A stretch of DNA of 64,000 nucleotides from Patescibacteria group bacterium (GTDB taxonomy: Bacteria > Patescibacteriota > Patescibacteriia > Patescibacteriales > UBA12465). The stretch lies in the NCBI GenBank assembly GCA_041651355.1, contig JBAZJK010000001.1, positions 683,888 to 747,887 on the forward strand. The letters are read 5' to 3'. The notes under the pieces are model-generated. The model saw only the letters and a list, made by a program, of their open reading frames with translations, made no database searches and had not been told where the DNA came from. Position numbers and translations under genes: made by a program. Below, piece after piece: positions 1 through 64,000 of the stretch (the stretch's first letter is position 1; each line of letters starts with the position of its first letter).

Positions 1-745
1 GCAAGCCAATAGCAATGTCGGAAGTAATATGTTCGGAACCGATTGGCAAAATAGCCGTATGGATCAAGGTCCTTTCTTCATAAACAGCTAGCGAGGTGGT
101 CGAAGACCCGATATTAACCAAAGCCACCCCCAGCTCCTTCTGCTTTGAGCTTAAAACTGCCTCAGCCGCGGCTAAGGGAGCCAAAACCAAATCCTCAATC
201 TCTAAACCGGTCCGATATATAGCCTTAGTTAGATTTTTAATCTGCGTACTTAAGCCTTGGACTATTAAAGTTTCCACTTCCAGCCGGATGCCACTCATGC
301 CAATCGGATCTTTGATGTCAGCCTGATTATCAACCGCGAATTTAACCGGCAAAACATGGAGTATTTCGTAATTGACCGGCACGGCTAAGGCTCTGGCGGC
401 TTCGACAGCACGCTCCACGTCATTATGGCTTATTTCGCCGTCGCTTTTAGAAACGGCTACCACGCCTTTGTTGCGCTCGCACTTGATATAAGGATCATTT
501 ATGCTAACCCAAACGCTAGAAATAGGCACGCCAATTAAACGCTCCGCCTTTTCCAAACAAGCAGAAATAGAAGAAGTTGCCTCCTCGATGCTATTGACTA
601 TTCCTTTACTAACGCCAGCGGTCGGCACAGACACAGCGCCAATAATCTGTAATTCATCACCAGCCAAACCGGAAACCTGTTGGCCGATAACTAAACGGAT
701 AGAGGTTGAACCAATGTCTAAACCGGCGATAATGTCATTTTTCAT
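1..745 (-). CDS. ftsA: Cell division protein FtsA, N-terminal ~248 aa; the gene continues past the window start
   Basis: Reverse-complement translation from ATG at 745..743 reads MKNDIIAGLDIGSTSIRLVIGQ...GIVNSIEEATSSI...VALVNIGSSTTSLAVYEE, an actin-fold ATPase typical of FtsA. It is absent from the ORF track because it runs off the window edge. Confidence 0.75.
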   Translation of the reverse strand, partial: MKNDIIAGLDIGSTSIRLVIGQQVSGLAGDELQIIGAVSVPTAGVSKGIVNSIEEATSSISACLEKAERLIGVPISSVWVSINDPYIKCERNKGVVAVSKSDGEISHNDVERAVEAARALAVPVNYEILHVLPVKFAVDNQADIKDPIGMSGIRLEVETLIVQGLSTQIKNLTKAIYRTGLEIEDLVLAPLAAAEAVLSSKQKELGVALVNIGSSTTSLAVYEERTLIHTAILPIGSEHITSDIAIGL

Positions 746-851
746 AGACACTTTAATACCGAGCCGGCTTGGCCGGGTCGGTGTTTTATTTATATAAGCT
801 AATTATACTAAATTTTATAAATTTTAACAATAAAATTCTCCGCCCTGGAGG

Positions 852-1673
852 CTAGGCTCTAAGGGTCAGATAGTAGCCAATGATTGCCTGCCCGAAAAGC
901 AGGATAATTATGGCTCCAATAGCCAAAAACACACCTAAAGGCAGCTTAGAACCCCATTTTTTCCGACCGCTTATCATTAAGGCTAAGCCCACCAGGGAGC
1001 CCAGAAAATAAGAGCTAATTATCATCAGCCACCAGCTGGGCAAATCAGGAAAGATAAAACCTAATAATAAGCCTAGCCAAATATCACCTTCCCCCAGGCC
1101 GCGACGCCGCGTCACTACAAATTGGAGCCAAAAAAAGCCAGCGCTGATAAGGGCAAAAACCAAGGAACTCAGCCATCCCAAACCCAAAATAATATTTAAA
1201 ATAAAAATTATAACAGCCGCCGGCCAAATAACTAGATTGGAAATAAGATACCAGCGTAAATCATAAACCAAGACTATCATCATGGCAGCGATAATGAAAT
1301 AATCTCGACCCAAAGACAGATAAAAACGAGCTGAGCTAAGATGGAATAAGATGTCGCTTGAGGTGTAGGCGCTTAACTGCGCCCAACCACCAAAATTCTT
1401 AATACCCGCTAAGACAAATAAAACCCCTGTCAATAATTCAAGCGCTGGATACTGCCAAGAGATCCTTTTATGGCAATGACGGCAATGTCCGCCTAAAATA
1501 ATGTAACTTAGCAGCGGGATATTATCATACCAAGCGATCTGGTGCCGGCATTCCGGACAATATGAACGTCCCCAAAGGCTCTCTTCCTTATATAAGCGCC
1601 AAATCAGACAATTCAAAAAGCTGCCAATAACCAGACCGAAAACAAACATCGATAATAATAAGAAGAAAACCAT
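852..1673 (-). CDS. pilD: Type IV prepilin leader peptidase (A24 family, PilD-like)
   Basis: N-terminal CPECRHQI...GHCRHCHKRI zinc-binding Cys pairs followed by about 7 TM helices. This is the architecture of bifunctional prepilin peptidases. Confidence 0.8.
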   Translation of the reverse strand: MVFFLLLSMFVFGLVIGSFLNCLIWRLYKEESLWGRSYCPECRHQIAWYDNIPLLSYIILGGHCRHCHKRISWQYPALELLTGVLFVLAGIKNFGGWAQLSAYTSSDILFHLSSARFYLSLGRDYFIIAAMMIVLVYDLRWYLISNLVIWPAAVIIFILNIILGLGWLSSLVFALISAGFFWLQFVVTRRRGLGEGDIWLGLLLGFIFPDLPSWWLMIISSYFLGSLVGLALMISGRKKWGSKLPLGVFLAIGAIIILLFGQAIIGYYLTLRA

Positions 1674-1695
1674 AAAAATTTAAATTAATAAACTG

Positions 1696-4092
1696 TTATT
1701 TTAAATATAGTTGGCGTAAAGATTCTAAGTCCGGATTATCCGGCGACAGCTGGAGCGCTTTATTCAGATAATCAAGAGCCTTAACTTTATCTCCCGCCTC
1801 ACGATAAGAGAGACTGATAGCCAGCGGCCAAGCATAATCTCCCGGGCTGCGCCTAAAGCCTAATTCATTATAATAGACCGCCTTAACAAAATCGTGACGG
1901 AGGTAGTAAGTATCAGCGATATTTTTATAGAGAGTGAAGTCGCTGGGATTAGCTAAATAAGCCTGATGATAATGCCTGGCTGCTTCAGAATAATCGGCCC
2001 GCTGGAAATTCATATCCCCCCATTCTTTCTCTAAACGATAACGGTAAGTTAGGGCGACCTGGCGATGCTGAAAATTCATTTGCGGATCAGCTACATCGGG
2101 CATATGTTGGAGCGCTAAGCTAAAATTGTTTTCTGCCTGCGGCCAATCTTTTTTCAAACCAGCAATCCGCGCTCCGTCCAGATAGGTCTGGGGTAAATTG
2201 GGCCCTAATTTGCTAGCTGATTCCCAGTCTTTGTCGGCTTCGCTAAAATTGCCCAAGACAGCGCTCGCCTTAGACCTAGCTAATAAATTTTCATAACCCC
2301 AATCGGGTAAAACCGGAATCGCTTGGGATAATTTAATAAGGCCGAATTTCTTTACGCTTAACTCAGAGATTGATGGCCAATCGCTACTTAGTTGGTTAGC
2401 AAAGATTTGGCGGTAATAGACCTGGTTATTAGGGCTAGTACTAGTGTGAACCAAGTAGTTATCCAAAATATAAGCGGTAAAGTATTTTTTATCAAACAGA
2501 TTAAAATATAAGGCATTAAAATAATGATCGGCGATCAGGATCTTGACCTGGAAAGCCATCTGCCAAGTCGCCATGACTACCACGGCGATAGCCAGTAAAA
2601 TCTTAAGTTCTTTTTTCATTTCTCCACCTAGAATTACCTGGCGATGCTTTAATCTTTTCGATAAATTCTCTAAGCGCTGGCGGATTAGCTGCGGCCACAA
2701 ACCCGGCTCTTGGCCTGCTTGCTGATAAGAAACGTGCAAAGCCACTAAAACCGCTAACAAGGAGAAGAAATAAATGTTACCGCTGACGAAAGAAAAACCA
2801 AAAACCAAAGAAAGCAGGTAGGACAGGATGGCAAAGGCCAAGCTTTGATTAAGAAAATAATCATCCCCAATCTTCAAATTATCTTTTAACAGGCGCCAGA
2901 TGAAATAGAACAAAACCAACCAGGCACATAATCCAACGAGTCCGCCAGCCAAAAGTATGTCTAATAATAAATTATGAGCGCGATCAGTGTAGGCATTTAT
3001 ATTCCCATCCGCGCCCCATTGAGGCTGATAAGCGGCTAAAAACACTTGGGAATAATTTTCCAAGCCGTGTCCTAAAATTGGGTGCTTGGCTATCGCCGGC
3101 AGACTTATGTCCCAGAAACGCAAACGAATAGCGACACTACCTGATTGGAAGCTAAACATGGCCGATAATCTCCCGTCTGAGATCTTATTAACTCCGAAAG
3201 CCGACAAAAATATTAGAATTAGGGCAAAAATAGAGACAAGCAATTTTCGGCTTTTCGACCATTTAAGCCTGCGCCACAGATACAACAAAAAGAATAAGCC
3301 GATACTGACAAACAAGGCGACCCAGGCGGCGCGGCTAGCGGTAAAAAGCAAGCAGATGGATTGGAGAATCAGGGCTAAAGCTGGAAGAAGCTTTCGCCAC
3401 AAACCCCTGTTTTTCACTAGATAATAAAAACTAAAAGGAATGTTAATCAGGAGCCAAGAGGCTAAAAAATTAGGTTGGCCGAAAGAAGAAAAAGTCCGCC
3501 TAGTAATAAGAGGCGGTTCCGGCCAGCTTAAGAAATCCAAACCCCAGAATTGCATGATGCCATATAGGCTGACCAAGCTCGAACTAACCAGGATAGTAAT
3601 GAATAATCTCTTTAAATTCCTGTTTACCCTAGCTTTCAAGCTAAGCTCTTCCGTCTTATTCAGAAAAGAGTTATTCAGGCTTAAAATATTAAATACTAGC
3701 AAAATAAACCATAAAAAATAGAAAAGGTAATTCACTAAGCCCTCCTGGCGCGCATAAGAACCCCAAAAGCTAAGACCAATATTAGAAGAACATAAGCAAA
3801 TTAGAGCCAGCAAAGAAACAAACAAGATTGGAGCAATAAAATAACGTCCAGCCAGGCGACTAAGACTTGGCTCGGCCTTAAAAGGAGAAAAAGGATAATA
3901 AAATATTATCCTTAGTAGGCTCAGAGCAAGCAAAAAAAGAACTCCTATCCGGAAAAGCACCAATTTATCAAGTTCAAAAATATTATAGGTCGGAAACAGG
4001 ATTCCGAAATATAGAGGAACGCCAAAAACCAGGGCTAAAGCACTGACTTCGCTGAGCATATCCAAAATATCGCGTCCGAAAAATTTTTTCAT
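1696..4092 (-). CDS. Polytopic membrane protein with O-antigen ligase/Wzy_C-like core and C-terminal TPR repeats
   Basis: Multiple TM helices and a FTASRAAWVALF motif (Wzy_C-like SR motif). The C-terminal about 250 aa show TPR-like repeats (YREAGDKVKALDYLNKALQLSPDNPD...). Confidence 0.6.
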   Translation of the reverse strand: MKKFFGRDILDMLSEVSALALVFGVPLYFGILFPTYNIFELDKLVLFRIGVLFLLALSLLRIIFYYPFSPFKAEPSLSRLAGRYFIAPILFVSLLALICLCSSNIGLSFWGSYARQEGLVNYLFYFLWFILLVFNILSLNNSFLNKTEELSLKARVNRNLKRLFITILVSSSLVSLYGIMQFWGLDFLSWPEPPLITRRTFSSFGQPNFLASWLLINIPFSFYYLVKNRGLWRKLLPALALILQSICLLFTASRAAWVALFVSIGLFFLLYLWRRLKWSKSRKLLVSIFALILIFLSAFGVNKISDGRLSAMFSFQSGSVAIRLRFWDISLPAIAKHPILGHGLENYSQVFLAAYQPQWGADGNINAYTDRAHNLLLDILLAGGLVGLCAWLVLFYFIWRLLKDNLKIGDDYFLNQSLAFAILSYLLSLVFGFSFVSGNIYFFSLLAVLVALHVSYQQAGQEPGLWPQLIRQRLENLSKRLKHRQVILGGEMKKELKILLAIAVVVMATWQMAFQVKILIADHYFNALYFNLFDKKYFTAYILDNYLVHTSTSPNNQVYYRQIFANQLSSDWPSISELSVKKFGLIKLSQAIPVLPDWGYENLLARSKASAVLGNFSEADKDWESASKLGPNLPQTYLDGARIAGLKKDWPQAENNFSLALQHMPDVADPQMNFQHRQVALTYRYRLEKEWGDMNFQRADYSEAARHYHQAYLANPSDFTLYKNIADTYYLRHDFVKAVYYNELGFRRSPGDYAWPLAISLSYREAGDKVKALDYLNKALQLSPDNPDLESLRQLYLK

Positions 4093-4183
4093 AAATGGCT
4101 AGCTTAAACTATTCTGATTATAACACAAGTAAAAAAGAGCTGGTATGGCCAGCTCTTTCTATATTTAACACTATCAGACTGAA

Positions 4184-5098
4184 TTACTTACCGCGCTTAG
4201 CTTGTAATTTCTCCCAAACTACTAAAACTGGACTGGCGATGAAAATCGAGCTATAAGTACCGATAAAGATACCGATCGCTAGAGCCAAGGCGAAATCCTT
4301 GATGGTAGCACCGCCAAAAAACAAGATGGCTAATAAAGCTAAGATAGCTGATAAAGAGGTGTTAACGGAACGAGTAATAGTTTGGTTGACGCTGGCGTTA
4401 ACCGTGCCTTCAAAATCTAGGCTACTCTTGGGCAGATTCTCCCTAATACGATCAAAAACGATGATAGTATCGCTGACGCTGTAGCCCAAAACCGTTAAAA
4501 CCGCCGCGATAAAAGGAGTATTTATCTCTATGCCGTAGAAATGTCCTAAGACAGAAAAGACTCCGAGGATAAATAAAACATCATGGATCAAAGCGATAAT
4601 AGCTGCCGCGCCATATTTCCAAGAAGAAACCGGCTTGGACACCTTACGGAAGGCGTAGGATATATAAAGGATAATGACGATTAAGACTATAAAAGCAGAA
4701 TTAAAGGATTTGCTTTTAAGCTCTTGGCCGATCGAAGGACCGACAGAATCAAAGCTTAGCTCCTTGATGCTAGCATCCTTATTATTTTTAACTGCTAAAT
4801 CCTTAAGCATGCTCAATACCTGCTGATGCGCTTCCTCGTTATTTTCTTTAAAACGTAGGATAACTGAAGATTCGGTGGGTTGGATAACAAGATTGTGCAA
4901 ATTAGCATCCTTGAGACCATCCTGGATTTCGGTAATCTTGGGTTGGTAGTTCTTAAACTCTACCTCCATCAAACTACCTCCGGTGAAATCGATCCCGAAG
5001 TTAAGGCCCCAGAAAAACAGGGCACAAATCGAAGCGATGGCCGCCAGGGTAGACAGGGACAAAAAGATTTTTCTCTTTTGAATAATTTTATACACCAT
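4184..5098 (-). CDS. secF: Protein-export membrane protein SecF
   Basis: LNFGIDFTGGSLMEVEF motif and an RND-like 6-TM C-terminus, sitting directly downstream of secD. Confidence 0.85.
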   Translation of the reverse strand: MVYKIIQKRKIFLSLSTLAAIASICALFFWGLNFGIDFTGGSLMEVEFKNYQPKITEIQDGLKDANLHNLVIQPTESSVILRFKENNEEAHQQVLSMLKDLAVKNNKDASIKELSFDSVGPSIGQELKSKSFNSAFIVLIVIILYISYAFRKVSKPVSSWKYGAAAIIALIHDVLFILGVFSVLGHFYGIEINTPFIAAVLTVLGYSVSDTIIVFDRIRENLPKSSLDFEGTVNASVNQTITRSVNTSLSAILALLAILFFGGATIKDFALALAIGIFIGTYSSIFIASPVLVVWEKLQAKRGK

Positions 5099-5120
5099 AT
5101 ATTTCTTATGAATATGCGAT

Positions 5121-6734
5121 TTATTTATTTTCTCCTGATTCCAACTTCCGTCTCACCCCTAATAGCCATAGGTTTTTCTCCAAGCGCTTTCCTGCCGCTA
5201 ACAACAGGAATATCCTGGTAATAACGATAGCGCTAAACATAGAGACGGCGACACCGATAAATAAAGTGGTGCCGAAACCTTGGACTGAAGAAGTTCCGAA
5301 GAACATCAAGATGAAACAAGTTAAGATGGTCGAGACGTTGCCGTCGCGGATTGAGGGCCAAGCTCTTTTAAACGCGTTATCTAGGCCCAGACTTAAAGAC
5401 TTGCCTTCCCGTAGCTCTTCCCGAAGACGGGCAAAAATCAAGATGTTCGCGTCGACGGCAATCCCGATAGACAAGATGAAGCCGGCGACACCGGATAAGG
5501 ACAGGGTGACTGGCTTTAAAGCGTAAAAGAACAATAAGATGCCCACCACCACGAACAAAAGGGACATGACGCCATTAAATAATTTCAATTCATTAAAAGT
5601 ATAGAACATGAGACTGACCATCAGGGCCACAATAATCAAGGCAAACCAGACTGGCAGGGCTTTAAATATCGCCAATACGGTCAAACCGTAAACCAATAAA
5701 GAAATAACGGACAAGAAGCCTGGTAAACGATAATATAAGATCATGAACAAAGACACAAGAAGTAAACCGATCAAACCGGCTTTCAAACTATTATCGATTG
5801 ACTTAGAACCCAAACTTGCTTCGACCGTCTTCTGGGATACCAAAGAAATAGGTACTGGCAGAGCTCCGGAATTCAAACGCTTAACCAACATCTTAGCCTC
5901 ATCGGTAGAAAACTTGCCGGAAATGACCGCCTGCCCCCCGGTAATCTTATCATTAACGGTGGGAGAACTAATCAAATATCCATCCAAAAAGATCGCTACC
6001 GGTTTGCCAATATTACGACCAGTAATATCTTCGAATAATTTAGAACCATCATTATCAAATTCCAAAGATACTTCCGGGCTGCCATCCTGACCATTAAAAG
6101 TCAGGTTGGCCCGCTTCAAATTCTTTCCAGTTAACTCTGTATTTTTCCAAGAGGCATTTAGATTAAGATTGACCGGAGTGGCCGTCGCTTGGCCATCTTT
6201 TCCAGGAGTAACTTCTACTGGCTGAGCCGCTATCTCGCCCTGTTCCTTGAATTCAAGCAAAGGAGTCTCGCCGATGCTCTTGATCGCTTCTTTGACATCC
6301 TTCACTCCAGCTAATTCAACGATGATTCGGTATTCGTTGTTAATTCCGCGATTAACCTGTACCAAGGGCTCGCTAACACCAAAAGCGTTCACCCTTCTCT
6401 CAATAACATCGCGAGAAGCGTCAAGGGCTCCTTGGCGATCACTTTCTGGAATATTACTCACATCGGCCTTGTAGACCAGATGGGTACCACCTTGCAAGTC
6501 TAAACCCAGACTGAAAGGCAGGTCCTTGACCTTCGGCAAAACCACGATATGGTTAGTTTTCTTAGCTAACCAGTCTTGCATCCGGTTATAATAAGGGGCA
6601 CCGCTAGCCAAACCGACCATGATGGCAAAAATGAAAATAACCGCCAAAATCCACCAAGATTTGGCGCGAACAGACATTTTAGAGATTCTTTCTCCGATCG
6701 ACATAAGTTTGAAATTTAGTATATGAAACTCCAT
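5121..6734 (-). CDS. secD: Protein-export membrane protein SecD
   Basis: LGLDLQGGTHLVYKAD periplasmic domain motif and a C-terminal RND-type TM bundle. Confidence 0.85.
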   Translation of the reverse strand: MEFHILNFKLMSIGERISKMSVRAKSWWILAVIFIFAIMVGLASGAPYYNRMQDWLAKKTNHIVVLPKVKDLPFSLGLDLQGGTHLVYKADVSNIPESDRQGALDASRDVIERRVNAFGVSEPLVQVNRGINNEYRIIVELAGVKDVKEAIKSIGETPLLEFKEQGEIAAQPVEVTPGKDGQATATPVNLNLNASWKNTELTGKNLKRANLTFNGQDGSPEVSLEFDNDGSKLFEDITGRNIGKPVAIFLDGYLISSPTVNDKITGGQAVISGKFSTDEAKMLVKRLNSGALPVPISLVSQKTVEASLGSKSIDNSLKAGLIGLLLVSLFMILYYRLPGFLSVISLLVYGLTVLAIFKALPVWFALIIVALMVSLMFYTFNELKLFNGVMSLLFVVVGILLFFYALKPVTLSLSGVAGFILSIGIAVDANILIFARLREELREGKSLSLGLDNAFKRAWPSIRDGNVSTILTCFILMFFGTSSVQGFGTTLFIGVAVSMFSAIVITRIFLLLAAGKRLEKNLWLLGVRRKLESGENK

Positions 6735-6820
6735 TAATCTTAAAAGAAAAGAAAATAAAAATCAAGCACAAAAACATCAAAAATAAGGGGAAAATAATAA
6801 AAAATGGAGATTGTCAATAT

Positions 6821-6851
6821 TTAAAAAAGCTGCCAGTTTAATACTGACAGC
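6821..6851 (-). terminator. Rho-independent terminator between the hutH-like gene and secD
   Basis: Minus-strand hairpin ggctgtcag-tattaaa-ctggcagc followed by a T tract. Confidence 0.4.
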
Positions 6852-6873
6852 CTTAAAAAATTTCAAAGAACAA

Positions 6874-8532
6874 TTATAAAATACTCAGCAATTCATCACC
6901 CTTCATCAATTTGAGCATTTCTTCGGTGTCCAGGGACAACATCCGGTCATCATCCATGGCTTTAATGTGTTTACGGATAAGCGAATAGGCAGCCCCGGTC
7001 ACCTCGCCCAAAGTATCGCAACCATGAACAGCCAACTCTTTCTCAGTTAAGGAAATGCCCTGGCAAGCAGCCAATATTTCACAGGCGATAACAAAACGGG
7101 AGTTGGCTAAAACCTTGTGGGCGTGACGCGCAGAAATCGTGCTCATGCTAACGTAATCCTCCTGATTGGCCGAGGTTGGGACAGAATCAACCACTGAAGG
7201 ATGACACAGCACCTTGTTCTCGCTAACCATTGCGGCTGTCGAGTACTGCAGGATCATGAAACCCGTATTCAAATCCTGGTGGGTCAAACCGGCCAAATCA
7301 CTGGGCAGACCATAACTGGTGCCGGTCATGGTTAAGGCATAAATACGGCGATCGGAAATGTTTGCCAGCTGCTGCAGGGCGATTTTCAAAAAATCCATGG
7401 CTTGCCCCAAAGGTTCACCATGAAAATTACCACCGGACAAAGCTTCGAAACCGCCATCAGGTTTAGGGAATATCAAGGGGTTATCAGTGGCAGCGTTGAT
7501 TTCATCGGTAAAAACACGTTGAGCATATTTAAAAGCTTCATAAGCGCTACCGGCTACCGGCGGATACGCCCGGAAAGAATAAGCATCCTGAACGCGTGGC
7601 ACCGGCTTTCCGCCTTCATCATACTTTTTAGTATGAGCGTCAACTTCTGCTTTCAGAGGCACATCTTGTGATGCTTTCGTCATTCTCTTTGAACCAGCAG
7701 TAAAACGTAAGATGGTTTTAGCGATTTTAGCCGCTCCCTGATGATTGCGGGCACCGATCAATCTCTCATCAAAGGCTGCTTTTTCACCTCTGATGGCTTC
7801 CAAAGACAAAGCGGCGGCCAGATCCGAAAACTTAAACAATTTTTCCGCGTCATAAATCGCCAGTAACCCTAAAGCCAGGGTAAAAGTTGCGCCATTTGTC
7901 AGCCCCATTGCTTCTTTAGCCCTGAGAACCAAAGGTTTGATTTTGTGAAGTTTCATAGCTTCAGGGGCTGAACAAATAGTCAGAAAGGAGTCATCATCTT
8001 CTGCCCAAACATCCTGTCCGGGCAAACCGGTTAGAGCAGCAGCCACATGGGCTAAGGGGGCAAGATCGCCGCTTGAGCCAACCGAACCCTGCTCCGGTAC
8101 ACAGGGGATTACACCTTTGTTGTAGAATTCCAGAATTTTTTCACAGGTTTCCAGGCGCATACCCGAACAACCGGTAGCGAAAGAATTGACCCTTAATATC
8201 ATCGCAGCCCTGACAACCTCTTCCGGAAAATAATCCCCGGTTTGGACGCAATGAGCTGGGATATAATGCTTTTGATAAGCATCGATTGTTTCGGTGGGCA
8301 GAATCGTACCTTTCTTGATACCACATCCGGTATTGACTCCGTAAATGATGTCACCGGCAGCGATTCTTTCTTCTAAGCCGGCCCGCTGTTTTGTAATTCT
8401 TTCTTTTGCATCATCCGATAAGGTCACTACCGGATAAAGATGATCGCCAGTTTCGTCGACGTAGCCGCGAGCAATCAAAACAACCTCTTCCAAGGTCAGA
8501 GTGCTGCCCGTAATAATAACTTGTTTTTCCAT
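6874..8532 (-). CDS. hutH: Aromatic amino-acid ammonia-lyase family protein, most likely histidine ammonia-lyase (HutH-like); the MIO triad reads Ser-Ser-Gly
   Basis: Family-wide similarity: GSVGSSGDLAPLAHVAAALTG, GGNFHGEPLGQAMDFLKIALQQLANISDRRIYAL and NPLIF. A urocanase gene is adjacent. Confidence 0.8.
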   Translation of the reverse strand: MEKQVIITGSTLTLEEVVLIARGYVDETGDHLYPVVTLSDDAKERITKQRAGLEERIAAGDIIYGVNTGCGIKKGTILPTETIDAYQKHYIPAHCVQTGDYFPEEVVRAAMILRVNSFATGCSGMRLETCEKILEFYNKGVIPCVPEQGSVGSSGDLAPLAHVAAALTGLPGQDVWAEDDDSFLTICSAPEAMKLHKIKPLVLRAKEAMGLTNGATFTLALGLLAIYDAEKLFKFSDLAAALSLEAIRGEKAAFDERLIGARNHQGAAKIAKTILRFTAGSKRMTKASQDVPLKAEVDAHTKKYDEGGKPVPRVQDAYSFRAYPPVAGSAYEAFKYAQRVFTDEINAATDNPLIFPKPDGGFEALSGGNFHGEPLGQAMDFLKIALQQLANISDRRIYALTMTGTSYGLPSDLAGLTHQDLNTGFMILQYSTAAMVSENKVLCHPSVVDSVPTSANQEDYVSMSTISARHAHKVLANSRFVIACEILAACQGISLTEKELAVHGCDTLGEVTGAAYSLIRKHIKAMDDDRMLSLDTEEMLKLMKGDELLSIL

Positions 8533-8534
8533 GG

Positions 8535-9941
8535 TTACATTGTTTTGGAAAGTGAAATAAAATAATCGCTCATTCTTTCTGTGGGGACTTCAGTTTGTTC
8601 CCTGGTAAAAAGATTCTTAACCTTGATTACATCGTGATGAATTTCATCGGCGCCAGCGATAATTACGAATTTAACATTTTGGCTAACAGCAAAGTTAAAT
8701 TGGGATTTGAAGGTTGTGTCCTCTAACAAGCAAAGCTCAGCCTTTAAGCCAAGATCACGCAATTGCTTAGCTAAACGCAAATAATAAGAATCGTGGCTAT
8801 TAGTTAATCGAAGAATCAGCACCTCAGCCGTCGTGATTGATTTGACTTTCACGAGTTCAAGCTGCTGTAAGGCGGCAAACAAACGGTCGACGCCAATCGA
8901 GGCGCCAACCGCGGGTAATTCGCTCCCAGTAAATCGGGCTACTAAATCATTGTAGCGACCGCCAGAAAAAACACTGCCAAATTCCGGAGCGTCTACTAAG
9001 ACGCTTTCGAAAACTGGACCGGTGTAATAATCTAGACCGCGAGCGATGGAGAAATCTATTTCAACTGTTCCTTCGGGTACTCCAAAATCTGACAAATAAG
9101 AAATAATTTGTCTCAACTCAGATATACCCTCTTGAGCAATTGAAATTCTGTGGAAGACGGCCTCAGCCTGGTCAAGCTTAATGGAGTTGCTGCCACTAAT
9201 CTCTAAAAAACGAGAAATCCTTGTAATCGCATCCGGCAATAAACCAGGACTTGGATCATATTCGTTCTCCGGAGTCATTTGCAGCTCAGATAAGACTTGA
9301 TTGAAGCCGATTTTAGGAATTTTATCCAAAATTCGCATTACCTCTTTTGTAATATCGTCAGCGGAAACCTGGCCTCTGCCAGACACCCCTATCAACTCTG
9401 CTAAACCGTTTAAGATCTTGCGGTTATTAATACGAATTAAGAAGCGCTTTAAACCTAAAGCGGATAAGGTTTGATAAATAATAGCGATAATTTCTGCATC
9501 TGCCAGCATAAGAGAAGAACCGGCAATGTCGACATCAAACTGATAAAATTGGCGATATCTCCCTTTTTGAGGGGAATCACTACGGAAGACTGGTCCTAAG
9601 ACCATGCGCCGCCACGGTAATTTTACCCCCTCTCTTTTCTTGTCGTTATAAGGATTGGCTGATAAAAAACGGGCGAATGGTACCGTATGATCGAACCTTA
9701 AAGATAAATTATCTTCATTACTACTTCCACGGCTTTTTACCTGGAAAATGTTTTTCGAAGTTTCATCTTCACCGACTAAAACTTTAGAAAATTCTACCAT
9801 AGGCGTCTCAATCGGATTATAACCAAAGGAACGAAAAACTCCATTAATTATTCGCAGCATCTCTTCCCTGGCCAAAAATTCGCTGGTGTTAAAATCCAGA
9901 AACCCGCCAGGCTTTTCTGGTTTGATTTTGTTTGCTTTCAT
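8535..9941 (-). CDS. Histidyl-tRNA synthetase-like paralog (class II aaRS, HisRS family) with a divergent histidine-binding motif
   Basis: Motif 2 QKGRYRQFYQFDVDIAG, motif 3 GGRYNDL, GASIGVDRL, and a C-terminal anticodon-binding domain (VKFVIIAGADEI). It has RFDHT where canonical HisRS has RPEGT. Its stop lies 2 bp upstream of the hutH-like start, so the two are probably co-transcribed. Confidence 0.7.
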   Translation of the reverse strand: MKANKIKPEKPGGFLDFNTSEFLAREEMLRIINGVFRSFGYNPIETPMVEFSKVLVGEDETSKNIFQVKSRGSSNEDNLSLRFDHTVPFARFLSANPYNDKKREGVKLPWRRMVLGPVFRSDSPQKGRYRQFYQFDVDIAGSSLMLADAEIIAIIYQTLSALGLKRFLIRINNRKILNGLAELIGVSGRGQVSADDITKEVMRILDKIPKIGFNQVLSELQMTPENEYDPSPGLLPDAITRISRFLEISGSNSIKLDQAEAVFHRISIAQEGISELRQIISYLSDFGVPEGTVEIDFSIARGLDYYTGPVFESVLVDAPEFGSVFSGGRYNDLVARFTGSELPAVGASIGVDRLFAALQQLELVKVKSITTAEVLILRLTNSHDSYYLRLAKQLRDLGLKAELCLLEDTTFKSQFNFAVSQNVKFVIIAGADEIHHDVIKVKNLFTREQTEVPTERMSDYFISLSKTM

Positions 9942-10045
9942 AGTCTGTTTTTATGGTTGTTATTCAATTTTCAAAGATAAAATACAAAAAATGTATTCCC
10001 CTTATATTAGGATAAAGCTGGAATAATGTCAACACAATAAAAAAG

Positions 10046-10078
10046 AGCCCTATTAAAAAAATAGGACTCAAAAAATTA
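10046..10078 (-). terminator. Rho-independent terminator downstream of hutU
   Basis: Minus-strand hairpin gagtccta-ttttttta-atagggctc (one G:U pair) followed by T6. Confidence 0.4.
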
Positions 10079-10095
10079 CAAAAAACTCATAAAAA

Positions 10096-12111
10096 TCAAT
10101 ATACCAAATTATCTAGTAATTGTTCATCAACCAGATAAGGAATGGTGATCTGACCATTGGCTTGATGTTTATTATTCCAAAGTGCGGCTGTTTCCATAGC
10201 GCCTTGACTTCTAGCCCAACTGCGCCGAGCGATTCCACACATGACGTCCCAAGACAGGCTGCTTTTTAAAACTTCATCTACTCTTTGACTGCCATCCAGA
10301 AAAATACCATTGCCTCCATTACTAGATCGTCCGATGCCAACGCCACCGCCGTTAGATAAAACTACCAAAGTCATCCCTCGAGCTATATTACCAGCAAAAC
10401 ATTGGGTAGACATATCAGCTGTCGGTCTACTACCATCGTAAATATTAGCAGTTTCCCGAAATGGTGAATCGGTTCCAGAAACGTCATGATGATCACGTCC
10501 AATCATAATAGGGCCTAAGCGACCATCCCTAACCGCTTGGTTGAAAGCCAAGGCGATATTTATCCGTCCTTCTTCATCAGCATAGAGAATCCTGGCTTTA
10601 GTACCGACTACTAAATCGTTGTTTGCAGCATTAGCAATCCAATGATAATTATCGTAATGAAGAGGGCTTAGGGATGGGTCTATTAAAGACATAGCTATTT
10701 GATCTGTCAAACGAAGATCTTCGTCCTTATGACTAAGACAGACCCAGCGGAAAGGACCAAAACCACGATCGAAGCAAACCGGACCCATGATATCTTCAAC
10801 ATAAGAAGGCCAGATAAAACCATCGTCAGTATTGACTTGGTTTTTGGCGATAGTCTTTTCTCCAGCCTGAAAAATGGAATTCATGAAATTATTACCATAA
10901 TCCCAAAAATGCGCCCCCTTAGCGATTAATCTCTCTATAACTCGGAAATGACGAAACAAAGATCTATTGACTAAAGCGATAAAATCGCTCGGATAATGTT
11001 TGAGCAACTGGCGGCCAGATGCAAAATCTAAACCGGCAGGAGTATAACCACCTTCGTAAACGGCATGGCAAGAAGTTTGATCGGAAAAAAGCTCAAAGAA
11101 AAAATCGTTTTCATCTAAACCCTCTAAAAGATCAACTATATTACCATAATAAGCCAGGGCTAAAGGCCGACCAGCATCCTTACTTTCTTTAGCTTTCTTC
11201 ATGATAACTGACAAATCATCAGAATAATCATCAATAGACTTTTGCTTCAGACGTAACTGAATTCGGCTATAATCGACTTCCGCAATAATGGCTACCCCTC
11301 CGGCAATTTTAACCGCCTTAGACTGGGCACAAGACATCCCCCCGAGTCCGGAAGACACAAAACAAATGCCTTGTAAATTTTTATCTTGACCCAAGCCTAA
11401 ATATTTACGAGCGGCATTTAAAATTGTTATGTAAGTTCCGTGAACAATCCCTTGCGGGCCAATATACATCCATCCGCCAGCTGTCATTTGCCCATAATTG
11501 GAGACACCCAAAGCAGCTAAACGCTTGAATTCGGTGATATTATTCCATTCTCCAACTAACAATCCATTAGTATTTATGACCCGAGGCGCTTGAGGCGAAG
11601 ACGGGAATAGCCCAACCGGATGTCCAGAGCTGACAACCAAGGTTTGGTCTTCTTTCATTACTGATAGATATTTTTTAACTAAAAGATATTGCATCCAGTT
11701 CTGGAATATCTGGCCAGTCTCTCCATAGGTGACCAACTCATAAGGATAAAGCGCTACCCCGAAATCAAGATTGTTATCAATCATGACTTGCAGAGCGCGG
11801 GCAGCTGGTATGCCTTCATACTCATCAATAGGCTTGCCGGCAATTCTACCTTCCGGTCGAAAACGGTAACCGTATATACGACCCATAGTTCGCAATTCTT
11901 TCAAAAACTCGGGAGCAAGAATCGAGTGTAATTCTTCTGGTAAATACCGCAGAGCATTAGCTATTGCTAATTTGGTTCTTTCTGGATCCAATGTTAAACC
12001 ACGATCTGGAGCGCGAAGTTGCCCTGGATCGAATGTCTTAACCGGCGGAAGCTCATTAGATAATTTAATATCCATGGCTTCAAAAACTTGAGGATTTGTT
12101 AAATTTTTCAT
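10096..12111 (-). CDS. hutU: Urocanate hydratase (urocanase), long form of 671 aa with an N-terminal extension of about 90 aa
   Basis: YGQMTAGGWMYIGPQGIVHGTYITI, GLGGMSCAQ, FDQTSCHAV, IGRDHHD and GGGVGIGRS; these are near-diagnostic urocanase motifs. Confidence 0.9.
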   Translation of the reverse strand: MKNLTNPQVFEAMDIKLSNELPPVKTFDPGQLRAPDRGLTLDPERTKLAIANALRYLPEELHSILAPEFLKELRTMGRIYGYRFRPEGRIAGKPIDEYEGIPAARALQVMIDNNLDFGVALYPYELVTYGETGQIFQNWMQYLLVKKYLSVMKEDQTLVVSSGHPVGLFPSSPQAPRVINTNGLLVGEWNNITEFKRLAALGVSNYGQMTAGGWMYIGPQGIVHGTYITILNAARKYLGLGQDKNLQGICFVSSGLGGMSCAQSKAVKIAGGVAIIAEVDYSRIQLRLKQKSIDDYSDDLSVIMKKAKESKDAGRPLALAYYGNIVDLLEGLDENDFFFELFSDQTSCHAVYEGGYTPAGLDFASGRQLLKHYPSDFIALVNRSLFRHFRVIERLIAKGAHFWDYGNNFMNSIFQAGEKTIAKNQVNTDDGFIWPSYVEDIMGPVCFDRGFGPFRWVCLSHKDEDLRLTDQIAMSLIDPSLSPLHYDNYHWIANAANNDLVVGTKARILYADEEGRINIALAFNQAVRDGRLGPIMIGRDHHDVSGTDSPFRETANIYDGSRPTADMSTQCFAGNIARGMTLVVLSNGGGVGIGRSSNGGNGIFLDGSQRVDEVLKSSLSWDVMCGIARRSWARSQGAMETAALWNNKHQANGQITIPYLVDEQLLDNLVY

Positions 12112-12203
12112 GATTCAGATTTTAATATTAAACAATTTTAAAGAACTATCTTATTAACGCTTTAAAGCAATCTTAAACCCCGTCCTGACTTAAGTCAAAT
12201 ATT

Positions 12204-12234
12204 TAAAAAGCCTGTTTCTTATTTAAAACAGGCT
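12204..12234 (-). terminator. Terminator hairpin immediately 3' of tRNA-His
   Basis: Perfect 9-bp stem agcctgttt / aaacaggct with an 8-nt loop, followed on the minus strand by a T tract. Confidence 0.45.
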
Positions 12235-12238
12235 GGCG

Positions 12239-12312
12239 GGGGTACGACGGGATTCGAACCCGCGACCAATAGATCCACAATCTACCGTTCTAACCCCTGA
12301 ACTACGTACCCC
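12239..12312 (-). tRNA. tRNA-His (anticodon GUG) with encoded G-1 pairing to C73; CCA not encoded
   Basis: Manual fold gives G(-1)GGGTACG / CGTACCC-C acceptor, D stem GTTC/GAAC, anticodon stem GTAGA/TCTAT, loop TTGTGGA and T loop TTCGAAT. Confidence 0.85.
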
Positions 12313-12370
12313 GTATATTTGAAAAAGAAAATTTTGTTTCTCAATATGTTAGCAAGAAACTTAATACCTG

Positions 12371-13039
12371 TCAATCAATAATAACTGAAGAATAGAGAGA
12401 CTTCTTGCGGCCATAAAAACTAGCCCATTCTTTATCTCCATAAGAAAAATGCCACCATTCTCCGTTAAAGGGAGCAAACCCCTCCTTGAGCAAGAGACTC
12501 CTTAATAAATAACGGTTATAACGCTGTTCTCGATTTAGACCCTTAGCGAAAGCCTTGATCTTCTCCGGCTGGCTAAAATCAGCTATCCTGGTCCCCATAT
12601 CTAATTCTTGGCCATCTTTTTCAATACTTATATCTAAAGCACCGCCAGTTGGATGGCCAGCCACATCTGGTACAGCCACAAAAGCATGGACTAAACTTTT
12701 GAGTTTTTCTTGGCTCAAGTTGGGTTTTTCTAAATTTATTTTTTTAAAAACCCTTTTAAAATACTTTTCCTGGATGGCTGGGTGGCGGTAGCCATAAACA
12801 ACTTTTAGACGAAGACTGGGGTCTTTTTTTTGTAAGATTTTATTTATCCGGCGCAATTTTAGGGCCACGGCTTTTCTGACAAAAATTTCCGGACCGCTTA
12901 TCCTCAACATATCCTTCTTCTGGTAGTGACAATTTATCTCGGGACAGAGAGAATTTAAAGAAACCAAAGGATCTTTATTTTCCCCCGCTTTGATTTTCTG
13001 TAAATCGGAATATTTAAGAATTTTTCTATTATTTAACAT
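12371..13039 (-). CDS. D-Ala-D-Ala dipeptidase, VanX/DdpX (M15D) family
   Basis: VAGHPTGGALDISI matches the zinc site SxHxxGxAxD, and EWWHFSYG is the catalytic EWWH motif. Confidence 0.75.
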   Translation of the reverse strand: MLNNRKILKYSDLQKIKAGENKDPLVSLNSLCPEINCHYQKKDMLRISGPEIFVRKAVALKLRRINKILQKKDPSLRLKVVYGYRHPAIQEKYFKRVFKKINLEKPNLSQEKLKSLVHAFVAVPDVAGHPTGGALDISIEKDGQELDMGTRIADFSQPEKIKAFAKGLNREQRYNRYLLRSLLLKEGFAPFNGEWWHFSYGDKEWASFYGRKKSLYSSVIID

Positions 13040-13104
13040 AAGTTATTTAAATTTTATCATACTGTTCTTAAAAAGCCCACCTTTATAGTGGGCTTTAGTT
13101 TTTT

Positions 13105-13683
13105 CTAATCAATCTCTCCATAGAGAAAGATGCGTTGCCGGCTTTTCGACTCAACTCCGATTCCTGTAACATCTTGCACTAAACCATCAATTTCCTTCGC
13201 CCCTAAATGCTTATACATCCTTACCGAATTACTACCTTCAGCGGCTGTCCTCACAATATAATGGGATAGGCCGAAACTTTTGGCCCAGCTCCAACGCTGA
13301 CGTATCAATTCGGTTCCGATACCTAAGCCGCGAAAATCTGACAAAACTGCCAACTCTGACATATAGCAAGCGCGATTTAGCGGGATGGGCAAAGAATCTA
13401 ACCGGGAAAAAAACAAATTTTTAACATCTTCATTAGCTTCGCCTGGCATGATGTTAAGAATCGGGATACAACAACCAAGACCGATAACCTCATCACCTTT
13501 CATCGCCAATACAATGCAACCTTTTTCCAAATGGGAATCCCAGGCAGAATAAATCACTTCCTCATCAGAATAAGTCTCAAAGTATGGCGGACCAGCAAAC
13601 ACCTCTTGGTAAACCTTAATGAAAGCTGGCTGATACTTCAGCCCATCCTTACGACTCAAAATCAGATAATTAATACTCTCCAT
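13105..13683 (-). CDS. GNAT family N-acetyltransferase
   Basis: YMSELAVLSDFRGLGIGTELI is an acetyl-CoA binding motif (Q/RxxGxG/A). Confidence 0.7.
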   Translation of the reverse strand: MESINYLILSRKDGLKYQPAFIKVYQEVFAGPPYFETYSDEEVIYSAWDSHLEKGCIVLAMKGDEVIGLGCCIPILNIMPGEANEDVKNLFFSRLDSLPIPLNRACYMSELAVLSDFRGLGIGTELIRQRWSWAKSFGLSHYIVRTAAEGSNSVRMYKHLGAKEIDGLVQDVTGIGVESKSRQRIFLYGEID

Positions 13684-14434
13684 CTGTAACCTCCATTTCG
13701 CTAGTTAGAATTACTTCTTTATCTTTAATTAAGACGGTAATAACCTTGCCGGTTGGTTGAAAAATCTGGCTAAAGCCTAAAACTTTAGCGGCCGCGATCG
13801 ACCCAGACCCGCAGGAAGATTCATAAAAGAAAGAGTCTACGCCTTTTACCCAGACGACCGGATCAATCTTGGCGGTAAACTCACCTTTACTGACCCAAAC
13901 TACTCCGACTGCTTCTCGGTTATCCAAGTTTAAAGCTTTAGTAATTTGCCGATGCTTGATTTCGAAATCAACTTCCGGAAAAGCGGCCTCAATGATAACG
14001 TGGACGATACCGCCTAAATCAACCAACGTCGCTGTTTGACCGATATCAACCGTCGAAACCTGCAAAGGCATTTCTGGAAAATGGCACTCCACTAAGAATT
14101 GGCGAGGAGCTAATTCAGATAAGGAGGCACGAACAGTTTTTGGAAAACCAGACATCGTAAATTCAACCTGGTTTTTACCAATCAACTTAGAGAACAAGAT
14201 GGCCGCCGCCCTAGCTGCATTACCGCAGAATTCGCCGCCGCTCATCTCAAAATGTTGGTCAGCAATTACTAGAAAGCCGGCCTGTTCAACGGATTTATCC
14301 TGGTTATCAAAAATTAAATCACGGCCGATTTTTTCATATTCGGCACGAGTTTTAGCTTTTGATAAAACCATGATAGCCGTAGCATTACCACCAGCGGCAG
14401 TAATGACATAAACTTTGTTTTCCATGTTTTTCAT
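13670..14434 (-). CDS. DapF-fold epimerase/racemase, probably diaminopimelate epimerase; likely start at an internal Met, whereas the ORF track starts at 14518
   Basis: Two catalytic Cys motifs, EFCGNAARAAA and SCGSGSIAAA, correspond to DapF CGNGARC and ACGSGA. The ORF overlaps the GNAT gene start by 14 nt. Confidence 0.55.
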   Translation of the reverse strand: MKNMENKVYVITAAGGNATAIMVLSKAKTRAEYEKIGRDLIFDNQDKSVEQAGFLVIADQHFEMSGGEFCGNAARAAAILFSKLIGKNQVEFTMSGFPKTVRASLSELAPRQFLVECHFPEMPLQVSTVDIGQTATLVDLGGIVHVIIEAAFPEVDFEIKHRQITKALNLDNREAVGVVWVSKGEFTAKIDPVVWVKGVDSFFYESSCGSGSIAAAKVLGFSQIFQPTGKVITVLIKDKEVILTSEMEVTDGEY

Positions 14435-14525
14435 ACATGAGATTTTTAAGGGTTTATTTTTGGTTTTAAAAAAGAGCGTTATTATTCTTCTGTTAAGAAG
14501 AGTTTGAATTACGATCAATGAGATC

Positions 14526-14855
14526 TTAAGCCAAACCCTTCCTAACAGTCAAATGGTGTTGATGCGCTCTAGTTCTCTTAATAATTAATTTGTAGCCATC
14601 CATACCAGAATTCAACCATTTAGAAATCCTGGCGACGGTCGCAGAGCTTAAACCCGTTTCTTGCTCTATGGCGGCATAGGACTGCTGGCCAGCTAGCATC
14701 TGAGCAGCCCGCCATCTTCGACTGAATTCTAAAATCTCCTGTTCGGTTAACAGGTCGCGAAAAAACCTTTGAGCTTCATCCAGATTCCTAAGCTTTAAGA
14801 TGGCAGAATACAGATCATTAATATAAATATTGTTTTTTGATTCTCCGGCTGGCAT
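14526..14855 (-). CDS. TrpR-like DNA-binding protein (YerC/YecD family)
   Basis: Small helical protein with RRWRAAQML...LSSATVARISKWL, characteristic of the TrpR/YerC family. Confidence 0.6.
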   Translation of the reverse strand: MPAGESKNNIYINDLYSAILKLRNLDEAQRFFRDLLTEQEILEFSRRWRAAQMLAGQQSYAAIEQETGLSSATVARISKWLNSGMDGYKLIIKRTRAHQHHLTVRKGLA

Positions 14856-14988
14856 AATATTACTTTATCTAAGTAAAGTGCTTTATTATAATAAAGCATA
14901 TCAAAAATAATGTCAAGCGCCAGACATTTACAAAAACATCGCTTTAACCTATAATTAGTGTTAAATAACTAAAATAAACTAAAAATAT

Positions 14989-15570
14989 ATGCCTCTAATA
15001 CCAACCGTTATCGAAAAGGAGGGACAAGTAGAGAGAGCCTATGATATCTACTCCCGTCTCCTTAAAGACCGAATAATCTTTCTTGGAGAAGGGATCGATG
15101 ACCATACCGCTAACATAATTATCGCCCAATTCTTATTTTTGGACGCTGAAAATAAGGATAAAGATATCAAGTTCTATATCAACTCGCCCGGCGGATCAGT
15201 CACGGCCGGCTTAGCCATCTACGACACCATGCAATATATAAAATCGGACATATCTACTATCTGCGTGGGCATGGCTGCTTCTATGGCTTCAGTTCTTTTG
15301 GCCGCCGGCACGCCGGGTAAGAGACTGGCTCTGCCTAACAGCGAAATCATGATCCATCAAGTCATGGGCGGCGCCGAAGGACAAGCGACTGATATTAAAA
15401 TCAGAGCTGAACATATCCTAAAAATCAAAGACAAGATGAATAAAATATTAGCCCAACACAGCGGCCAAAAAATAGCCACGATTGAGAAAGATACTGATCG
15501 CGATTATTTCATGACAGCCGAAGAAGCTAAAAATTATGGATTGATTGATAAGATAATCAAAAAACAATAA
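14989..15570 (+). CDS. clpP: ATP-dependent Clp protease proteolytic subunit
   Basis: [19 protein letters not shown] with active Ser, plus [13 protein letters not shown], across the full ClpP fold. Confidence 0.9.
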
Positions 15571-15583
15571 TCCTAACCAAGAC

Positions 15584-15617
15584 AAAAAAACCACCGCCTG
15601 CAGGCGGTGGTTTTGTG
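15584..15617. terminator. Bidirectional rho-independent terminator between clpP (+) and tyrS (-)
   Basis: Perfect 10-bp stem ccaccgcctg/caggcggtgg flanked by A7 and T4. Confidence 0.6.
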
Positions 15618-15631
15618 TAATCCTAAAAAAT

Positions 15632-16813
15632 TTATACTATCTTCAAAAAATTAATCTTCCCCTTCTGGATGACTGCCCCCGAATGAACCTGAGCGCCCGG
15701 ATCCTTCTCTACCACCTGATTTATCTTGACCCCTCCCTGTTCAATCACCCGTCTCGCATCCGACTTAGAGTTAACCAGCTTAGCTTCTACTAAAATCGAG
15801 ACCAAGTCGTATGCATGAGGTTTGAATTCTTCTATCTCTTCCGGAACTTCCTTATGGGAAAAAGTCTTGATAAAATTATCCTCCTGAGCTAGAGCCTCGG
15901 TTTCAGAGAAATAAAATCTCACAATCTCTTTGGCCAATCTTATCTTATAATCCCTCGGATTAGCTCCGTTTGCTAAAGCTGATTTAAAATCATTGATTTC
16001 GGCTAAATCCAAACGGGTAAGCAAAGTAAAGTAATCGATAATCGACTCATCGCGCAAAGACATGATCTTACCGAACATATCTTTAGCGGAATCCAATAGA
16101 TTAACAGTGTTACCCCAGCTGGAGCTCATCTTGCGACCATCCAAACCTTCAATTATGGGGTTGGTAATGATATTCTGAGGAGTTTGCTGGTAATAGCGTT
16201 GCATCTCCCGCCCCGCTAAAAGGTTGAACTTCTGGTCCGTACCCCCGATTTCAACGTCAGCTTTTACCATGACTGAATCATAGCCTTGCATGAGAGGATA
16301 TAAGACCTCGCGCAAAGAAACGCGAGAACCAGCTTCTAGGCGACGACTGATATTCTCCCGAGAAATAAATTCATTGATAGAAAATATATTAGCCTGGCGG
16401 CAGATCTCTTCATATTTCAGCTTCCGCAACCAGTCACCATTATAGTGGACTTCGCATTTCTTAATATCTATTATCTTTTTAGCCTGATCAACGTAATTCT
16501 TAATATTATGCTTAATGGTCGCTTCGTCTAACATCGGCCTCTCACTGGTCTTGTCAGAAGTATCTCCGATAGTGCCAGTAAAATCACCGATGATAAAGAT
16601 TATCTGGTGGCCTAATTCTTGAAAATCACGCAATTTTAATAAGGGCACTGAGCGTCCAAGATGGATATTAGAACTGGTCGGGTCGATACCTAGCTTCACC
16701 CTGAGCTTCTGGCCACTCAATAATTTCTTACGCAAGTCGTCCCGATCAATCGCTTCTGCCACCCCTCTGCTTAATAGCTCATCAATCTTCTTAACATCGC
16801 TTATTATCTTCAT
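15632..16813 (-). CDS. tyrS: Tyrosyl-tRNA synthetase
   Basis: Class I HIGH-like SNIHLGR, GGTDQ and KMSSS (KMSKS variant), plus a C-terminal S4-like domain. Confidence 0.85.
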   Translation of the reverse strand: MKIISDVKKIDELLSRGVAEAIDRDDLRKKLLSGQKLRVKLGIDPTSSNIHLGRSVPLLKLRDFQELGHQIIFIIGDFTGTIGDTSDKTSERPMLDEATIKHNIKNYVDQAKKIIDIKKCEVHYNGDWLRKLKYEEICRQANIFSINEFISRENISRRLEAGSRVSLREVLYPLMQGYDSVMVKADVEIGGTDQKFNLLAGREMQRYYQQTPQNIITNPIIEGLDGRKMSSSWGNTVNLLDSAKDMFGKIMSLRDESIIDYFTLLTRLDLAEINDFKSALANGANPRDYKIRLAKEIVRFYFSETEALAQEDNFIKTFSHKEVPEEIEEFKPHAYDLVSILVEAKLVNSKSDARRVIEQGGVKINQVVEKDPGAQVHSGAVIQKGKINFLKIV

Positions 16814-16939
16814 ATGATTATATTTATTGCCTTTTAAAAAGATTATATAAAAATACTAACACACCAAACATCTTTTTTCCAGATATAAGCTAAAGGAGCC
16901 GCTTCTGGCTCCTTTTATGACCTAATTGCTGTCTTTTAA

Positions 16940-17983
16940 TCAAGGCTGGGTTTTAACTTTTAGGGAATTAAGCATCAACCGGAATATATTAGGATAAGCC
17001 AGGTTTTTCTCATCTAAAGGGGTATAAGCTAAAACATAAATATTCTCTTCCTTATTATCGGTAAAATAAACGGTCAGGCCATCATCACTCATTACCCCGT
17101 TGCCCCAATCTTTGGCAATCAGCTGGGCCTCCGGTATATCTAGCACGGCAAATTCCTCTTTATACCAAGCGGCGATGCTTTGCGCGTTCAGATTCTTCTG
17201 GACCGACAGTTGGATAAATGATTCGTCGGCCGCGGTAAAGATTACGGCGTCATCTGTCGCTAAAGGTTTTAATGCCCAAATCTTAGGATAAAGGATTTCA
17301 TATTTAGCCAGCGAGTATTTAGCTAAATTAACATTGGCGTCAAGCTTGCCGGTGCTGATCGGGTCATAACCGGCCTGGATCTCGGCTAAATCAGAAAAAC
17401 CATCGGCATCAGTATCTTCTAAGTTAGGGTTAGAACCCAAAATCACCTCTTCTAAATCATTAATGGTATCACTATCGGAGTCTACCACCGGTTGAGTCGA
17501 AGAAGCAATAATATTGCCTTCCCCCTGGAAAACCAAGCTAGAGCTAGCACTAGAAGTCGCGACTTCGGTCGTAATCGTAGCTAAACTAGCCTCATTAATA
17601 TTGGTCGGAATTTCAGCTAAGATCGGATCCGGGGTGACCGCATTATTTATTGGATTACTGTTAATCTTCGGGGCATCTTGATTTTGAGACACAGGTCGAC
17701 TGGTAGCCGCCGGCTTGATCATAAAAGTATAGGCGGCATAAATAATACCACCGACCACCAGCAAGCTACCAACGATAATGAACAGGCCTATTTTTTTGTG
17801 CTTCGACTCTGAATTTATGATTAAGGCGCCGTCAGCCCCAGAGGCATAAGAAGAATTAGCCAAAACACTCTTAGCTGGCATACTATGAATAGAAATATCC
17901 TGATCTAGACGGGCGCTTAGATCCTGCTTCTTATCTTTATCATTTTCTAAATTTTTTTTTGTTTTCTTAGCTTGCAAAAACAT
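16940..17983 (-). CDS. Membrane-anchored protein with C-terminal thrombospondin type-3 (calcium-binding) repeats
   Basis: Cytoplasmic N-terminus, single TM (IGLFIIVGSLLVVGGIIYAAYTF), Ser/Thr/Pro-rich linker, then DSDSDTINDLEEVILGSNPNLEDTDADGFSD. Confidence 0.5.
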   Translation of the reverse strand: MFLQAKKTKKNLENDKDKKQDLSARLDQDISIHSMPAKSVLANSSYASGADGALIINSESKHKKIGLFIIVGSLLVVGGIIYAAYTFMIKPAATSRPVSQNQDAPKINSNPINNAVTPDPILAEIPTNINEASLATITTEVATSSASSSLVFQGEGNIIASSTQPVVDSDSDTINDLEEVILGSNPNLEDTDADGFSDLAEIQAGYDPISTGKLDANVNLAKYSLAKYEILYPKIWALKPLATDDAVIFTAADESFIQLSVQKNLNAQSIAAWYKEEFAVLDIPEAQLIAKDWGNGVMSDDGLTVYFTDNKEENIYVLAYTPLDEKNLAYPNIFRLMLNSLKVKTQP

Positions 17984-17986
17984 ATT

Positions 17987-18178
17987 TTATTTAAAACACA
18001 GGTAAGCTAAACCGGCCATGATCATAAAAGTGATGAGCCCGGCCCATAACCAGCCACGACCTGGAAAGATGGTTTCTCCCGGTTGGGGCATGATGTGCAA
18101 ATTTAGCATTAAATTACGGCTCGGCTTAACGGGCGCCGCACTTTTAAAAGTCTGACCGTTGGCTAAATTGCTTAGCAT
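17987..18178 (-). CDS. Possible small membrane protein (63 aa) between the two TSP3-repeat genes
   Basis: ORF with a C-terminal hydrophobic helix (WLWAGLITFMIMAGLAYL), the same strand and tight spacing as its neighbours. No similarity is recognisable. Confidence 0.25.
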   Translation of the reverse strand: MLSNLANGQTFKSAAPVKPSRNLMLNLHIMPQPGETIFPGRGWLWAGLITFMIMAGLAYLCFK

Positions 18179-18190
18179 AGATAAAAGTCC

Positions 18191-18922
18191 TTATCTCGAT
18201 AGCTTACCTGGACCGTTAGGATTATATCCGCCACGGATTTCCACGCTGTCAGTAAATCCATCGTTATCGCTATCGGACAATAAAGGATTGGTTTGATAAG
18301 TATTCACTTCCTCGCCGTCGCTTAAACCGTCATTATCGGAATCGATCAGGTTCGGGTTGGTACCCAGCTGATTCTCTTGGGTGTCATTTAAACCGTCACT
18401 ATCAGAATCAATCGTGCTCAAATCGGGCACAGTCGGAGTCACCACCACGGTTGAAGTCGGAATATCACTGATTATATCTGAGGTGCTGGCCATGTCTGCC
18501 GGAGTCGAACTAGGTGTTTCGGATACTGACGGTGAATTAGTAACCGGAGGGGTCGGCGCACTTGTTTCAATCGGAGAAGGTTCTGGCTCGGAATTCACCA
18601 AAGATGACTGAGCTGTAAATTTGGTATAGGCAAAATAGGCCCCGGCTCCCAAAATGCCAAGGATGATAAAAATAATAACTAATTTTTTAAGTACCTTGCC
18701 GCCTGAGTGTTTAGGGGCGTCTTCCTCTTGATGGGCTACTGCACCTAAACCGACAGTCTGGGCTTCAATTTGAGGCCGAGCCTGAGAAAAGACGCCGACA
18801 CTGTCCACACGGTCGGTCTCGGAAAAGATATCATCAACCTCTTTCTTAGGAGGAACCGATCCCGAGGCTGGAGTGGGGTTCACGCCGTTAGCTGGCGGGG
18901 TGTTAGTGATCTCATTAAACAT
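18191..18922 (-). CDS. Paralogous membrane-anchored TSP3-repeat protein
   Basis: Same architecture as 16940..17983, with TM KLVIIFIILGILGAGAYFAY and C-terminal DSDSDGLNDTQENQLGTNPNLIDSDNDGLSDGEE...SDSDNDGFTDSVEIRGGYNP. Confidence 0.5.
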   Translation of the reverse strand: MFNEITNTPPANGVNPTPASGSVPPKKEVDDIFSETDRVDSVGVFSQARPQIEAQTVGLGAVAHQEEDAPKHSGGKVLKKLVIIFIILGILGAGAYFAYTKFTAQSSLVNSEPEPSPIETSAPTPPVTNSPSVSETPSSTPADMASTSDIISDIPTSTVVVTPTVPDLSTIDSDSDGLNDTQENQLGTNPNLIDSDNDGLSDGEEVNTYQTNPLLSDSDNDGFTDSVEIRGGYNPNGPGKLSR

Positions 18923-19260
18923 ATTTTTTGTTATATAAAAATACCTAAAATTAATCCTTTCATCAGGCTAATATAAAACTAATTACAGTATAACATTTTT
19001 TTAATTTTATCACTATACACAGAACGATAAAAATACAAAACATTGTTATTTCAGGATTTTGGGGCTATTATGATAATAGAAAAGATTTAAATTTTTAAAC
19101 AAGAAAATCTAAATCGTTCCTCTTGACAAAATCAACAAAAAAAACTAATATAACAAGTCTATCTAAAAATAGGCTGAAAGGAGCCATAAAGGCCCAAATA
19201 ACCCAGAACATTAACAAAAAAATAATAAAAACCATGCTAAACCCTTTAATTCAGAAACCC

Positions 19261-21135
19261 ATGAAAAAGTTGTTCTACTTTTTTCTGCTTTTTGGCTGGC
19301 TGTTGATTAATTTCCGGCCGGCTGTTTCCCAGAGCATCACGATGCAAGAAAACTGGAATGTCGCCCTCACCGCCGGAGAAATCTGCCAGGATCTGCAGGT
19401 TATGAACGGCTATGCTTACACCTTAATTTACCGAGGCTACTGGGTAAATTTTGATCATTACCGCGTTGAAAAACGCGATGCCAGTGGCAATGTTGTCGCC
19501 TCAGTCAATAAGGATGATGTCAAATATGACATGAATATGTTGTGTTATGATAATAAAGTCTTACTAACGAGCATGATAGATAATGGCCACTTAACCGGAG
19601 TAAAACTCTATAGCGATAACCTAAGTTTGCTAAAAGACACTACCTGGACTGGTCTAGGAGTCTACCAAAGCCTTTCTTCTAGATTAGATTATTACGGGAA
19701 TTATATCTGGTGGACGACCGAGGGTTGTAATCTGGCAACTATGGTAAAAATTTACAAGATAAACCCAAATACTTTAGCCAGCGTAAATGATTTAACCATT
19801 GACTCAACTAATTTCTCTGGTCTTCTAAAAGAATATGATCTTTTTAATTCATACGGAGGATCTTATTACTTAAATCCTATAATATATAGTTCGGGACCGA
19901 CAACTTCTCAGAAAATCAAATTTGATGGCAACCTGCAAATATTGAATGCTGACCCACCAGAAAACTTAATCTTTTTGATGGATTTATTCGGTTACAATAG
20001 TTCGATATACTACCTAGGTGGTATAAATTCTGGAAGCGGAGGAATTAAACTAATCAAAAAGGATACGAATAATTTTACTAACGCGTGGGAAGTGTCGTTA
20101 ACCAATATAAGCACTTATAGGCGCCCTGGCATACACCCAAATAACAACGTTTTCCTTTTTGCCGACGGGGATGGCACGGTTAGAAAAATTAACCCAAACA
20201 CCGGCAGCAATTTAGGATGGGTCAACGTTGCCAGCCTCTCGCCGATAGATGACGTAGCTCACTATTTCGGGAAGATTAACTGCGGCCAGGATTATCCTTT
20301 CATGATAATCGGGCCAACCGGGACCAACCCCAGCGAACCATTCAAAATCTACCTCCTCGATCCAGCCAGCCTCGGAACGCTGTCGATTAAGACTATGAAC
20401 AATATTAGTCCTAATTACAAAATCATAGAAGCTGGAGATAAGATCTACATTATCAACGACCGAATCATTGAATTATCGGTTTTAGTCTGGCCAAGCATCA
20501 ACCTGGTTGACCTTGGTAGCGGGCAGGTTATTAACCCTGGCAACTACATTATCAACCTTAGCACGCCCAATGTCCCGGACACGGTCATCTTCAACAGCAA
20601 TGGAGACTTTGGTATCAAGAACGTTAGCGGTAGCTCAAAAACCATCAAATGCAAAAAGGTGATACTGAACCAAGTCAATGGCGCCAGTAACTGCTTTGTC
20701 TGGGATACGCTCTATAACTCTTCCGTTTCTATCTCGGGACCGCTGATAATAGCTTCAGACAGCATCTTTAGCGGCTTTCGATCTCTTTACAGCTGGAATA
20801 ATCATTTAGGTTGGACTTCTATCCGTTATGTCTTCTTCAATCAGGACGACCCGACAGATTCTACCTGGTACCAAGTAACCTATGACATCGTCACCGGACT
20901 GGAAGAAAATCAAGCCACAAGCTTAAAAGTCTATCCTAATCCGGTTAAAGATTATCTCTATTTGGATAACGCCCTTAATCCTGTAGTAGAAATCTTTGAT
21001 GCCCTGGGCAACCTGGTGTTGACTGCCAATGCTACTCGCCTGGATCTTTCCACTCTCCCTAGCGGCCTTTACCTTTGCCGGATTAAACAAAACGACAATG
21101 GCAAAGTAGAAGTAAGGAAATTTCTTAAGCAATAA
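19261..21135 (+). CDS. Secreted protein with a C-terminal T9SS-type (Por_Secre_tail-like) sorting domain; the ORF track starts it at 19123
   Basis: Signal peptide MKKLFYFFLLFGWLLINFRPAVSQ. The last about 75 aa read KVYPNPVKDYLYLD...VEIFDALGNLV...LDLSTLPSGLYLCRIKQNDNGKVEVRKFLKQ. Confidence 0.55.
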   Translation: MKKLFYFFLLFGWLLINFRPAVSQSITMQENWNVALTAGEICQDLQVMNGYAYTLIYRGYWVNFDHYRVEKRDASGNVVASVNKDDVKYDMNMLCYDNKVLLTSMIDNGHLTGVKLYSDNLSLLKDTTWTGLGVYQSLSSRLDYYGNYIWWTTEGCNLATMVKIYKINPNTLASVNDLTIDSTNFSGLLKEYDLFNSYGGSYYLNPIIYSSGPTTSQKIKFDGNLQILNADPPENLIFLMDLFGYNSSIYYLGGINSGSGGIKLIKKDTNNFTNAWEVSLTNISTYRRPGIHPNNNVFLFADGDGTVRKINPNTGSNLGWVNVASLSPIDDVAHYFGKINCGQDYPFMIIGPTGTNPSEPFKIYLLDPASLGTLSIKTMNNISPNYKIIEAGDKIYIINDRIIELSVLVWPSINLVDLGSGQVINPGNYIINLSTPNVPDTVIFNSNGDFGIKNVSGSSKTIKCKKVILNQVNGASNCFVWDTLYNSSVSISGPLIIASDSIFSGFRSLYSWNNHLGWTSIRYVFFNQDDPTDSTWYQVTYDIVTGLEENQATSLKVYPNPVKDYLYLDNALNPVVEIFDALGNLVLTANATRLDLSTLPSGLYLCRIKQNDNGKVEVRKFLKQ

Positions 21136-21154
21136 GCTCTTTACGGCTCTATAC

Positions 21155-21190
21155 AAAAATCCTCTGTACGAGAAACAGAGGATTTTTTAA
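21155..21190. terminator. Bidirectional terminator between the T9SS-CTD gene (+) and the small ORF 21201..21515 (-)
   Basis: Stem aaaatcctctgt / acagaggatttt with T6 downstream. Confidence 0.55.
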
Positions 21191-21200
21191 TTTCCTAAAA

Positions 21201-21515
21201 CTACTGCTTTATTTCTGGCCGAGGCGGCCTTTGAACTTCAAGCTGCCGCAAGTCTGTCACGACATCGCTGTCTTTACGGATAAGCTTATAAACAATTACA
21301 TTGTTGCCGGAGTCACGCTGAATAACCTGTGCCCTAGTATTAGGGTCAAGATTCTTGGCTGCTTTCTCGGCGGCGGTCATATATTCAACCTTGAAACTCT
21401 GCGCTGGCGCTTGATTATTATTAGCCCCTTTATTTATCCTGACAAAAACCCAGGATAAAACTGCGATAAGGATTAAAAGGGCTAGGACTAATAAAATTAT
21501 TTTCTTTTTATTCAT
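21201..21515 (-). CDS. Small N-terminally anchored membrane protein (104 aa), last gene of the giant-protein run
   Basis: N-terminal TM IILLVLALLILIAVLSWVFV, located 9 nt downstream of the stop of giant gene D. Confidence 0.4.
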   Translation of the reverse strand: MNKKKIILLVLALLILIAVLSWVFVRINKGANNNQAPAQSFKVEYMTAAEKAAKNLDPNTRAQVIQRDSGNNVIVYKLIRKDSDVVTDLRQLEVQRPPRPEIKQ

Positions 21516-21524
21516 AAATTTATT

Positions 21525-24500
21525 TTATACTGGGCCTTGGTTGCACATCGAGGGGTTATCATGCGGGAAACAAAACTCATAGCTGGTTTTATGACAGCAA
21601 AGATAGCCGGTTTCGCAATATTCATAATTCCCGCAATTCGGCAATTTGCATTGCTTATTGCTAGTGCAAACCTTGCCTTCGGGACAACCATCGTCTCCGG
21701 TGCCAGTGCCGCACAAACCGCCACAACCGTCGGCTCCGCACTGTTTATTAGTACAATTCCTTTGACAGCATTGACCATTCTTGCAAATCTGCCCAGGCGG
21801 AGTTTCGCAAACGCCACAAGATCCGCCGCAGCCATCTGGGCCGCATTGCTTATTAGTACAATTCGGGCAACAACCTTCTCTTTCACAACCATCAACCACG
21901 TTATTATTGCAATTTTTCCAACCGACTGCACAGGTAAACACTGAATTATTAAATACCTGATGGGGATACAAGCATGTCCCATCCGCCCCGGTTGGATTAT
22001 CAAACTGGCAATTGCTTGCACATTTTAGGGTTAAGCCTCCATAGGGCGCAACCGACCAAAAATTAAAATCTTTGCAGGTCTTGCCGCCAAAATCACACTG
22101 CCCGTTAGTAACATCGCAATCGCAAACTTCGCTAATTTGATTAATAATACCGTCACCACAAGTGGCCCCGGGGGGTGTACTACCGCCAGCGGCTTGTCCG
22201 CAATCTTCCGGGGCATTGATAGGAGTTTCTAAAGGAAGGCCGCTGCTATAATCTATAGTTTCACATAAGCCATCACCTTTAAACCCGCCGCCCTTAAGAG
22301 GCGAAGAGAACACGCAATAAGAACCGTTTTTTATCGGATACACAAAATCAGAATTTGAATCACAAGAATACTGTCTGGAAATACTGCTGTTAGCCGGCCA
22401 ATCGCTAATAAGAGGCACGGAACGGGTCGTTGAGGCAATGCCGTCGCAATCCTCAAAACCATCATTATAATAACCACCCTTCCCCTCAGTGTTCGGATAA
22501 CCCTTCACCCCGTCGCCGCAAAAACTATTAATCTTCAAACTAAAAGATTTACTACTAGCGGTCTTAAAATCATTGGTAGCTGTAATCGTCACGTCATATG
22601 AACCAATATCACCGATAGTAATATTCGGAACCGCAGTATTATTATGTATATAATAACGATTTGAATCAATCTCTCCGGGGTTATTTATGGCCGCATAAGC
22701 TTCCTTATCAACGAATAAACTAGAAGAGCCAAACAAACCGCTTAACAATCTCATAAACCACGATTTTTTAGCTACTGTATTAGTATTTTTATCTTTAGAA
22801 ACCTGACTATAGTTGTTATCAAGTATTAAAGCATTACTAGAGGGCAAGCCAATGGCGGTATAGGAAATTGTATAATCACCTTGTAACCTATTACCAATAA
22901 AACAAGCATAAGGGCGGCCAACCCTGGCTTCTGCTGGACAATTAAAATCAAGAATTGGAGGGGTGACTACTATATTAAACTTGATTTTTTTAGAAACTCC
23001 ACCAGGGCCACCAACAGATAATAAATAAACTGTAGTTGTGTTGGATAAGAAGGGACCGTTAGGATAACTTCCAGTGCTTAAAGACTTTAAGTCATTTCTA
23101 TTAGACTTCATTTTTATCTCATATTTATTCTCGCCCAACCTAGTAGACGACAAAAGAGCCGGGTCAAAATCACCTAAATTTCTCCCGCCGCCAGTTTCGC
23201 GTGTTAAAGTTTTTGATAAGCTACCATCTCCAGTATAAATAAAGGAGTATTCTAGATTGCTATTCGGCTTGAGCACGTGCGTGATATCTTCGGCCTCGAG
23301 AAGGACTTGAGATTCAGAGATCTTAATCGGTATAGTGGTGGTGGTCATGGTGCCATTACCATCATTAACGGAAAAACTGAAGTGATAGTTGCCCGGATCA
23401 CCGGCCTTAGCTGCGTGCAATTTGATCTGGTTAGGATTATTAGTCATTTGCATCACTGGCATATTATCCCAGGACCAATCATCGGTAGGTACAAAATTAA
23501 AAGTCAAAGGGTTGTTTTCAGCATCAAAAACTTTGATGAAACCGTTAAATTCCTGGCCGCTAATACCGTTTAACTGATAATCAACTATCTTAGGCGGGGT
23601 ATTGGCAGCGCTGGTATTATTAATAATGGCATCAGCGCATCTAAACTTGGATAAAGCGTTGCCAGAGGTGTTATATTCATCCGGACTTTCCATACCGGCG
23701 CATAAAGTATAGGCTGAGCCATTACTGTCAGTAGAGTAATAGATAACTCGACTCATAGCTGGAAACTTGAGGTGCTTCCCGTCGGATGTCTTTTCAAAAA
23801 AAGTGTTATTATTCTTATTCCAACAAGTAGCCGCCTCAAAGCCTGGGCAATAGCCCATGGAGTCGATGGGGTCACTAAGCGTACTTAAACTTAAAGCCGG
23901 CAAGAGCACTTCGCGCCAACTAGGCCAAGTTGAAACTGTCTTGTGTTTTACGAAAGTGCCAGCATCTAAGACCGGGAAACGCTTATTGGCCGTTCGGTAA
24001 TTCGCTAAAGCTGCATCTAATTCTGACAAACGAGCCACCCGTTCAATATCTCTCGTTATTTTAGCTTTCAGGCTGGAACAAAAAACGCCGACTGAACAGT
24101 CAGTATCCGAATTACACTTTGAATCATTCTGAGGAATGCATTTATTGCGATAATCGCTGGCATCAGCGCTGCATTTATAACCAGTGGCACAATCTTTATC
24201 AGAATTACAGGGTACGGAACCAATATTGCAATTGCCTTCCAAAGAAGCCGAAGGGAAATTCTCATTAAACTTCCAATGGGAAACGATACTCCCTAAAACA
24301 TCGGAAGTTTGGGTATTAGCGGTTTGATTATATGAGATCAGATAAATATTAGTATATATGGTGGTGCCGATAACATTGGTCGCGTTTACATAAACTGTCC
24401 GGCCATCGCGGATTGCTTCATAGCCATCAACCGTCAAGGCTTGGGGGGAGCCTTTGAAGCCCTGCTCTTTATACCAGCGGGAAATCGAATAATGATGAGG

Positions 24501-24632
24501 ATTAGGTAGCACTCGGACCGCAATGGCGTCGGAGCTGTCTTGCTGGGCTCTAGTTAGCGGAGAAAAAAATAATAGGCTACCGAAAATAAAACCCAAAGCA
24601 AGAAAAAAAATTATAAATTTATGTTTTGACAT
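21525..24632 (-). CDS. Giant secreted cysteine-rich protein D (about 1,035 aa from the signal-peptide Met; the ORF track extends to 24689)
   Basis: Signal peptide MSKHKFIIFFLALGFIFGSLLFFSPLTRAQ. Contains CGDGVKGYP...EDCDG and CGDGIINQISEVCDCD (DUF4215-like). The C-terminus has tandem NCTNKQCG[PA]DGCGG[SL]CG modules and many Cys. Confidence 0.7.
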   Translation of the reverse strand: MSKHKFIIFFLALGFIFGSLLFFSPLTRAQQDSSDAIAVRVLPNPHHYSISRWYKEQGFKGSPQALTVDGYEAIRDGRTVYVNATNVIGTTIYTNIYLISYNQTANTQTSDVLGSIVSHWKFNENFPSASLEGNCNIGSVPCNSDKDCATGYKCSADASDYRNKCIPQNDSKCNSDTDCSVGVFCSSLKAKITRDIERVARLSELDAALANYRTANKRFPVLDAGTFVKHKTVSTWPSWREVLLPALSLSTLSDPIDSMGYCPGFEAATCWNKNNNTFFEKTSDGKHLKFPAMSRVIYYSTDSNGSAYTLCAGMESPDEYNTSGNALSKFRCADAIINNTSAANTPPKIVDYQLNGISGQEFNGFIKVFDAENNPLTFNFVPTDDWSWDNMPVMQMTNNPNQIKLHAAKAGDPGNYHFSFSVNDGNGTMTTTTIPIKISESQVLLEAEDITHVLKPNSNLEYSFIYTGDGSLSKTLTRETGGGRNLGDFDPALLSSTRLGENKYEIKMKSNRNDLKSLSTGSYPNGPFLSNTTTVYLLSVGGPGGVSKKIKFNIVVTPPILDFNCPAEARVGRPYACFIGNRLQGDYTISYTAIGLPSSNALILDNNYSQVSKDKNTNTVAKKSWFMRLLSGLFGSSSLFVDKEAYAAINNPGEIDSNRYYIHNNTAVPNITIGDIGSYDVTITATNDFKTASSKSFSLKINSFCGDGVKGYPNTEGKGGYYNDGFEDCDGIASTTRSVPLISDWPANSSISRQYSCDSNSDFVYPIKNGSYCVFSSPLKGGGFKGDGLCETIDYSSGLPLETPINAPEDCGQAAGGSTPPGATCGDGIINQISEVCDCDVTNGQCDFGGKTCKDFNFWSVAPYGGLTLKCASNCQFDNPTGADGTCLYPHQVFNNSVFTCAVGWKNCNNNVVDGCEREGCCPNCTNKQCGPDGCGGSCGVCETPPGQICKNGQCCQRNCTNKQCGADGCGGLCGTGTGDDGCPEGKVCTSNKQCKLPNCGNYEYCETGYLCCHKTSYEFCFPHDNPSMCNQGPV

Positions 24633-24651
24633 ATTTGAAATGATGCTAATT

Positions 24652-27600
24652 TTATCGTAAACCTCCGCCTCCGGCCTGCTCATATTCACAGGTATCCCAA
24701 TCTAGAGTATTTTTATTAAACCAATTACTCTTACAACTATATGAACAGTTAGAAAGACTGCAACTACTATCATTATATATCGGGGGCTTGGTAGCGGATA
24801 GATCCCATGACGTACAGGTGGTACCGTTGAAACTTATACAAGGGACAGAAAATACAGGGCTAGTACAAAAATTTACGTGATTAAAATTAGTATAACCCTT
24901 TGTCTGGTAAAAAGATTGGTATTCCGTGCTGCCGCAAGCGACATCTTTATATAGCCTACAATCTGAGCCACAGGTGAAACTGCCCTTCCCGGGGCCATCG
25001 CACTGTTCGTTGCCATTAATCACGCCATCGCCACAGCGTTCACAAACACCGCTATTGCAATTATAACTTCCAGGGCAAGTTTGCCCGCAGTCACCACAAT
25101 TTGTCTTATCGTTGCCCTGGACATTCGTTTCACATCCATCTTTAGCGCCAGTACAATCTTTATAGGGAGCATTACAACTATAATAACAAGCATTCAAAGG
25201 ACAAGTGCTGTTATTATAGACTGGGGGCAGCGTGCTTGAATACTGCCAACTGCCTGCCGGGCAATTATTGCTAATGTTATATTTACCATTTTCACAATAA
25301 ACTTTAAAAACCACGGCTGAAGACCCGCAAAAATTCATGCTAGACCAATTACTATAACCATTAGAAGACCAATAAGTCTGATATCCAGGACTAGTACAAG
25401 CAACTTGTTGATAAACTTTACAAGTCTCGTTGTCGCAGTATAAACCTCCGCCAGGATCAGTACCATCGCATTCTTCATTACCGTTCTTCACGCCATCGCC
25501 GCATCTCTGGCAGCTGCCGGCTATACATTGATATGACCCCGAACAAGTAGAATTAGGGCCGGTACAAGCACCACAATGATTTTCATCACTACTTAGGTCA
25601 ACCTCGCAAGTATCGATATCCTGCCCGTTACAATTACCTTTGCCAGCCTTACAATTATATTCGCATTGCTTATAGGCATTGCAAACGCCATAAGGATCGG
25701 GAGAAAAAACAGGATTTTGAGTTGGCCCCCAAACACTACAATAAGTCTGGCCTCCTTGGACAGCTGACCCGCTACAAATCTGAGTGTAAGTGCCACAGAA
25801 AAAATTTATATTATTTAAATTAGAGTAACCGGAATCTGCGCAAGACATAGTCCTAACTATTTTACAATCTAAATTACAGGACAAGGACGGAGTTTCGCTC
25901 TTAAAATTGGGGCTGGAATTATAATCGCATTGTTCTGACCCAGTCACAAAACCATCGCCGCAACTACCCTCCTTACATACTTTATTGATTGGATCCCATT
26001 CATAGCCTGGACTACAAGCACAGGAACCGCTCTGGCAAAAACCATGGCTACCAAAACTACCATTGTTACATTTATTACCGCACGTGCCGCAATTTAGCAG
26101 GTCATGCTGAAGATCTACGCAAACACCGCTACATTCGCCAGAGGAACAAGCGCAGGATCCATTAACACACTGGCTCAAAGTCGGACAAGCGTTATTACAT
26201 GCGCCGCAGTGGCTGTTGTTAGAGGCGGTATTTATTTCACAACCATTAGCAGTATTTTCGTCACAATCACGGTAACTCCCGGAACAATCGCAAGATTTGC
26301 TGGGCCAAGTGCCAAGACAATCATAGTTCTTACCTGTATCGCAAGCTTGGCCACAGGCGCCGCAGTTGCTAAAATTGCTCAGACTAGTCTGACAACCGAC
26401 ATCGGTGCCACATTTGCCAAAAGGTTCATTCGGATTGCATTTAAACCGGCAAGTAGTTTCTGATCCTTGGATGTTATATTCGGTCACCAAATCTTTAGGC
26501 GGGTTAGCCTCCCAGGCGCCACAAGCATTATTAGCGCCATTAGCGCCGGTGCATTTAATGTTATATCCATTCACAGAATTAAAAACATTATAACCGGCCG
26601 GAAGGGCGGGACAAGAATAGAAATAATTTCCATATTTACAATTTTCCGTACAGCCAGAACTCGCATTATTATTACCAGAACCAAAATCACATTGTTCCGG
26701 ACTAGTTACCAGGCCGTTGCCACAGATAGGAGCTGAGCATGAAGCGTTGCTACTGCCCGCCCCAGACCCAAAACAAGTCCAAATATACTTGCCTCCAGAA
26801 GGAGTGACCGCTGAAGCGCTCCCGCTGGCACAGAGTCCTGAGGTAGGCGTAGAAGTAAGCGGCAGGTTATGGGCCTCACCGCACACTCCGCTAGACCGAC
26901 GAGTCGCCGAACAATTGACTGGGCTACCGTTATTGCCATCACAACTCCAATTCCAGCCGGCAGAGTTGGAAACAAAATCTTTGACGGTCCCTACACCACA
27001 GTTGCCCGCATCATAATAAGTCAGGCTAGTTAAATCCTTGCCATTGTTAGCCCCGCAAACCGGAGTTACTTTACAATCGCTCCACAGACAAGCATCACAA
27101 GTTTTTTTGCCAGAAAACCCACTCCAAACACAATCCTGAGGCTGAGGCCAAGCTCCGCTAGAATCTTGTTCACACTGCTCACGGCCTTCCAGTTGCTTAT
27201 TACCACAAGCCTGAGAACCTATATTGCAATTCCCTAGATGACAACCCGCTTCACAATTAGTTGTTCCTGAGTATAAACCGAGATTGCAATTGAAAGATCC
27301 CGAGCCGTCACAAGCTTCAGGACCGTTAGTAATTCCATCGCCGCAAGATTCGGCTGCTTGGCAAGCATTCCAAGCCCGGCAACCATCAGTTTCGCTGCTG
27401 CTAACGCAAGTCTGCTGCCCCCTATAACTACTGCCTGATAAAATACAGGCTTTCGAATTATTATCGCAAATCTCATTATTACCCGGCTCTATCAAGCCAT
27501 TACCGCATTTATTAAGATTGCCGAGATCAAGAGCGATCGGCTCAGATTTATTACTCTCGACTCCATTCGCTCCAATAGCGCTCAGGGCAAAATAATGGAT

Positions 27601-28008
27601 TTTAGGACTCATCTGGCTATAATCAAATTCGATATTAGAAGCCTTGAGTTGCGAATCATATGACTCGCTATAGACGCCCGACTCTACCCCGTGATACAAG
27701 CGATAGAATTGGGTGCTGTCGTTATTTGGCGTCCAGAAAAAGTTGATCGTCTTAGAACCAGCCGCTAAAGCCGCGCTCAAGCCCAAAGGAGGCAGGGCAT
27801 TCTTCTTAACTAGATTCATCCTACCGCTATTTAGCAAGGCTTGGATTTCGGCATCGCTCTCCTTATAGAAATCAGAAAAAGTCCTTTGGATGACTAAAAA
27901 TTCCAAACCGAGGATAAAGGTAAATACTAATAACAAGATTAGCTTTAAATTATGCGGCAACATCGGCTTGGTTTTCTTTTTCCCAGCCGTACTTTTTTTG
28001 GAAGCCAT
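24652..28008 (-). CDS. Giant secreted cysteine-rich protein C (1,118 aa): N-terminal TM, an FN3-like domain, then at least six CG[ND]G....E.CD repeats in about 150-aa tandem modules
   Basis: TM LKLILLLVFTFILGLEFLVI. Repeats CGNGLIEPGNNEICD, CGDGITNGPEACDG, CGNGLVTSPEQCDFG, CGDGFVTGSEQCDY, CGDGVKNGNEECDG and CGDGVINGNEQCDG. Three long modules each end in a Cys-rich knot. Confidence 0.7.
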   Translation of the reverse strand: MASKKSTAGKKKTKPMLPHNLKLILLLVFTFILGLEFLVIQRTFSDFYKESDAEIQALLNSGRMNLVKKNALPPLGLSAALAAGSKTINFFWTPNNDSTQFYRLYHGVESGVYSESYDSQLKASNIEFDYSQMSPKIHYFALSAIGANGVESNKSEPIALDLGNLNKCGNGLIEPGNNEICDNNSKACILSGSSYRGQQTCVSSSETDGCRAWNACQAAESCGDGITNGPEACDGSGSFNCNLGLYSGTTNCEAGCHLGNCNIGSQACGNKQLEGREQCEQDSSGAWPQPQDCVWSGFSGKKTCDACLWSDCKVTPVCGANNGKDLTSLTYYDAGNCGVGTVKDFVSNSAGWNWSCDGNNGSPVNCSATRRSSGVCGEAHNLPLTSTPTSGLCASGSASAVTPSGGKYIWTCFGSGAGSSNASCSAPICGNGLVTSPEQCDFGSGNNNASSGCTENCKYGNYFYSCPALPAGYNVFNSVNGYNIKCTGANGANNACGAWEANPPKDLVTEYNIQGSETTCRFKCNPNEPFGKCGTDVGCQTSLSNFSNCGACGQACDTGKNYDCLGTWPSKSCDCSGSYRDCDENTANGCEINTASNNSHCGACNNACPTLSQCVNGSCACSSGECSGVCVDLQHDLLNCGTCGNKCNNGSFGSHGFCQSGSCACSPGYEWDPINKVCKEGSCGDGFVTGSEQCDYNSSPNFKSETPSLSCNLDCKIVRTMSCADSGYSNLNNINFFCGTYTQICSGSAVQGGQTYCSVWGPTQNPVFSPDPYGVCNAYKQCEYNCKAGKGNCNGQDIDTCEVDLSSDENHCGACTGPNSTCSGSYQCIAGSCQRCGDGVKNGNEECDGTDPGGGLYCDNETCKVYQQVACTSPGYQTYWSSNGYSNWSSMNFCGSSAVVFKVYCENGKYNISNNCPAGSWQYSSTLPPVYNNSTCPLNACYYSCNAPYKDCTGAKDGCETNVQGNDKTNCGDCGQTCPGSYNCNSGVCERCGDGVINGNEQCDGPGKGSFTCGSDCRLYKDVACGSTEYQSFYQTKGYTNFNHVNFCTSPVFSVPCISFNGTTCTSWDLSATKPPIYNDSSCSLSNCSYSCKSNWFNKNTLDWDTCEYEQAGGGGLR

Positions 28009-28033
28009 ATATAATATAAAAATTAAACGCTAA

Positions 28034-31000
28034 TTAGCCGCCAGCTCCGAAACCCAAGGGCACTAGAGGTGGGCGCATATCAGTCGGAGTCACTTCGGCC
28101 GGGTCGGATAATTCACTCTCTTGGTTTTTATTGGTTAAAGCCGTTATCCTAAAAGAATATAACTGCTTGTCGCTAAGACCGGTAATAGTATATATACAGA
28201 CATAATCTAATCCGCTTTCCACACAATTATCAGACGCTAACACCCGCTTATTACTTTGAGAGGCTCCGGAAATACCATAATAAATCTTATAGGTACTAAC
28301 GCTAGTCGACTGGTCAACCGCTCTGATAGAACGCCATTGCAATTCGACCGTACCACCAATCTTTTTATCAGTAGCGCTAACTATCGTCACAATCTTCGGC
28401 TTAGCGGCCCTAAAGAAATATGATTCCTTCAAAACATTAAAGATGCACTGGCCATAAGAACCGCAAGCATCACCGCTATTAGCTCCCGTGGGGCAAGGCT
28501 CGCCGCCAACGCTGCAGATGAGGGCGCTATTTTGTCCCCTGGTCACCGGATCTTCGTTAATAGCCGGTAAATCATCGGCCGTACCTGGTTGTCCGGAATC
28601 ACGGCAATAATAGAATTTATAATTAAAGTTATTACAAGCGCCGCCAGCATCACAATTAGAATCATCTAACCAAGGACTCCAAATTCCCGAAGCTGGCACT
28701 GATGGCCAAGGATTCTCGCACACAAACACATAAACTGGGGCGGAACCAATAGCGCCGTCCCCGGCGGTGATTACTGACTTCATATCTACTTCGGCAGTAA
28801 CAGAAGTGCTGTCATCAGTCACTCCGGTCTTAGCTCGCAGCAAAGTCTTATTCTCAGCAGTCCCCCAATTAATCCCCGCTACTTGGTCGACCACATCAGC
28901 ATCATCTACGCCCCAAATCCAATCCCAATCATATTCAGATAACGGATTCAAATATTGGCCATCTTTACTTAACGCATAGGCGCTAAACGCCTTATCGCTA
29001 TCTCGTTTAGAATCAAAACTAGAATTAGTCGAATCAGAATCATTTTCGTTCAGATCATTATTGGTCGTCTGGAACAGATATGAAGAGGGAGAGACTTGGA
29101 CGTGATCAACCGTGCAGATGCCAGCGTCTGCTCCCTGCGAAGACATAGTCCGGAAAACGGAAATATATGAATTAACGTAATTTATCTTGTTGAAGGAAAT
29201 ATCCTGTCCCTCGATCGTCGTACCCCCACCCAGATTCAAACCAGCACCGTTCAAACCGGTCGCCCAATAGCTAAGGACGCCGCTATCGCTATGCAAGAAT
29301 TGATCACCTTTGACAACTATATAATATACGGTGTTAGGGTTTAAAAGCTTCTGGGGGCTAAAAATAAGGGTATCACTAGCAGATTTTTCATTGCTGACTA
29401 AACCAGGAATAGAACAATACACCTTGTCATTATTATTTCCTGGATTAGTGAAAGCGGCTAAACTGGTCTGTCTAGAAAAGACTCGGGAAATATTTCGCCC
29501 AACATAAAATACCTTATCCAGGATCCGGGCTAAGAAATTTTTAGATTTAGGTTGTTCTAACAAACTGTTATCAGCTAAGAAAGTTCCGGAGGGACAAGAT
29601 GACCCCGGGGCACGCTCCTCTAAAAGAAGCACGTTACCGGTAAAACTATTAACATCCATCGCCTGGTTGAAAGTAACTTTAATCAAGGCGTTACGGCAGA
29701 CATTTTCAGCGAGCTCAGCTGGAGTGGTCGAGGCAGTTTTAACCTCTGGCCTGGTTCGACAGCAGGAATTAATATCACAAGCGACATTGTCAGAACCGCC
29801 GCAATGTTCATCTTCAGAGCAACCGCAACATAGGCCGCGGCCAGCTCCGGAACAAGGGGCTTGATCAGCCTCGCATTGTAGTTTTAAATTTGGTTCTCCG
29901 GTGTTGATTCCGGCGCAAACGTCAGTAGCAGCGCCAACCTGACAGCAACAAGCACCGCAATCGCTAGCCCCCGCTCCGCCGACGCCGCCATTTTCAAGGA
30001 AACAACCGAAAGGCTGAGGGCAAGCGAAAGCATTACAACCGCTGGCCGTCAGATTAGAGCAAGTCATGCCTACGCCACCCGGACTACAGCTAGTCTGACA
30101 TTTATCCTGGCTCAAATAGCTACCCGTCTTATTAGCCGACGAACAATCAGGACAAGTATAATAAGCGCAATAACCGATATCAGCACCTGTTTCTATCCTC
30201 TCCTCGCCTTTACAGACATTATTACTAAAATCCCAACAACAGCTGGCGTCCATCAAACAATCATTTTCCACGCTTATTGCGGCACAATGGCTTGACCCAG
30301 GATTATCCTGGCAAGCCTGACCGCAAACCTCTGTATTTTCATATAAACCATAGGCTAAAGGAGTATTAAGGCCACATTGGCTGGGATTAGCTTGGTCACA
30401 ATCATAATAAGAACAATAGCCATAATAAGTATCTGTACTGTTCTCACTCACCCGGCCGCCACTCACATTAACGCCACGGCAAGCGCCGCCACTAGCGCCG
30501 TCGATACAGCAAGAGGCATGGCTGGCGCACAATCCATTATTCGAAGATAGGATATCGCAATCAGCGCAATAGCCTTCAGGAAATTCTGGATCGCCGACTT
30601 CGCAATATTGCCCGCTATGTCCAGAACAGTTACAAGCAGCATCCCAATCTGCCTGATTGCCACCAGGCGTCTTACAGCCAGTACATTTACCCAGACCGCT
30701 GTTTTTATCTTTAGCTGGATTAGTGTCAGAGCCGCAAGCGCCGCCGCAAGTCAAGCCGGCACAGCAATCCTGGGCCGCTTGTTCAACCCGACAACAGCAT
30801 TGACAACTAGGACTTTCATAGCATTTATTATCCGTAGCATCACAGCTGGAACCGCCAGGACAATCAACTGGCTTGGCACAGACACCAACACTGCCGCTAG
30901 TATTAAAAGCAGCGCATTCAAAACCATCGGCACAACTGATACAAGAAGTACCATTTTTATTGTCTCTATATTTATTATTACCAAGATTAATCCAGCCTGT

Positions 31001-33484
31001 GCCGGCATCTTGAGGCGGATTAATGGCTGGATAGCCAGCGCTATTTACCACCCAATGATATTCATTATTAGCCGACTTAGTGCAAACACGGAAAGAGTTG
31101 ATATCCTTTTCCCAAATAGATAAATTGCAAGGAGATTGAGTATCGTCGACACATTTATCTAAAACATTATTATATACGCCCGACGTGCAACAGACTCCTT
31201 TGTCAACTTTAGTGGTTAAATTAAAAGGAGAGCATTGGCCAGGAGAGTTGGGGCAAGATTTGCCTGTTTGGCAGGTCCCGACCGCCTTAGCCCAGCCATT
31301 ACAACTATATTGGTCTGTTAGATTATAGTAATTAGTATCAAATCTCCATTCAAAAACGGATTTTTTAGTGCTCCCAGCACAGTCACTCTCACTAGCCACA
31401 CAGGAACCTTTCTTGTAGCTCCCTTCCTGGCAACAAATATTATCAACCCCGCATTCTCCGTCGGTTTTACAGGCGCCAACGGAAAAGTTAAAAGGATTGC
31501 TGGAATTCCCGTTATTAACCACCACGACTGGACCGGAAGCGGCTCCGCCAGGAACGTTTGGCGCCATCTTTTGGGATTTATTCTTTCCCTGTCCTTCGGT
31601 GGTAATCGCAGCGCTGACTGCTTGTTCGCTATAAAATTTAGTAGTACCATTGGCACCCGATCCAAAATATTCGCCCCACAAGGCTACCGACGTGCCCACC
31701 TGTCCTTTGATCGGAAACATTTTACATAAACCAGGGTTTAAGGGGTCGTTAGCTTTAAAAATAAATTCACTGTTATTAGGCGGAGTAAGATCCTTAGTGC
31801 TCAGCCTTTCTTCTCCGCCAGCAAAAACTATATCCAGATAATAGCTGCTATTGTCGGCTAAACCGCTAGGAACCTTAACGATAATCTGATCCTCGCTCCA
31901 AATCGCATCCGCGCAGACTTCGGGAAAATCAAAATTGGCATCCGTCTCGCTCATAGGGTTACTGCCTTTTAAGACGAATTTAACTGTGCTCTTCCCTTGA
32001 ATCCGGCCAAAACCCTTTCCCCTGATGGTCACATATTGCCCAACCGGCCCTTTATCGGGCGTGAAGCCGGAAATAAAACGAGTCAAAGTTTCTTCGCCCA
32101 CCTTTCTGAATTTAAGATAATTACTTTTTAAAGGAACGGCAGCAGCCATCTTAGTTACGAAAAAAGTTGTCTTGCCAGAGACAATATCAGGAATAATCGA
32201 TTTGCCCACCTTGTTGTCTGTCACTAAGTCAGTCCCCTTACTGGAAACAGCCGCTTCATAAGAACCAAAATATGATTTAACTCCGGTCAGGTTAACGCCG
32301 TAGTAATAAAAATCTCCCTTTTGTCCTTCAGCTGGATCAAGGGAACACAAGCCAGGCCGGACTATGTTATTAGCGATAAAATCTGGCACCTGCGGACCAT
32401 TAGCATCATTAGTCATATCCGATTGGCCGTCGCTCCGCACTATTTTTAATTGATAAGATCCATTTAAACCGCTTGGGACACTGATTATTACCTGTTCGCT
32501 AGTCCAATTACTGACGCAAGGAGCGCCGGGCGTCCCAGCTAAGGTTTCACCTGCAGGATTAACAAACAGGATCTTGCTACTCGCAGCATCATAATCGCCA
32601 AAATTATAACCATAGACAGATAATAGGTTGCCGCTAGCGCCATTAGGATTACTTAAATTACAAATTCCACTCGCGCAATCAGTATCGCTAACACAGGGGC
32701 TATCGGGAGCAGATTCGCAATAGCCTCCAACCGGACTAATTTCATTTATCATCGGAGCGCCCTGGCAGGTACAATCACTTTCACTGCAAGTCAAAGCCGG
32801 ACCGCACTTACTTTCGTCCTTATCGCAAACAGCCGTGCCCGGATCAGCATCGCAGGACTCTCCTAAACCAGCCGGGGGAACACAAAAACAATTAGAATCG
32901 CAAGTGTAGCCGTCTTGGCAACTGCCGTCTTGGCAACCGTTTCCGCCGGAGGTGGTGCATTTTTCTAAATTAGCGAAACCGCAATTACTACCAACGCAAG
33001 TCCCAAAACCGCTGCTGCAATCCCAAACCCCGGAACAGCCGCAAGGAGCGCCGGAAACACAACCACTTTGGCTGCCATTACCAGTAGCATCAACTAATTT
33101 ATTCAGAACAAACCTCGCTATTCCCCAAGAAGCTAAGATGATAACTAAACCTATCGCTCCATTCCGCAGGAGCTTTTTAGCATCTTCAACTTTCTTTTCA
33201 TCGCCATCGCTAGTCATCCATTTGAAACCTCCGGCCAACATGATGACCACAGCTATCGCCGACAAGAAAAGCATGGCGATATTTATTATTCTGGCACCGA
33301 TCGCCCGAGGATCATCGGTCCCTAAAGCGATCTCATTATCAATTTCAGCCACACCGACATCGATTTGAGCATTGGTAATCTGGAAAAAAGCTAAAATGCT
33401 GAAAAATATCAGGATAAAACTAAATAATTTTAAGATGTTTTTTCTCGACACAGGCGTAAATTTAAATATTTTTATTGGGCACAA
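28034..33484 (-). CDS. Giant cysteine-rich surface protein B (1,816 aa): VirB2/TrbC-like pilin N-domain, Cys-knot regions, several IPT/TIG-like Ig domains and a C-terminal FN3
   Basis: N-terminus after signal peptide: ARIINIAMLFLSAIAVVIMLAGGFKWMTSDGDEKKVEDAKKLLRNGAIGLVIILASWGIARFVLNKL (two hydrophobic helices with a charged loop). IPT-like blocks ISPVGGY...LSVYGYNFG. FN3-like TYKIYYGISG...YSFRITALTN. Overlaps gene A by 13 nt. Confidence 0.75.
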   Translation of the reverse strand: MCPIKIFKFTPVSRKNILKLFSFILIFFSILAFFQITNAQIDVGVAEIDNEIALGTDDPRAIGARIINIAMLFLSAIAVVIMLAGGFKWMTSDGDEKKVEDAKKLLRNGAIGLVIILASWGIARFVLNKLVDATGNGSQSGCVSGAPCGCSGVWDCSSGFGTCVGSNCGFANLEKCTTSGGNGCQDGSCQDGYTCDSNCFCVPPAGLGESCDADPGTAVCDKDESKCGPALTCSESDCTCQGAPMINEISPVGGYCESAPDSPCVSDTDCASGICNLSNPNGASGNLLSVYGYNFGDYDAASSKILFVNPAGETLAGTPGAPCVSNWTSEQVIISVPSGLNGSYQLKIVRSDGQSDMTNDANGPQVPDFIANNIVRPGLCSLDPAEGQKGDFYYYGVNLTGVKSYFGSYEAAVSSKGTDLVTDNKVGKSIIPDIVSGKTTFFVTKMAAAVPLKSNYLKFRKVGEETLTRFISGFTPDKGPVGQYVTIRGKGFGRIQGKSTVKFVLKGSNPMSETDANFDFPEVCADAIWSEDQIIVKVPSGLADNSSYYLDIVFAGGEERLSTKDLTPPNNSEFIFKANDPLNPGLCKMFPIKGQVGTSVALWGEYFGSGANGTTKFYSEQAVSAAITTEGQGKNKSQKMAPNVPGGAASGPVVVVNNGNSSNPFNFSVGACKTDGECGVDNICCQEGSYKKGSCVASESDCAGSTKKSVFEWRFDTNYYNLTDQYSCNGWAKAVGTCQTGKSCPNSPGQCSPFNLTTKVDKGVCCTSGVYNNVLDKCVDDTQSPCNLSIWEKDINSFRVCTKSANNEYHWVVNSAGYPAINPPQDAGTGWINLGNNKYRDNKNGTSCISCADGFECAAFNTSGSVGVCAKPVDCPGGSSCDATDNKCYESPSCQCCCRVEQAAQDCCAGLTCGGACGSDTNPAKDKNSGLGKCTGCKTPGGNQADWDAACNCSGHSGQYCEVGDPEFPEGYCADCDILSSNNGLCASHASCCIDGASGGACRGVNVSGGRVSENSTDTYYGYCSYYDCDQANPSQCGLNTPLAYGLYENTEVCGQACQDNPGSSHCAAISVENDCLMDASCCWDFSNNVCKGEERIETGADIGYCAYYTCPDCSSANKTGSYLSQDKCQTSCSPGGVGMTCSNLTASGCNAFACPQPFGCFLENGGVGGAGASDCGACCCQVGAATDVCAGINTGEPNLKLQCEADQAPCSGAGRGLCCGCSEDEHCGGSDNVACDINSCCRTRPEVKTASTTPAELAENVCRNALIKVTFNQAMDVNSFTGNVLLLEERAPGSSCPSGTFLADNSLLEQPKSKNFLARILDKVFYVGRNISRVFSRQTSLAAFTNPGNNNDKVYCSIPGLVSNEKSASDTLIFSPQKLLNPNTVYYIVVKGDQFLHSDSGVLSYWATGLNGAGLNLGGGTTIEGQDISFNKINYVNSYISVFRTMSSQGADAGICTVDHVQVSPSSYLFQTTNNDLNENDSDSTNSSFDSKRDSDKAFSAYALSKDGQYLNPLSEYDWDWIWGVDDADVVDQVAGINWGTAENKTLLRAKTGVTDDSTSVTAEVDMKSVITAGDGAIGSAPVYVFVCENPWPSVPASGIWSPWLDDSNCDAGGACNNFNYKFYYCRDSGQPGTADDLPAINEDPVTRGQNSALICSVGGEPCPTGANSGDACGSYGQCIFNVLKESYFFRAAKPKIVTIVSATDKKIGGTVELQWRSIRAVDQSTSVSTYKIYYGISGASQSNKRVLASDNCVESGLDYVCIYTITGLSDKQLYSFRITALTNKNQESELSDPAEVTPTDMRPPLVPLGFGAGG

Positions 33485-36156
33485 TTACCTTTATTATCCA
33501 AGCCATTCTCGGCCGTGGGGCTACCAAAACAACAAGAAGATTGAGTATCGTCCGCTAAACAAGTCCCGCCAGCACTAGGCTTGAAACAATTTTGATAGAT
33601 GTCACGCAAACCAGAGCCGGCTTGAGCATTATAGGTCACAGATTCATTAAAGTTAGAGTGGAGAATATAAACATCACTCCTGTCCGGCCAACCGTCTGGG
33701 TTATTTTCATCTTTATTTTCTATCCCCGCCCAGTACCCTAGAGGCTGGGGAGTCTGGCTCCAAAGGTTAAGATAATTATGGGTGACGCCGTCCTTCTCTT
33801 CGCTGCCGGTCTTAATCGTGCTAGCCATCATCAAAGTATCAAAAGGAATCTTAATAGCCGCAGTTAAATCAGTGGGCGAACCACTCACTGGGCTAGGACT
33901 GCCAGAAATTTTAGGCGGATTAACTTTGATCTGGTTATTTATGAAAAAATACCATGAATAATTGTCTCCATGTTGAGGGTGCTGATTAATCGAATTAGCA
34001 ACATAAGGTATGCCCGCTGGGCCGTCACAAAAACCATCCTGATCGCCATCTAAAGAATTATTAGCCAGGTCAACCAAGCCATGAAGATTTTGGGGGTTTA
34101 AATCGGCTAAAGGATAATTTCTTAAATTACTATCCCGACAAGTCTTGTGATCCAATTCCACATTAGGCAAACATTTATAACTACCGAACTTAGTGCAGTC
34201 ACCATCACTAGAACATGTAAAAAGTTCAGCGGCATTCACAAAAGCCATTAACTGGCTATCTGATGGAAGGCAATATATCTTATCACCGCAACCGTTCATC
34301 CCGCATTCATTATTAGAAATAAACTCTACCGTCTTATAATTGCTACCCGCCGCAAATTTACCAGACAGGTAATCACCGACACATTTACCATTCTCACATT
34401 TAGCTGATAAGCATTCTAGATCGCCAGAACAATTATCTCCATTTCTTTTATTAGAAACGAAATTGCCAGTAATATTTAAAATCTGGAGATAGTCCTTTAA
34501 TTCATCAGCACTACCAGAGATAGTCATCGGATTAATCGGCTCATCAAAGACTATCTGGATTACTGAATTTCTTGGCTGGTCCGGCTTGCCTTGGACATTC
34601 ATGCCTTGGACATTATCTAGCCCCCCGGTCATTTGGGATAAAGCTATATTAGAATCATTGGTTTTTAGAATAATATTATCCCCGGCTAAACCTGCCTCCC
34701 TCGCCCTAAGCGATAGGGTGCCACCATTAAGACTACTAACCTCGACATCTGGATTCGGCTGGCTCGGAGAATTAATTTTCTCCTTTAAATTCGAGGCGGA
34801 ATCATTGATGCTGCTACCAACCTCGACATTATTGCCGTTAGAATTACCAGCAAAAGAATAAACAGTCTGCCCGACCGTGACGGTGCTAGCTATTTTCTCT
34901 GGATTAACGGAAATAGCCCAAGCGTCACCTGCTTCCGGATCAGCATCAATGGTAAAGCCGAAATAATTAGGAAAATCGATAGAACGCCCATTAAAATCGG
35001 CGGCCATTAAATTAATATTGGTTCCGCCTGAAACCTTAAATAGGACTCCTTTGCCCTTATCAGCGTCATAACTAACCTTAAATGACGCATCCTGGCCGTG
35101 ATAGTTATTAGAATGTTTTTCTGTATCATCAGGCATAGTCGAATTGTCGGGCGTAATATTAGCTACGCTGGCCGCCTGATAGGCTTGGGGTTGTGAATTT
35201 AAAGTTACGCTCCCCTGAGAACGCCTTTCTACCGCCGGATAAGGCGTATCTTTTTGATTATCCGGTACCGGGAAAACACCGATGATCTTAGGCGGGGTTA
35301 AATCTAATTTATTGCTGACTTCAAAACTCCAAATATAAGTATCTGACGCACAGGTCTTAAAAATTGATTCATCCAGACCGTCTTTCTTTATCTTTCCGCT
35401 TAAAGTTATGGAATAATCAGTATAGCCCGTATCAGAGCCCAGATATTCGTTGGTCCTAATAACCAAAGTTTTCTTATCGCTAGTGATAGAAACAGTGGCC
35501 GCCGCAGCCGTAGTACTGGTTTCAGCTAAAATCGAGACACTATCTGTTTTCAAAGCTTCATTGTCGCAATTGCCGTTACTATTTGCGTCTTCACAAACAG
35601 TCGTCGGGTTAATCGGCTCTTTAAACGTCACTAAAATAGCCGTATTTCTTGGTACCTCTTTTTGGTCTGGCGCCGGATACACACTTTCTAGAGTACAATT
35701 ACCCAAAGCCCCAGCTCCTGATTCCAAAGCTGATCTTTTAGCGCCAGCTGGCTCACTGCTCGTCCCCTGGCTTTGATCGATAAGCTTGTTCAATATGAAG
35801 GTAGTAATGCTCCAAGAAGCAAAAATAATAACCAGACCGATGACTGATTGTTTTAAAATCCGTTTAGCCTGGCTGATCTTATCTTCATTGCCATCACTCA
35901 TCATCCAAAGAGCGCCAGCATAAATTATCAGGATAACGGTGACCGCGCCCAAGAGACTAAGGAAGATCTGGATGATCCGAGCGGCCATCACCCGGGGGTC
36001 ATCTGAAGAAAGCCCGATGCTATTATTTACCACCTCGATACCAGCGTCGATTCCCTGGGCCTTAACCACAGAAAACCACAGGACTCCTAAGCTTAAAATA
36101 ACTAAAAAAAACCAGCTATTTCTTAACTTTTTAGAAATTTTTGATTTAATTATCAT
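33472..36156 (-). CDS. Giant surface protein A (894 aa): VirB2/TrbC-like pilin N-domain fused to a large Ig-like/Cys-containing ectodomain
   Basis: N-terminal domain ARIIQIFLSLLGAVTVILIIYAGALWMMSDGNEDKISQAKRILKQSVIGLVIIFASWSITTFILNKL is about 50% identical to the N-domain of B. First gene of the run. Confidence 0.75.
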   Translation of the reverse strand: MIIKSKISKKLRNSWFFLVILSLGVLWFSVVKAQGIDAGIEVVNNSIGLSSDDPRVMAARIIQIFLSLLGAVTVILIIYAGALWMMSDGNEDKISQAKRILKQSVIGLVIIFASWSITTFILNKLIDQSQGTSSEPAGAKRSALESGAGALGNCTLESVYPAPDQKEVPRNTAILVTFKEPINPTTVCEDANSNGNCDNEALKTDSVSILAETSTTAAAATVSITSDKKTLVIRTNEYLGSDTGYTDYSITLSGKIKKDGLDESIFKTCASDTYIWSFEVSNKLDLTPPKIIGVFPVPDNQKDTPYPAVERRSQGSVTLNSQPQAYQAASVANITPDNSTMPDDTEKHSNNYHGQDASFKVSYDADKGKGVLFKVSGGTNINLMAADFNGRSIDFPNYFGFTIDADPEAGDAWAISVNPEKIASTVTVGQTVYSFAGNSNGNNVEVGSSINDSASNLKEKINSPSQPNPDVEVSSLNGGTLSLRAREAGLAGDNIILKTNDSNIALSQMTGGLDNVQGMNVQGKPDQPRNSVIQIVFDEPINPMTISGSADELKDYLQILNITGNFVSNKRNGDNCSGDLECLSAKCENGKCVGDYLSGKFAAGSNYKTVEFISNNECGMNGCGDKIYCLPSDSQLMAFVNAAELFTCSSDGDCTKFGSYKCLPNVELDHKTCRDSNLRNYPLADLNPQNLHGLVDLANNSLDGDQDGFCDGPAGIPYVANSINQHPQHGDNYSWYFFINNQIKVNPPKISGSPSPVSGSPTDLTAAIKIPFDTLMMASTIKTGSEEKDGVTHNYLNLWSQTPQPLGYWAGIENKDENNPDGWPDRSDVYILHSNFNESVTYNAQAGSGLRDIYQNCFKPSAGGTCLADDTQSSCCFGSPTAENGLDNKGNCAQ

Positions 36157-36210
36157 GGGTATTATGTTATACTGAAATTATAGCATAAAAATAAAAACAA
36201 GAGAACAAAA

Positions 36211-37692
36211 ATGACCATTGATCGCATCATCAAAAAATTCCAAGAGAACAACCCGCAAGCCGATACGGATATTTTGCGTTTAGCTTATGATTTTGCGGCC
36301 GCAGCCCACAAGGGACAGCTCCGTAAAAACAACGAACCCTATATTAACCACCCTCTTCACACCGCCTACCTTCTGGCGGAAATCAAGGCTGATCTCCCGA
36401 CTGTTACCGCCGGGCTACTCCACGACGTGCCGGAAGACACAGAATATACTTTAGATGATATAAAAAAGAACTTCGGCCCCGAAGTTTATTCATTAGTTAA
36501 AGGCATTACGAAATTAGGCAAGATCAAATACCGCGGCATTGAACGCTACCGGGAAAACTTGCGCAAGATGTTCCTGGCGATGGCTAATGACATCAGGGTG
36601 ATATTTATAAAATTCTGCGATCGTTTGCATAATTTACGCACACTAGACTCTCTGCCGCCAGAAAAACAAAAGAGGATTGCCCAAGAAACCCTGGAAATAT
36701 ACGCTCCGATCGCCGGTATGCTCGGCATCTGGCGCTTACGCTGGCAGATGGAGGATATTTGCTTCAAATACCTTTACCCGGAAAAATACAATGAACTAGA
36801 ACAGAAATATGAAGTTGAAAAAAGGACGGAAAGCAACCAATTTTTCCAAAAAGTAAAAAATATCTTGGAGCCGAAGCTAGAAGAGGCCGGCCTTAATTAT
36901 GAACTAGAAATCCGCTTCAAGCATCTCTACAGCATCTTCAAGAAAATGGAAAATAAAGACCGGAAATTCGACGAAATCTATGATGTTTTCGCCTTAAGGG
37001 TAATCGTCCCGGAGGTTGAAGATTGCTATAAGGTCTTGGGAATAATCCATACCATCTGGAAGCCGAACCCCAACCGTTTCAAGGACTATATTGCCGTACC
37101 CAAGCCTAATGGCTACCGCTCTCTCCACACCACCGTCGTGGGACCGGAAAATAAAGCAACCGAATTCCAAATCCGCACCTATGAGATGCACGAAGAAAAC
37201 AGCTACGGTCTCTCTGCCCACTGGTACTACAAAGCGAGAAGCCAAAAAGACACTAAACAACAACCCAGCTGGGTCAAAGAAATCCTGGACATCCAAAAAG
37301 AGATTACTAACACCCAAGAATTCGTGAAAAAAATAAAATTAGATATCTTCCGCGACCGCATCTTCGTTTTCTCGCCCAAGGGTGATGCTTTCGAGCTGCC
37401 AGAAAAATCCACCCCTATCGACTTCGCTTACGCTGTCCATACAAACATCGGCAATAAAGCTTCCAGTGTGCTAGTCAACGATAAGCTGGGACGTCTCGAC
37501 CAAGAATTAAAGAATGGCGACATTGTAGAAATCATTATCGAAAAGAACCGCCAATATCCCAATCGCGATTGGTTGAAGTTTGCTAAAACCAAGAGAGCGC
37601 GTGACCGGATCCGGCAGAATGCCAAGAAAACCACCTTTGAAAATATCCGTCGCTTTATCCCAGGAATGCGCGGCCATAAAAATCCCGAATAA
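36211..37692 (+). CDS. Short bifunctional Rel/SpoT homolog (HD hydrolase + (p)ppGpp synthetase + TGS; lacks the C-terminal ACT/helical regulatory region)
   Basis: HD motif HPLHTAYLL...LLHDVPED; synthetase block YRSLHTTVVGPENKATEFQIRT; TGS IFVFSPKGDAFELPEKSTPIDFAYAVHTNIG. Confidence 0.8.
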   Translation: MTIDRIIKKFQENNPQADTDILRLAYDFAAAAHKGQLRKNNEPYINHPLHTAYLLAEIKADLPTVTAGLLHDVPEDTEYTLDDIKKNFGPEVYSLVKGITKLGKIKYRGIERYRENLRKMFLAMANDIRVIFIKFCDRLHNLRTLDSLPPEKQKRIAQETLEIYAPIAGMLGIWRLRWQMEDICFKYLYPEKYNELEQKYEVEKRTESNQFFQKVKNILEPKLEEAGLNYELEIRFKHLYSIFKKMENKDRKFDEIYDVFALRVIVPEVEDCYKVLGIIHTIWKPNPNRFKDYIAVPKPNGYRSLHTTVVGPENKATEFQIRTYEMHEENSYGLSAHWYYKARSQKDTKQQPSWVKEILDIQKEITNTQEFVKKIKLDIFRDRIFVFSPKGDAFELPEKSTPIDFAYAVHTNIGNKASSVLVNDKLGRLDQELKNGDIVEIIIEKNRQYPNRDWLKFAKTKRARDRIRQNAKKTTFENIRRFIPGMRGHKNPE

Positions 37693-37704
37693 ACAGATTA
37701 AAAA

Positions 37705-37735
37705 AAGCTCCACCTATTAGGCGGAGCTTTTTTAT
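37705..37735. terminator. Bidirectional terminator between the Rel/SpoT gene (+) and rpsU (-)
   Basis: Hairpin agctcc-acctattaggc-ggagct flanked by A6 and T7. Confidence 0.45.
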
Positions 37736-37739
37736 GTTC

Positions 37740-37982
37740 TTAACGATTATTAACGGTTTCTTCTAGTTTCCCGATTTTGCGCAGATATTCTTTCTTTTTG
37801 CGCATATCCAAGCTAATCAAGGCAGACTTCTTGACCTGGCGCTTAGTCTTCTTCGGTTCCAAATATTTTTTGGAACGAGCTTTTTCTAAGCGTTTACTAT
37901 TCTTCAAGGCCTTCTTGAACTTACGCAAGAAACTTTCAAAACTTTCTCCTGGTTTACGTTTTAAATCAGCCATATAAAACAC
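37740..37982 (-). CDS. rpsU: 30S ribosomal protein S21
   Basis: 80-aa basic protein; ESFESFLRKFKKALKNS...KKYLEPKKTKRQVKKSA follows the S21 pattern (RRFKR...EKPS..RKR). Confidence 0.55.
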   Translation of the reverse strand: MFYMADLKRKPGESFESFLRKFKKALKNSKRLEKARSKKYLEPKKTKRQVKKSALISLDMRKKKEYLRKIGKLEETVNNR

Positions 37983-39318
37983 CTCTCTTTCTATTTATTT
38001 TTTTCTCTAATTTATCCTTAATTTTCTTATAAGGCACAACCTCTTGGACGGCCGAATCCATATCACGCATAATAATGGTTTCATCCATCACTTCCTTCTT
38101 CCCTAAAATCAAACTTAATTTAGCCTTCATATTAGTCGCTTCTTCCATTTGATTCTTCAAGCTATCAGAACAGAAAGAATGACGAACGTTAAATCCGGCC
38201 TTCCTTAAATCTTCAAATAACAACAAAGATTTTATTTTTGCTTGCTCGCCTAGCTGTCCGATAAAAATAATATCGTCAGCCGGAACATAGAATAGATCTC
38301 GATTATCTTTAGCCTTAATCACTGTTCTCTCCAAACCGATTGCTAAGCCAGCGGCTGGAGTAGCCGGACCGCCAAAAGATTCGATCAAAGTATCAAAACG
38401 CCCGCCGCCAGCCAAAGCTAATTTGCTCTGAGCGACGCCATCCTCTGATACCGGCCAAAACTCAAATACTGTATCGTTATAATATGACAAACCTCTCACT
38501 AGATAAGGATTGAAATTATAGTTAATACCTAATTCATCCAAGTGCTCTAAGGCTTTTTTGAAATGATCTCGACTCGCTTCATTTAAATAATCAGCGATCT
38601 GCGGCGCCTCTTCTTTCATCTTAGCGCAAGCGTCTTCCTTACAATCCAGAAGGGTTAGGGAATTCTTACCCAGATTCTTCTTGCAAGCATTGCAAAGCTT
38701 GGAACGGCGACCGCGCTCCTTATAAAAATTAAGCAAACGGGTATTATACTCCTTGCGGCATTCCGGCCCACCCAAGCTATTAACTTGGACTTGGACGTTA
38801 ATTTTTAATTCTTTAAAAAAATTATTAGCTAAAGCGATCAAACCAACCTCGGCCATCGGTTTATTATCACCGATAATCTCCAAATCCAATTGGTTGGATT
38901 CACGATAACGTCCTGATTGCAACTTTTCCTGTCGAAAAATTGGCCCCATGGAAAAGATTTTCAAAGGCAAAGTAAACTGGTTGATATTTTCCAGGTAGGC
39001 CCGGATAATTCCTTGGGTTATTTCCGGCCGCAAGACGATCTTTTCCGCCTTTTCTCCTTCGACCCAATATAATTCCTTATCAATCGGACGCCGGCTGGAT
39101 TTTTTATATAAATCATAGCTTTCTAGCAGAGGAGTCTTTAGATAATTAAAGCCAAAATATTCCGCCAATTCATAAGCGCGATCCGAAACGGCCTTAAAAT
39201 AGCGCCAGTCAGAAGGTAGGGTATCTTTCATGCCCAAAATCCTACCAGAAGATTGAGCCTTCTTTTCGGGCTTTTTAACAGCATTATCCTTGGTGGCATT
39301 TTTTTTAGGTCGAGGCAT
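37966..39318 (-). CDS. hisS: Histidyl-tRNA synthetase (the more canonical copy)
   Basis: LRPEIT (RPEGT-like His-A motif), motif 2 QSGRYRESNQLDLEIIG, motif 3 GGGRFDTL, GLAIGLERTV, and a C-terminal anticodon-binding domain. Confidence 0.75.
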   Translation of the reverse strand: MPRPKKNATKDNAVKKPEKKAQSSGRILGMKDTLPSDWRYFKAVSDRAYELAEYFGFNYLKTPLLESYDLYKKSSRRPIDKELYWVEGEKAEKIVLRPEITQGIIRAYLENINQFTLPLKIFSMGPIFRQEKLQSGRYRESNQLDLEIIGDNKPMAEVGLIALANNFFKELKINVQVQVNSLGGPECRKEYNTRLLNFYKERGRRSKLCNACKKNLGKNSLTLLDCKEDACAKMKEEAPQIADYLNEASRDHFKKALEHLDELGINYNFNPYLVRGLSYYNDTVFEFWPVSEDGVAQSKLALAGGGRFDTLIESFGGPATPAAGLAIGLERTVIKAKDNRDLFYVPADDIIFIGQLGEQAKIKSLLLFEDLRKAGFNVRHSFCSDSLKNQMEEATNMKAKLSLILGKKEVMDETIIMRDMDSAVQEVVPYKKIKDKLEKKINRKRGVLYG

Positions 39319-39326
39319 AGGTTTTA

Positions 39327-39887
39327 TTAATATTGAGGCAAATCTTTAAAAACTTTTATCTTATTAAAGGGGTAACCGCGAAAATAAACGCGTCCCGTGA
39401 TGAAACTTTTATTCAAAGGACCAAAAATCCTAGAGTCTTTAGAGGCATTACGATTGTCGCCTAAGACAAAATATTCATCTGGCCCCAAACTTATCTTGGC
39501 ATCGCTAGCGCTATAAGTACCTAAATCAGCTGGCAAATAATTTTCTTTAAGGACGAAACCGTCAGGGTTAGCCTGGTTATAAATATGGACTTCCCCGTCT
39601 TTCACCTGCACGCTTTCGCCCGGCAAACCGATGAGCCTCTTGATGAAATATTCTTGCGGGTCCATGGGGTAACGGAAAACTATGATTTCACCTCTTTGTG
39701 GCTCTTGAAAACGGTAGCTTATCTCATCAATAATCAGATATTCGCGGTCGTGGAAGTTGGGCTCCATGGAAGCGCCTTTGACGTAGAAGGGTTGGATTAA
39801 AAAATAGCGGACTGGAATGATAATTGCCAAAGAAATCGCCGCTACTTTAACAAACTCCCACAAAAAAATAAAAAATCTTTTAAACAT
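39327..39887 (-). CDS. lepB: Signal peptidase I
   Basis: N-terminal TM, GASMEPNF (catalytic Ser box) and VLGDNRNASKDSR (Lys box region). A strong SD gaggagg lies upstream. Confidence 0.8.
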   Translation of the reverse strand: MFKRFFIFLWEFVKVAAISLAIIIPVRYFLIQPFYVKGASMEPNFHDREYLIIDEISYRFQEPQRGEIIVFRYPMDPQEYFIKRLIGLPGESVQVKDGEVHIYNQANPDGFVLKENYLPADLGTYSASDAKISLGPDEYFVLGDNRNASKDSRIFGPLNKSFITGRVYFRGYPFNKIKVFKDLPQY

Positions 39888-40010
39888 ATTTATCCTCCTC
39901 TAAAATATCACTATCTATTAGTAAAGAATCCAAGTTGAAAAAGCTTGAATTCGTAATTAACACTATAACAGAAAAATTTAAAAAAATCAAATCGGTCTTT
40001 TTCCTTATCT

Positions 40011-41069
40011 TTAGCGAATAAACATCGCATCTCCATAGCTGAAAAAGCGATATCTCTTCTTAATTGCGGCCTGATAAGCCTTGTCAATATTATGCTTGCC
40101 CGCTAAAGCGCTCACCAGCATCAGGAGACTTGACTTAGGCAGGTGGAAATTAGTGATTAAGGCGTCAACAACTTTAAACTTATAAGGAGGATAGATGAAA
40201 ATATTCGTCCAAACCTTAAAATCCTTTAAGCTCTTAATCTTTTTTTGTTCATTCACCTTCCCTCCCCAAGTCTCGAGCGTCCGGCACGAAGTTGTGCCCA
40301 CGGCAACAATCCGCCGTCCCTCGCTTTTAGCTTTTAAAATCTTTTTTTGGACAAGAGTCTTCATCTCAACCAACTCACTATGCATTTCATGCTCAGATAT
40401 ATTCTCGCTCTTGACGGTCGCGAAGGTCCCCAGACCGACATGAAGAGTAACAGCCAAGACCTCAACTCCCATCTTTTTAATCTTCCTTAAAAGAGCTGGC
40501 GTAAAATGAAGGCCGGCTGTCGGCGCCGCCACCGAGCCTCGTTTCTTTTCATCGGCATAAACGGTTTGATAAGATTGCTTATCATTATTTTTCTGCCCGT
40601 CTCTCTTAATATAGGGAGGCAGAGGAACTTGCCCGATCCGATCGACTAAATCCAAAAATTTCTGGCCGCTTTGATTGAATTCTACTTCCCAGGTACCATC
40701 GCCTCTATCTTTTGTTAAAGTCGCTTGCAGCTTTCCGGAAAAATTAACTTTTAAACCAATCTTTGTTCGCCCCTTTACTAAACACTCCCAACGGTTGTGA
40801 TTAAGCTGATGATGCAAAAATATTTCTCTCTGCCCGCCGCCAAGCTCCGTCTTGCCGATAAGACGGGCTGGAAAAACTTTAGAATTATTGACCACCAAAA
40901 CATCGCCGGGGCATAAATATTCAAATATATTATAAAAATAATCATGCTTAATATCACCGCCTCTTTTATCCAAAACCAAAAGCCGCGAATGGTTGCGCGG
41001 CTTAGCCGGATTCTGAGCAATCAAACCCGGCGGAAGATTGTAGTTGAAATCGCTGAGAGTTAGGGGCAT
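40011..41069 (-). CDS. queA: S-adenosylmethionine:tRNA ribosyltransferase-isomerase
   Basis: MPLTLSDFNYNLPPGLIAQNPAKPRNHSRLLVL N-terminus and full-length QueA similarity. Confidence 0.85.
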   Translation of the reverse strand: MPLTLSDFNYNLPPGLIAQNPAKPRNHSRLLVLDKRGGDIKHDYFYNIFEYLCPGDVLVVNNSKVFPARLIGKTELGGGQREIFLHHQLNHNRWECLVKGRTKIGLKVNFSGKLQATLTKDRGDGTWEVEFNQSGQKFLDLVDRIGQVPLPPYIKRDGQKNNDKQSYQTVYADEKKRGSVAAPTAGLHFTPALLRKIKKMGVEVLAVTLHVGLGTFATVKSENISEHEMHSELVEMKTLVQKKILKAKSEGRRIVAVGTTSCRTLETWGGKVNEQKKIKSLKDFKVWTNIFIYPPYKFKVVDALITNFHLPKSSLLMLVSALAGKHNIDKAYQAAIKKRYRFFSYGDAMFIR

Positions 41070-41164
41070 AAAAAATATAAATAAAAATACTAACTAGGCC
41101 ACGCGAAACCTTGGCCGCTCGCAGATTCACCTTAATCATTTCTATAATGACACAATATTTTATT

Positions 41165-41214
41165 TTAAAAAAGGACCTTGGTTATACAAAATGTATATTT
41201 ATAAACCAAGGTCC
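41165..41214 (-). terminator. Strong rho-independent terminator downstream of the GC-rich ORF 41256..41813
   Basis: Perfect 11-bp inverted repeat ggaccttggtt / aaccaaggtcc with a 19-nt loop, followed on the minus strand by T6. Confidence 0.55.
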
Positions 41215-41255
41215 AAGAACAAAAATTCAAAGAGCCGAGGGACTAAGTCCTAAGC

Positions 41256-41813
41256 TCAACTTGCGAGAGCGGCCGGGTGGCCAGAGCTGAAGTCGCCGCC
41301 AAGTAAGAAGTAGAACCGAGACCACTCGGAGCCGCGCCAGCCGAGGCAACGGACATACAAAGCACCATTCGGGTCACGATAAATCGTTCCCCAAAAAAAG
41401 ATAGCTTTACCCTTCCAGGACTCCGGGATCAGCTCAGGATGAGCAAAGAGGTAATCCAAAACATTGGCGTTCATCACCGGCTTGGCGGCCAATTCTTTTC
41501 TTAAATCGTGACCGCAGATATAGCCTGTCTTCTGCCTCTTAGACAAATAAAGAGCAGCTCTAGTAGGAACAAATTTTAACAACCCACTTTTTTTATGTTC
41601 TTCAACAGACAAGCCGTCGGGCACAAAAGGTGCAGCATCACAGTCGATGAGATGCTCAGGATAAGAAATTGTAGCCAAGCCGGCCAACAGATCCCTGATC
41701 TTACCAAGCTCAGCAAATTGTTTCAGTTTGGTCACCTCGTCAGGGGTGAAACCGGCTTTTTCCAGAGCATCGCCCAATTGGTTCATAGCTCCAACGGAAT
41801 AAAGAGTTGACAT
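41256..41813 (-). CDS. Hypothetical protein (185 aa) of atypically high GC, with its own promoter-like region, SD and terminator
   Basis: AGGAGG SD 8 nt before the ATG. GC is visibly higher than the flanking genes. No recognisable family. Confidence 0.5.
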   Translation of the reverse strand: MSTLYSVGAMNQLGDALEKAGFTPDEVTKLKQFAELGKIRDLLAGLATISYPEHLIDCDAAPFVPDGLSVEEHKKSGLLKFVPTRAALYLSKRQKTGYICGHDLRKELAAKPVMNANVLDYLFAHPELIPESWKGKAIFFWGTIYRDPNGALYVRCLGWRGSEWSRFYFLLGGDFSSGHPAALAS

Positions 41814-42043
41814 TGTCAGTCCTCCTGTATTTTGTAACTCGTTTCTTTTGGTTTTACGTTCTTGAAACTTGTTACTGATTTAACTGCTCTCAAATCATTA
41901 TTGATTCTGCAACAGCGGTCAAAAATCTAACATTTTAGATTGCTAATCGCTAAAGCAGAATATTTATTAAAGGCCGATTCTAATAGAACAATTACAGCAC
42001 AAAATTAAATTAATGTCAATATATAACTCATGAACAGCTATTT

Positions 42044-43066
42044 TTACACTAACTTATCCACGCCAAGTGGCTTTAAGCCCAGATGCCTATAGCCTAAATC
42101 AGTGACTATTCTGCCTCGAGGCGAACGGTCTAAAAAGCCAAGTTGCATCAGATATGGTTCATATATATTTTCAATCGTATCCATCTCTTCGCCTGTAGCC
42201 GCCGCTAAAGTATTAAGGCCCACTGGACCGCCCTTGAATTTATCAATAATGGTTTCCATCAATTTGCGATCGACTGAATCTAGGCCCAAAGTATCAACTT
42301 CCAACATGTCCAGCGCCTCTAAGCATAAACCCTGAGAAATGACTCCATCACCTTTAACTTCGCAATAATCGCGCACTCTTTTTAGGAGACGGTTAGCGAT
42401 GCGTGGTGTGCGCCTGGATCTTTGGGCAATATTTATAGCAGCTTGAGGTTCAATTGAAGCTCCTAAAATCTTAGCGCTCCGGCTGATAATCTTTTCTATA
42501 TCGCTTATTTCATAGAAGTTAAGATGATGGGTCAAACCAAAACGGTCGCGGAGCGGCGAAGATAATAGGCTGGCCATGGTGGTGGCGCCGATAATTGTAA
42601 AACGAGGCAGGTCCAATCTCAGGGTCCGGGCGCTCGGACCTTTGCCGATAATAATATCTAAAGCGTAATCTTCCATAGCCGGATAAAGAACCTCTTCAAT
42701 TGTCTTGTTCAAACGATGAATCTCATCAATGAATAAAATATCGCCTGGAGCCAGGTTGGTTAAAATAGCTGCTAAGTCACCAGCCTTCTCGATGGCTGGA
42801 CCGGAAGTAACGCGGATATTAGCGCCGATTTCGTTAGCGATAACGTGAGCCAAGGTGGTTTTGCCTAAACCGGGAGCACCATATAACAGAACGTGTTCGA
42901 TGGGCTCGCTCCTTTTCTGGGCGGCAGCGATGGTAATCTCTAAATTAGCCTTGATTTTTTCTTGACCAATATACTCAGCTAAAGTTTTAGGGCGCAAGCT
43001 CAAATCGAAGGCATCTTCGCCACCCTTGGCTACTGGTGAAATCAAGCGTTCTTCGTCTATCTTCAT
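42044..43066 (-). CDS. ruvB: Holliday junction branch-migration helicase RuvB
   Basis: [20 protein letters not shown] (Walker A), DEIHRL (Walker B) and a C-terminal winged helix. Confidence 0.9.
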
Positions 43067-43077
43067 ATAATTGATAT

Positions 43078-46068
43078 TTAAATCTTCCTAAATTCACAAA
43101 TGTCATTAAAGTCACAATAGCGACAAGTAATCTCATCCGGGGTCGGGGAAAAATCATATCTCTTAATTGCCTCGATAATCTCCCTTATCTCTAGCTTGAA
43201 CTTTTCCAGATCCTTATCTTTAGCGCTAAAAACAAATTTGCTGCCATCCTGTAAATAATAGAAGGCCAGCGAGGAGACTTTTAGGCCTAAAAGCTCTTCG
43301 GCGACTATCTGATACAAGAACAGCTGGCGTTTAGCCGCATAGTCCAAGGTCTTTTTCGGGCTACCCGTCTTATAATCAGCAATCTCACAAGTGCCATCAG
43401 GTAATTTATCAATCCGGTCAATCGTTCCCTTAATGACTTCCTTATTAATCTTGATCGTAAAGCTTTTCTCTAAAAATAATATCTGCGGTAAAGAGTCTTT
43501 CAGAAAACTATCGAAGAATAAGGCGAGATTTTTTTCACCTTCCCGATAATATTTTTCTCTATCCCCGGCGCTTTCCCAATTCTCGGGGCTAAAATTATCC
43601 CGATAAAGCTTGAGCAGGTTTTCTTTTTTTAATACCGGAATAGAATCTTTCCCGAACAAACTAGCCTGAGGCGCGCTGACCAGCGGCAACAAGAATTCAT
43701 AAAGGCTGCGATGGATAAGCTGGCCAAAAATAAACTGATTCTTGGTAGCGGCCGGAATCTTGAGGAGGAAAGCGAATTTATATTGTAAGGGGCAAGAGCT
43801 ATAAGCAGCAAACTGGGAAAAAGAAAACTTATCAGGCAGAGCTAATTTGACGCTTTCTTCTTGAATTTTATCCAAGCCTTCCAAATCTTTTATTAAATCG
43901 CTACCTTTAACATCTAAGTTAACTGGGCTATCTGCGACTATTCCCATCTCAGTGATGAATTTTGAGGGTTTTTTCTCCCGAGCCCCGCCATAATCTTTGG
44001 CGGCTGTCAGATAAAGTTCGTCTTTAGCTCTGGTTAAGGCGACATAGAAGAGACGGCGCTCTTCTTCCAGATGAAAATCACTGCTGCTTGTTGTCTTTTC
44101 TCTCACTAAAGGCTCCGGTAACTCAATCTTCTCTCCGCGATGGATGCTTGGAAACTGCTTATCAACTAAATTAGGCAGAAAGACGTATTTGAATTCCAAA
44201 CCTTTAGCGGCGTGGACGGTCATTATCTTAACGACATCAGCATCTTCAAAATCACGCGCCAAAGAACCGCTTTCGCCGGATTCAAGTTCCAAGTCCATCA
44301 TTTGTCGGAAGTCTTTAAGTTTCAAATCCAGGTCGGCCTCTTCCGCTTTCTTGATTTTCTTATAGAACTGATTGAGATAAGAATAAATTTTTACGTCACG
44401 ATCGCGATCCAGGCGTTTTAATAAGCCGGAATCTTTTACGAACTCCAAGAAAATACGAGATGTCTTGCCGCCCACCGCTAAAGTCGATTGCTTCTCTATC
44501 ATGCCCAGAAGCTTATTGATATTTTGGAGAGATTCAGGGCTAATTTCAGGAATAGCGGCCGCATTCTTTAGAGTTTCATATAAAGACCAGACCTTACGCC
44601 GGGCAAACTTGTTGATTGTAATCAAGTCGGGATAAGAAACTTTAAAGACCTCCATGTTCAGAACCCTGAACAAAGCAGACGACTCATGATAGTTGTCTAA
44701 TAGCTTCAAATAAGCCAAACAATCCAAGATTATGGGTTTGTAATAAAGCCCGCGCAAGGATACGAACTCATTAGGAATATTATGACGATTCAACTCTTTG
44801 ACGAATTTATCGGCAATGGCATTAGAGCGGACCAGAATAGCAAAATCTGACCAGGCGGTCTCTTTATCAGCTTGATAAATGTCTTTGATGCTCCCGGAAA
44901 CGAAAGAAGCTTCTTCGGTTTCCGTCGCAAAATTATGGAAACTAACCTGGGATTTTTTGGAAGATGGTTTTTCCGCCTTCTCGCCCTTTGCCTTAATCTT
45001 CTTATCCAAGCCCAATTTAGTTTCCAAACGGTTGGGATTATTATTTTGGATAAAATGATAGGCATAATCCAGGATTTCCTGGTTAGAGCGGTAATTATCA
45101 GTCAAAAGGACTTCCTGGGCCTGAGGATAATCATCTTTAAATTGCATGATATTAGCGATTGAGGCTCCGCGGAAACGATATACCGCCTGATCATCATCTC
45201 CAGTGACTAGCAAGTTATTATGACCAGCGGCCAATAACTTCATTAATTCATACTGAGCGTAGTTAGTGTCCTGAAATTCATCCACCATTATTTGCTTGAA
45301 CTTCCGTTGATAAAACTGGAGAATATTAGGGCGATCGCGAAAAAGCTTCAGGGTGTAGATGATTAGGTCGCCGAAATCCAAAAAATTATTTTTTAACAGT
45401 AACTGATTATACACGTGGAAAGCATTCGCTAATTCCCGGAGGCGTTCGACTTCTATTTCATCAGTCTCTTCTCTGTCGTCATCCGAACTAATTTTTTTTG
45501 CCCTCGAGGCTTTTTTGGCTTTAACCGCTCCGCTTAAACGCCTATCCCGGTCTGATTCTAAATTCTCAGCATATGCCAAATATTCAGCGGCTGAGATATC
45601 CTCATCTTTAAGGCGAGAAAAATGTTTGATAAGTTCGGCGATAAACTTAGTCGGGTTGCCGAGAGGGCGATAATAATTCAAATCGAAATCATCGAGATTC
45701 TTCTTAATCAATATCCATTGTTCGGTCGTATTTAGTAATTTAAAATCCGGATTCAAGCCGATATCTAAAGCATGTTCACGCAGAAGCCTTTCACACAAGC
45801 CATGGAAAGTATAAATCCAAAGATCAGTATAGCCATAAGGCAAGAGGCGGTCGGCTCTTTCAGTTAGTTCACCCACGGCCTTCTCGGTAAAAGTAGTTAG
45901 GAGAATTTCATCGGCTTTGAGACCGACCTCTTGAATCAAATATAGGAGACGGTTGATCAAGACGGTGGTCTTGCCGGTACCGGCGCCGGCAATAACCAAA
46001 AGAGGGCCGCTGGTATGCTTGACGGCAGCCCGTTGTTTATGGTTTAAATTGGCTAATAAATCGGCCAT
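43078..46068 (-). CDS. UvrD/PcrA-family SF1 helicase fused to a C-terminal PD-(D/E)xK nuclease with Cas4/AddB-like Cys cluster
   Basis: N-terminus [13 protein letters not shown] (Walker A) and UvrD motifs. C-terminus ...CPLQYKF...DRIDKL...CEIADYKTG...[12 protein letters not shown], a RecB-like nuclease with a 4-Cys cluster. Confidence 0.75.
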
Positions 46069-46156
46069 TATAAGAATTTTAGGTTATTGAGTTCACATTA
46101 ATTCTATAGCTTTTAAGCTTAATTGGCAAATAAGAAATAACTTTCGGGTTTAATAA

Positions 46157-46183
46157 AATTCCGCCTTATTTTCGGGCGGAATT
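46157..46183 (-). terminator. Terminator hairpin between the M16 peptidase and the helicase-nuclease
   Basis: Perfect 9-bp stem aattccgcc / ggcggaatt with a 9-nt loop and a T-rich tail on the minus strand. Confidence 0.45.
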
Positions 46184-46208
46184 ATATTAAATGATTTCCT
46201 AGCTCAAC

Positions 46209-47477
46209 CTAAAAATGCAATATCTTCTTGAGCCTGGCCGGATTTTTGATGTCACCGATCAGAGCCAGATTTAAGTGGCGACTGATAAAGATCCTCTTGG
46301 CGACACGCTTTATGTCCTCGGCTTTAACCGCTTTGATTTTTCTGATCATTTCGGAAGGCTTAACTACAGGACTTGGCATAATAACCTGGCGACCATAGAA
46401 ACTAGCGATATCATCGGATGATTCCAGCTGCATGGTCAGGTGGCTGACATAGAAATCTTTCGCCTTCTTTAACTCTTTGGCAGGCACCGCCTCTAAGCTG
46501 ATTTTTTTATACTCTCCCAAGATCGTCTTGATAGACTGCTCTAATTTCAGTAAAGGTACGCCGGCGCGAGTAGTCAGATAACCGGCGTCAGAGCTGAGTT
46601 CGGTCATGGTGCGGACATGATAGGCTAAGCCTTGCCGTTCACGCAAATTAATGAACAAGCGGGAACTCATTGAGCCGCCCAAGATAATACTTAAAATACC
46701 TAGGGCTGATTCGTCTGGGTCGCCATCCGGGAAGGCACGCACCGCTAGAGACAGGGTAACCTGGTCTGTTTTCTTATAATGTACCTTAACCTGCGGGGCA
46801 TTTTGTTTATCTTTGATAAGCGGCTTATCTTGCCATTTATTCCTCTTAACCGATTCAAATAATTGCCTCAATTTACGGTCCAAATCTTTAGGCCAAGCGC
46901 CGGCTAAAAGAATGTACATGGACTTAGATCCATATTGACGCTTAAAGTAATCTATAAAATCCTGGCGCTTGAAACTCTTAATCGTTTTCTTGGTGCCGAT
47001 AGTCGACCAACCAGCGGGCGTATCGCCATAAAGGCATTCTTCCAAGATATCCTCGATCAACATCAAGGGATTATCTTGGTACATATTGAATTCCTCGATT
47101 ATCACACCCTTTTCCCGTTCGATTTCCGTGGCGTCAAATTTAGATTTCTCCAGCAGCTCGTGAATGATATTAACCGCTACCGGCATCTTGGCACTCGCCG
47201 TCTTAATGAAATAACCGGTATATTCCTTACTAGTGAAAGCGTTATACTCTGCACCGATTTCATCCAAAGCGCTAGATAAAGAGAGGGTGTCCGGGTATTT
47301 TTCCGTTCCCTTGAAGAACATGTGCTCTAAAAAATGGGACAAACCGCTAGTCCGGCGGTCTTCATATTTCGAACCTGTCTTAAACATCACCAAAATCGTC
47401 GCCGTCTTCATGCTCGGTACCGGCAAACTGATGATGGGCAAGCCATTAGCCAGCCTTTTTAACTTATAGTTATTCAT
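46209..47477 (-). CDS. M16 family zinc peptidase (insulinase/pitrilysin-like)
   Basis: Inverted zinc motif HFLEHMFFKGT (HxxEH) in the N-terminal domain, plus a second inactive-like half. Confidence 0.8.
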   Translation of the reverse strand: MNNYKLKRLANGLPIISLPVPSMKTATILVMFKTGSKYEDRRTSGLSHFLEHMFFKGTEKYPDTLSLSSALDEIGAEYNAFTSKEYTGYFIKTASAKMPVAVNIIHELLEKSKFDATEIEREKGVIIEEFNMYQDNPLMLIEDILEECLYGDTPAGWSTIGTKKTIKSFKRQDFIDYFKRQYGSKSMYILLAGAWPKDLDRKLRQLFESVKRNKWQDKPLIKDKQNAPQVKVHYKKTDQVTLSLAVRAFPDGDPDESALGILSIILGGSMSSRLFINLRERQGLAYHVRTMTELSSDAGYLTTRAGVPLLKLEQSIKTILGEYKKISLEAVPAKELKKAKDFYVSHLTMQLESSDDIASFYGRQVIMPSPVVKPSEMIRKIKAVKAEDIKRVAKRIFISRHLNLALIGDIKNPARLKKILHF

Positions 47478-47582
47478 ATTTTAATGGGACTTTATTTTAC
47501 TCTCTGAAAAAATAAAGAAATAAATGATTTATGTTAACCCTTTAAATTTATCATGTTTCTGATATAATTAATAGACGAATAA

Positions 47583-48320
47583 ATGAAATATATGGCTTAT
47601 AAAATCAAAGACCGGGATTTCGTCTTGAAATCAGAAGACAAACTACTACGGCAATATAAGATTAGTCGGATTAAGGATTTGCCAGACAGCGAAAAACCTC
47701 GGGAAAAATTACTCGATAGCGGTCCAGGCGCCCTATCAGCCGCCGAACTCTTGGCGGTAGTCTTAGGCGTCGGCACCAAAAAGGAAGAAGTTTTTTCCAT
47801 GTCTTCCCGTTTATTGAGAGAGTATGGAGAAAAAGCTATAGTCCACCAAAAAGATCCCAAGGCGATCGCCAAGGAATTAAAAATCCCAGAAATCAAAGCC
47901 TGTCAGATTGTCGCTTGTTTTGAATTAGGCCGACGCTTTTTCCTGAAAACTCCAGGCGGTTCAATCACGATTCGTAATGCCTCTCAAGCTTTTTCCCACC
48001 TCAAAGATATGGGCCTGCTCCAGAAAGAGCAATTCCGCGGTTTATACCTTAACAGTCGCTATCAGTTAGTACACGATGAAGTAATTTCTCTGGGCACTCT
48101 GACGTCCAGCTTAGTCCACCCTCGGGAAGTCTTTAAGCCGGCGTTAGAATACTCAGCGGTAGCGGTGATTATCGCTCACAACCACCCCTCCGGCAGCCTC
48201 AAGGCTACTAGAGCTGACCAAGAAATCACCAGCCAATTGATTGAAGCGGGCAAAATATTAGAAATAGAAATTTTGGACCACTTAATCATCGCTAAAAATA
48301 AATTTATTAGCATCCTTTAG
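47583..48320 (+). CDS. radC: RadC-like JAB/MPN domain protein
   Basis: N-terminal HhH-like region and C-terminal JAMM motif HNHPSGSLKATRADQEIT. Confidence 0.8.
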   Translation: MKYMAYKIKDRDFVLKSEDKLLRQYKISRIKDLPDSEKPREKLLDSGPGALSAAELLAVVLGVGTKKEEVFSMSSRLLREYGEKAIVHQKDPKAIAKELKIPEIKACQIVACFELGRRFFLKTPGGSITIRNASQAFSHLKDMGLLQKEQFRGLYLNSRYQLVHDEVISLGTLTSSLVHPREVFKPALEYSAVAVIIAHNHPSGSLKATRADQEITSQLIEAGKILEIEILDHLIIAKNKFISIL

Positions 48321-48322
48321 CT

Positions 48323-48616
48323 GTGAAAGAGATAAAGAATAAAAAATATAATATCAAACCGGTCACCCTGATTATCCATGATGAGGCTAGCGTTAGATTT
48401 CACGTTAAAAATGATGACTATTTCGGCACGATTGCGACCGTTCTTAGCTTGATAAAACAAGACTGCAAAAAATCGGCTAGGATGAACCAGTCACAAACTC
48501 TCAAAATTCTTGGAAGATTAGAAAAAGACTTGTTATTCCTGCAAAAAAATTACCAAATCAAAGCTAAAACTAGCCAAAAAAAGATAATACCAAAAGGCAG
48601 GCTCCAAAGCCAATGA
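48323..48616 (+). CDS. Hypothetical protein (97 aa) immediately downstream of radC
   Basis: ORF 3 nt after the radC stop on the same strand. It overlaps the 3' end of the convergent gene 48550..49815, which lowers confidence. Confidence 0.3.
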   Translation: MKEIKNKKYNIKPVTLIIHDEASVRFHVKNDDYFGTIATVLSLIKQDCKKSARMNQSQTLKILGRLEKDLLFLQKNYQIKAKTSQKKIIPKGRLQSQ

Positions 48617-49815
48617 TCAAAAAACATGAGTACCGCTAAAGCCACAATAAAACCAGCGCCAACTTCAGTCGCGCTGGTTTTTTTCAAGCTATAAAACAAC
48701 CAAAGTGCGAAGGCCGCAAAGCCGAACACGCCGATTTCCGCCCAAGCTAAAATAAAAACATTATGGACTGGTTGCGGATAGGATTCTTCATCCCCTAAAT
48801 TAGCCACGTAATTACCGCGCCCGATTCCGAAGTAAGGTCGCTGCCTGATCAGATTAGCGGCTTGATATAAATATGTCTGCCTTTCATTAATTGATTTTTC
48901 TTCCAAGCGCCCTGAGGCCTGCCAGCGGTTAAACCAGATTTCCCTAAAAGGAAAACAGAGAGCCCCGCATAAAACCAAGGACAAGAAAGCTAAGGCGGCC
49001 AACTTAGCCAGATTATTCCAGGCTTTCTTGGTGATATAAAAAACGGCGAATATAAACATGGCGGCTAGATAAGCTAAAAGCGCCGCCCGAGAAAAAGAAA
49101 ATAATAAGGCGCTTAAGCCCAGGAAATAGGCCAGCCAAAAGAAAAGACTGGAGCGCCACCGGCTTTTACTGCCCCGGTCAGGCAAATTGATGATATAGTA
49201 AGCTGACAGCAATAAGACAAATACCATGACTCCGCCCAGAATATTAGGATGATCGAAGCCACCATAAGCCCTCAACCAACGGCCGAAGGAGCTTTCAACA
49301 ACAGAAGCCCCCGGTAATCCAGAGTCATGGAAACTCAAACCGAGGTATTTGCAGGCCCAAGTAGTCTGTAATAAAAACTGACTGATAGCTAAGATCGCTT
49401 GCAAGCTTAAACTAGCTAAGAGACCGACGACTATCTTAAAACGGCTTAGATTTATCCCCTTATCCTGAAAAAATAACCATAACCCGATTCCTAAAATGAA
49501 CAAAAGATAATAATTCCAAGCTAAGAGCTTATCAGACGCGAAAAAAATAGAAATTAAAGTAAATAGATTCCAAGCTAATAGTAAATAAACCGGCAAACCA
49601 ATTCCCTTGATTGATAGTTTCCATCTAATCTGTCCGTATTTCAATTTATAAACAGCAAAACAAAGCAATAAAATAACCAGAACAGATTCCCAAACATACA
49701 AGCTAATCTCGTTATAATTAGAGAAGCTAGGACGCAAAATTAATTTAGTTTGCCAAGGCAAAAGAAAAACTGCTAAATAGCTTAGATAGACAATGATTCT
49801 CTTAAGCGCTCCCAT
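48550..49815 (-). CDS. O-antigen ligase/Wzy_C-like polytopic membrane protein
   Basis: About 11 TM helices and LLFSFSRAALLAYLAAMF (Wzy_C SR motif). Confidence 0.6.
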   Translation of the reverse strand: MGALKRIIVYLSYLAVFLLPWQTKLILRPSFSNYNEISLYVWESVLVILLLCFAVYKLKYGQIRWKLSIKGIGLPVYLLLAWNLFTLISIFFASDKLLAWNYYLLFILGIGLWLFFQDKGINLSRFKIVVGLLASLSLQAILAISQFLLQTTWACKYLGLSFHDSGLPGASVVESSFGRWLRAYGGFDHPNILGGVMVFVLLLSAYYIINLPDRGSKSRWRSSLFFWLAYFLGLSALLFSFSRAALLAYLAAMFIFAVFYITKKAWNNLAKLAALAFLSLVLCGALCFPFREIWFNRWQASGRLEEKSINERQTYLYQAANLIRQRPYFGIGRGNYVANLGDEESYPQPVHNVFILAWAEIGVFGFAAFALWLFYSLKKTSATEVGAGFIVALAVLMFFDHWLWSLPFGIIFFWLVLALIW

Positions 49816-50728
49816 ATTTTTTTATTTTATCCCAAAATTTGTTTCTTAACTCTTCTCGCCGATCCGAGAGATAAAGCTTAATAACCTGATCGCTAATTAT
49901 CACTCGGCTATCTTGGTTCATTATCGACTTTAAAGCTCGAGGCATTATCTTAATCTGCCAACGACGAGCCAAGCTTTCCCAGCTAGAGAAAATCCTGCTA
50001 TCGGGAAAAAGCTTAAGTGGTCTCAACTGGCGCCTCGGACTGGCTTGCGGCCAGATAAAATTAGGAAAAATTAACCTGAGCCAGTGGTTGGCGCGGATAA
50101 ATTGATTATAGACTCCCGATTGATCGTAAATGGGCACTAAACCCGCCAACCAATAGTTAAAATAAAAATCATTTTCGTCTAGACGGAAGCTTTTTAAATC
50201 CAAGTTAGTTTCACTGACATAGAAGCTTAGGCAGATCTTATCCCGTTTAGTCTGGGAATTGGGCCGCAAACGCAAAATCTTGGCCAAACCAGCGCAAAAT
50301 AATCTAGACAGCCAAATCCGGCCAGGTGAGGTGATGACAAACAAATCGATATCGCTACCCTCGCGCAGATTGTGGGCGCCAATCAGATTAGCTACCGCGA
50401 TCATCCTGACAAAAGGCAGGAGGCGGAACCAAGCCGACACCCTGAGGGCAATCTTCAATTTCCGATCCGTATAATTATAGCGGGCCAAGCGTAAACTGAT
50501 GATATCTTCGCGACCAGATAAAAAATAAAAACCATTTTTTTCCTGCCAATCGGAGACGGCTGAGCTGGAATTTAAAAACACCAACAAATCGCCCAAATCG
50601 ATCTTTACTGTTAAATATTGCCAAATCTCATAAGCAGTCAGGGGATAATCAAACAAATCAAACCAGGCCAAAACTTTTACAATGGCCGGCTCTAAATCAT
50701 ATTGATTACTACCAAGATTATCTGCCAT
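49802..50728 (-). CDS. Hypothetical protein with a putative Pol-beta-type nucleotidyltransferase motif
   Basis: GAHNLREGSDIDLFVIT resembles the hG[GS]x9-13DhD NTase signature. Overlaps the Wzy-like gene by 14 nt. Confidence 0.4.
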   Translation of the reverse strand: MADNLGSNQYDLEPAIVKVLAWFDLFDYPLTAYEIWQYLTVKIDLGDLLVFLNSSSAVSDWQEKNGFYFLSGREDIISLRLARYNYTDRKLKIALRVSAWFRLLPFVRMIAVANLIGAHNLREGSDIDLFVITSPGRIWLSRLFCAGLAKILRLRPNSQTKRDKICLSFYVSETNLDLKSFRLDENDFYFNYWLAGLVPIYDQSGVYNQFIRANHWLRLIFPNFIWPQASPRRQLRPLKLFPDSRIFSSWESLARRWQIKIMPRALKSIMNQDSRVIISDQVIKLYLSDRREELRNKFWDKIKKYGSA

Positions 50729-50742
50729 AAAAAACGATGACC

Positions 50743-51843
50743 CTACTGCCCTTTAGGCCTTTCAATCTGCAGGGCTTCGACCCGGCTGTCTCCTCCAGTT
50801 ATTTTCATGATATCCTTATCCATCTTTCGGAATTCCAGGTAAGCGTTATTATAATGATTAACCGTGGTAGACATGCTCAGACCTAATTTTTTCAAGAATT
50901 CCTCGTAGCTCAGCATGTGCTTCCCTAATTTTTCGATATTAGCCTTTATCTCCTTAGCGCTCTCTTCTATCTTCATAGCTTTCAAACCCTGTAAAACAGT
51001 CTGCAGATATGCTAGGAAAGAAGTCGGAGAAACGATAATAACTTTTTTGTCGCGATAGGCGTACTCGATCAGATCTCTCGTGTTAACTTTGACCGCGCCA
51101 ACCTTATTGATCAATAAGTCATAGTAAATCGCCTCGGATGGTATGAACATGAAAGCGAATTCCATGGTTTTTTTGCCTGGTAGTATATACTTCGAAGTTT
51201 CATCGATCCGGTTTTTCAAGTCTTGCTTGAAATTCTGCTCTAATTTTTCTCTAGTCTCCCTATCTTTCGCGTCTAGGATCCTCTCATAATTCTCCAGAGA
51301 AAACTTAGCGTCGATCGGAATAAGCTTGTCTTTAACAAAAACGACTGCATCCACTATCAAGTCCTTGCCGCTGCGTTCATCCTTGCCTAATTTATACTGC
51401 ATCTCATACGAATTAGGCGGCAGGACATTCTTTAGGGTTTCTTCTAAAAAATATTCCCCCAGGACTCCTCGCTGTTTCGGGTTCTTGAGAATATCCTGCA
51501 AATTCTGAAGCTGAGCGGAAAAATTAACCACCTGTTTGTTAGTCTCATCTAATTTGGTCAACTTCTCGGTCACTTCCGATATTAGTTTAGCTGACTGACC
51601 AGTAATACTCTGAATGATCTGGGTTGTCTGCCCGAATTGTGCTTGGCTCGCCTTATGCGTTTCCGATAACTTGCGATCTAACTCTTGGCGTAATTCCCGA
51701 TTCTGTTCATTAAGCTGATTAAGCTTCTCTGCTAGAACAACTAATTTTTCAGTATCCCCGCTGCCCTGCTTACGTAGCAATAAAAAAATAATAACGACAA
51801 TACCCAGGATCAAAAGACTGAATAATATAAAGCTTGCTTCCAT
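50743..51843 (-). CDS. rmuC: DNA recombination protein RmuC
   Basis: N-terminal TM, long coiled coil, then RmuC-type C-terminal domain (DAVVFVKDKLIPIDAKFSLENY...). Confidence 0.7.
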   Translation of the reverse strand: MEASFILFSLLILGIVVIIFLLLRKQGSGDTEKLVVLAEKLNQLNEQNRELRQELDRKLSETHKASQAQFGQTTQIIQSITGQSAKLISEVTEKLTKLDETNKQVVNFSAQLQNLQDILKNPKQRGVLGEYFLEETLKNVLPPNSYEMQYKLGKDERSGKDLIVDAVVFVKDKLIPIDAKFSLENYERILDAKDRETREKLEQNFKQDLKNRIDETSKYILPGKKTMEFAFMFIPSEAIYYDLLINKVGAVKVNTRDLIEYAYRDKKVIIVSPTSFLAYLQTVLQGLKAMKIEESAKEIKANIEKLGKHMLSYEEFLKKLGLSMSTTVNHYNNAYLEFRKMDKDIMKITGGDSRVEALQIERPKGQ

Positions 51844-51942
51844 ATAATTGATATTTTATTAATAATAGCAATACTATTATAGTATAGACCCGCCTTTTGA
51901 TAAATATTGCCGAAGTCTTGTTTCCGTGATGACTGACAGCAA

Positions 51943-51980
51943 TAAAAAAATCCCTAGGATTCCGTCCAGGGATTTTTTTT
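51943..51980 (-). terminator. Terminator downstream of mscL
   Basis: Hairpin atccctagga / tccagggat (one bulge) flanked by A7 and T8. Confidence 0.5.
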
Positions 51981-51993
51981 AAATATATATCTT

Positions 51994-52398
51994 CTATTTC
52001 TTCAGTAAATCTCTAATTTCAGTCAATAACTTTTCTTGTTTGCTTAATTCCGGTTCCTTGGCCGGGGCCTCGGGCTCTGGTTTCAAGCGCCTCAATCTCA
52101 TTAGCAGTTTGATGGCGATGAAAATGGCCGCTGAAATCACTAGGAAGTCGAAAATATTCTGCAGGAAAACACCTAAATTCATAATAATTGCCGGGTGACT
52201 GTTAGTGGCAGCTTTGAGGGAAACTTTAATATCGGTGAAATTAACCCCACCGATCAATAAGCCCAAAAGCGGCATGACGATGTCAGCTACTAAAGAGGAA
52301 ACGATCTTGCCGAAAGCGCCACCGACAACGACTGCCACGGCCAGATCAACCACGTTACCCCGCATTATAAAGGCCTTGAACTCCTTAATGAATTTCAT
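51994..52398 (-). CDS. mscL: Large-conductance mechanosensitive channel
   Basis: [46 protein letters not shown] is a near-canonical MscL TM1. Confidence 0.85.
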
Positions 52399-52440
52399 AT
52401 GATTTAATATACAATATTTTTAAAAAGCCTTCAAGGATAT

Positions 52441-55023
52441 TTATGCCCAGGTGACGCTAGCCACCCTATCCTTCTCTTCCTTAAACCTCATAATCCTCAC
52501 CCCTTGGGTATCGCGGCCCAAAACACTGATAGATTTGAAGGGGAGGCGGATCACTTGGCCTTTTTCGGAAATAATAATCAGATCTCTATCCGCCATGCTT
52601 TCAGCATTAATAAGGAAGGCGTTAGTCAGGTCTCCTGTTTTATCAGTCACTTTAGCGGTCTTGATGCCGCTGCCGCCACGACCTTGTACTTTATATAAAG
52701 CAAAGTCGCTGCGCTTGCCGAAGCCGTGAGCCATGATGGTAAGTATCTGGTATTTCTTTAATTTATCCTTATCCGCTGTCTTGGCTACACCCATCCCGAT
52801 AACCCGGTCATCCTTTTTCAGCCTGATGCCATGGACACCAGCGGCTCCACGGCCCATATCACGGACATCTTTTTCAGCGAAACGAATGGCTTGGCCATGA
52901 GCGCTAACCAGCTGGATATGGTCACTACCGCTGGTCGGCTTAGCCCAAATCAGCTTATCATCATCCTTGATCTTAATAGCAATCAAACCGCTCCGACGGA
53001 CATTAGAGAAAGCCCCTAAATCGACCTTCTTCACCAAACCCTTTTCAGTGGCAAAAAATAAATACTTACTGCTTGATAATTTATCCAGAGGCAAAATCGA
53101 AGTAACTTGTTCACCGCTGGTTAATTGTAAAAAATTAACTATCGGCGTCCCCTTGGCGATACGAGAAGCTTGAGGTATCTCATAAGCTTTCAATTGGAAC
53201 ATCCGACCCTTAGTAGTAAAAAATAGAATGTCATTATGAGTAAAGGTGGTAAACATGAATAAAACCGAATCTTCCTCTTTGGTGGTTAGACCGATTACTC
53301 CTTTGCCTCCCCTGGCCTGGACTTTAAAGATATCAGATTCAACCCGCTTAATGTAACCATCCCTTGTCATCATGAATAAGGTTTCTTCGTTCGGCACTAA
53401 GTCTTCCATATTGAATTCCTTAACGCCATGACTGACCACCTGGGTGCGGCGCTCGTCTCCGAACTTCTCGCCTAAAGCCTTGATTTCGTCCTTGATGATT
53501 CCCCTAATTCTAGCTACTGATTTAAGAATCGCCTCTAATTCCTTGATTAATTTCTGTTTCTCTTTCAATTCTTCTTCGATTTTTAACCTTTCCAGGTTCG
53601 CCAAGTTCTGCAAACGCATTTCTAAAATCGCGACTGCTTGGCGTTCAGATAATTTGAACTTTTTGATTAAATTATTTTTAGCCTCCTCTTTGTCCTTGGA
53701 AGCCTTAATGGTCTTGATAACAGCGTCGATATTCTTTAAAGCGATCATTAATCCCTCTAAGATATGAGCTCTTTCTTTGGCTTTATTCAAATCAAACTGG
53801 GTGCGGCGCCTGACTACTTCTTCGCGATGCTTAATATACTCTTCGAGTATCATTTTCAAAGTCAAAACCTTGGGCTGTAAACCATCGATCAGGGCCAAGG
53901 CATTAACATGGAAAGTTTCTTGGAGCTGGGTATGCTTATATAAACTATTTAAAATCTTTTTCGGATAAGCATCTTTTTTCAAATCCAATACGACCCGGAC
54001 CCCATCCTTATCCGATTCATCCCTTAGATTTTTGATACCCTCGATCTTTTTATCTTTAACTAGGTCAGCGATCTTCTCTACCAGAGTCGCTTTGTTGACC
54101 TGGTAGGGAACCTCAGAAATTACAATCTGATAAGCTTCGCCCTTGCCTTCGACTATTTCGGCGCGACCGCGCATAACGATACCACCTTTGCCGGTAGCAT
54201 AAGCGCTCAAGATGTCCTTCTGATTATATATAATGCCGCCTGTAGGAAAATCGGGGCCTTTGACGAACTGCATCAAATCCTCGATAGTCGCCTCTGGGTT
54301 ATCGATCAGGTGGCTGACAGCCGCTGTCAATTCTCTTAGATTATGAGGAGGAATATTAGTAGCCATACCGACTGCGATACCCATTGTGCCGTTAAGGAGT
54401 AAATTGGGCAATTTAGCCGGCAAGACTCGAGGCTCTTGCTGTGAGCCATCAAAATTAGGAGAAAAATTAACCGTATCCTTATCAATATCAAACAACATCT
54501 CTTCGGCTAAAGCGGCTAGCTTGGCTTCGGTGTAGCGCATGGCGGCCGCACTATCGCCATCCATAGAACCGAAATTACCCTGACCGCGCACCAAGGGATA
54601 GCGCATAGCGAAATCTTGAGCCATTCTGACCATCGAATCATAAACAGCGCTATCGCCATGAGGATGGTATTTACCTAAAACCTCGCCGACCACCGTTGCT
54701 GACTTTCTGAATTTGGAGCTCGATCTAAGGCCAACGCTCCACATCGCATACAGAATGCGCCGATGAACGGGCTTGAGTCCGTCACGCACGTCTGGCAAAG
54801 CCCGGGAAACGATGACACTCATAGCATAATCTAAATAGGAGCGGCTCATTTCCTCAACGATCGGCTGATCCTGGACCAAGCCATAGGCTGTATGTTGGCG
54901 AGAATTGCCATTACCGTTATCAGGAGAATCAGAATCTGCTTCATTTAAAAGTGCCGCCTCGGTCTCGAGATTGCTTTTAGTCTCTTTTTCTTTCTTAGAA
55001 GACTTCTTGTCTGGTTTAGACAT
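52441..55023 (-). CDS. gyrA: DNA gyrase subunit A
   Basis: [28 protein letters not shown], active-site Tyr region, GyrA-box-like QARGGKG, and a beta-pinwheel C-terminal domain. Confidence 0.85.
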
Positions 55024-55037
55024 AGATCAATAGTAAT

Positions 55038-55475
55038 TTACTTATTTTTCTTATTAGCATTTATCTTAGCTTCTATAAGCTCCAGAGAGCTTGAGGCATC
55101 AATATTGTCTAACGTGTTCAGCGCCTGGTTAGTTGGTAAGCCGGTAAGCACTGGGGCTTGGTCAGCCGTTCTTTTTAAATTTACCTCTTCAACTAACTTA
55201 TCAAGCACCGGAGCGGCCGCCTGAGCAATTTGTTTATTCTTTGCCGCCTTAAAATCCTGAGTCACCTGATTGAAGGTGGTGCTAAAATCCTCTTTAATCT
55301 GCCCCCAATCAAAATCTTCTTTTTCCGAGCTGCTCTCATAGTTGAATTGAAAAACATTTTTCAGGTTTAGGGAATAGAAAACGAGCAACAAGCCCAGGAA
55401 AGAAATTAGGCCTAAGCTGAGTAAAAATTTTTTCTTCTCAGGGGCTGAATTTTTAGAGCGGGGCATAATAATCAA
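55038..55475 (-). CDS. Hypothetical N-terminally anchored protein (145 aa)
   Basis: Single TM LLSLGLISFLGLLLVFY. No recognisable domain. Confidence 0.35.
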   Translation of the reverse strand: MIIMPRSKNSAPEKKKFLLSLGLISFLGLLLVFYSLNLKNVFQFNYESSSEKEDFDWGQIKEDFSTTFNQVTQDFKAAKNKQIAQAAAPVLDKLVEEVNLKRTADQAPVLTGLPTNQALNTLDNIDASSSLELIEAKINANKKNK

Positions 55476-55482
55476 AAAGTTA

Positions 55483-56097
55483 TTATTCCTTTAAGCCATC
55501 AAGATTAATATCGTATAGGATTTCTTCTGCAATCAAGCGATAGCTAAGAATCTCTTCCGGCTTAAACCATAAAGCTATCTCTCTTTCCGCCTCGTCAGGA
55601 TGATCAGAGCAGTGGATAAGGTTGCGGACGGCCCGGTTATCAAAATTAGATAATTCATAAGTATCAAGGGTAAAATCACCCCGGATGGTTCCAATGTCGG
55701 AAGTGGCAGGTTCGGTACCACCAACTAACTTTTTAATGATAGATACTGCTTGGTTTCCCTCCCACACCATCGCCACCACCGGACAGGCAGTCATAAATTT
55801 AACCAAGCCGCGCACGATATCCTTGCCATATTCGCCGGCTTCTTTCTCGACCGGGAGATTGGAAGCCTGAAGATTAGCTATGAATTTAGCACCTTTTTCC
55901 TGGAACCATTTATCGTCCTTATTATAATGAGCCCAGCATTGATCTTCGTTCGCTTGGACTAATTTCATCGCCATCAGCTTCATGCCAGACCGTTCTATCC
56001 GCTTAATCAATTCGCCGATCAAGGAGCGTTGGATAGCGTCCGGTTTAAGGATAACGAAAGTTCTCTCTTTTTTAGGATGGGAAATATTCTGTGCCAT
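55483..56097 (-). CDS. ndk: Nucleoside diphosphate kinase (long form, 204 aa)
   Basis: ERTFVILKPDAIQRSLIGELI, and NLIHCSD for the active His region NxIHGSD. Confidence 0.8.
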   Translation of the reverse strand: MAQNISHPKKERTFVILKPDAIQRSLIGELIKRIERSGMKLMAMKLVQANEDQCWAHYNKDDKWFQEKGAKFIANLQASNLPVEKEAGEYGKDIVRGLVKFMTACPVVAMVWEGNQAVSIIKKLVGGTEPATSDIGTIRGDFTLDTYELSNFDNRAVRNLIHCSDHPDEAEREIALWFKPEEILSYRLIAEEILYDINLDGLKE

Positions 56098-56121
56098 AAT
56101 TTTGTAATTTATAGTAATTTT

Positions 56122-56793
56122 TTAAATACTTAGTATAACCAACTCCATATCTTCGCTCGGCAATTCCTTCTTAGAAATCTTTAATTTCTCTTCATAGGTT
56201 GGAGCCACCCCTAATTCCTTAACGAATTTATCCACGCCTTCGACGTCTATTTTTGAATCCTTGGTCTTATAGTGCATCGGGATGACTAAACGCGGTTCTA
56301 TTTGAGAGATAACCTCTACCGCCTTCTTAGCGTCCAGTGTATACTTCCCACCGACCGGAATTAGAAGGATGTCAGTGCCGGCTAATCTCTCCAATTGGGC
56401 ATTATCTAGAACTTGCCCCAGATCACCTAAGTGGACTATAGAAATATCATCCATCTCAATCCGATAGATGATATTATCGCCCCTCTCTTTCCCCTCTTTA
56501 TCGTCATGATAAGAAGCGATGCCTTCTACCATTACTCCTTTGACATCATATTCGCCGGCCGAATCTATAATGAAAGGTTGCCCGCGTAAAGCGCTGGAAT
56601 TATTATGGTCGTGATGATCGTGGGAAATGGTTACTATGTCGGCCTCAAAATTAGGAACCTTCAAACCAACTTCTTTACTGAAGGGATCAGTTACGACCGT
56701 CAAGCCGTCTGGCCCAATTTTATCCTGGATTTTAAAGCAAGAATGCCCCTGCCAAGTAATAATCATAATGTTAAAACAATAAAAATAGGTCAC
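56122..56793 (-). CDS. MBL-fold metal-dependent hydrolase
   Basis: VTISHDHHDH metal-binding motif (HxHxDH) and a beta-lactamase-fold length. Confidence 0.7.
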   Translation of the reverse strand: MTYFYCFNIMIITWQGHSCFKIQDKIGPDGLTVVTDPFSKEVGLKVPNFEADIVTISHDHHDHNNSSALRGQPFIIDSAGEYDVKGVMVEGIASYHDDKEGKERGDNIIYRIEMDDISIVHLGDLGQVLDNAQLERLAGTDILLIPVGGKYTLDAKKAVEVISQIEPRLVIPMHYKTKDSKIDVEGVDKFVKELGVAPTYEEKLKISKKELPSEDMELVILSI

Positions 56794-56949
56794 TAAAACC
56801 TTACGATTATTATAACAAGGCTGGGGCCTAAAGTCAATTTAAAAAATACCGGCCAAAGCCCCCTTTTAACGAAAAAGAGCGCCTATTTCCAAATGGTTAT
56901 CCATTTGTCATAGACGCTCTGAGTAGGGCGAGTTAATAAGCTTTAGGAG

Positions 56950-57858
56950 TTACTCCTGCACAATGTAGGCTTTTGCCTGATCTTTTTCTGTTACCCGTAT
57001 CACCGGATCCTGCGGAGTAACAATCTTCTCCAAATTGGCACGGCGCTTCAAGCCATCTTCGCCATAAAATTCTATGACAAAGTTTTGAAAGCCGTAACTC
57101 AGCTGAAGTTTTTTCTTACATCTGCCTCCAGGGGAGATGGCGTAGCCCGAGAAGATTCCGTTTGTAATAACAAACTTTGTCTTCGTATCATTATACATAT
57201 AGAGCTTCGTTTTATCCCTCATGGCTATCCCAAAATCTGAGTTCTTAACATCAAGGACAACCATGTCCTGAGTTATAATCCTGGTCACAACAATTTGGCG
57301 GAGTTGTTTGTTGTCAGCTGTGTCGGTAAAGATGATAGGGAAATTAAGGACGCCGGTTGAAACCGTTATAGAAAACTTGGACGTATCCAAAGGCTGGATA
57401 GCCACGTTCTTGAATGGTCCCGACAGGGCGGCAAAGGCTTTATCTGACCCGTTAAACAATTTTAGGTTGACCTGGGTGCCAGAATTATCTGCCGGCTGAC
57501 TGCTTGGCAAGTTAGAAACTACAGGGTTTTCGGGGCGGGCAGGAGCCACCGTTTTAACATAGGTGTTAACCAGGCCACTGCCCGTTTTTTCCAACACAAT
57601 CTGGCAATCTCCTGCCTTCTTAGTGATGGTGGTTTTTTTGAGAGCGTCGCCCTCAACATACATAATATTCAGAGTGACCTCCTGCTCGCAGCTGAGGCCG
57701 GGAAGGGTTGTAACTTCGCCGCTACGAGCGACGACTTTGTTTACCTGGACCATTTTGATCCCCTTTACGGTTACCGTCACCTGAGCGACAGCATAATTAG
57801 CCAGAATCCCAAACAGGACTACGGTGGCAATAACGAACGATTTCATAGTGTTCTTCAT
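56950..57858 (-). CDS. Hypothetical secreted protein (302 aa)
   Basis: Signal peptide MKNTMKSFVIATVVLFGILANYAVAQ. No recognisable family. Confidence 0.45.
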   Translation of the reverse strand: MKNTMKSFVIATVVLFGILANYAVAQVTVTVKGIKMVQVNKVVARSGEVTTLPGLSCEQEVTLNIMYVEGDALKKTTITKKAGDCQIVLEKTGSGLVNTYVKTVAPARPENPVVSNLPSSQPADNSGTQVNLKLFNGSDKAFAALSGPFKNVAIQPLDTSKFSITVSTGVLNFPIIFTDTADNKQLRQIVVTRIITQDMVVLDVKNSDFGIAMRDKTKLYMYNDTKTKFVITNGIFSGYAISPGGRCKKKLQLSYGFQNFVIEFYGEDGLKRRANLEKIVTPQDPVIRVTEKDQAKAYIVQE

Positions 57859-58216
57859 GTTACTGGTTTTATTTTTTGTTTCTGATTATTCTGATTATGC
57901 GGTAATTTTGCCAAAGGCAAAAAACTAATGGGGTTTATATATAGGAGGCTTCTAAAAGCTTATTGTCTTCAATTTTAAAGGTACTATTTTGACCTTCAAA
58001 TTTAGCATACTTTATTATTTTTGTCAATGTTATAATGCATAATCTAGAATATACAGAATATATTTGCTAATAATAAATAAAATATCGCTATTTATTAATA
58101 CCGGTTTAACGATTTCAACAAGCGTATAAGGATGAAGAGAAAAACTCCTCTCTTTTCTCTTCTTTCCCAATCTTTTAAGGGTCTAGATCATGATTTATAA
58201 AAATATAAAAATTCCC

Positions 58217-58245
58217 TTGACATGGTTTTTAAAATAATATAATAT
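58217..58245 (+). promoter_or_regulatory. Candidate sigma-70-type promoter for the 16S rRNA gene
   Basis: TTGACA (58217-58222), 17-nt spacer, TAATAT (58240-58245), about 255 nt upstream of the 16S start, followed by leader stem-loops. Confidence 0.35.
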
Positions 58246-58497
58246 ATGGTTATTAAAAATAAAACAGAATAAATCTATAAAAAACAAGATATTTTCATGT
58301 ATCTCTGTTTTTTTCTAACTTTATTTTTAAGATCATTAAAAAATGAATTTTGGTGAGAACCCAGGAAAAATCCTGGGTAATCAAATTGTGATGCTAATCG
58401 GCATCAATTCGGATAACAAAATTTTTATCTGTTTCTGAAACAGATTACTATATAAATGCGTAAGCATTTATCAGGAGCTAACCTGATCAAAAACTTT

Positions 58498-59978
<1,481 letters not shown>

Positions 59979-60099
59979 AGGGAGAAAATTTTTCTTCTCC
60001 ACGTGGGAAGAAAAATAGTCGACATTATTAGTCGAAAGACTAGTGGTGAAAACCGAGTTGGTGCCGATTAGACTCATAAAACAAAATTCATTTTACAAA

Positions 60100-60127
60100 A
60101 AACAAGCTTTTCAGGCTTGTTTTTTGT
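60100..60127 (+). terminator. Rho-independent terminator about 125 nt after the 16S 3' end
   Basis: caagc-ttttcag-gcttg followed by T6. Confidence 0.5.
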
Positions 60128-60223
60128 TTCCCTCCCTAGCTTGACAAAAATTCATTTAAACACTAAATTAAGAGCACAAAAAACTGATCTTTAAAACATA
60201 TATTAATAACCAAACCCCACCCC

Positions 60224-60799
60224 ATGAAAGAAAATTATTGGAAACCGCCGCTAGCTTTTGCCTGCGGACTAGCCATTGCCCTAGCTTTCTGCCTAGTTAA
60301 GCTACCAGAAACGCAAATTACTTCAGCCCCACATTTACAAATAATTATCCTCCCTTACCTATTCCTGTATATTATCATTAATCGTTCGCCCGAACTTAAG
60401 TCTTACGGACCGCCATTCTTAGTCTTGGCAACCCTAATGACATTGGGGAGTGATATCATCGATGGCGAACGTGGCTGGGCAATCTTCCAATTCATATTCG
60501 TGGTGCTGGCCATAACCATGATGGTCAACCTCGATTATAAAGAATTATCGAAGAATAAAAAGCATGCCTTTTGGCTGCCAACGGTAATTTTGGCCGAGCT
60601 AGCTTTAGTCCAATTCAGTATTAACGGACAGGGAAAGATAGTGATCGCTATTTCAGCCATAACCCTACCATTGATCACAAGTGCGATTGAATATGCCAAA
60701 CAAAAATTTAATCGAGCCAGCCTGTTTGCCAAAAGTAATGAAAAAGATGATACAAAAAACCAAAACCTCACTAACCATGAAAAATTTTCTGCTTCTTAG
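60224..60799 (+). CDS. Hypothetical polytopic membrane protein (191 aa)
   Basis: 4-5 hydrophobic helices. No recognisable family. Confidence 0.4.
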   Translation: MKENYWKPPLAFACGLAIALAFCLVKLPETQITSAPHLQIIILPYLFLYIIINRSPELKSYGPPFLVLATLMTLGSDIIDGERGWAIFQFIFVVLAITMMVNLDYKELSKNKKHAFWLPTVILAELALVQFSINGQGKIVIAISAITLPLITSAIEYAKQKFNRASLFAKSNEKDDTKNQNLTNHEKFSAS

Positions 60800-61295
60800 C
60801 CTCTTTCTGGCGGTAGCGAACCTTGAGGCGCAAATCCTGCCAGATATCGAAAGTTTTGACGGCGCAATCTTAAGGAGTGTGCCGGCACTTAAAAAAGCAG
60901 CGCAGAAAGAACTGCGATTTGCTTCCTTGGTGGCCGGTTTTGAACAATTCTCTGTTTCTGAAAATAGAGCTATCGGCGGACCAATGTTTATCATCTCTGG
61001 CTCCGCTTGCCAAATTTCCATTTTCTGCGGCAGAAACAAGGCTCGTGATGAATGGATAGAAACTGATTATTCCACCCTGAAAAGAGTGGGTGATTTCTAT
61101 GTCGTCATTGAAACCGATGAGACGGAAAACATATACTGGCGAGACAGGCACGGCAACGGCTACTTCATCATTTATAATGAATTCGGGCCCATTATTTTTA
61201 ATGGCGATAGCTACTCCCTGATGAATGAAAACGAGGTAAAAGCATTAAAGGAGAACGTAGCTAATATCCTAAAGATCATCCGCAATGGCACCTAA
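60777..61295 (+). CDS. Hypothetical secreted protein (start moved to the signal-peptide Met; the ORF track starts at 60681)
   Basis: MKNFLLLSLFLAVANLEAQ signal peptide. Overlaps the preceding gene by 23 nt. Confidence 0.4.
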   Translation: MKNFLLLSLFLAVANLEAQILPDIESFDGAILRSVPALKKAAQKELRFASLVAGFEQFSVSENRAIGGPMFIISGSACQISIFCGRNKARDEWIETDYSTLKRVGDFYVVIETDETENIYWRDRHGNGYFIIYNEFGPIIFNGDSYSLMNENEVKALKENVANILKIIRNGT

Positions 61296-61317
61296 ACTTC
61301 TTTTTATAAACACAAAC

Positions 61318-61352
61318 AAAAAAGTTCCTGACTTAAGCCGGAACTTTTTTTA
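61318..61352. terminator. Bidirectional terminator between 60777..61295 (+) and trpS (-)
   Basis: agttcc-tgacttaagcc-ggaact flanked by A6 and T7. Confidence 0.55.
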
Positions 61353-61362
61353 TTTTCTAAAC

Positions 61363-62376
61363 CTAGATTAAACCGATTGCCTTTTTCACCTGGATCAACT
61401 TCTGGCTAGCCACTAGCTTGGCTTGTTTAGCCCCGGATGCCAGAATCTTTTCTGCCTGTTTATCAGAAATCATACTATACCTCTTCTGAAATTCGGACAT
61501 GAACTCAAGCGTCACTACAGCTAGATCGTGTTTGAAATCACCATAGCCGTGGCCAAAATATTTTTTTTCTATCTCTTTAACACTGAGTCCGCTGAGCAAA
61601 GAATATATGCTTATGAGATTAGAGATGGCCGGCTTGTTCTGGCGATCATATTTTATTTCGCTACCCGAATCGGTCACGGCTCGCATGATTTTCCTCTTAA
61701 TAACTTCCGGGCTGTCAGTAAGGCCCAAAAAATTAGCTGGGCTATCGGCGCTTTTGCTCATTTTTTTACTAGGGTCATCAAGCCCCATAATCCTAGCCCC
61801 TTCTTTCCTGACTTTATAGTCTGGGACCTTGAAAGTGTCCTGAAAATCATTATTGAAACGTTTGGCTAAATCACGGGCTAATTCAACGTGTTGAATCTGG
61901 TCATCTCCGACCGGCACTAAATCTGCATTATACAGGAGAATATCAGCCGCCATTAACACTGGGTAATCAAAAAGGCCCACCGAAACATTTTCCCCATGTT
62001 TCAAGGATTTATCTTTAAATTGAGTCATTTTCTTCAGGTCGGAAACCCGGGCGCTAGTGCAATTTAAAATCCAAGCTAGCTCTGTATGTTCCGAGACTAA
62101 AGATTGTTGGAAAATAACGGATTTTTTGGGGTCAATCCCGGCAGCTAAGTAGATCTTGGTGAGCTCAAGAATTTTTTTGCGTAACTCTTCAGGATTTTGC
62201 TTAACGGTAATCGCGTGGTAATCTACGATGCAAAAAAAACAATCATACTCTTTCTGCAGGTCTACCCATTGAGTAATAGCTCCTAAATAATTACCGATAT
62301 GCAAGTGCCCGCTAGGCTGGATGCCGGAAAAGATAATTGGTTTCATATATTTATACATTATATCTCCTATTATCAT
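61363..62376 (-). CDS. trpS: Tryptophanyl-tRNA synthetase
   Basis: IFSGIQPSGHLHIGNYLGAI (HIGH), KMSKSADS (KMSKS), about 330 aa. Confidence 0.85.
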   Translation of the reverse strand: MIIGDIMYKYMKPIIFSGIQPSGHLHIGNYLGAITQWVDLQKEYDCFFCIVDYHAITVKQNPEELRKKILELTKIYLAAGIDPKKSVIFQQSLVSEHTELAWILNCTSARVSDLKKMTQFKDKSLKHGENVSVGLFDYPVLMAADILLYNADLVPVGDDQIQHVELARDLAKRFNNDFQDTFKVPDYKVRKEGARIMGLDDPSKKMSKSADSPANFLGLTDSPEVIKRKIMRAVTDSGSEIKYDRQNKPAISNLISIYSLLSGLSVKEIEKKYFGHGYGDFKHDLAVVTLEFMSEFQKRYSMISDKQAEKILASGAKQAKLVASQKLIQVKKAIGLI

Positions 62377-62461
62377 AATTTAATTGCCTGGTTTTGGCAA
62401 ACCTGCTAATCGAAATATAAGTTGAAAAAATAAAAGGATTGTGTTAATTTAAAAGCATTCT

Positions 62462-62532
62462 CGGGGTGTAGTATACCGGTAGTACGCATGCATGGGGTGC
62501 ATGTAGACCGGGTTCAATTCCCGGCACCCCGA
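62462..62532 (+). tRNA. tRNA-Pro (anticodon GGG)
   Basis: Manual fold gives acceptor CGGGGTG/CACCCCG, anticodon stem CATGC/GCATG, loop ATGGGGT and T loop TTCAATT. Confidence 0.7.
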
Positions 62533-62546
62533 CAAATAGTCGCAAG

Positions 62547-62619
62547 GGGCTTGTAGCTCATCTGGTAGAGCGCTGCCTTCGCATGGCAGAGGTAAGGGGT
62601 TCGATTCCCCTCAAGTCCA
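62547..62619 (+). tRNA. tRNA-Ala (anticodon CGC) with G3:U70
   Basis: Acceptor GGGCTTG/CAAGTCC includes the G3:U70 Ala identity pair. D arm GCTC-ATCTGGTA-GAGC, anticodon loop TTCGCAT, T arm AGGGG-TTCGATT-CCCCT. Confidence 0.8.
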
Positions 62620-62633
62620 CAGAATCTAAAATA

Positions 62634-62704
62634 CGGGCTGTGGTATAGTGGTATTACGCACGCTTCGGGTGCGTGTAATCCCGGTTCGATTCCGGGCAGC
62701 CCGA
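62634..62704 (+). tRNA. tRNA-Pro (anticodon CGG)
   Basis: Acceptor CGGGCTG/CAGCCCG, anticodon stem CACGC/GCGTG, loop TTCGGGT, T arm CCCGG-TTCGATT-CCGGG. Confidence 0.7.
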
Positions 62705-62710
62705 CTGATA

Positions 62711-62746
62711 AAAAAACATTTTTCTTCCAAAAAAATGTTTTTTTAT
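62711..62746 (+). terminator. Terminator after the tRNA cluster
   Basis: aaaaacattttt-cttcc-aaaaatgttttt followed by a T tract. Confidence 0.5.
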
Positions 62747-62870
62747 TCCTAAAATTTTTATAAAATCCGGTAGAAAAGTAATTTGCCAAAAGCTAATTTT
62801 ACTCCTATAATATCTAAGTGAAACTTAGATGAATTCAAAACTAACGGGTTTGAATTATTTTTTATTATTT

Positions 62871-64000
62871 ATGATAGATTTCAAACAAAAAATGGAAGAA
62901 GAGCAGAAGCAAGCTAATCCTGGCTATGATCCAGAATGGGAGAAACTTTTAGCCGCCAGTAAAAAAAGACGGAGACTGATTACTTATATCATCGCTTTAG
63001 TCGCCATCGGCATTATCTTTACAGGTAGGGTTATTATGTCTAGCCAAAGCGCTAGCGGCTGGTTTGGCGAAAATTCCTGGTTTGGAAAATTAAAACATCT
63101 AACCGGCATCTCTGACAATAAATTAAAAGGCGAAGAAGACGACCGGGTCAACATTCTTCTGCTTGGCATGGGCGGCTCGAACCATGAAGGCGGATATTTA
63201 ACCGACACGATCATGCTCGCGAGCCTAAAACCATCGACCGGGCAAGTCGCCTTAATTTCCATTCCGCGTGATCTCACTGTACCGATAGGGAATTCCGGCT
63301 GGAGAAAAATCAATAATATCAATGCCTTAGCCGAAGCTAAAAATCCAGGTAGCGGTAGCCAGGCAAGCATCGATGCCCTCAGCGATCTCCTAGGCATACC
63401 GATTAAATATTACGTTAGGGCTGACTTTGCTGGATTCGTCGAGGTAATCAATGAATTGGGAGGTATCGAAGTTAATGTCGAAAACGTTCTTAACGACTAT
63501 GAATACCCCATCATGGGCCAAGAAGATAACCCCAACTATTACGCCCGCTATGAACATCTTTATATACCGACCGGCCCGCAAAAAATGGATGGAGAGCTAG
63601 CCCTAAAATATGCCAGAAGCCGTCATGCTGCCGGAGCAGAGGGTTCGGACTTCGCCCGCTCCAGAAGGCAGCAGCTGATAATGGAGGCGGTTAAGGAAAA
63701 ACTATTATCCCGCGACAATCTACTCAAACCAGTAATGATCGCTAAGATTATCAATCAATTGGAAACCCATATAAGCACTAACTTAGAAATCTGGGAAATG
63801 GTCAGGCTCTGGGATCTCACGAAGAATATCGGCCGCGATAATATCATCAATAAAGTCATCGACAACAGCCCGGATAGCTTCCTGATCGACTCTCGAGGTG
63901 AAGACGGCGCCTATATATTAGTGCCGCGCAGCGGAAATTTCACCCAAATAAAGAATTTCGTACAGAATATATTCGGTGATAATAATTCTAAGGAAGATGG
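62871..64000 (+). CDS. LytR-CpsA-Psr (LCP) family protein, N-terminal about 376 aa; continues beyond the window end
   Basis: N-terminal TM, then RVNILLLGMGG...GYLTDTIMLASLKPSTGQVALISIPRDL and KMDGELALKYARSRH, the core LCP motifs. It is not in the ORF track because there is no stop in the window. Confidence 0.8.
   Translation, partial: MIDFKQKMEEEQKQANPGYDPEWEKLLAASKKRRRLITYIIALVAIGIIFTGRVIMSSQSASGWFGENSWFGKLKHLTGISDNKLKGEEDDRVNILLLGMGGSNHEGGYLTDTIMLASLKPSTGQVALISIPRDLTVPIGNSGWRKINNINALAEAKNPGSGSQASIDALSDLLGIPIKYYVRADFAGFVEVINELGGIEVNVENVLNDYEYPIMGQEDNPNYYARYEHLYIPTGPQKMDGELALKYARSRHAAGAEGSDFARSRRQQLIMEAVKEKLLSRDNLLKPVMIAKIINQLETHISTNLEIWEMVRLWDLTKNIGRDNIINKVIDNSPDSFLIDSRGEDGAYILVPRSGNFTQIKNFVQNIFGDNNSKED

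Follow-up and report, generated by a model that had tools for sequence, protein, structure and literature searches.

We have shown that two neighbouring genes of a Patescibacteria MAG, A and B, each encode a signal peptide, a two-helix hairpin of the VirB2 family and a large all-beta ectodomain. They lie in an operon that is conserved on the chromosomes of ABY1-type Patescibacteria, the Falkowbacteria and their relatives, and on balance we think that it builds a membrane-anchored surface fibre or adhesion complex. The best reading is of a disulfide-stiffened complex built on modular VirB2-type pilins. The nearest named relatives of the genome are Falkowbacteria, and homologue matches place it in Patescibacteria, in agreement with the CPR-type bacterium proposed by the first-pass annotation of this DNA.

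The window (the whole 64-kb stretch of DNA that was analysed) holds five minus-strand ORFs exactly at the positions and in the orientation reported earlier, and the four large ones sum to 4,882 aa, close to the earlier total of about 4,900 aa (Table 1). Overlaps of 13 nt between A and B and of 38 nt between C and D had also been described. They arise from taking the longest ORF and give way to gaps of about 19–25 nt. The longest ORF of B reaches 33484 (1816 aa); an independent gene call puts the start at a GTG 11 codons inward, which leaves 20 nt between the genes, and the 13-nt overlap is probably spurious. The longest ORF of D reaches 24689 (1054 aa). Since 45 of 49 D homologues begin at the residue aligned with Met20 of this ORF, the start of D is most likely at 24632, which lies 19 nt past the stop codon of C, and the 38-nt overlap was rejected. 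Across the block, the intergenic gaps measure 9–25 nt. The only strong terminator is the one after gene E. It is the bidirectional hairpin predicted earlier: a 13-bp stem with an A-run on one side and a T-run on the other, whose folding energy of -18.5 kcal/mol corresponds to z = -4.0 versus shuffles. A TATAAT box lies about 20 nt 5' of the ATG of gene A in the A/relA intergenic region, which may function as a promoter. Promoter-like AT-rich sequences also occur within the block, for example upstream of C.

Table 1. Features of the locus, with positions in the 64-kb window
Feature	Coordinates	Strand	Basis and description
Gene A	33472..36156	-	ORF of 894 aa; modular VirB2-type pilin-domain protein, best conserved member of the locus
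A signal peptide, residues 1-33	36058..36156	-	Model helix 11-27; A33 nearly invariant
A pilin module, residues 34-129	35770..36057	-	PF18895 43.2 bits; alignment; conservation
A ectodomain, residues 150-894	33475..35709	-	AF2 model, Foldseek; predicted all-beta string of Ig-like/Big_5-like domains
Gene B	28034..33451	-	1805 aa from GTG; larger, second modular pilin-domain protein
B pilin module, ORF residues 40-132	33089..33367	-	PF18895 34.6 bits
B IPT/TIG domain	31850..32074	-	TIG Pfam match; second TIG stretch nearby
B central Cys-rich region	29765..31567	-	Roughly residues 640-1240; Cys density 9-14 per 100 aa
B C-terminal third	28091..29755	-	Big_5, Cys-poor beta region, terminal FN3-like domain
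Gene C	24652..28008	-	1118 aa; signal-anchored protein of DUF4215/CGDG modules
Gene D	21525..24632	-	About 1035 aa from Met20
Gene E	21201..21515	-	ORF of 104 aa; N-terminal membrane anchor and small outside domain
Bidirectional intrinsic terminator hairpin	21155..21190	.	Sequence and fold; shared with convergent gene 19123..21135
Two TSP3 membrane-protein genes	16940..18922	-	TSP3_bac matches; 243 and 347 aa
Divergent A/relA intergenic region	36157..36210	.	54 nt between gene A and relA/spoT

Full-length homologues of A number more than 100 (35–81% identity), all of about 890 aa and with the same two Pfam domains. The two T4SS-pilin-like membrane domains claimed by the first-pass annotation were borne out at the level of profiles. 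The whole A protein scores 39.3 bits and B 34.6 bits against T4SS_pilin (PF18895, Pfam gathering score 26.6 bits), and all 14 members of the N-domain alignment match this family. For TrbC/VirB2 (PF04956), the match of the A N-domain is sub-threshold (E 0.003, 18.2 bits versus a cut-off of 27.9), although it spans positions 4–97 of the 98 in the profile; eight of the 14 alignment members match, and a precomputed match exists for three A homologues. The A/B modules align with stand-alone pilins of 121–170 aa at 36–46% identity and share invariant Gly, Ala and Trp positions with them. The N-domains of A and B are 42% identical over 141 aa. The signal peptide and two-helix hairpin are seen in the AF2 model of A (pLDDT 83.4) and, by alignment, in B and the stand-alone pilins. 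In A, helix 54–86, a loop and helix 91–129 come after a short outside stretch that carries a DPR motif; the loop between these two hydrophobic helices carries a conserved WMxSDGNEDKIxxAK. Cleavage of A would occur at an A-x-A↓Q-type site (VKA↓Q). The pilin module of B is preceded by a signal peptide ending in TNA↓Q.

By size, A and B (894 and about 1,805 aa) are far from the small T4SS pilins of about 70–130 aa in mature form. The hallmark of type IV pilins and pseudopilins is lacking: Pfam and NCBIfam scans of A–E gave no N_methyl match. Across the A homologues, identity is 51% in the pilin module, 58% in its loop and 39% in the ectodomain. The stronger conservation of the module indicates that it is probably more than an anchor; its further role may be pilin–pilin packing or hand-over to a T4SS encoded elsewhere. 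Identity of A across the group is 35–45%, and the protein evolves rather slowly.

In the AF2 models, the signal peptide and hairpin are followed by strings of Ig-like domains, and by the predicted topology the giant ectodomains are extracellular. Invariant Cys pairs lie in the C-terminal half of the A ectodomain. Both A and B have a Big_5 match in the Pfam scan (in B at residues 1244–1301, 40.6 bits). The IPT/TIG domains reported earlier were recovered in B with 41.1 bits over two stretches when the fragment was scanned alone (cut-off 20.9). The FN3 domains did not hold up to the same degree: residues 1712–1798 of B form an FN3-like domain whose fn3 score of 23.3 bits falls just below the Pfam cut-off of 25. 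The Pfam scan of the central Cys-rich fragment of B gave no family match.

The four large proteins contain 298 Cys (A 21, B 115, C 108, D 54) and 123 C-x(2-6)-C spacings. The earlier description of all four as Cys-rich does not hold for A, whose Cys share is 2.3% (9.7% in C). CGDG repeats, likewise ascribed to all four, turned out to be present in C (7–8 CG[DN]G motifs) and D (2) and absent from A and B. C matches DUF4215 (PF13948; 30.0 bits versus a cut-off of 27) and the myxo-type disulfide repeat TIGR02232 (21.1 versus 20.8), and within its gene the CGDG-coding motif recurs in five diverged DNA copies. As judged by these profiles and motifs, only C and the tail of D belong to the DUF4215/Myxococcus Cys-rich repeat proteins, and A and B do not. 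Beyond the N-domains of A and B, no mutual similarity of the four large proteins was detectable.

D begins with a signal peptide and a conserved N-terminal region of beta, Cys-knot and helix elements; three or more Ig/cadherin-like domains follow, and the tail (residues 724–1054) is variable and Cys-rich. A core at residues about 28–840 is conserved among the homologues, which number at least 432. The core is modelled by AF2 with a pLDDT of 80–93, and a Pfam scan of D gave no family match. Its structural matches are tandem Ig domains and cadherins as well as bacterial adhesins (SraP, GspB and Hsa); SbsC is also listed. The homologues hold the core but exchange their C-terminal modules, among them He_PIG, Fib_succ_major, CarboxypepD_reg and Beta_helix. 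Residues 206–337 of D also show a weak hhalign match to a type IV pilin of locus L004, in its globular part (E 0.0065, probability 6%). E is invariably the gene after D: E-type genes of 103–113 aa come after D in the annotated loci L002, L005 and L006, and E relatives found by tblastn are 29–48% identical. Both TSP3 proteins are bitopic with extracellular Ca-binding TSP3 repeats.

The conserved order was seen in five annotated related loci (L002–L006) and across 60 species-level genomes with enough flank. B follows A in 51 of the 60 species loci, the D family comes after B in 31, TSP3 genes are present in 35, and relA lies divergently upstream of A in 55. In the five annotated loci, B orthologues of 1818–2224 aa stand directly after A, and in L003–L006 the TSP3 genes directly follow B or E. 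In the source genome, they are cut off from E by the terminator and by a convergent gene that has been inserted there. In nine of the 60 genomes, A is followed by recA without B, so A can function without an adjacent B. C has only 15 homologues, all from close relatives, and one weak match in the 60 loci; it is a clade-restricted insertion between B and D. The conserved unit is A-B-D-E with the divergent relA and the two TSP3 membrane proteins. The cluster is common to many related Patescibacteria/CPR bacteria and is not genome-specific. The block is tight and co-directional, and its order is kept across many genomes, in line with the single transcription unit proposed earlier. However, the five genes are not the evolutionary unit, because C is a narrow-clade insertion and the TSP3 partners lie beyond the five-gene run.

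Giant ectodomains fused to a pilin module are widespread and common in metagenomes rather than peculiar to this locus. Of 22,647 database hits, the best 150 include at least 43 proteins of 1,000–4,978 aa with this module at the N-terminus. The earlier remark that no characterised system has such a composition agrees with our literature search, which found no paper describing one or any giant pilin fusion system.

On our preferred reading, Sec would export A and B, and signal peptidase I would cut them at the conserved A-x-A↓Q site. The hairpin would stay embedded in the cytoplasmic membrane, its short and conserved loop pointing to the cytoplasm, and this would leave the C-terminal rod outside the cell. 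This rod would consist of Ig-like, Big_5, TIG and FN3 domains, with disulfide knots as stiffeners. D would be secreted as a cadherin/adhesin-like Ig rod with a variable Cys-rich tip and act as a partner of the A/B structure. The small membrane protein E and the two Ca-binding TSP3 membrane proteins would be co-conserved partners, and C a lineage-specific additional Cys-knot protein. That A, B, D and E interact physically we infer from synteny alone. Conserved bases and variable distal ends suggest that the complex may contact a host cell or a surface. The surface attachment or filament system of the first-pass annotation is retained in so far as the ectodomains are predicted to lie outside. 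The filament is hypothetical, and the structural matches are Ig strings of S-layer proteins and adhesins.

Modular type IV pilins are known from Gram-positive bacteria such as Streptococcus sanguinis, where PilB and PilC couple a pilin module to a large functional or adhesive one that is shown on the cell or filament. The concept of a pilin module displaying a large module is common to PilB/PilC and A/B. However, the S. sanguinis proteins belong to an unrelated superfamily with a class III signal peptide or N-methyl motif and are assembled by type IV pilus machinery, and the cargo of A/B is up to ten times larger. Large Cys-rich extracellular proteins of CPR genomes have been proposed to serve in attachment, and a 14-gene cluster is described in Peregrinibacteria (PMC4736985). 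Like the proteins here, the CPR Cys-rich and Myxococcus DUF4215 proteins are giant, Sec-exported, 5–10% Cys and equipped with myxo-type repeats, but at our locus the CGDG/DUF4215 repeats are limited to C and the D tail, and no pilin module or A-B-D-E locus is described for the Peregrinibacteria cluster. SraP, GspB and Hsa are Gram-positive serine-rich-repeat or cadherin-like adhesins. A–D differ from them in anchoring and lack serine-rich repeats; no LPx[TSA]G motif occurs in A–D, whose C-termini are polar or Cys-rich, unlike those of sortase-anchored adhesins.

The alternative that survives best, although we consider it unlikely, is that A and B work as genuine modular T4SS pilins. A VirB4-type machine encoded elsewhere would pull their hairpins out of the membrane and polymerise them, with or without small VirB2-like pilins. 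The result would be a conjugative-type pilus with giant adhesin modules on its shaft or tip, as in the earlier filament model. In solved F-type pili, VirB2-type pilins have both ends turned outward, and the geometry would thus allow a cargo at the C-terminus. The pilin scores, the alignment with stand-alone pilins and the cytoplasmic loop, which is the best conserved segment of A, speak for this alternative. The Pfam family, the phylum and the layout of signal peptide and hairpin are also those of the described VirB2-like pilins of Patescibacteria T4SS (PF18895). An array of such pilins is essential in the cultivated Southlakia epibionticum (PMC10633639; PMC12102498). Tables S1/S3 of PMC12102498 list locus-bearing Falkowbacteria (L018, L020, L054) as VirB4-positive and GW2011_GWF2_43_32 as having VirB4 and TrsD. 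On the other hand, most Patescibacteria have VirB4, so this co-occurrence weighs little, and the sole VirB2 match listed there for GW2011_GWF2_43_32 is flagged as not near virB4. The first-pass annotation proposed a look for VirB4/VirB6 neighbours beyond the window. Within the 64-kb window, a scan of ORFs of 150 aa or more found no VirB4, VirB6 or other T4SS gene, and there is none in the five annotated loci. Described Patescibacteria pilins are small and arrayed beside virB4, whereas the modules of A and B head giant proteins encoded amid housekeeping genes. The available text of PMC10633639 and PMC12102498 makes no mention of giant pilin fusions. A search of PDB sequences with the N-domain profile found no solved T4SS pilin. 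Finally, an ectodomain of 750–1,700 aa per subunit could not pack in a helical pilus, so A and B would at best be minor or tip subunits.

A broader version is about as unlikely: that the chromosomal Patescibacteria T4SS polymerises cargo-bearing VirB2 pilins or tips its pilus with them, A and B being the first examples, and that the relA-linked A-B-D-E locus is the core host-attachment organelle of ABY1-class epibionts. If so, pilus subunits would carry a disulfide-knotted adhesin of 750–1,700 aa, elsewhere up to about 4,800 aa, and the essential T4SS of Patescibacteria would build an attachment fibre rather than transfer DNA. 

The locus itself bears on host attachment in most Patescibacteria other than the cultivated Saccharibacteria, and on why their essential T4SS carries VirB2-like pilins that other monoderm bacteria lack. 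The pilin module is repeatedly used as the front end of giant extracellular proteins and is under tighter constraint than the cargo, and the A/B pair with defined partners holds a fixed chromosomal position in many species. The locus supplies concrete candidates for localisation, cryo-ET and depletion work. It also flags a protein class that current annotation calls only 'pilin' or 'Ig-like domain-containing protein'.

Slightly less likely again than a T4SS pilus is a structural envelope layer, such as an S-layer-like coat or membrane–wall spacer, instead of a device for attachment. In such a layer, A and B would serve as the membrane-tethered proteins of the lattice or stalk, with Ca-dependent cross-links coming from the TSP3 proteins. 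The top PDB match of the modelled A ectodomain is indeed the S-layer protein SbsC of Geobacillus stearothermophilus (Foldseek; 4uj6, E 4.3e-8; 4uic, E 4.6e-7; also 2ra1). LdtMt2 Ig domains, cadherins, CopC and the Sap S-layer structure 8rw9 follow among its matches. Like an S-layer protein, A is predicted to form an elongated chain of Ig-like beta-domains, which in both A and SbsC come after an N-terminal helical attachment region. However, the match is one of generic Ig-domain strings with a TM-score of 0.1 and 8% identity, which is no sequence similarity, and SbsC anchors by a coiled coil that binds secondary cell-wall polymer, A by a predicted membrane hairpin. Pfam and NCBIfam scans of A–E gave no match to an SLH, SCWP-binding or other known S-layer anchoring or lattice domain, and no known ligand-binding or cell-wall-binding domain was found in these proteins. 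The locus lies near relA, hisS, lepB, secDF and ftsA/Z and is present across the group with only moderate divergence; this housekeeping setting and the slow evolution of A would suit a structural role in the envelope no less well than that of a host-specific adhesin. The co-conserved Ca-binding TSP3 proteins and the listing of SbsC for D point the same way. By contrast, the variation among the C-terminal modules of D and the clade-specific insertion of C are more suggestive of contact surfaces that diversify, and S-layers usually consist of one very highly expressed protein, not of four to six different giants.

Chance proximity of unrelated secreted proteins, separately transcribed and with no joint function, is very improbable: the dissimilarity of the large proteins beyond the A/B N-domains, the promoter-like sequences inside the block and the insertion of C would suit it, but the short gaps with one strong terminator stand against it, and it is largely refuted by synteny, as the A-B-(D-E)-TSP3-TSP3 order persists at 30–40% protein identity in dozens of species, so these are not unrelated proteins of this genome only.

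Proteins A and B, encoded by the first two of five head-to-tail genes (A–E), both begin with a VirB2-type pilin module, a two-helix hairpin, and continue into an all-beta ectodomain. Their N-domains reached 39.3 bits (A) and 34.6 bits (B) with T4SS_pilin (PF18895), whose curated Pfam cut-off is 26.6 bits. This bears out the pilin-like N-domains which the first-pass annotation, made from the sequence alone, had noticed in two of the proteins. The two modules are 42% identical, and outside them no paralogy among A, B, C and D was detectable. Pfam places Big_5 in both A and B. IPT/TIG and FN3 domains had also been reported for the large proteins. In the scan of B fragments, TIG was recovered in two stretches (41.1 bits) together with Big_5 (40.6 bits), whereas the FN3-like C-terminal end fell slightly below the threshold (23.3 against 25 bits). 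Protein C exceeded the cut-offs of DUF4215 (30.0 vs 27 bits) and of the myxo-type disulfide repeat TIGR02232 (21.1 vs 20.8 bits), and no family matched D or E in the profile scans. Cysteine makes up 2.3% of A, 6.3% of B, 9.7% of C, 5.1% of D and 0% of E, 298 residues in total. The CGDG-type repeats ascribed to all the large proteins were confirmed in C and in the D tail but not in A and B, as a count of CG[DN]G motifs across A–D showed. A search of the block for template/variable repeats of the DGR type or near-identical DNA repeats revealed only diverged copies of the CGDG motif, and the LPXTG signal is absent from A, B, C and D. The FN3-like N-terminal segment of C (residues 74–160; 27529..27789) shares 47% identity with the C-terminal FN3 domain of the B orthologue from the related genome L002 (18152..18400 there). 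C may be partly derived from a duplication of the end of B.

Features of the pilin-headed gene block and its surroundings (window coordinates)
Feature	Coordinates	Strand	Size	Basis or remark
Gene A	33472..36156	-	894 aa	six-frame ORF list
Gene B	28034..33484	-	1816 aa	six-frame ORF list, longest ORF
Gene C	24652..28008	-	1118 aa	six-frame ORF list
Gene D	21525..24689	-	1054 aa	six-frame ORF list, longest ORF
Gene E	21201..21515	-	104 aa	six-frame ORF list
Terminator hairpin	21155..21190		13-bp stem	direct folding; flanked by A-run and T-run
TSP3 gene pair	16940..18922	-		outside the coordinates of the first-pass annotation
relA/spoT	36211..37692	+		divergent from A
A-relA intergenic region	36157..36210		54 nt	between start codons
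Very basic ORF	37740..37982	-	80 aa	like ribosomal protein bS21 by eye
Por_Secre_tail protein	19123..21135	+	670 aa	C-terminal T9SS sorting domain; convergent, terminator common with the operon
Histidine ammonia-lyase	6874..8532			histidine-related block
Second HisRS-like gene	8535..9941			histidine-related block
Urocanase	10096..12111			histidine-related block
tRNA-His	12238..12311			histidine-related block

The open reading frames A–E of the first-pass annotation matched the six-frame list exactly, and its two gene overlaps need revision. In 45 of 49 D homologues the start aligns with Met20 of the D frame. With this start the 38-nt C/D overlap becomes a gap, and D most likely begins at 24632, 19 nt past the stop codon of C. 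An independent gene call starts B with a GTG 11 codons inside the longest frame, which replaces the 13-nt A/B overlap by a 20-nt gap. All junctions in the block are then short gaps of 9–25 nt, and a single transcription unit still fits. The terminator proposed below E was confirmed by direct folding (-18.5 kcal/mol, z = -4.0). A consensus terminator scan overlooked this hairpin because the T-run is absorbed into its stem.

The AF2 model of A (mean pLDDT 83.4) contains a signal-peptide helix (residues 11–27), a helical hairpin (54–86 and 91–129) and, beyond about residue 150, an all-beta chain of Ig-like domains that runs to the C-terminus. The 17-residue loop between the hydrophobic helices is polar and Lys-rich, and the A-x-A|Q site is conserved. 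From this site and the loop we infer a VirB2-like topology with the loop in the cytoplasm and both ends outside, which would expose the ectodomain at the cell surface. The module shares invariant positions and 36–46% identity with stand-alone pilins of 121–170 aa. All 14 sequences of the N-domain alignment matched T4SS_pilin, and 8 of the 14 matched the classical TrbC/VirB2 profile below threshold over nearly the full profile. A PDB sequence search with the N-domain profile gave only spurious matches to designed 'Pizza' proteins, and those with the A-family and D-family profiles gave nothing meaningful. Among 48 distant homologues of A, conservation is highest in the pilin module (51% identity, 58% in its loop, 39% in the ectodomain). 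Such conservation would not be expected of a mere hydrophobic anchor.

We used the first 137 residues of A as the query in an exhaustive HMMER search of 1.84 billion cluster representatives. The module matched 22,647 proteins at E <= 1e-3, of which 4,686 reached E <= 1e-10. In the top 150 of the 22,647, a single N-terminal pilin module heads at least 43 proteins of 1,000–4,978 aa; others are stand-alone pilins of 121–170 aa or carry 2–16 tandem hairpins. Cysteine content was 2–8% in 26 sampled single-module proteins with a length of 1,000 aa or more. Thus, a pilin module joined to a giant ectodomain defines a large class that is not peculiar to this locus. The domain families are already known and annotated, and databases contain many proteins with this architecture. 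We found no published description of pilin-headed giant proteins or of this conserved locus, in agreement with the earlier statement that no characterised system of this composition was known. What appears not to have been described before is the class of modular giant pilins, together with the conserved partner locus linked to relA. The tandem-hairpin proteins (examples among P0121–P0266) include P0146, with 16 stretches in 1,775 aa, and P0144, with 11 stretches in 1,147 aa. Such proteins may represent polytopic 'poly-pilins', or else pilin arrays whose gene calls have been fused.

Protein A is identical to an NCBI entry from a MAG labelled 'Patescibacteria group bacterium'. In homologue searches, the nearest relatives with a name were Candidatus Falkowbacteria, placed in GTDB class ABY1 by Table S1 of PMC12102498. 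More than 100 full-length homologues of A (35–81% identity, about 890 aa) always combine T4SS_pilin with Big_5. For D, at least 432 homologues share a conserved core (about residues 28–840) and carry swappable C-terminal modules, and C has only 15, in close relatives alone. Five distant loci have in common the order lepB - hisS - small basic ORF - relA (divergent) - A - B - [D - E] - TSP3 - TSP3, where TSP3 denotes genes of bitopic membrane proteins with TSP3 repeats. The pair is followed by clpP - secDF - Wzy_C/TPR - prepilin peptidase or by ybeY - dgkA - ftsA - ftsZ, and B in these loci has 1,818–2,224 aa. One genome per GTDB species yielded 80 near-full-length A loci, and synteny was counted in the 60 whose downstream flank was 7 kb or longer. 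It turned out that relA is divergent upstream of A in 55 of the 60, B follows A in 51, and 31 have D downstream; 35 showed TSP3 genes, a count limited by flank length, and C gave one weak match. The evolutionary unit is thus relA<>A-B-(D-E)-TSP3-TSP3, not the five genes A–E originally delimited. C is an insertion between B and D in this genome, and the convergent 670-aa gene with the terminator is another, between E and the TSP3 genes. The run is clearly not a set of unrelated proteins confined to one genome. The conserved head-to-head layout of A and relA hints at shared or competing promoters, perhaps at a stringent-response link. Nine loci without B (L019, L032, L034, L036, L039, L047, L062, L079, L080) keep relA<>A and have recA directly after A, so A is able to stand alone. 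Beyond recA lie glycogen-metabolism genes and ftsK, or RNase Y and a VanW-domain protein; a location of A beside type IV pilus genes was ruled out for these nine by recA, the glycogen-metabolism genes and ftsK as its neighbours.

On balance, the most likely product of the operon is a surface fibre or an adhesion complex anchored in the membrane. Domain membership, predicted topology and folds, and conserved synteny are what the analysis shows; the surface location, the complex and its function are inferred. A and B would be exported by Sec, cut by signal peptidase I and retained via the hairpin, and would extend rods of Ig/TIG/Big_5/FN3 domains stiffened by disulfides. D, E and the TSP3 proteins, conserved together with A and B, would act as partners, and the variable distal modules (the D tail and C) could supply the contact surface. 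A role in attachment has been proposed for the large, exported Cys-rich proteins noted in Peregrinibacteria (PMC4736985). The first-pass annotation, which was largely correct in what it observed, had suggested an attachment or filament system of a CPR-type bacterium. Its interpretation is right in outline: the CPR bacterium, the VirB2-like module, the surface display and the uncharacterised system stand, whereas the gene unit changes and the 'filament' and the T4SS link are unsupported.

Assembly of true T4SS pili, with these proteins as minor or tip subunits, is favoured by the strong conservation of the pilin module. VirB2-like pilins are described as a recognised peculiarity of Patescibacterial T4SS, with small pilin genes often arrayed (2–11) and adjoining virB4 (PMC10633639, PMC12102498, PMC12857230), and as essential in Southlakia epibionticum (PMC10633639). 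However, neither VirB4, VirB6, VirB8, VirD4 nor any other T4SS gene was found among the scanned ORFs of at least 150 aa in the 64-kb window. Three Falkowbacteria genomes with the locus (L018, L020, L054) are listed as VirB4-positive in PMC12102498. For GW2011_GWF2_43_32 the same source gives VirB4 and TrsD as genes 572 and 573, and flags the sole VirB2 match, gene 711, as not near virB4. Thus, a T4SS is available in these genomes but unlinked to the locus. Given this missing linkage and the steric load of the ectodomains, we regard T4SS-assembled pili as unlikely.

The top structural match of the A ectodomain is the S-layer protein SbsC (E 4e-8), followed by Ig domains of L,D-transpeptidases, cadherins and CopC-like Big_5 folds. 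The AF2 model of D, confident in the core (residues 55–630, pLDDT 80–93), comprises a signal peptide, a beta domain, Cys knots, a long helix against a sheet and at least three Ig domains. It resembles titin and cadherin tandems, SbsC and the bacterial adhesins SraP, GspB and Hsa. The SbsC match of A and the core-gene setting of the locus speak for an S-layer-like structural coat; however, no lattice or anchoring domains were found and the distal tips are variable, and such a coat seems somewhat less probable still. That the neighbouring genes are unrelated in function is very hard to reconcile with the conserved synteny. In D, residues 206–337 (23679..24074) form a long amphipathic helix on a sheet, ending ...Y-x-L-C-A-x-M-E. 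Its alignment to the globular region of a type IV pilin encoded in the related genome L004 gave a hhalign E of 0.0065 at a probability of only 6%; the segment may represent a pilin-like head that lacks the hydrophobic N-helix.

Housekeeping genes make up the remainder of the window: relA/spoT, hisS, lepB, queA, ruvB, an AddA-like helicase, tyrS, clpP, secD, secF, a Wzy_C-TPR protein, a prepilin peptidase and gyrA. The region 852..6734, with secD, secF, the Wzy_C (O-antigen-ligase-like) and TPR protein and the prepilin peptidase, has the same order in the related genomes L005 and L006. A role of the Wzy_C/TPR protein as a protein O-glycosylase for surface proteins is speculation. L005 and L006 carry clpP-secD alone where the histidine-related block (6874..12311) lies, so this block looks like an insertion; an extra hisS copy beside hut genes is unusual in a reduced genome. 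The slot between hisS and relA, occupied here by the very basic ORF, holds a gene of 76–81 aa in L002–L004. To our knowledge, a monoderm Patescibacterium should have no T9SS; in L006 a Por_Secre_tail protein of 596 aa sits at another place of the syntenic region (16724..18514). Many GTDB representative records with this typically Patescibacterial locus (e.g. L009, L010, L012, L013) are titled 'uncultured Gammaproteobacteria bacterium', L050 is titled 'Nanoarchaeia archaeon' and L017 'Saccharimonadales', and such titles look unreliable.

Follow-up and report, generated by a model that had tools for sequence, protein, structure and literature searches.

The window, i.e. the whole 64,000-nucleotide stretch of DNA that was analysed, comes from an uncultivated, ultra-small Patescibacteria bacterium and carries on its minus strand two long genes, A and B, whose products share an N-terminal module. 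Gene A (33472..36156, minus strand, ATG start) encodes a protein of 894 aa made of a signal peptide, a module matching the Pfam family PF18895 and an ectodomain of about 760 aa; it is identical to NCBI MFA5163593.1, from a Patescibacteria contig of 881,714 bp. Gene B (28034..33484, minus strand) encodes 1,816 aa when read from a TTG codon, with a PF18895 module followed by a Cys-rich ectodomain of about 1,680 aa that contains TIG, Big_5 and fn3 domains. Its true start is more likely the GTG at position 33451, giving 1,805 aa, in agreement with the gene call on an independent contig.

The signal peptide of A occupies residues 1-33 (36058..36156, minus strand). As read from the sequence, it has a basic n-region, a hydrophobic core and small residues at -3 and -1, and a signal peptidase I (SPase I) site is predicted between VKA and QG. 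The signal peptide of B (33368..33451, minus strand; residues 12-39 in TTG numbering) has its predicted site between TNA and QI. An earlier sequence-only reading of this DNA had placed a shared domain after the two signal peptides. In A the module covers residues 34-130 (35767..36057, minus strand; PF18895 match at residues 59-121) and is composed of a DPR motif, a first helix (residues 54-86), the conserved loop WMxSDGNEDK..AKR and a second helix (residues 91-130). The module of B covers residues 40-135 (33080..33367, minus strand), is matched by PF18895 and scores 137.9 bits in our HMM scan. BLASTP aligns the two N-termini with 41-42% identity over 141-143 aa (E 2e-35) and detects no similarity between A and B beyond the first ~135 residues. 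The earlier estimate of about 50% identity over roughly 90 aa is reproduced by ungapped counts, which give 45/96 identical positions (47%) for the mature module and 39/76 (51%) from DDPR to NKLxD; all the motifs then listed (DDPR...ARII, G..WM, SDG.E.K, AK+, IGL, ASW and F.LNKL) were found. Within the 64-kb window a six-frame HMM scan places the module in A and B only.

The ectodomain of A (33475..35766, minus strand; residues 131-894) comprises a Gly/Ser linker, one or more Big_5 Ig-like domains and a conserved Cys-containing C-terminal region. A Big_5 domain lies at residues 155-257 and is present in all ten orthologs scanned; invariant Cys and other invariant residues are found along the whole ectodomain, for which no relative was found among solved structures. 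B contains 115 Cys (6.3%), and its homologs range from 1,800 to 3,821 aa. In both proteins a flexible Gly/Ser/Asn linker leads into the ectodomain at exactly the point where short pilins of the same family end. Neither C-terminus (...NKGNCAQ in A, ...PLGFGAGG in B) shows an LPXTG motif or a terminal hydrophobic tail.

Neighbouring genes and synteny

Further members of the locus lie along the minus strand. Gene C (24652..28008, minus strand) encodes a single-pass anchored, very Cys-rich (9.7%) surface protein of 1,118 aa, and gene D (21525..24689, minus strand) a Cys-rich protein of 1,054 aa, secreted or anchored, which is homologous to an internal segment of B-like giants. The Cys richness of B and C is as expected for extracytoplasmic proteins. 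Two single-pass membrane proteins with TSP3 repeats follow, one of 243 aa (18191..18922, minus strand; PF18884, E 2.8e-18) and one of 347 aa (16940..17983, minus strand) with synteny in relatives. Part of C is fused to a B-like giant in relatives (C residues 68-156 align to residues 1922-2016 of P0149), and D residues 50-337 align inside five B-like giants of 3.3-3.5 k-aa (P0125, P0117, P0121, P0107 and P0079); in some relatives single polypeptides take the place of B, C and D.

The locus adjoins genes for RelA/SpoT, HisRS and signal peptidase I (S26), the last being a conserved near neighbour, and it recurs in distant relatives. A C-like gene follows B on two other contigs (L010, L011), and the TSP3 family is found downstream of B-like giants on four (L004, L006, L010, L011). 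The order RelA/SpoT, A, B, C-like, then TSP3 proteins is kept down to 35-38% identity of A, which establishes the synteny.

No VirB4, VirB6, VirD4, PrgI/VirB3 or TrsD was found among the Pfam-annotated ORFs of at least 110 aa in the 64-kb window, and none of these families within about 10 kb of the homologous locus on six other contigs (L003-L006, L010, L011). No separate small pilin gene was recognised in the window by Pfam and six-frame HMM scans, nor in the same flanks of those six contigs. Eight window ORFs of 137-308 aa without a Pfam match may include a divergent small component of a type IV secretion system (T4SS). Among the rows examined in Table S1 of PMC12102498, VirB4 is marked 'Yes' for ABY1 and Falkowbacteria genomes.

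Family membership and predicted structure of the module

The identity of the domain is established by PF18895 (T4SS_pilin), whose curated gathering score is 26.6 bits. The full proteins score 39.3 bits for A (E 6.9e-10) and 34.6 bits for B (E 2e-8), the isolated N-termini 43.0 and 39.3 bits respectively, and all of the 37 aligned relatives match above the curated cutoff. Judged on these profile scores, the matches of A and B are far beyond chance. In published work PF18895 represents the VirB2-like pilins of Patescibacteria T4SS (PMC12102498, PMC10633639); the case for a 'pilin' function of its members is itself built on homology and on gene neighbourhood.

Similarity to the classical pilins is consistent but weak. 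PF04956 (TrbC/VirB2) matches A at 18.0-19.6 bits (E 1e-3 to 3.5e-3), under its gathering threshold of 27.9 bits, and the scan of B gave no match; it is nevertheless the top secondary family, with 20 of the 37 relatives at E<0.1 (best 6e-5). Profile-profile comparison by hhalign of A2 with a VirB2 alignment of 32 sequences of low diversity gave a probability of 49% and an E of 1.7e-4 over 56 columns, pairing DPR with (S/D)PATM and G..WM with G.SWMFG of VirB2, the W-M motif being aligned. No sequence similarity to solved VirB2, TraA or TrbC pilins was found. The VirB2/TrbC-like identity proposed by the sequence-only reading therefore stands as membership of the PF18895 pilin family, whereas similarity to classical TrbC/VirB2 stays below threshold; likewise the proposed signature WM..G.E.K..AKK..IGL is typical of PF18895 and NF045849 and not of classical TrbC/VirB2. 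NF045849, a pilin-like conjugal-transfer family of mycoplasma integrative conjugative elements (ICEs), is matched by all 37 relatives (best E 3.7e-14), below or around its cutoff. Its scores for A (29.8 bits), B (32.0 bits) and the isolated module (35.5 bits) lie under the equivalog cutoff of 40 bits.

No type IV pilin family was found in Pfam scans of A and B, and their N-termini have AxA-like SPase I-type sites without the G-F-x-x-x-E motif, i.e. they are not class III signal peptides.

The two-helix layout that had been proposed also emerges from structure prediction (AF2), which models the module of A as a hairpin of two long helices (residues 54-86 and 91-130) with a pLDDT of 81.7 overall and above 90 in the helices. 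Fold searches with this hairpin return generic hairpins, thousands of unrelated helical hairpins being indistinguishable from it.

Conservation of the fusion

A search was run with the ectodomain of A alone. Among the relatives listed, 116 of 120 carry the module, and the other four are N-terminally truncated fragments: the fusion is obligate. Over 112 full-length orthologs, the median identity to A is 54% in the pilin core (A residues 53-128), 37% in the ectodomain, 27% in the linker and 15% in the signal peptide, so that the core is the best and the signal peptide the least conserved segment. B-like giants show the same tendency, with 40-50% identity in the module versus 24-39% in the ectodomain.

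At 894 aa and about 1,805-1,816 aa, A and B are not small stand-alone pilins (~120-200 aa). Such stand-alone pilins, of 121-198 aa in our own sample, also occur in the module family; the same columns are conserved in them and in the giants, the loop WMT.G.eeK..AKk included, and a conserved '..L..AT' boundary coincides with their natural C-terminus. The fusion had been called unusual, which holds with respect to textbook pilins but not in the sense of rare: it is a conserved architecture of two syntenic protein families, not a one-off, and some members are already named 'pilin' at NCBI. The NCBI names of the family are inconsistent ('Ig-like domain-containing protein', 'hypothetical protein' or 'pilin').

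Comparison with known systems

The closest counterparts are the VirB2-like pilins of Patescibacteria, with which A and B have in common the Pfam family, the phylum, a signal peptide followed by a two-helix hairpin, and the invariant motifs DPR, G..WMT.G.E.K, AKK and IGL. PF18895 pilins are encoded in T4SS clusters; in Ca. Southlakia epibionticum ML1 an essential pilin array lies in the cluster SEML1_0006-0019 (PMC10633639, PMC12102498). The literature treats pilins of this kind as small proteins, whose genes frequently form tandem arrays and frequently neighbour virB4; the descriptions consulted (PMC12102498) do not mention giant-ectodomain fusions. In contrast, A is longer by ~760 residues and B by ~1,680, and the two form a conserved pair among housekeeping genes, with T4SS genes not found nearby.

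Like the classical TrbC/VirB2 pilins (PF04956; A. tumefaciens VirB2, RP4 TrbC) and TraA, A and B have a signal peptide and two hydrophobic helices joined by a short basic loop, which is lumen-exposed in the assembled classical pilus. They also have the G..WM motif of classical VirB2 at the end of helix 1 and, as predicted, a mature N-terminal Gln as in VirB2. They differ by a loop about 8 residues longer, and C-terminal processing or cyclisation of the classical kind is impossible unless the ectodomain is removed. The best non-Pfam match of the A/B family, NF045849 (Mbov_0395 / MMCAP2_0565 of mycoplasma ICEs), is a profile of only 80 positions, compared with 894 aa for A and ~1,810 aa for B, and according to NCBIfam describes a component of integrative conjugative elements, whereas the A/B locus is chromosomal, syntenic and set among housekeeping genes. 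This match is in keeping with a reported relationship between the Patescibacteria T4SS and the conjugation systems of monoderms (MPF-FATA) (PMC12102498).

The same design principle is found in modular type IV pilins (S. sanguinis PilB and PilC, ETEC CofB, V. cholerae TcpB), in which a small N-terminal module is followed by a linker and bulky adhesin-type modules, and which are proposed to be low-copy at the tip (PMC8179133). Type IV pilins belong to an unrelated superfamily with its own machinery; their signal peptide is of class III and is cut by a prepilin peptidase, and they have one N-terminal helix, unlike the SPase I-type signal peptide and two-helix hairpin of A and B; the likeness is one of analogy, not membership. 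VirB5, PrgB of pCF10 and 'extended VirB6' with large hydrophilic domains (PMC12857230) are possible functional equivalents, being large surface parts attached to or working with a T4SS and contacting target cells, but they have no sequence relationship to A and B. VirB5 is a separate minor pilin of soluble fold. Adhesins of the Gram-positive PrgB type are wall-anchored through LPXTG, a motif that A and B do not have. The survey in PMC12102498 found no PrgB-like adhesin in Patescibacteria.

Interpretation

The reading that we favour, which may equally well hold or fail, takes A and B for modular VirB2-like pilins, belonging to a Patescibacteria bacterium (class ABY1 / Falkowbacteria-like). Sec would export both proteins and signal peptidase I would cleave them, and the PF18895 hairpin of each would be its sole hold in the cytoplasmic membrane. 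Since an SPase I signal peptide is followed by two hydrophobic helices, the N-terminus should lie outside, helix 1 should lead to the short Lys-rich conserved loop in the cytoplasm, and helix 2 should bring the C-terminus out again. Such a hairpin topology would display everything after residue ~130 outside the cell, i.e. the Big_5, TIG and fn3 domains and the disulfide-rich modules, which amount to about 760 aa in A and roughly 1,680 aa in B. A and B are probably part of a conserved cell-surface complex that also includes C, D and the two Ca-binding TSP3-repeat proteins, serves contact with host or partner cells and may act in adhesion. The module probably still engages small-pilin partners, namely other pilin subunits, lipid and/or the T4SS assembly machinery, and A and B would most likely be low-copy subunits (tip, minor or base) presenting the ectodomain, in parallel with modular type IV pilins. 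To our knowledge a T4SS pilus has yet to be observed in Patescibacteria, and we know of no precedent in T4SS pili for an appendage of ~1,680 aa on a pilin subunit.

If the hairpin were co-opted purely as an N-out/C-out membrane anchor, with no T4SS interaction or polymerisation, A and B would belong to a stationary layer or adhesin complex on the surface that also includes C, D and the TSP3 proteins. The housekeeping context, with T4SS genes not found nearby in the seven contexts examined, would suit this explanation, as would the pilin gene being near virB4 in only 1,135 of 1,948 VirB4-containing assemblies with VirB2-like pilins (PMC12102498). That C and the TSP3 proteins have ordinary single-pass anchors is a further point in its favour. 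The conservation pattern argues the other way: all members of the A family found with a complete N-terminus keep the module, it is the most conserved part of the protein, and its invariant positions, those of the loop included, are the same as in stand-alone pilins, where a mere anchor would be expected to drift. We therefore infer that the module is not a passive anchor and hold this explanation to be possible but doubtful, although hairpin conservation could also reflect constraints unrelated to T4SS such as membrane oligomerisation or A-B pairing. It is highly improbable that there is no kinship with pilins at all, the resemblance being that of any signal peptide with two transmembrane helices under a misleading Pfam name. 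The generic results of the fold searches, the failure to match solved pilins and weak matches to unrelated membrane-protein families (e.g. 7TM_GPCR_Srsx, Cyt_bd_oxida_II) would be explained in this way, but not the 37 of 37 relatives above the PF18895 cutoff with non-compositional polar motifs (DPR, WMT.G.E.K, AKK), nor the equally general NF045849 match, the W-M motif lined up with VirB2, or the presence of PF18895 members in T4SS clusters (PMC12102498, PMC10633639).

Two further explanations were considered. If A and/or B were self-polymerising major subunits of VirB2 type, each with its giant ectodomain, the result would be a bottle-brush-like filament. The module is complete and conserved, the ectodomain begins after a flexible linker just where short pilins end, and in conjugative pilins the C-terminus lies exposed at the surface of the pilus, all of which would allow it. 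Known T4SS pili are 5-start helical assemblies with five subunits per layer and a rise of roughly 12-15 Å, from which we estimate about 700 Å^2 of outer surface per subunit, very tight for appendages of 84-180 kDa. Such a filament has no precedent, modular type IV pilins have been modelled as compatible only with the tip (PMC8179133), and we regard it as very unlikely. Scarcely less unlikely is a module serving as an export or targeting carrier, the chain being cut after helix 2 near L..AT to give a small pilin and a secreted or separately attached giant. The boundary is conserved and matches the C-terminus of short pilins, an S26 gene is a conserved neighbour, and TraF, the protease that matures TrbC, likewise belongs to the S26 type; such processing would echo the C-terminal processing of TrbC/VirB2. 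However, no cleavage motif is identifiable after helix 2 in A or B, the linker is poorly conserved (27%), and a released ectodomain would have no other recognisable anchor, LPXTG or similar being absent from both C-termini. The S26 enzyme, whose gene stands in a run of housekeeping genes, is for that reason probably the general signal peptidase.

The modular pilin reading can be carried one step further: A and B would be the first modular VirB2-type pilins and would act, in low copy number, as tip or priming subunits of a T4SS pilus of Patescibacteria, placing adhesin arrays of 84-180 kDa at its end. With C, D and the TSP3 proteins they would then form a dedicated tip complex whose genes lie apart from those of the machinery. 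This extension we consider speculative and rather unlikely.

Significance

The Patescibacteria (CPR), which account for a substantial part of bacterial diversity, live in attachment to other cells. The T4SS and its VirB2-like pilins are essential in the one Patescibacteria species tested genetically (PMC10633639). Fusions of the A/B type could be overlooked or wrongly counted in surveys that assume VirB2 homologues to be small. The pilin-ectodomain family provides concrete candidates for the missing host-recognition interface of the Patescibacteria T4SS, and the tip-subunit reading, if true, would supply the host-recognition element so far missing from an essential episymbiont T4SS.

The pilin module of A and B

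The ORFs A, B, C and D are all long and lie head to tail on the minus strand of the window: A (33472..36156) encodes 894 aa, B (28034..33484) 1,816 aa counted from a TTG codon, C (24652..28008) 1,118 aa and D (21525..24689) 1,054 aa. The TTG start gives B a 13-nt overlap with the end of A. An alternative start is the GTG at 33451, which yields a cleaner signal peptide, (M)SRKNILKLFSFILIFFSILAFFQITNA|Q, and a protein of 1,805 aa; an independent assembly calls B from this GTG, also with 1,805 aa. The N-termini of A and B are aligned by BLASTP with 41-42% identity over 141-143 aa (E 2e-35), and the similarity is confined to these N-termini. Without gaps, identity amounts to 45/96 across the mature module and 39/76 (51%) from DDPR to NKLxD, which bears out the identity of about 50% over some 90 aa described in the sequence-only reading. 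Every motif listed there is present, and a six-frame scan of the window with the family HMM detected the module in A and B only; together with the BLASTP identity, these results confirm the observation. An artefact of gene calling or a merging of genes was ruled out for A and B, as independent assemblies and over 100 orthologs give the same lengths. For protein A there is an identical NCBI entry, MFA5163593.1 ('MAG: Ig-like domain-containing protein [Patescibacteria group bacterium]'), carried by an 881,714-bp contig, and the nearest species-representative genome is a Candidatus Falkowbacteria MAG (51% identity).

The Pfam family PF18895 (T4SS_pilin) scores 39.3 bits against A and 34.6 bits against B, both above its gathering score of 26.6, whereas PF04956 (TrbC/VirB2) stays below threshold on the isolated N-terminus of A (18 bits, cutoff 27.9). 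The sole NCBIfam match to the module, at 30-35 bits and thus below the 40-bit cutoff, is NF045849, the Mbov_0395 'pilin-like conjugal transfer protein' of mycoplasma ICEs. In an alignment of 37 module relatives, PF18895 and NF045849 are each matched by 37/37 sequences, and TrbC by 20/37 at E<0.1 (best 6e-5), which exceeds any spurious membrane family. Judged by these profiles, the module is a member of PF18895. The same alignment was compared by hhalign with a VirB2 alignment, for which A. tumefaciens VirB2 had served as the query. DPR is paired with (S/D)PATM and G..WM with G.SWMFG, and the loop of the Patescibacteria family exceeds that of VirB2 by about 8 residues; the comparison as a whole has a probability of 49% (E 1.7e-4). 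Kinship with classical VirB2/TrbC is therefore plausible but weak. The VirB2/TrbC assignment first proposed holds in that the module is pilin-like, but it belongs to the Patescibacteria/mycoplasma pilin-like family and not to TrbC/VirB2 proper. When the PDB was searched with sequence profiles of the module, its relatives or the A family, no pilin was retrieved, only spurious repeat matches to designed 'Pizza' proteins. A type IV (T4P) pilin identity was rejected for A and B because their signal peptide is of the wrong class.

With the 37-sequence alignment as input, AF2 predicts two long helices (A residues 54-86 and 91-130) separated by a 4-residue turn, with a mean pLDDT of 81.7 and values above 90 within the helices. 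The predicted hairpin agrees with the two-helix layout read from the sequence and is consistent with a pilin, without being proof of one. For full-length A modelled without an alignment the mean pLDDT is 36 and only the N-terminal helices are confident; a search of solved structures with the A-family profile found no relative.

Conservation of the fusion among relatives

An exhaustive HMMER search with a four-sequence module profile retrieved 59,599 cluster representatives at E<=1e-3; a word-indexed homolog search with the module had returned 2 proteins only. Among the best 151 of the 59,599, tandem multi-pilin proteins account for 87 and short single pilins (121-198 aa) for 27; another 30 are giants in which the module (residues ~30-130) is followed by 440-3,700 more residues, and 7 are intermediate, several of these being marked as giant fragments by BLAST against A and B. 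Several 'short' or 'mid-size' pilin entries of the clustered protein library are fragments of giants at contig ends (e.g. P0066), and censuses of pilins based on length will be distorted. By BLAST, 30/30 giants fall into two families, A (867-910 aa, 36-71% full-length identity, with versions of 571-676 aa lacking the middle) and B (1,800-3,821 aa). The ectodomain of A (residues 141-894) used as query matched 157 proteins; among the 120 matches listed, the module is present in 116, and 4 begin mid-sequence, so every N-terminally complete A-family member found has it.

Conservation was then considered by region over 112 full-length orthologs of A. Median identity to A is 54% in the pilin core, compared with 15% in the signal peptide, 32% in the pre-helix segment, 27% in the linker and 37% in the ectodomain. 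B-like giants follow the same trend (module 40-50%, ectodomain 24-39%). The columns common to giants and short pilins read D.G...gL..DPR...LG..AV...GF.WMT..G.eeK...AKk...vIGL.IiL...I..F...L..AT and include the inter-helix loop. A neighbour-joining tree of module sequences is star-like, with one clade of short pilins only and a loose clustering of giants, and its resolution is too low to date the fusion.

The top HMMER matches (P0003-P0065 and others) are single ORFs with 2-17 tandem PF18895/TrbC domains. These 'polypilins' may be polyproteins cleaved into pilins, or merged gene calls. The longest array noted, 17 pilin copies by HMMER in the 1,775 aa of P0007 (10001..15328 of its contig, L009), has an archaeal-looking context, adjoining Ribosomal_L39e and a Csa1/Cas4-like gene. 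The contigs with short or tandem pilins that were examined for a nearby T4SS were too short or of archaeal type.

The domain family is already known. NCBI labels some ~890-aa members 'pilin', and the names given to A-family proteins vary between this, 'Ig-like domain-containing protein' and 'hypothetical protein'. PF18895 proteins have been treated as the VirB2-like pilins of T4SSs in Patescibacteria: they were detected alongside VirB4 in 1,948 assemblies, the pilin gene being near virB4 in 1,135 of these, and often occur as arrays of 2-11 divergent genes (PMC12102498). ABY1 and Falkowbacteria genomes are among the entries marked VirB4-positive in Table S1 of that work, which detected no PrgB-like adhesin in the phylum (PMC12102498). 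The pilin array of the Southlakia T4SS cluster is essential (PMC10633639; review PMC12857230). These three papers describe small pilins, and large C-terminal fusions were not found mentioned in them (PMC12102498, PMC10633639, PMC12857230). Three features were not described in the literature searched: that fusion to large conserved ectodomains is obligate, that the pilin module is the most conserved part of the protein, and the locus A+B(+C/D)+TSP3.

Genomic context of the A/B locus

The window is ordinary chromosome. It contains genes for SecDF, hutH/hutU, two HisRS, TyrRS, ClpP, RelA/SpoT, signal peptidase I, QueA, RuvB, a UvrD/PD-(D/E)XK helicase-nuclease, an M16 peptidase, GyrA and MscL, as well as a 16S rRNA gene and tRNAs. 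No VirB4, VirD4 or VirB6-type family was found in it. Apart from A-D, each ORF longer than 400 aa could be placed in a family; Pfam gave no match for eight ORFs of 137-308 aa, so these may include a small T4SS component of divergent sequence.

The order of the locus is kept in three relatives (GCA_034723335.1; GCA_026396875.1, which is a Falkowbacteria MAG; and an ENA contig of 959 kb), which have an A ortholog ~35-38% identical in the ectodomain or a B-like giant 33-50% identical to B: M16 peptidase, UvrD-like helicase, RuvB, QueA, signal peptidase I, HisRS, RelA/SpoT on the opposite strand, A-like, B-like and C-like giants, then TSP3-repeat proteins. Shorter contigs carry parts of this order, and no T4SS gene was found in the flanks of the homologous loci. 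Each of the two TSP3 proteins passes the membrane once and combines Ca-binding repeats with Ser/Thr/Pro linkers. Residues 50-337 of D align within B-like giants of 3.3-3.5 k-aa (P0125, P0117), and residues 68-156 of C align with the end of P0149, a B-like protein of 2,116 aa. B, C and D are thus pieces of one polypeptide in some relatives, which argues that they act together. Compared with the 2.1-3.5 k-aa giants elsewhere, C and D (21525..28008, minus strand) reflect gene fission or fusion within the locus; the C-terminus of B, PPLVPLGFGAGG, after the fn3 domain, resembles PPLGLSAALAAG before the fn3-like region of C. A scan for operon promoters and terminators gave counts not above shuffled controls.

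The S26 signal peptidase I gene (39327..39887, minus strand) is conserved close to the A/B locus in every long context examined (L006, L010, L011) and probably encodes a housekeeping enzyme. S26-type peptidases (TraF) also mature TrbC pilins.

Other features of the window were observed in passing. Between D and the TSP3 genes, on the opposite strand (19123..21135, plus), a 670-aa protein carries Por_Secre_tail (PF18962, E 1.1e-10), a C-terminal sorting domain of type IX secretion, which one would not expect in a monoderm Patescibacterium; the syntenic loci L010 and L011 of relatives lack the gene. At 6874..12311 (minus), hutH (histidine ammonia-lyase) and hutU (urocanase) flank a second HisRS paralog and adjoin tRNA-His, a further HisRS being located at 37966..39318; for a reduced CPR genome it is curious that a pair of histidine-degradation genes is interleaved with a duplicated HisRS. 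The complete 16S rRNA gene (58498..59976, plus) stands alone, without adjacent 23S or 5S, and a tRNA-Pro/Ala/Pro cluster (62462..62705) lies ~2.5 kb downstream of it. A prepilin peptidase (A24; 852..1673, minus) adjoins a 798-aa Wzy_C/O-antigen-ligase-like protein with TPR repeats (1696..4092, minus), and a second Wzy_C protein is found at 48550..49815. The prepilin peptidase indicates that the cell possesses machinery for type IV pili as well, which is distinct from the T4SS-type pilin module.

Proposed topology and role of the fusion

The signal peptides of A and B have canonical SPase I sites and are followed by two hydrophobic helices. After cleavage the mature N-terminus would be outside, so that helix 1 would run out-to-in; the loop SDGNEDKISQAKRILKQS, with four Lys/Arg, would be cytoplasmic, helix 2 would run in-to-out, and everything beyond residue ~130 would be extracellular. 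The same membrane topology is reported for VirB2 and TraA pilins. The ectodomains are Ig-like (Big_5, TIG, fn3) and Cys-rich, consistent with an extracellular placement, and no other anchor and no LPXTG was found in those of A and B.

Such a module could be a mere membrane anchor. Within A and B the hairpin is under the strongest constraint and retains the loop motif of stand-alone pilins, which argues from sequence conservation that it is more than a passive one. The basic loop forms the lining of the lumen in assembled T4SS pili, and Arg91 of VirB2, just after WMFG, is needed for pilus formation (10.1101/2022.04.28.489814). Its position in the hhalign alignment adjoins the family-invariant AK(K), a correspondence which is no more than suggestive. 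Polymerisation into a filament decorated by every subunit seems sterically unlikely, since each would bear an ectodomain of 84-180 kDa on a surface that we estimate at ~700 A^2 per subunit in a 5-start pilus. Alternatively, the ectodomain may be released by cleavage after the conserved L..AT. A bulky adhesin module grafted on a pilin module is also known in the modular type IV pilins, as in S. sanguinis PilB, where it was modelled as compatible with the tip only (PMC8179133); that pilin class is unrelated to A and B and the likeness is one of analogy. We propose that the hairpin of A and B probably still binds the partners of small pilins, and that the two proteins would be low-copy tip, minor or base subunits presenting the ectodomain.
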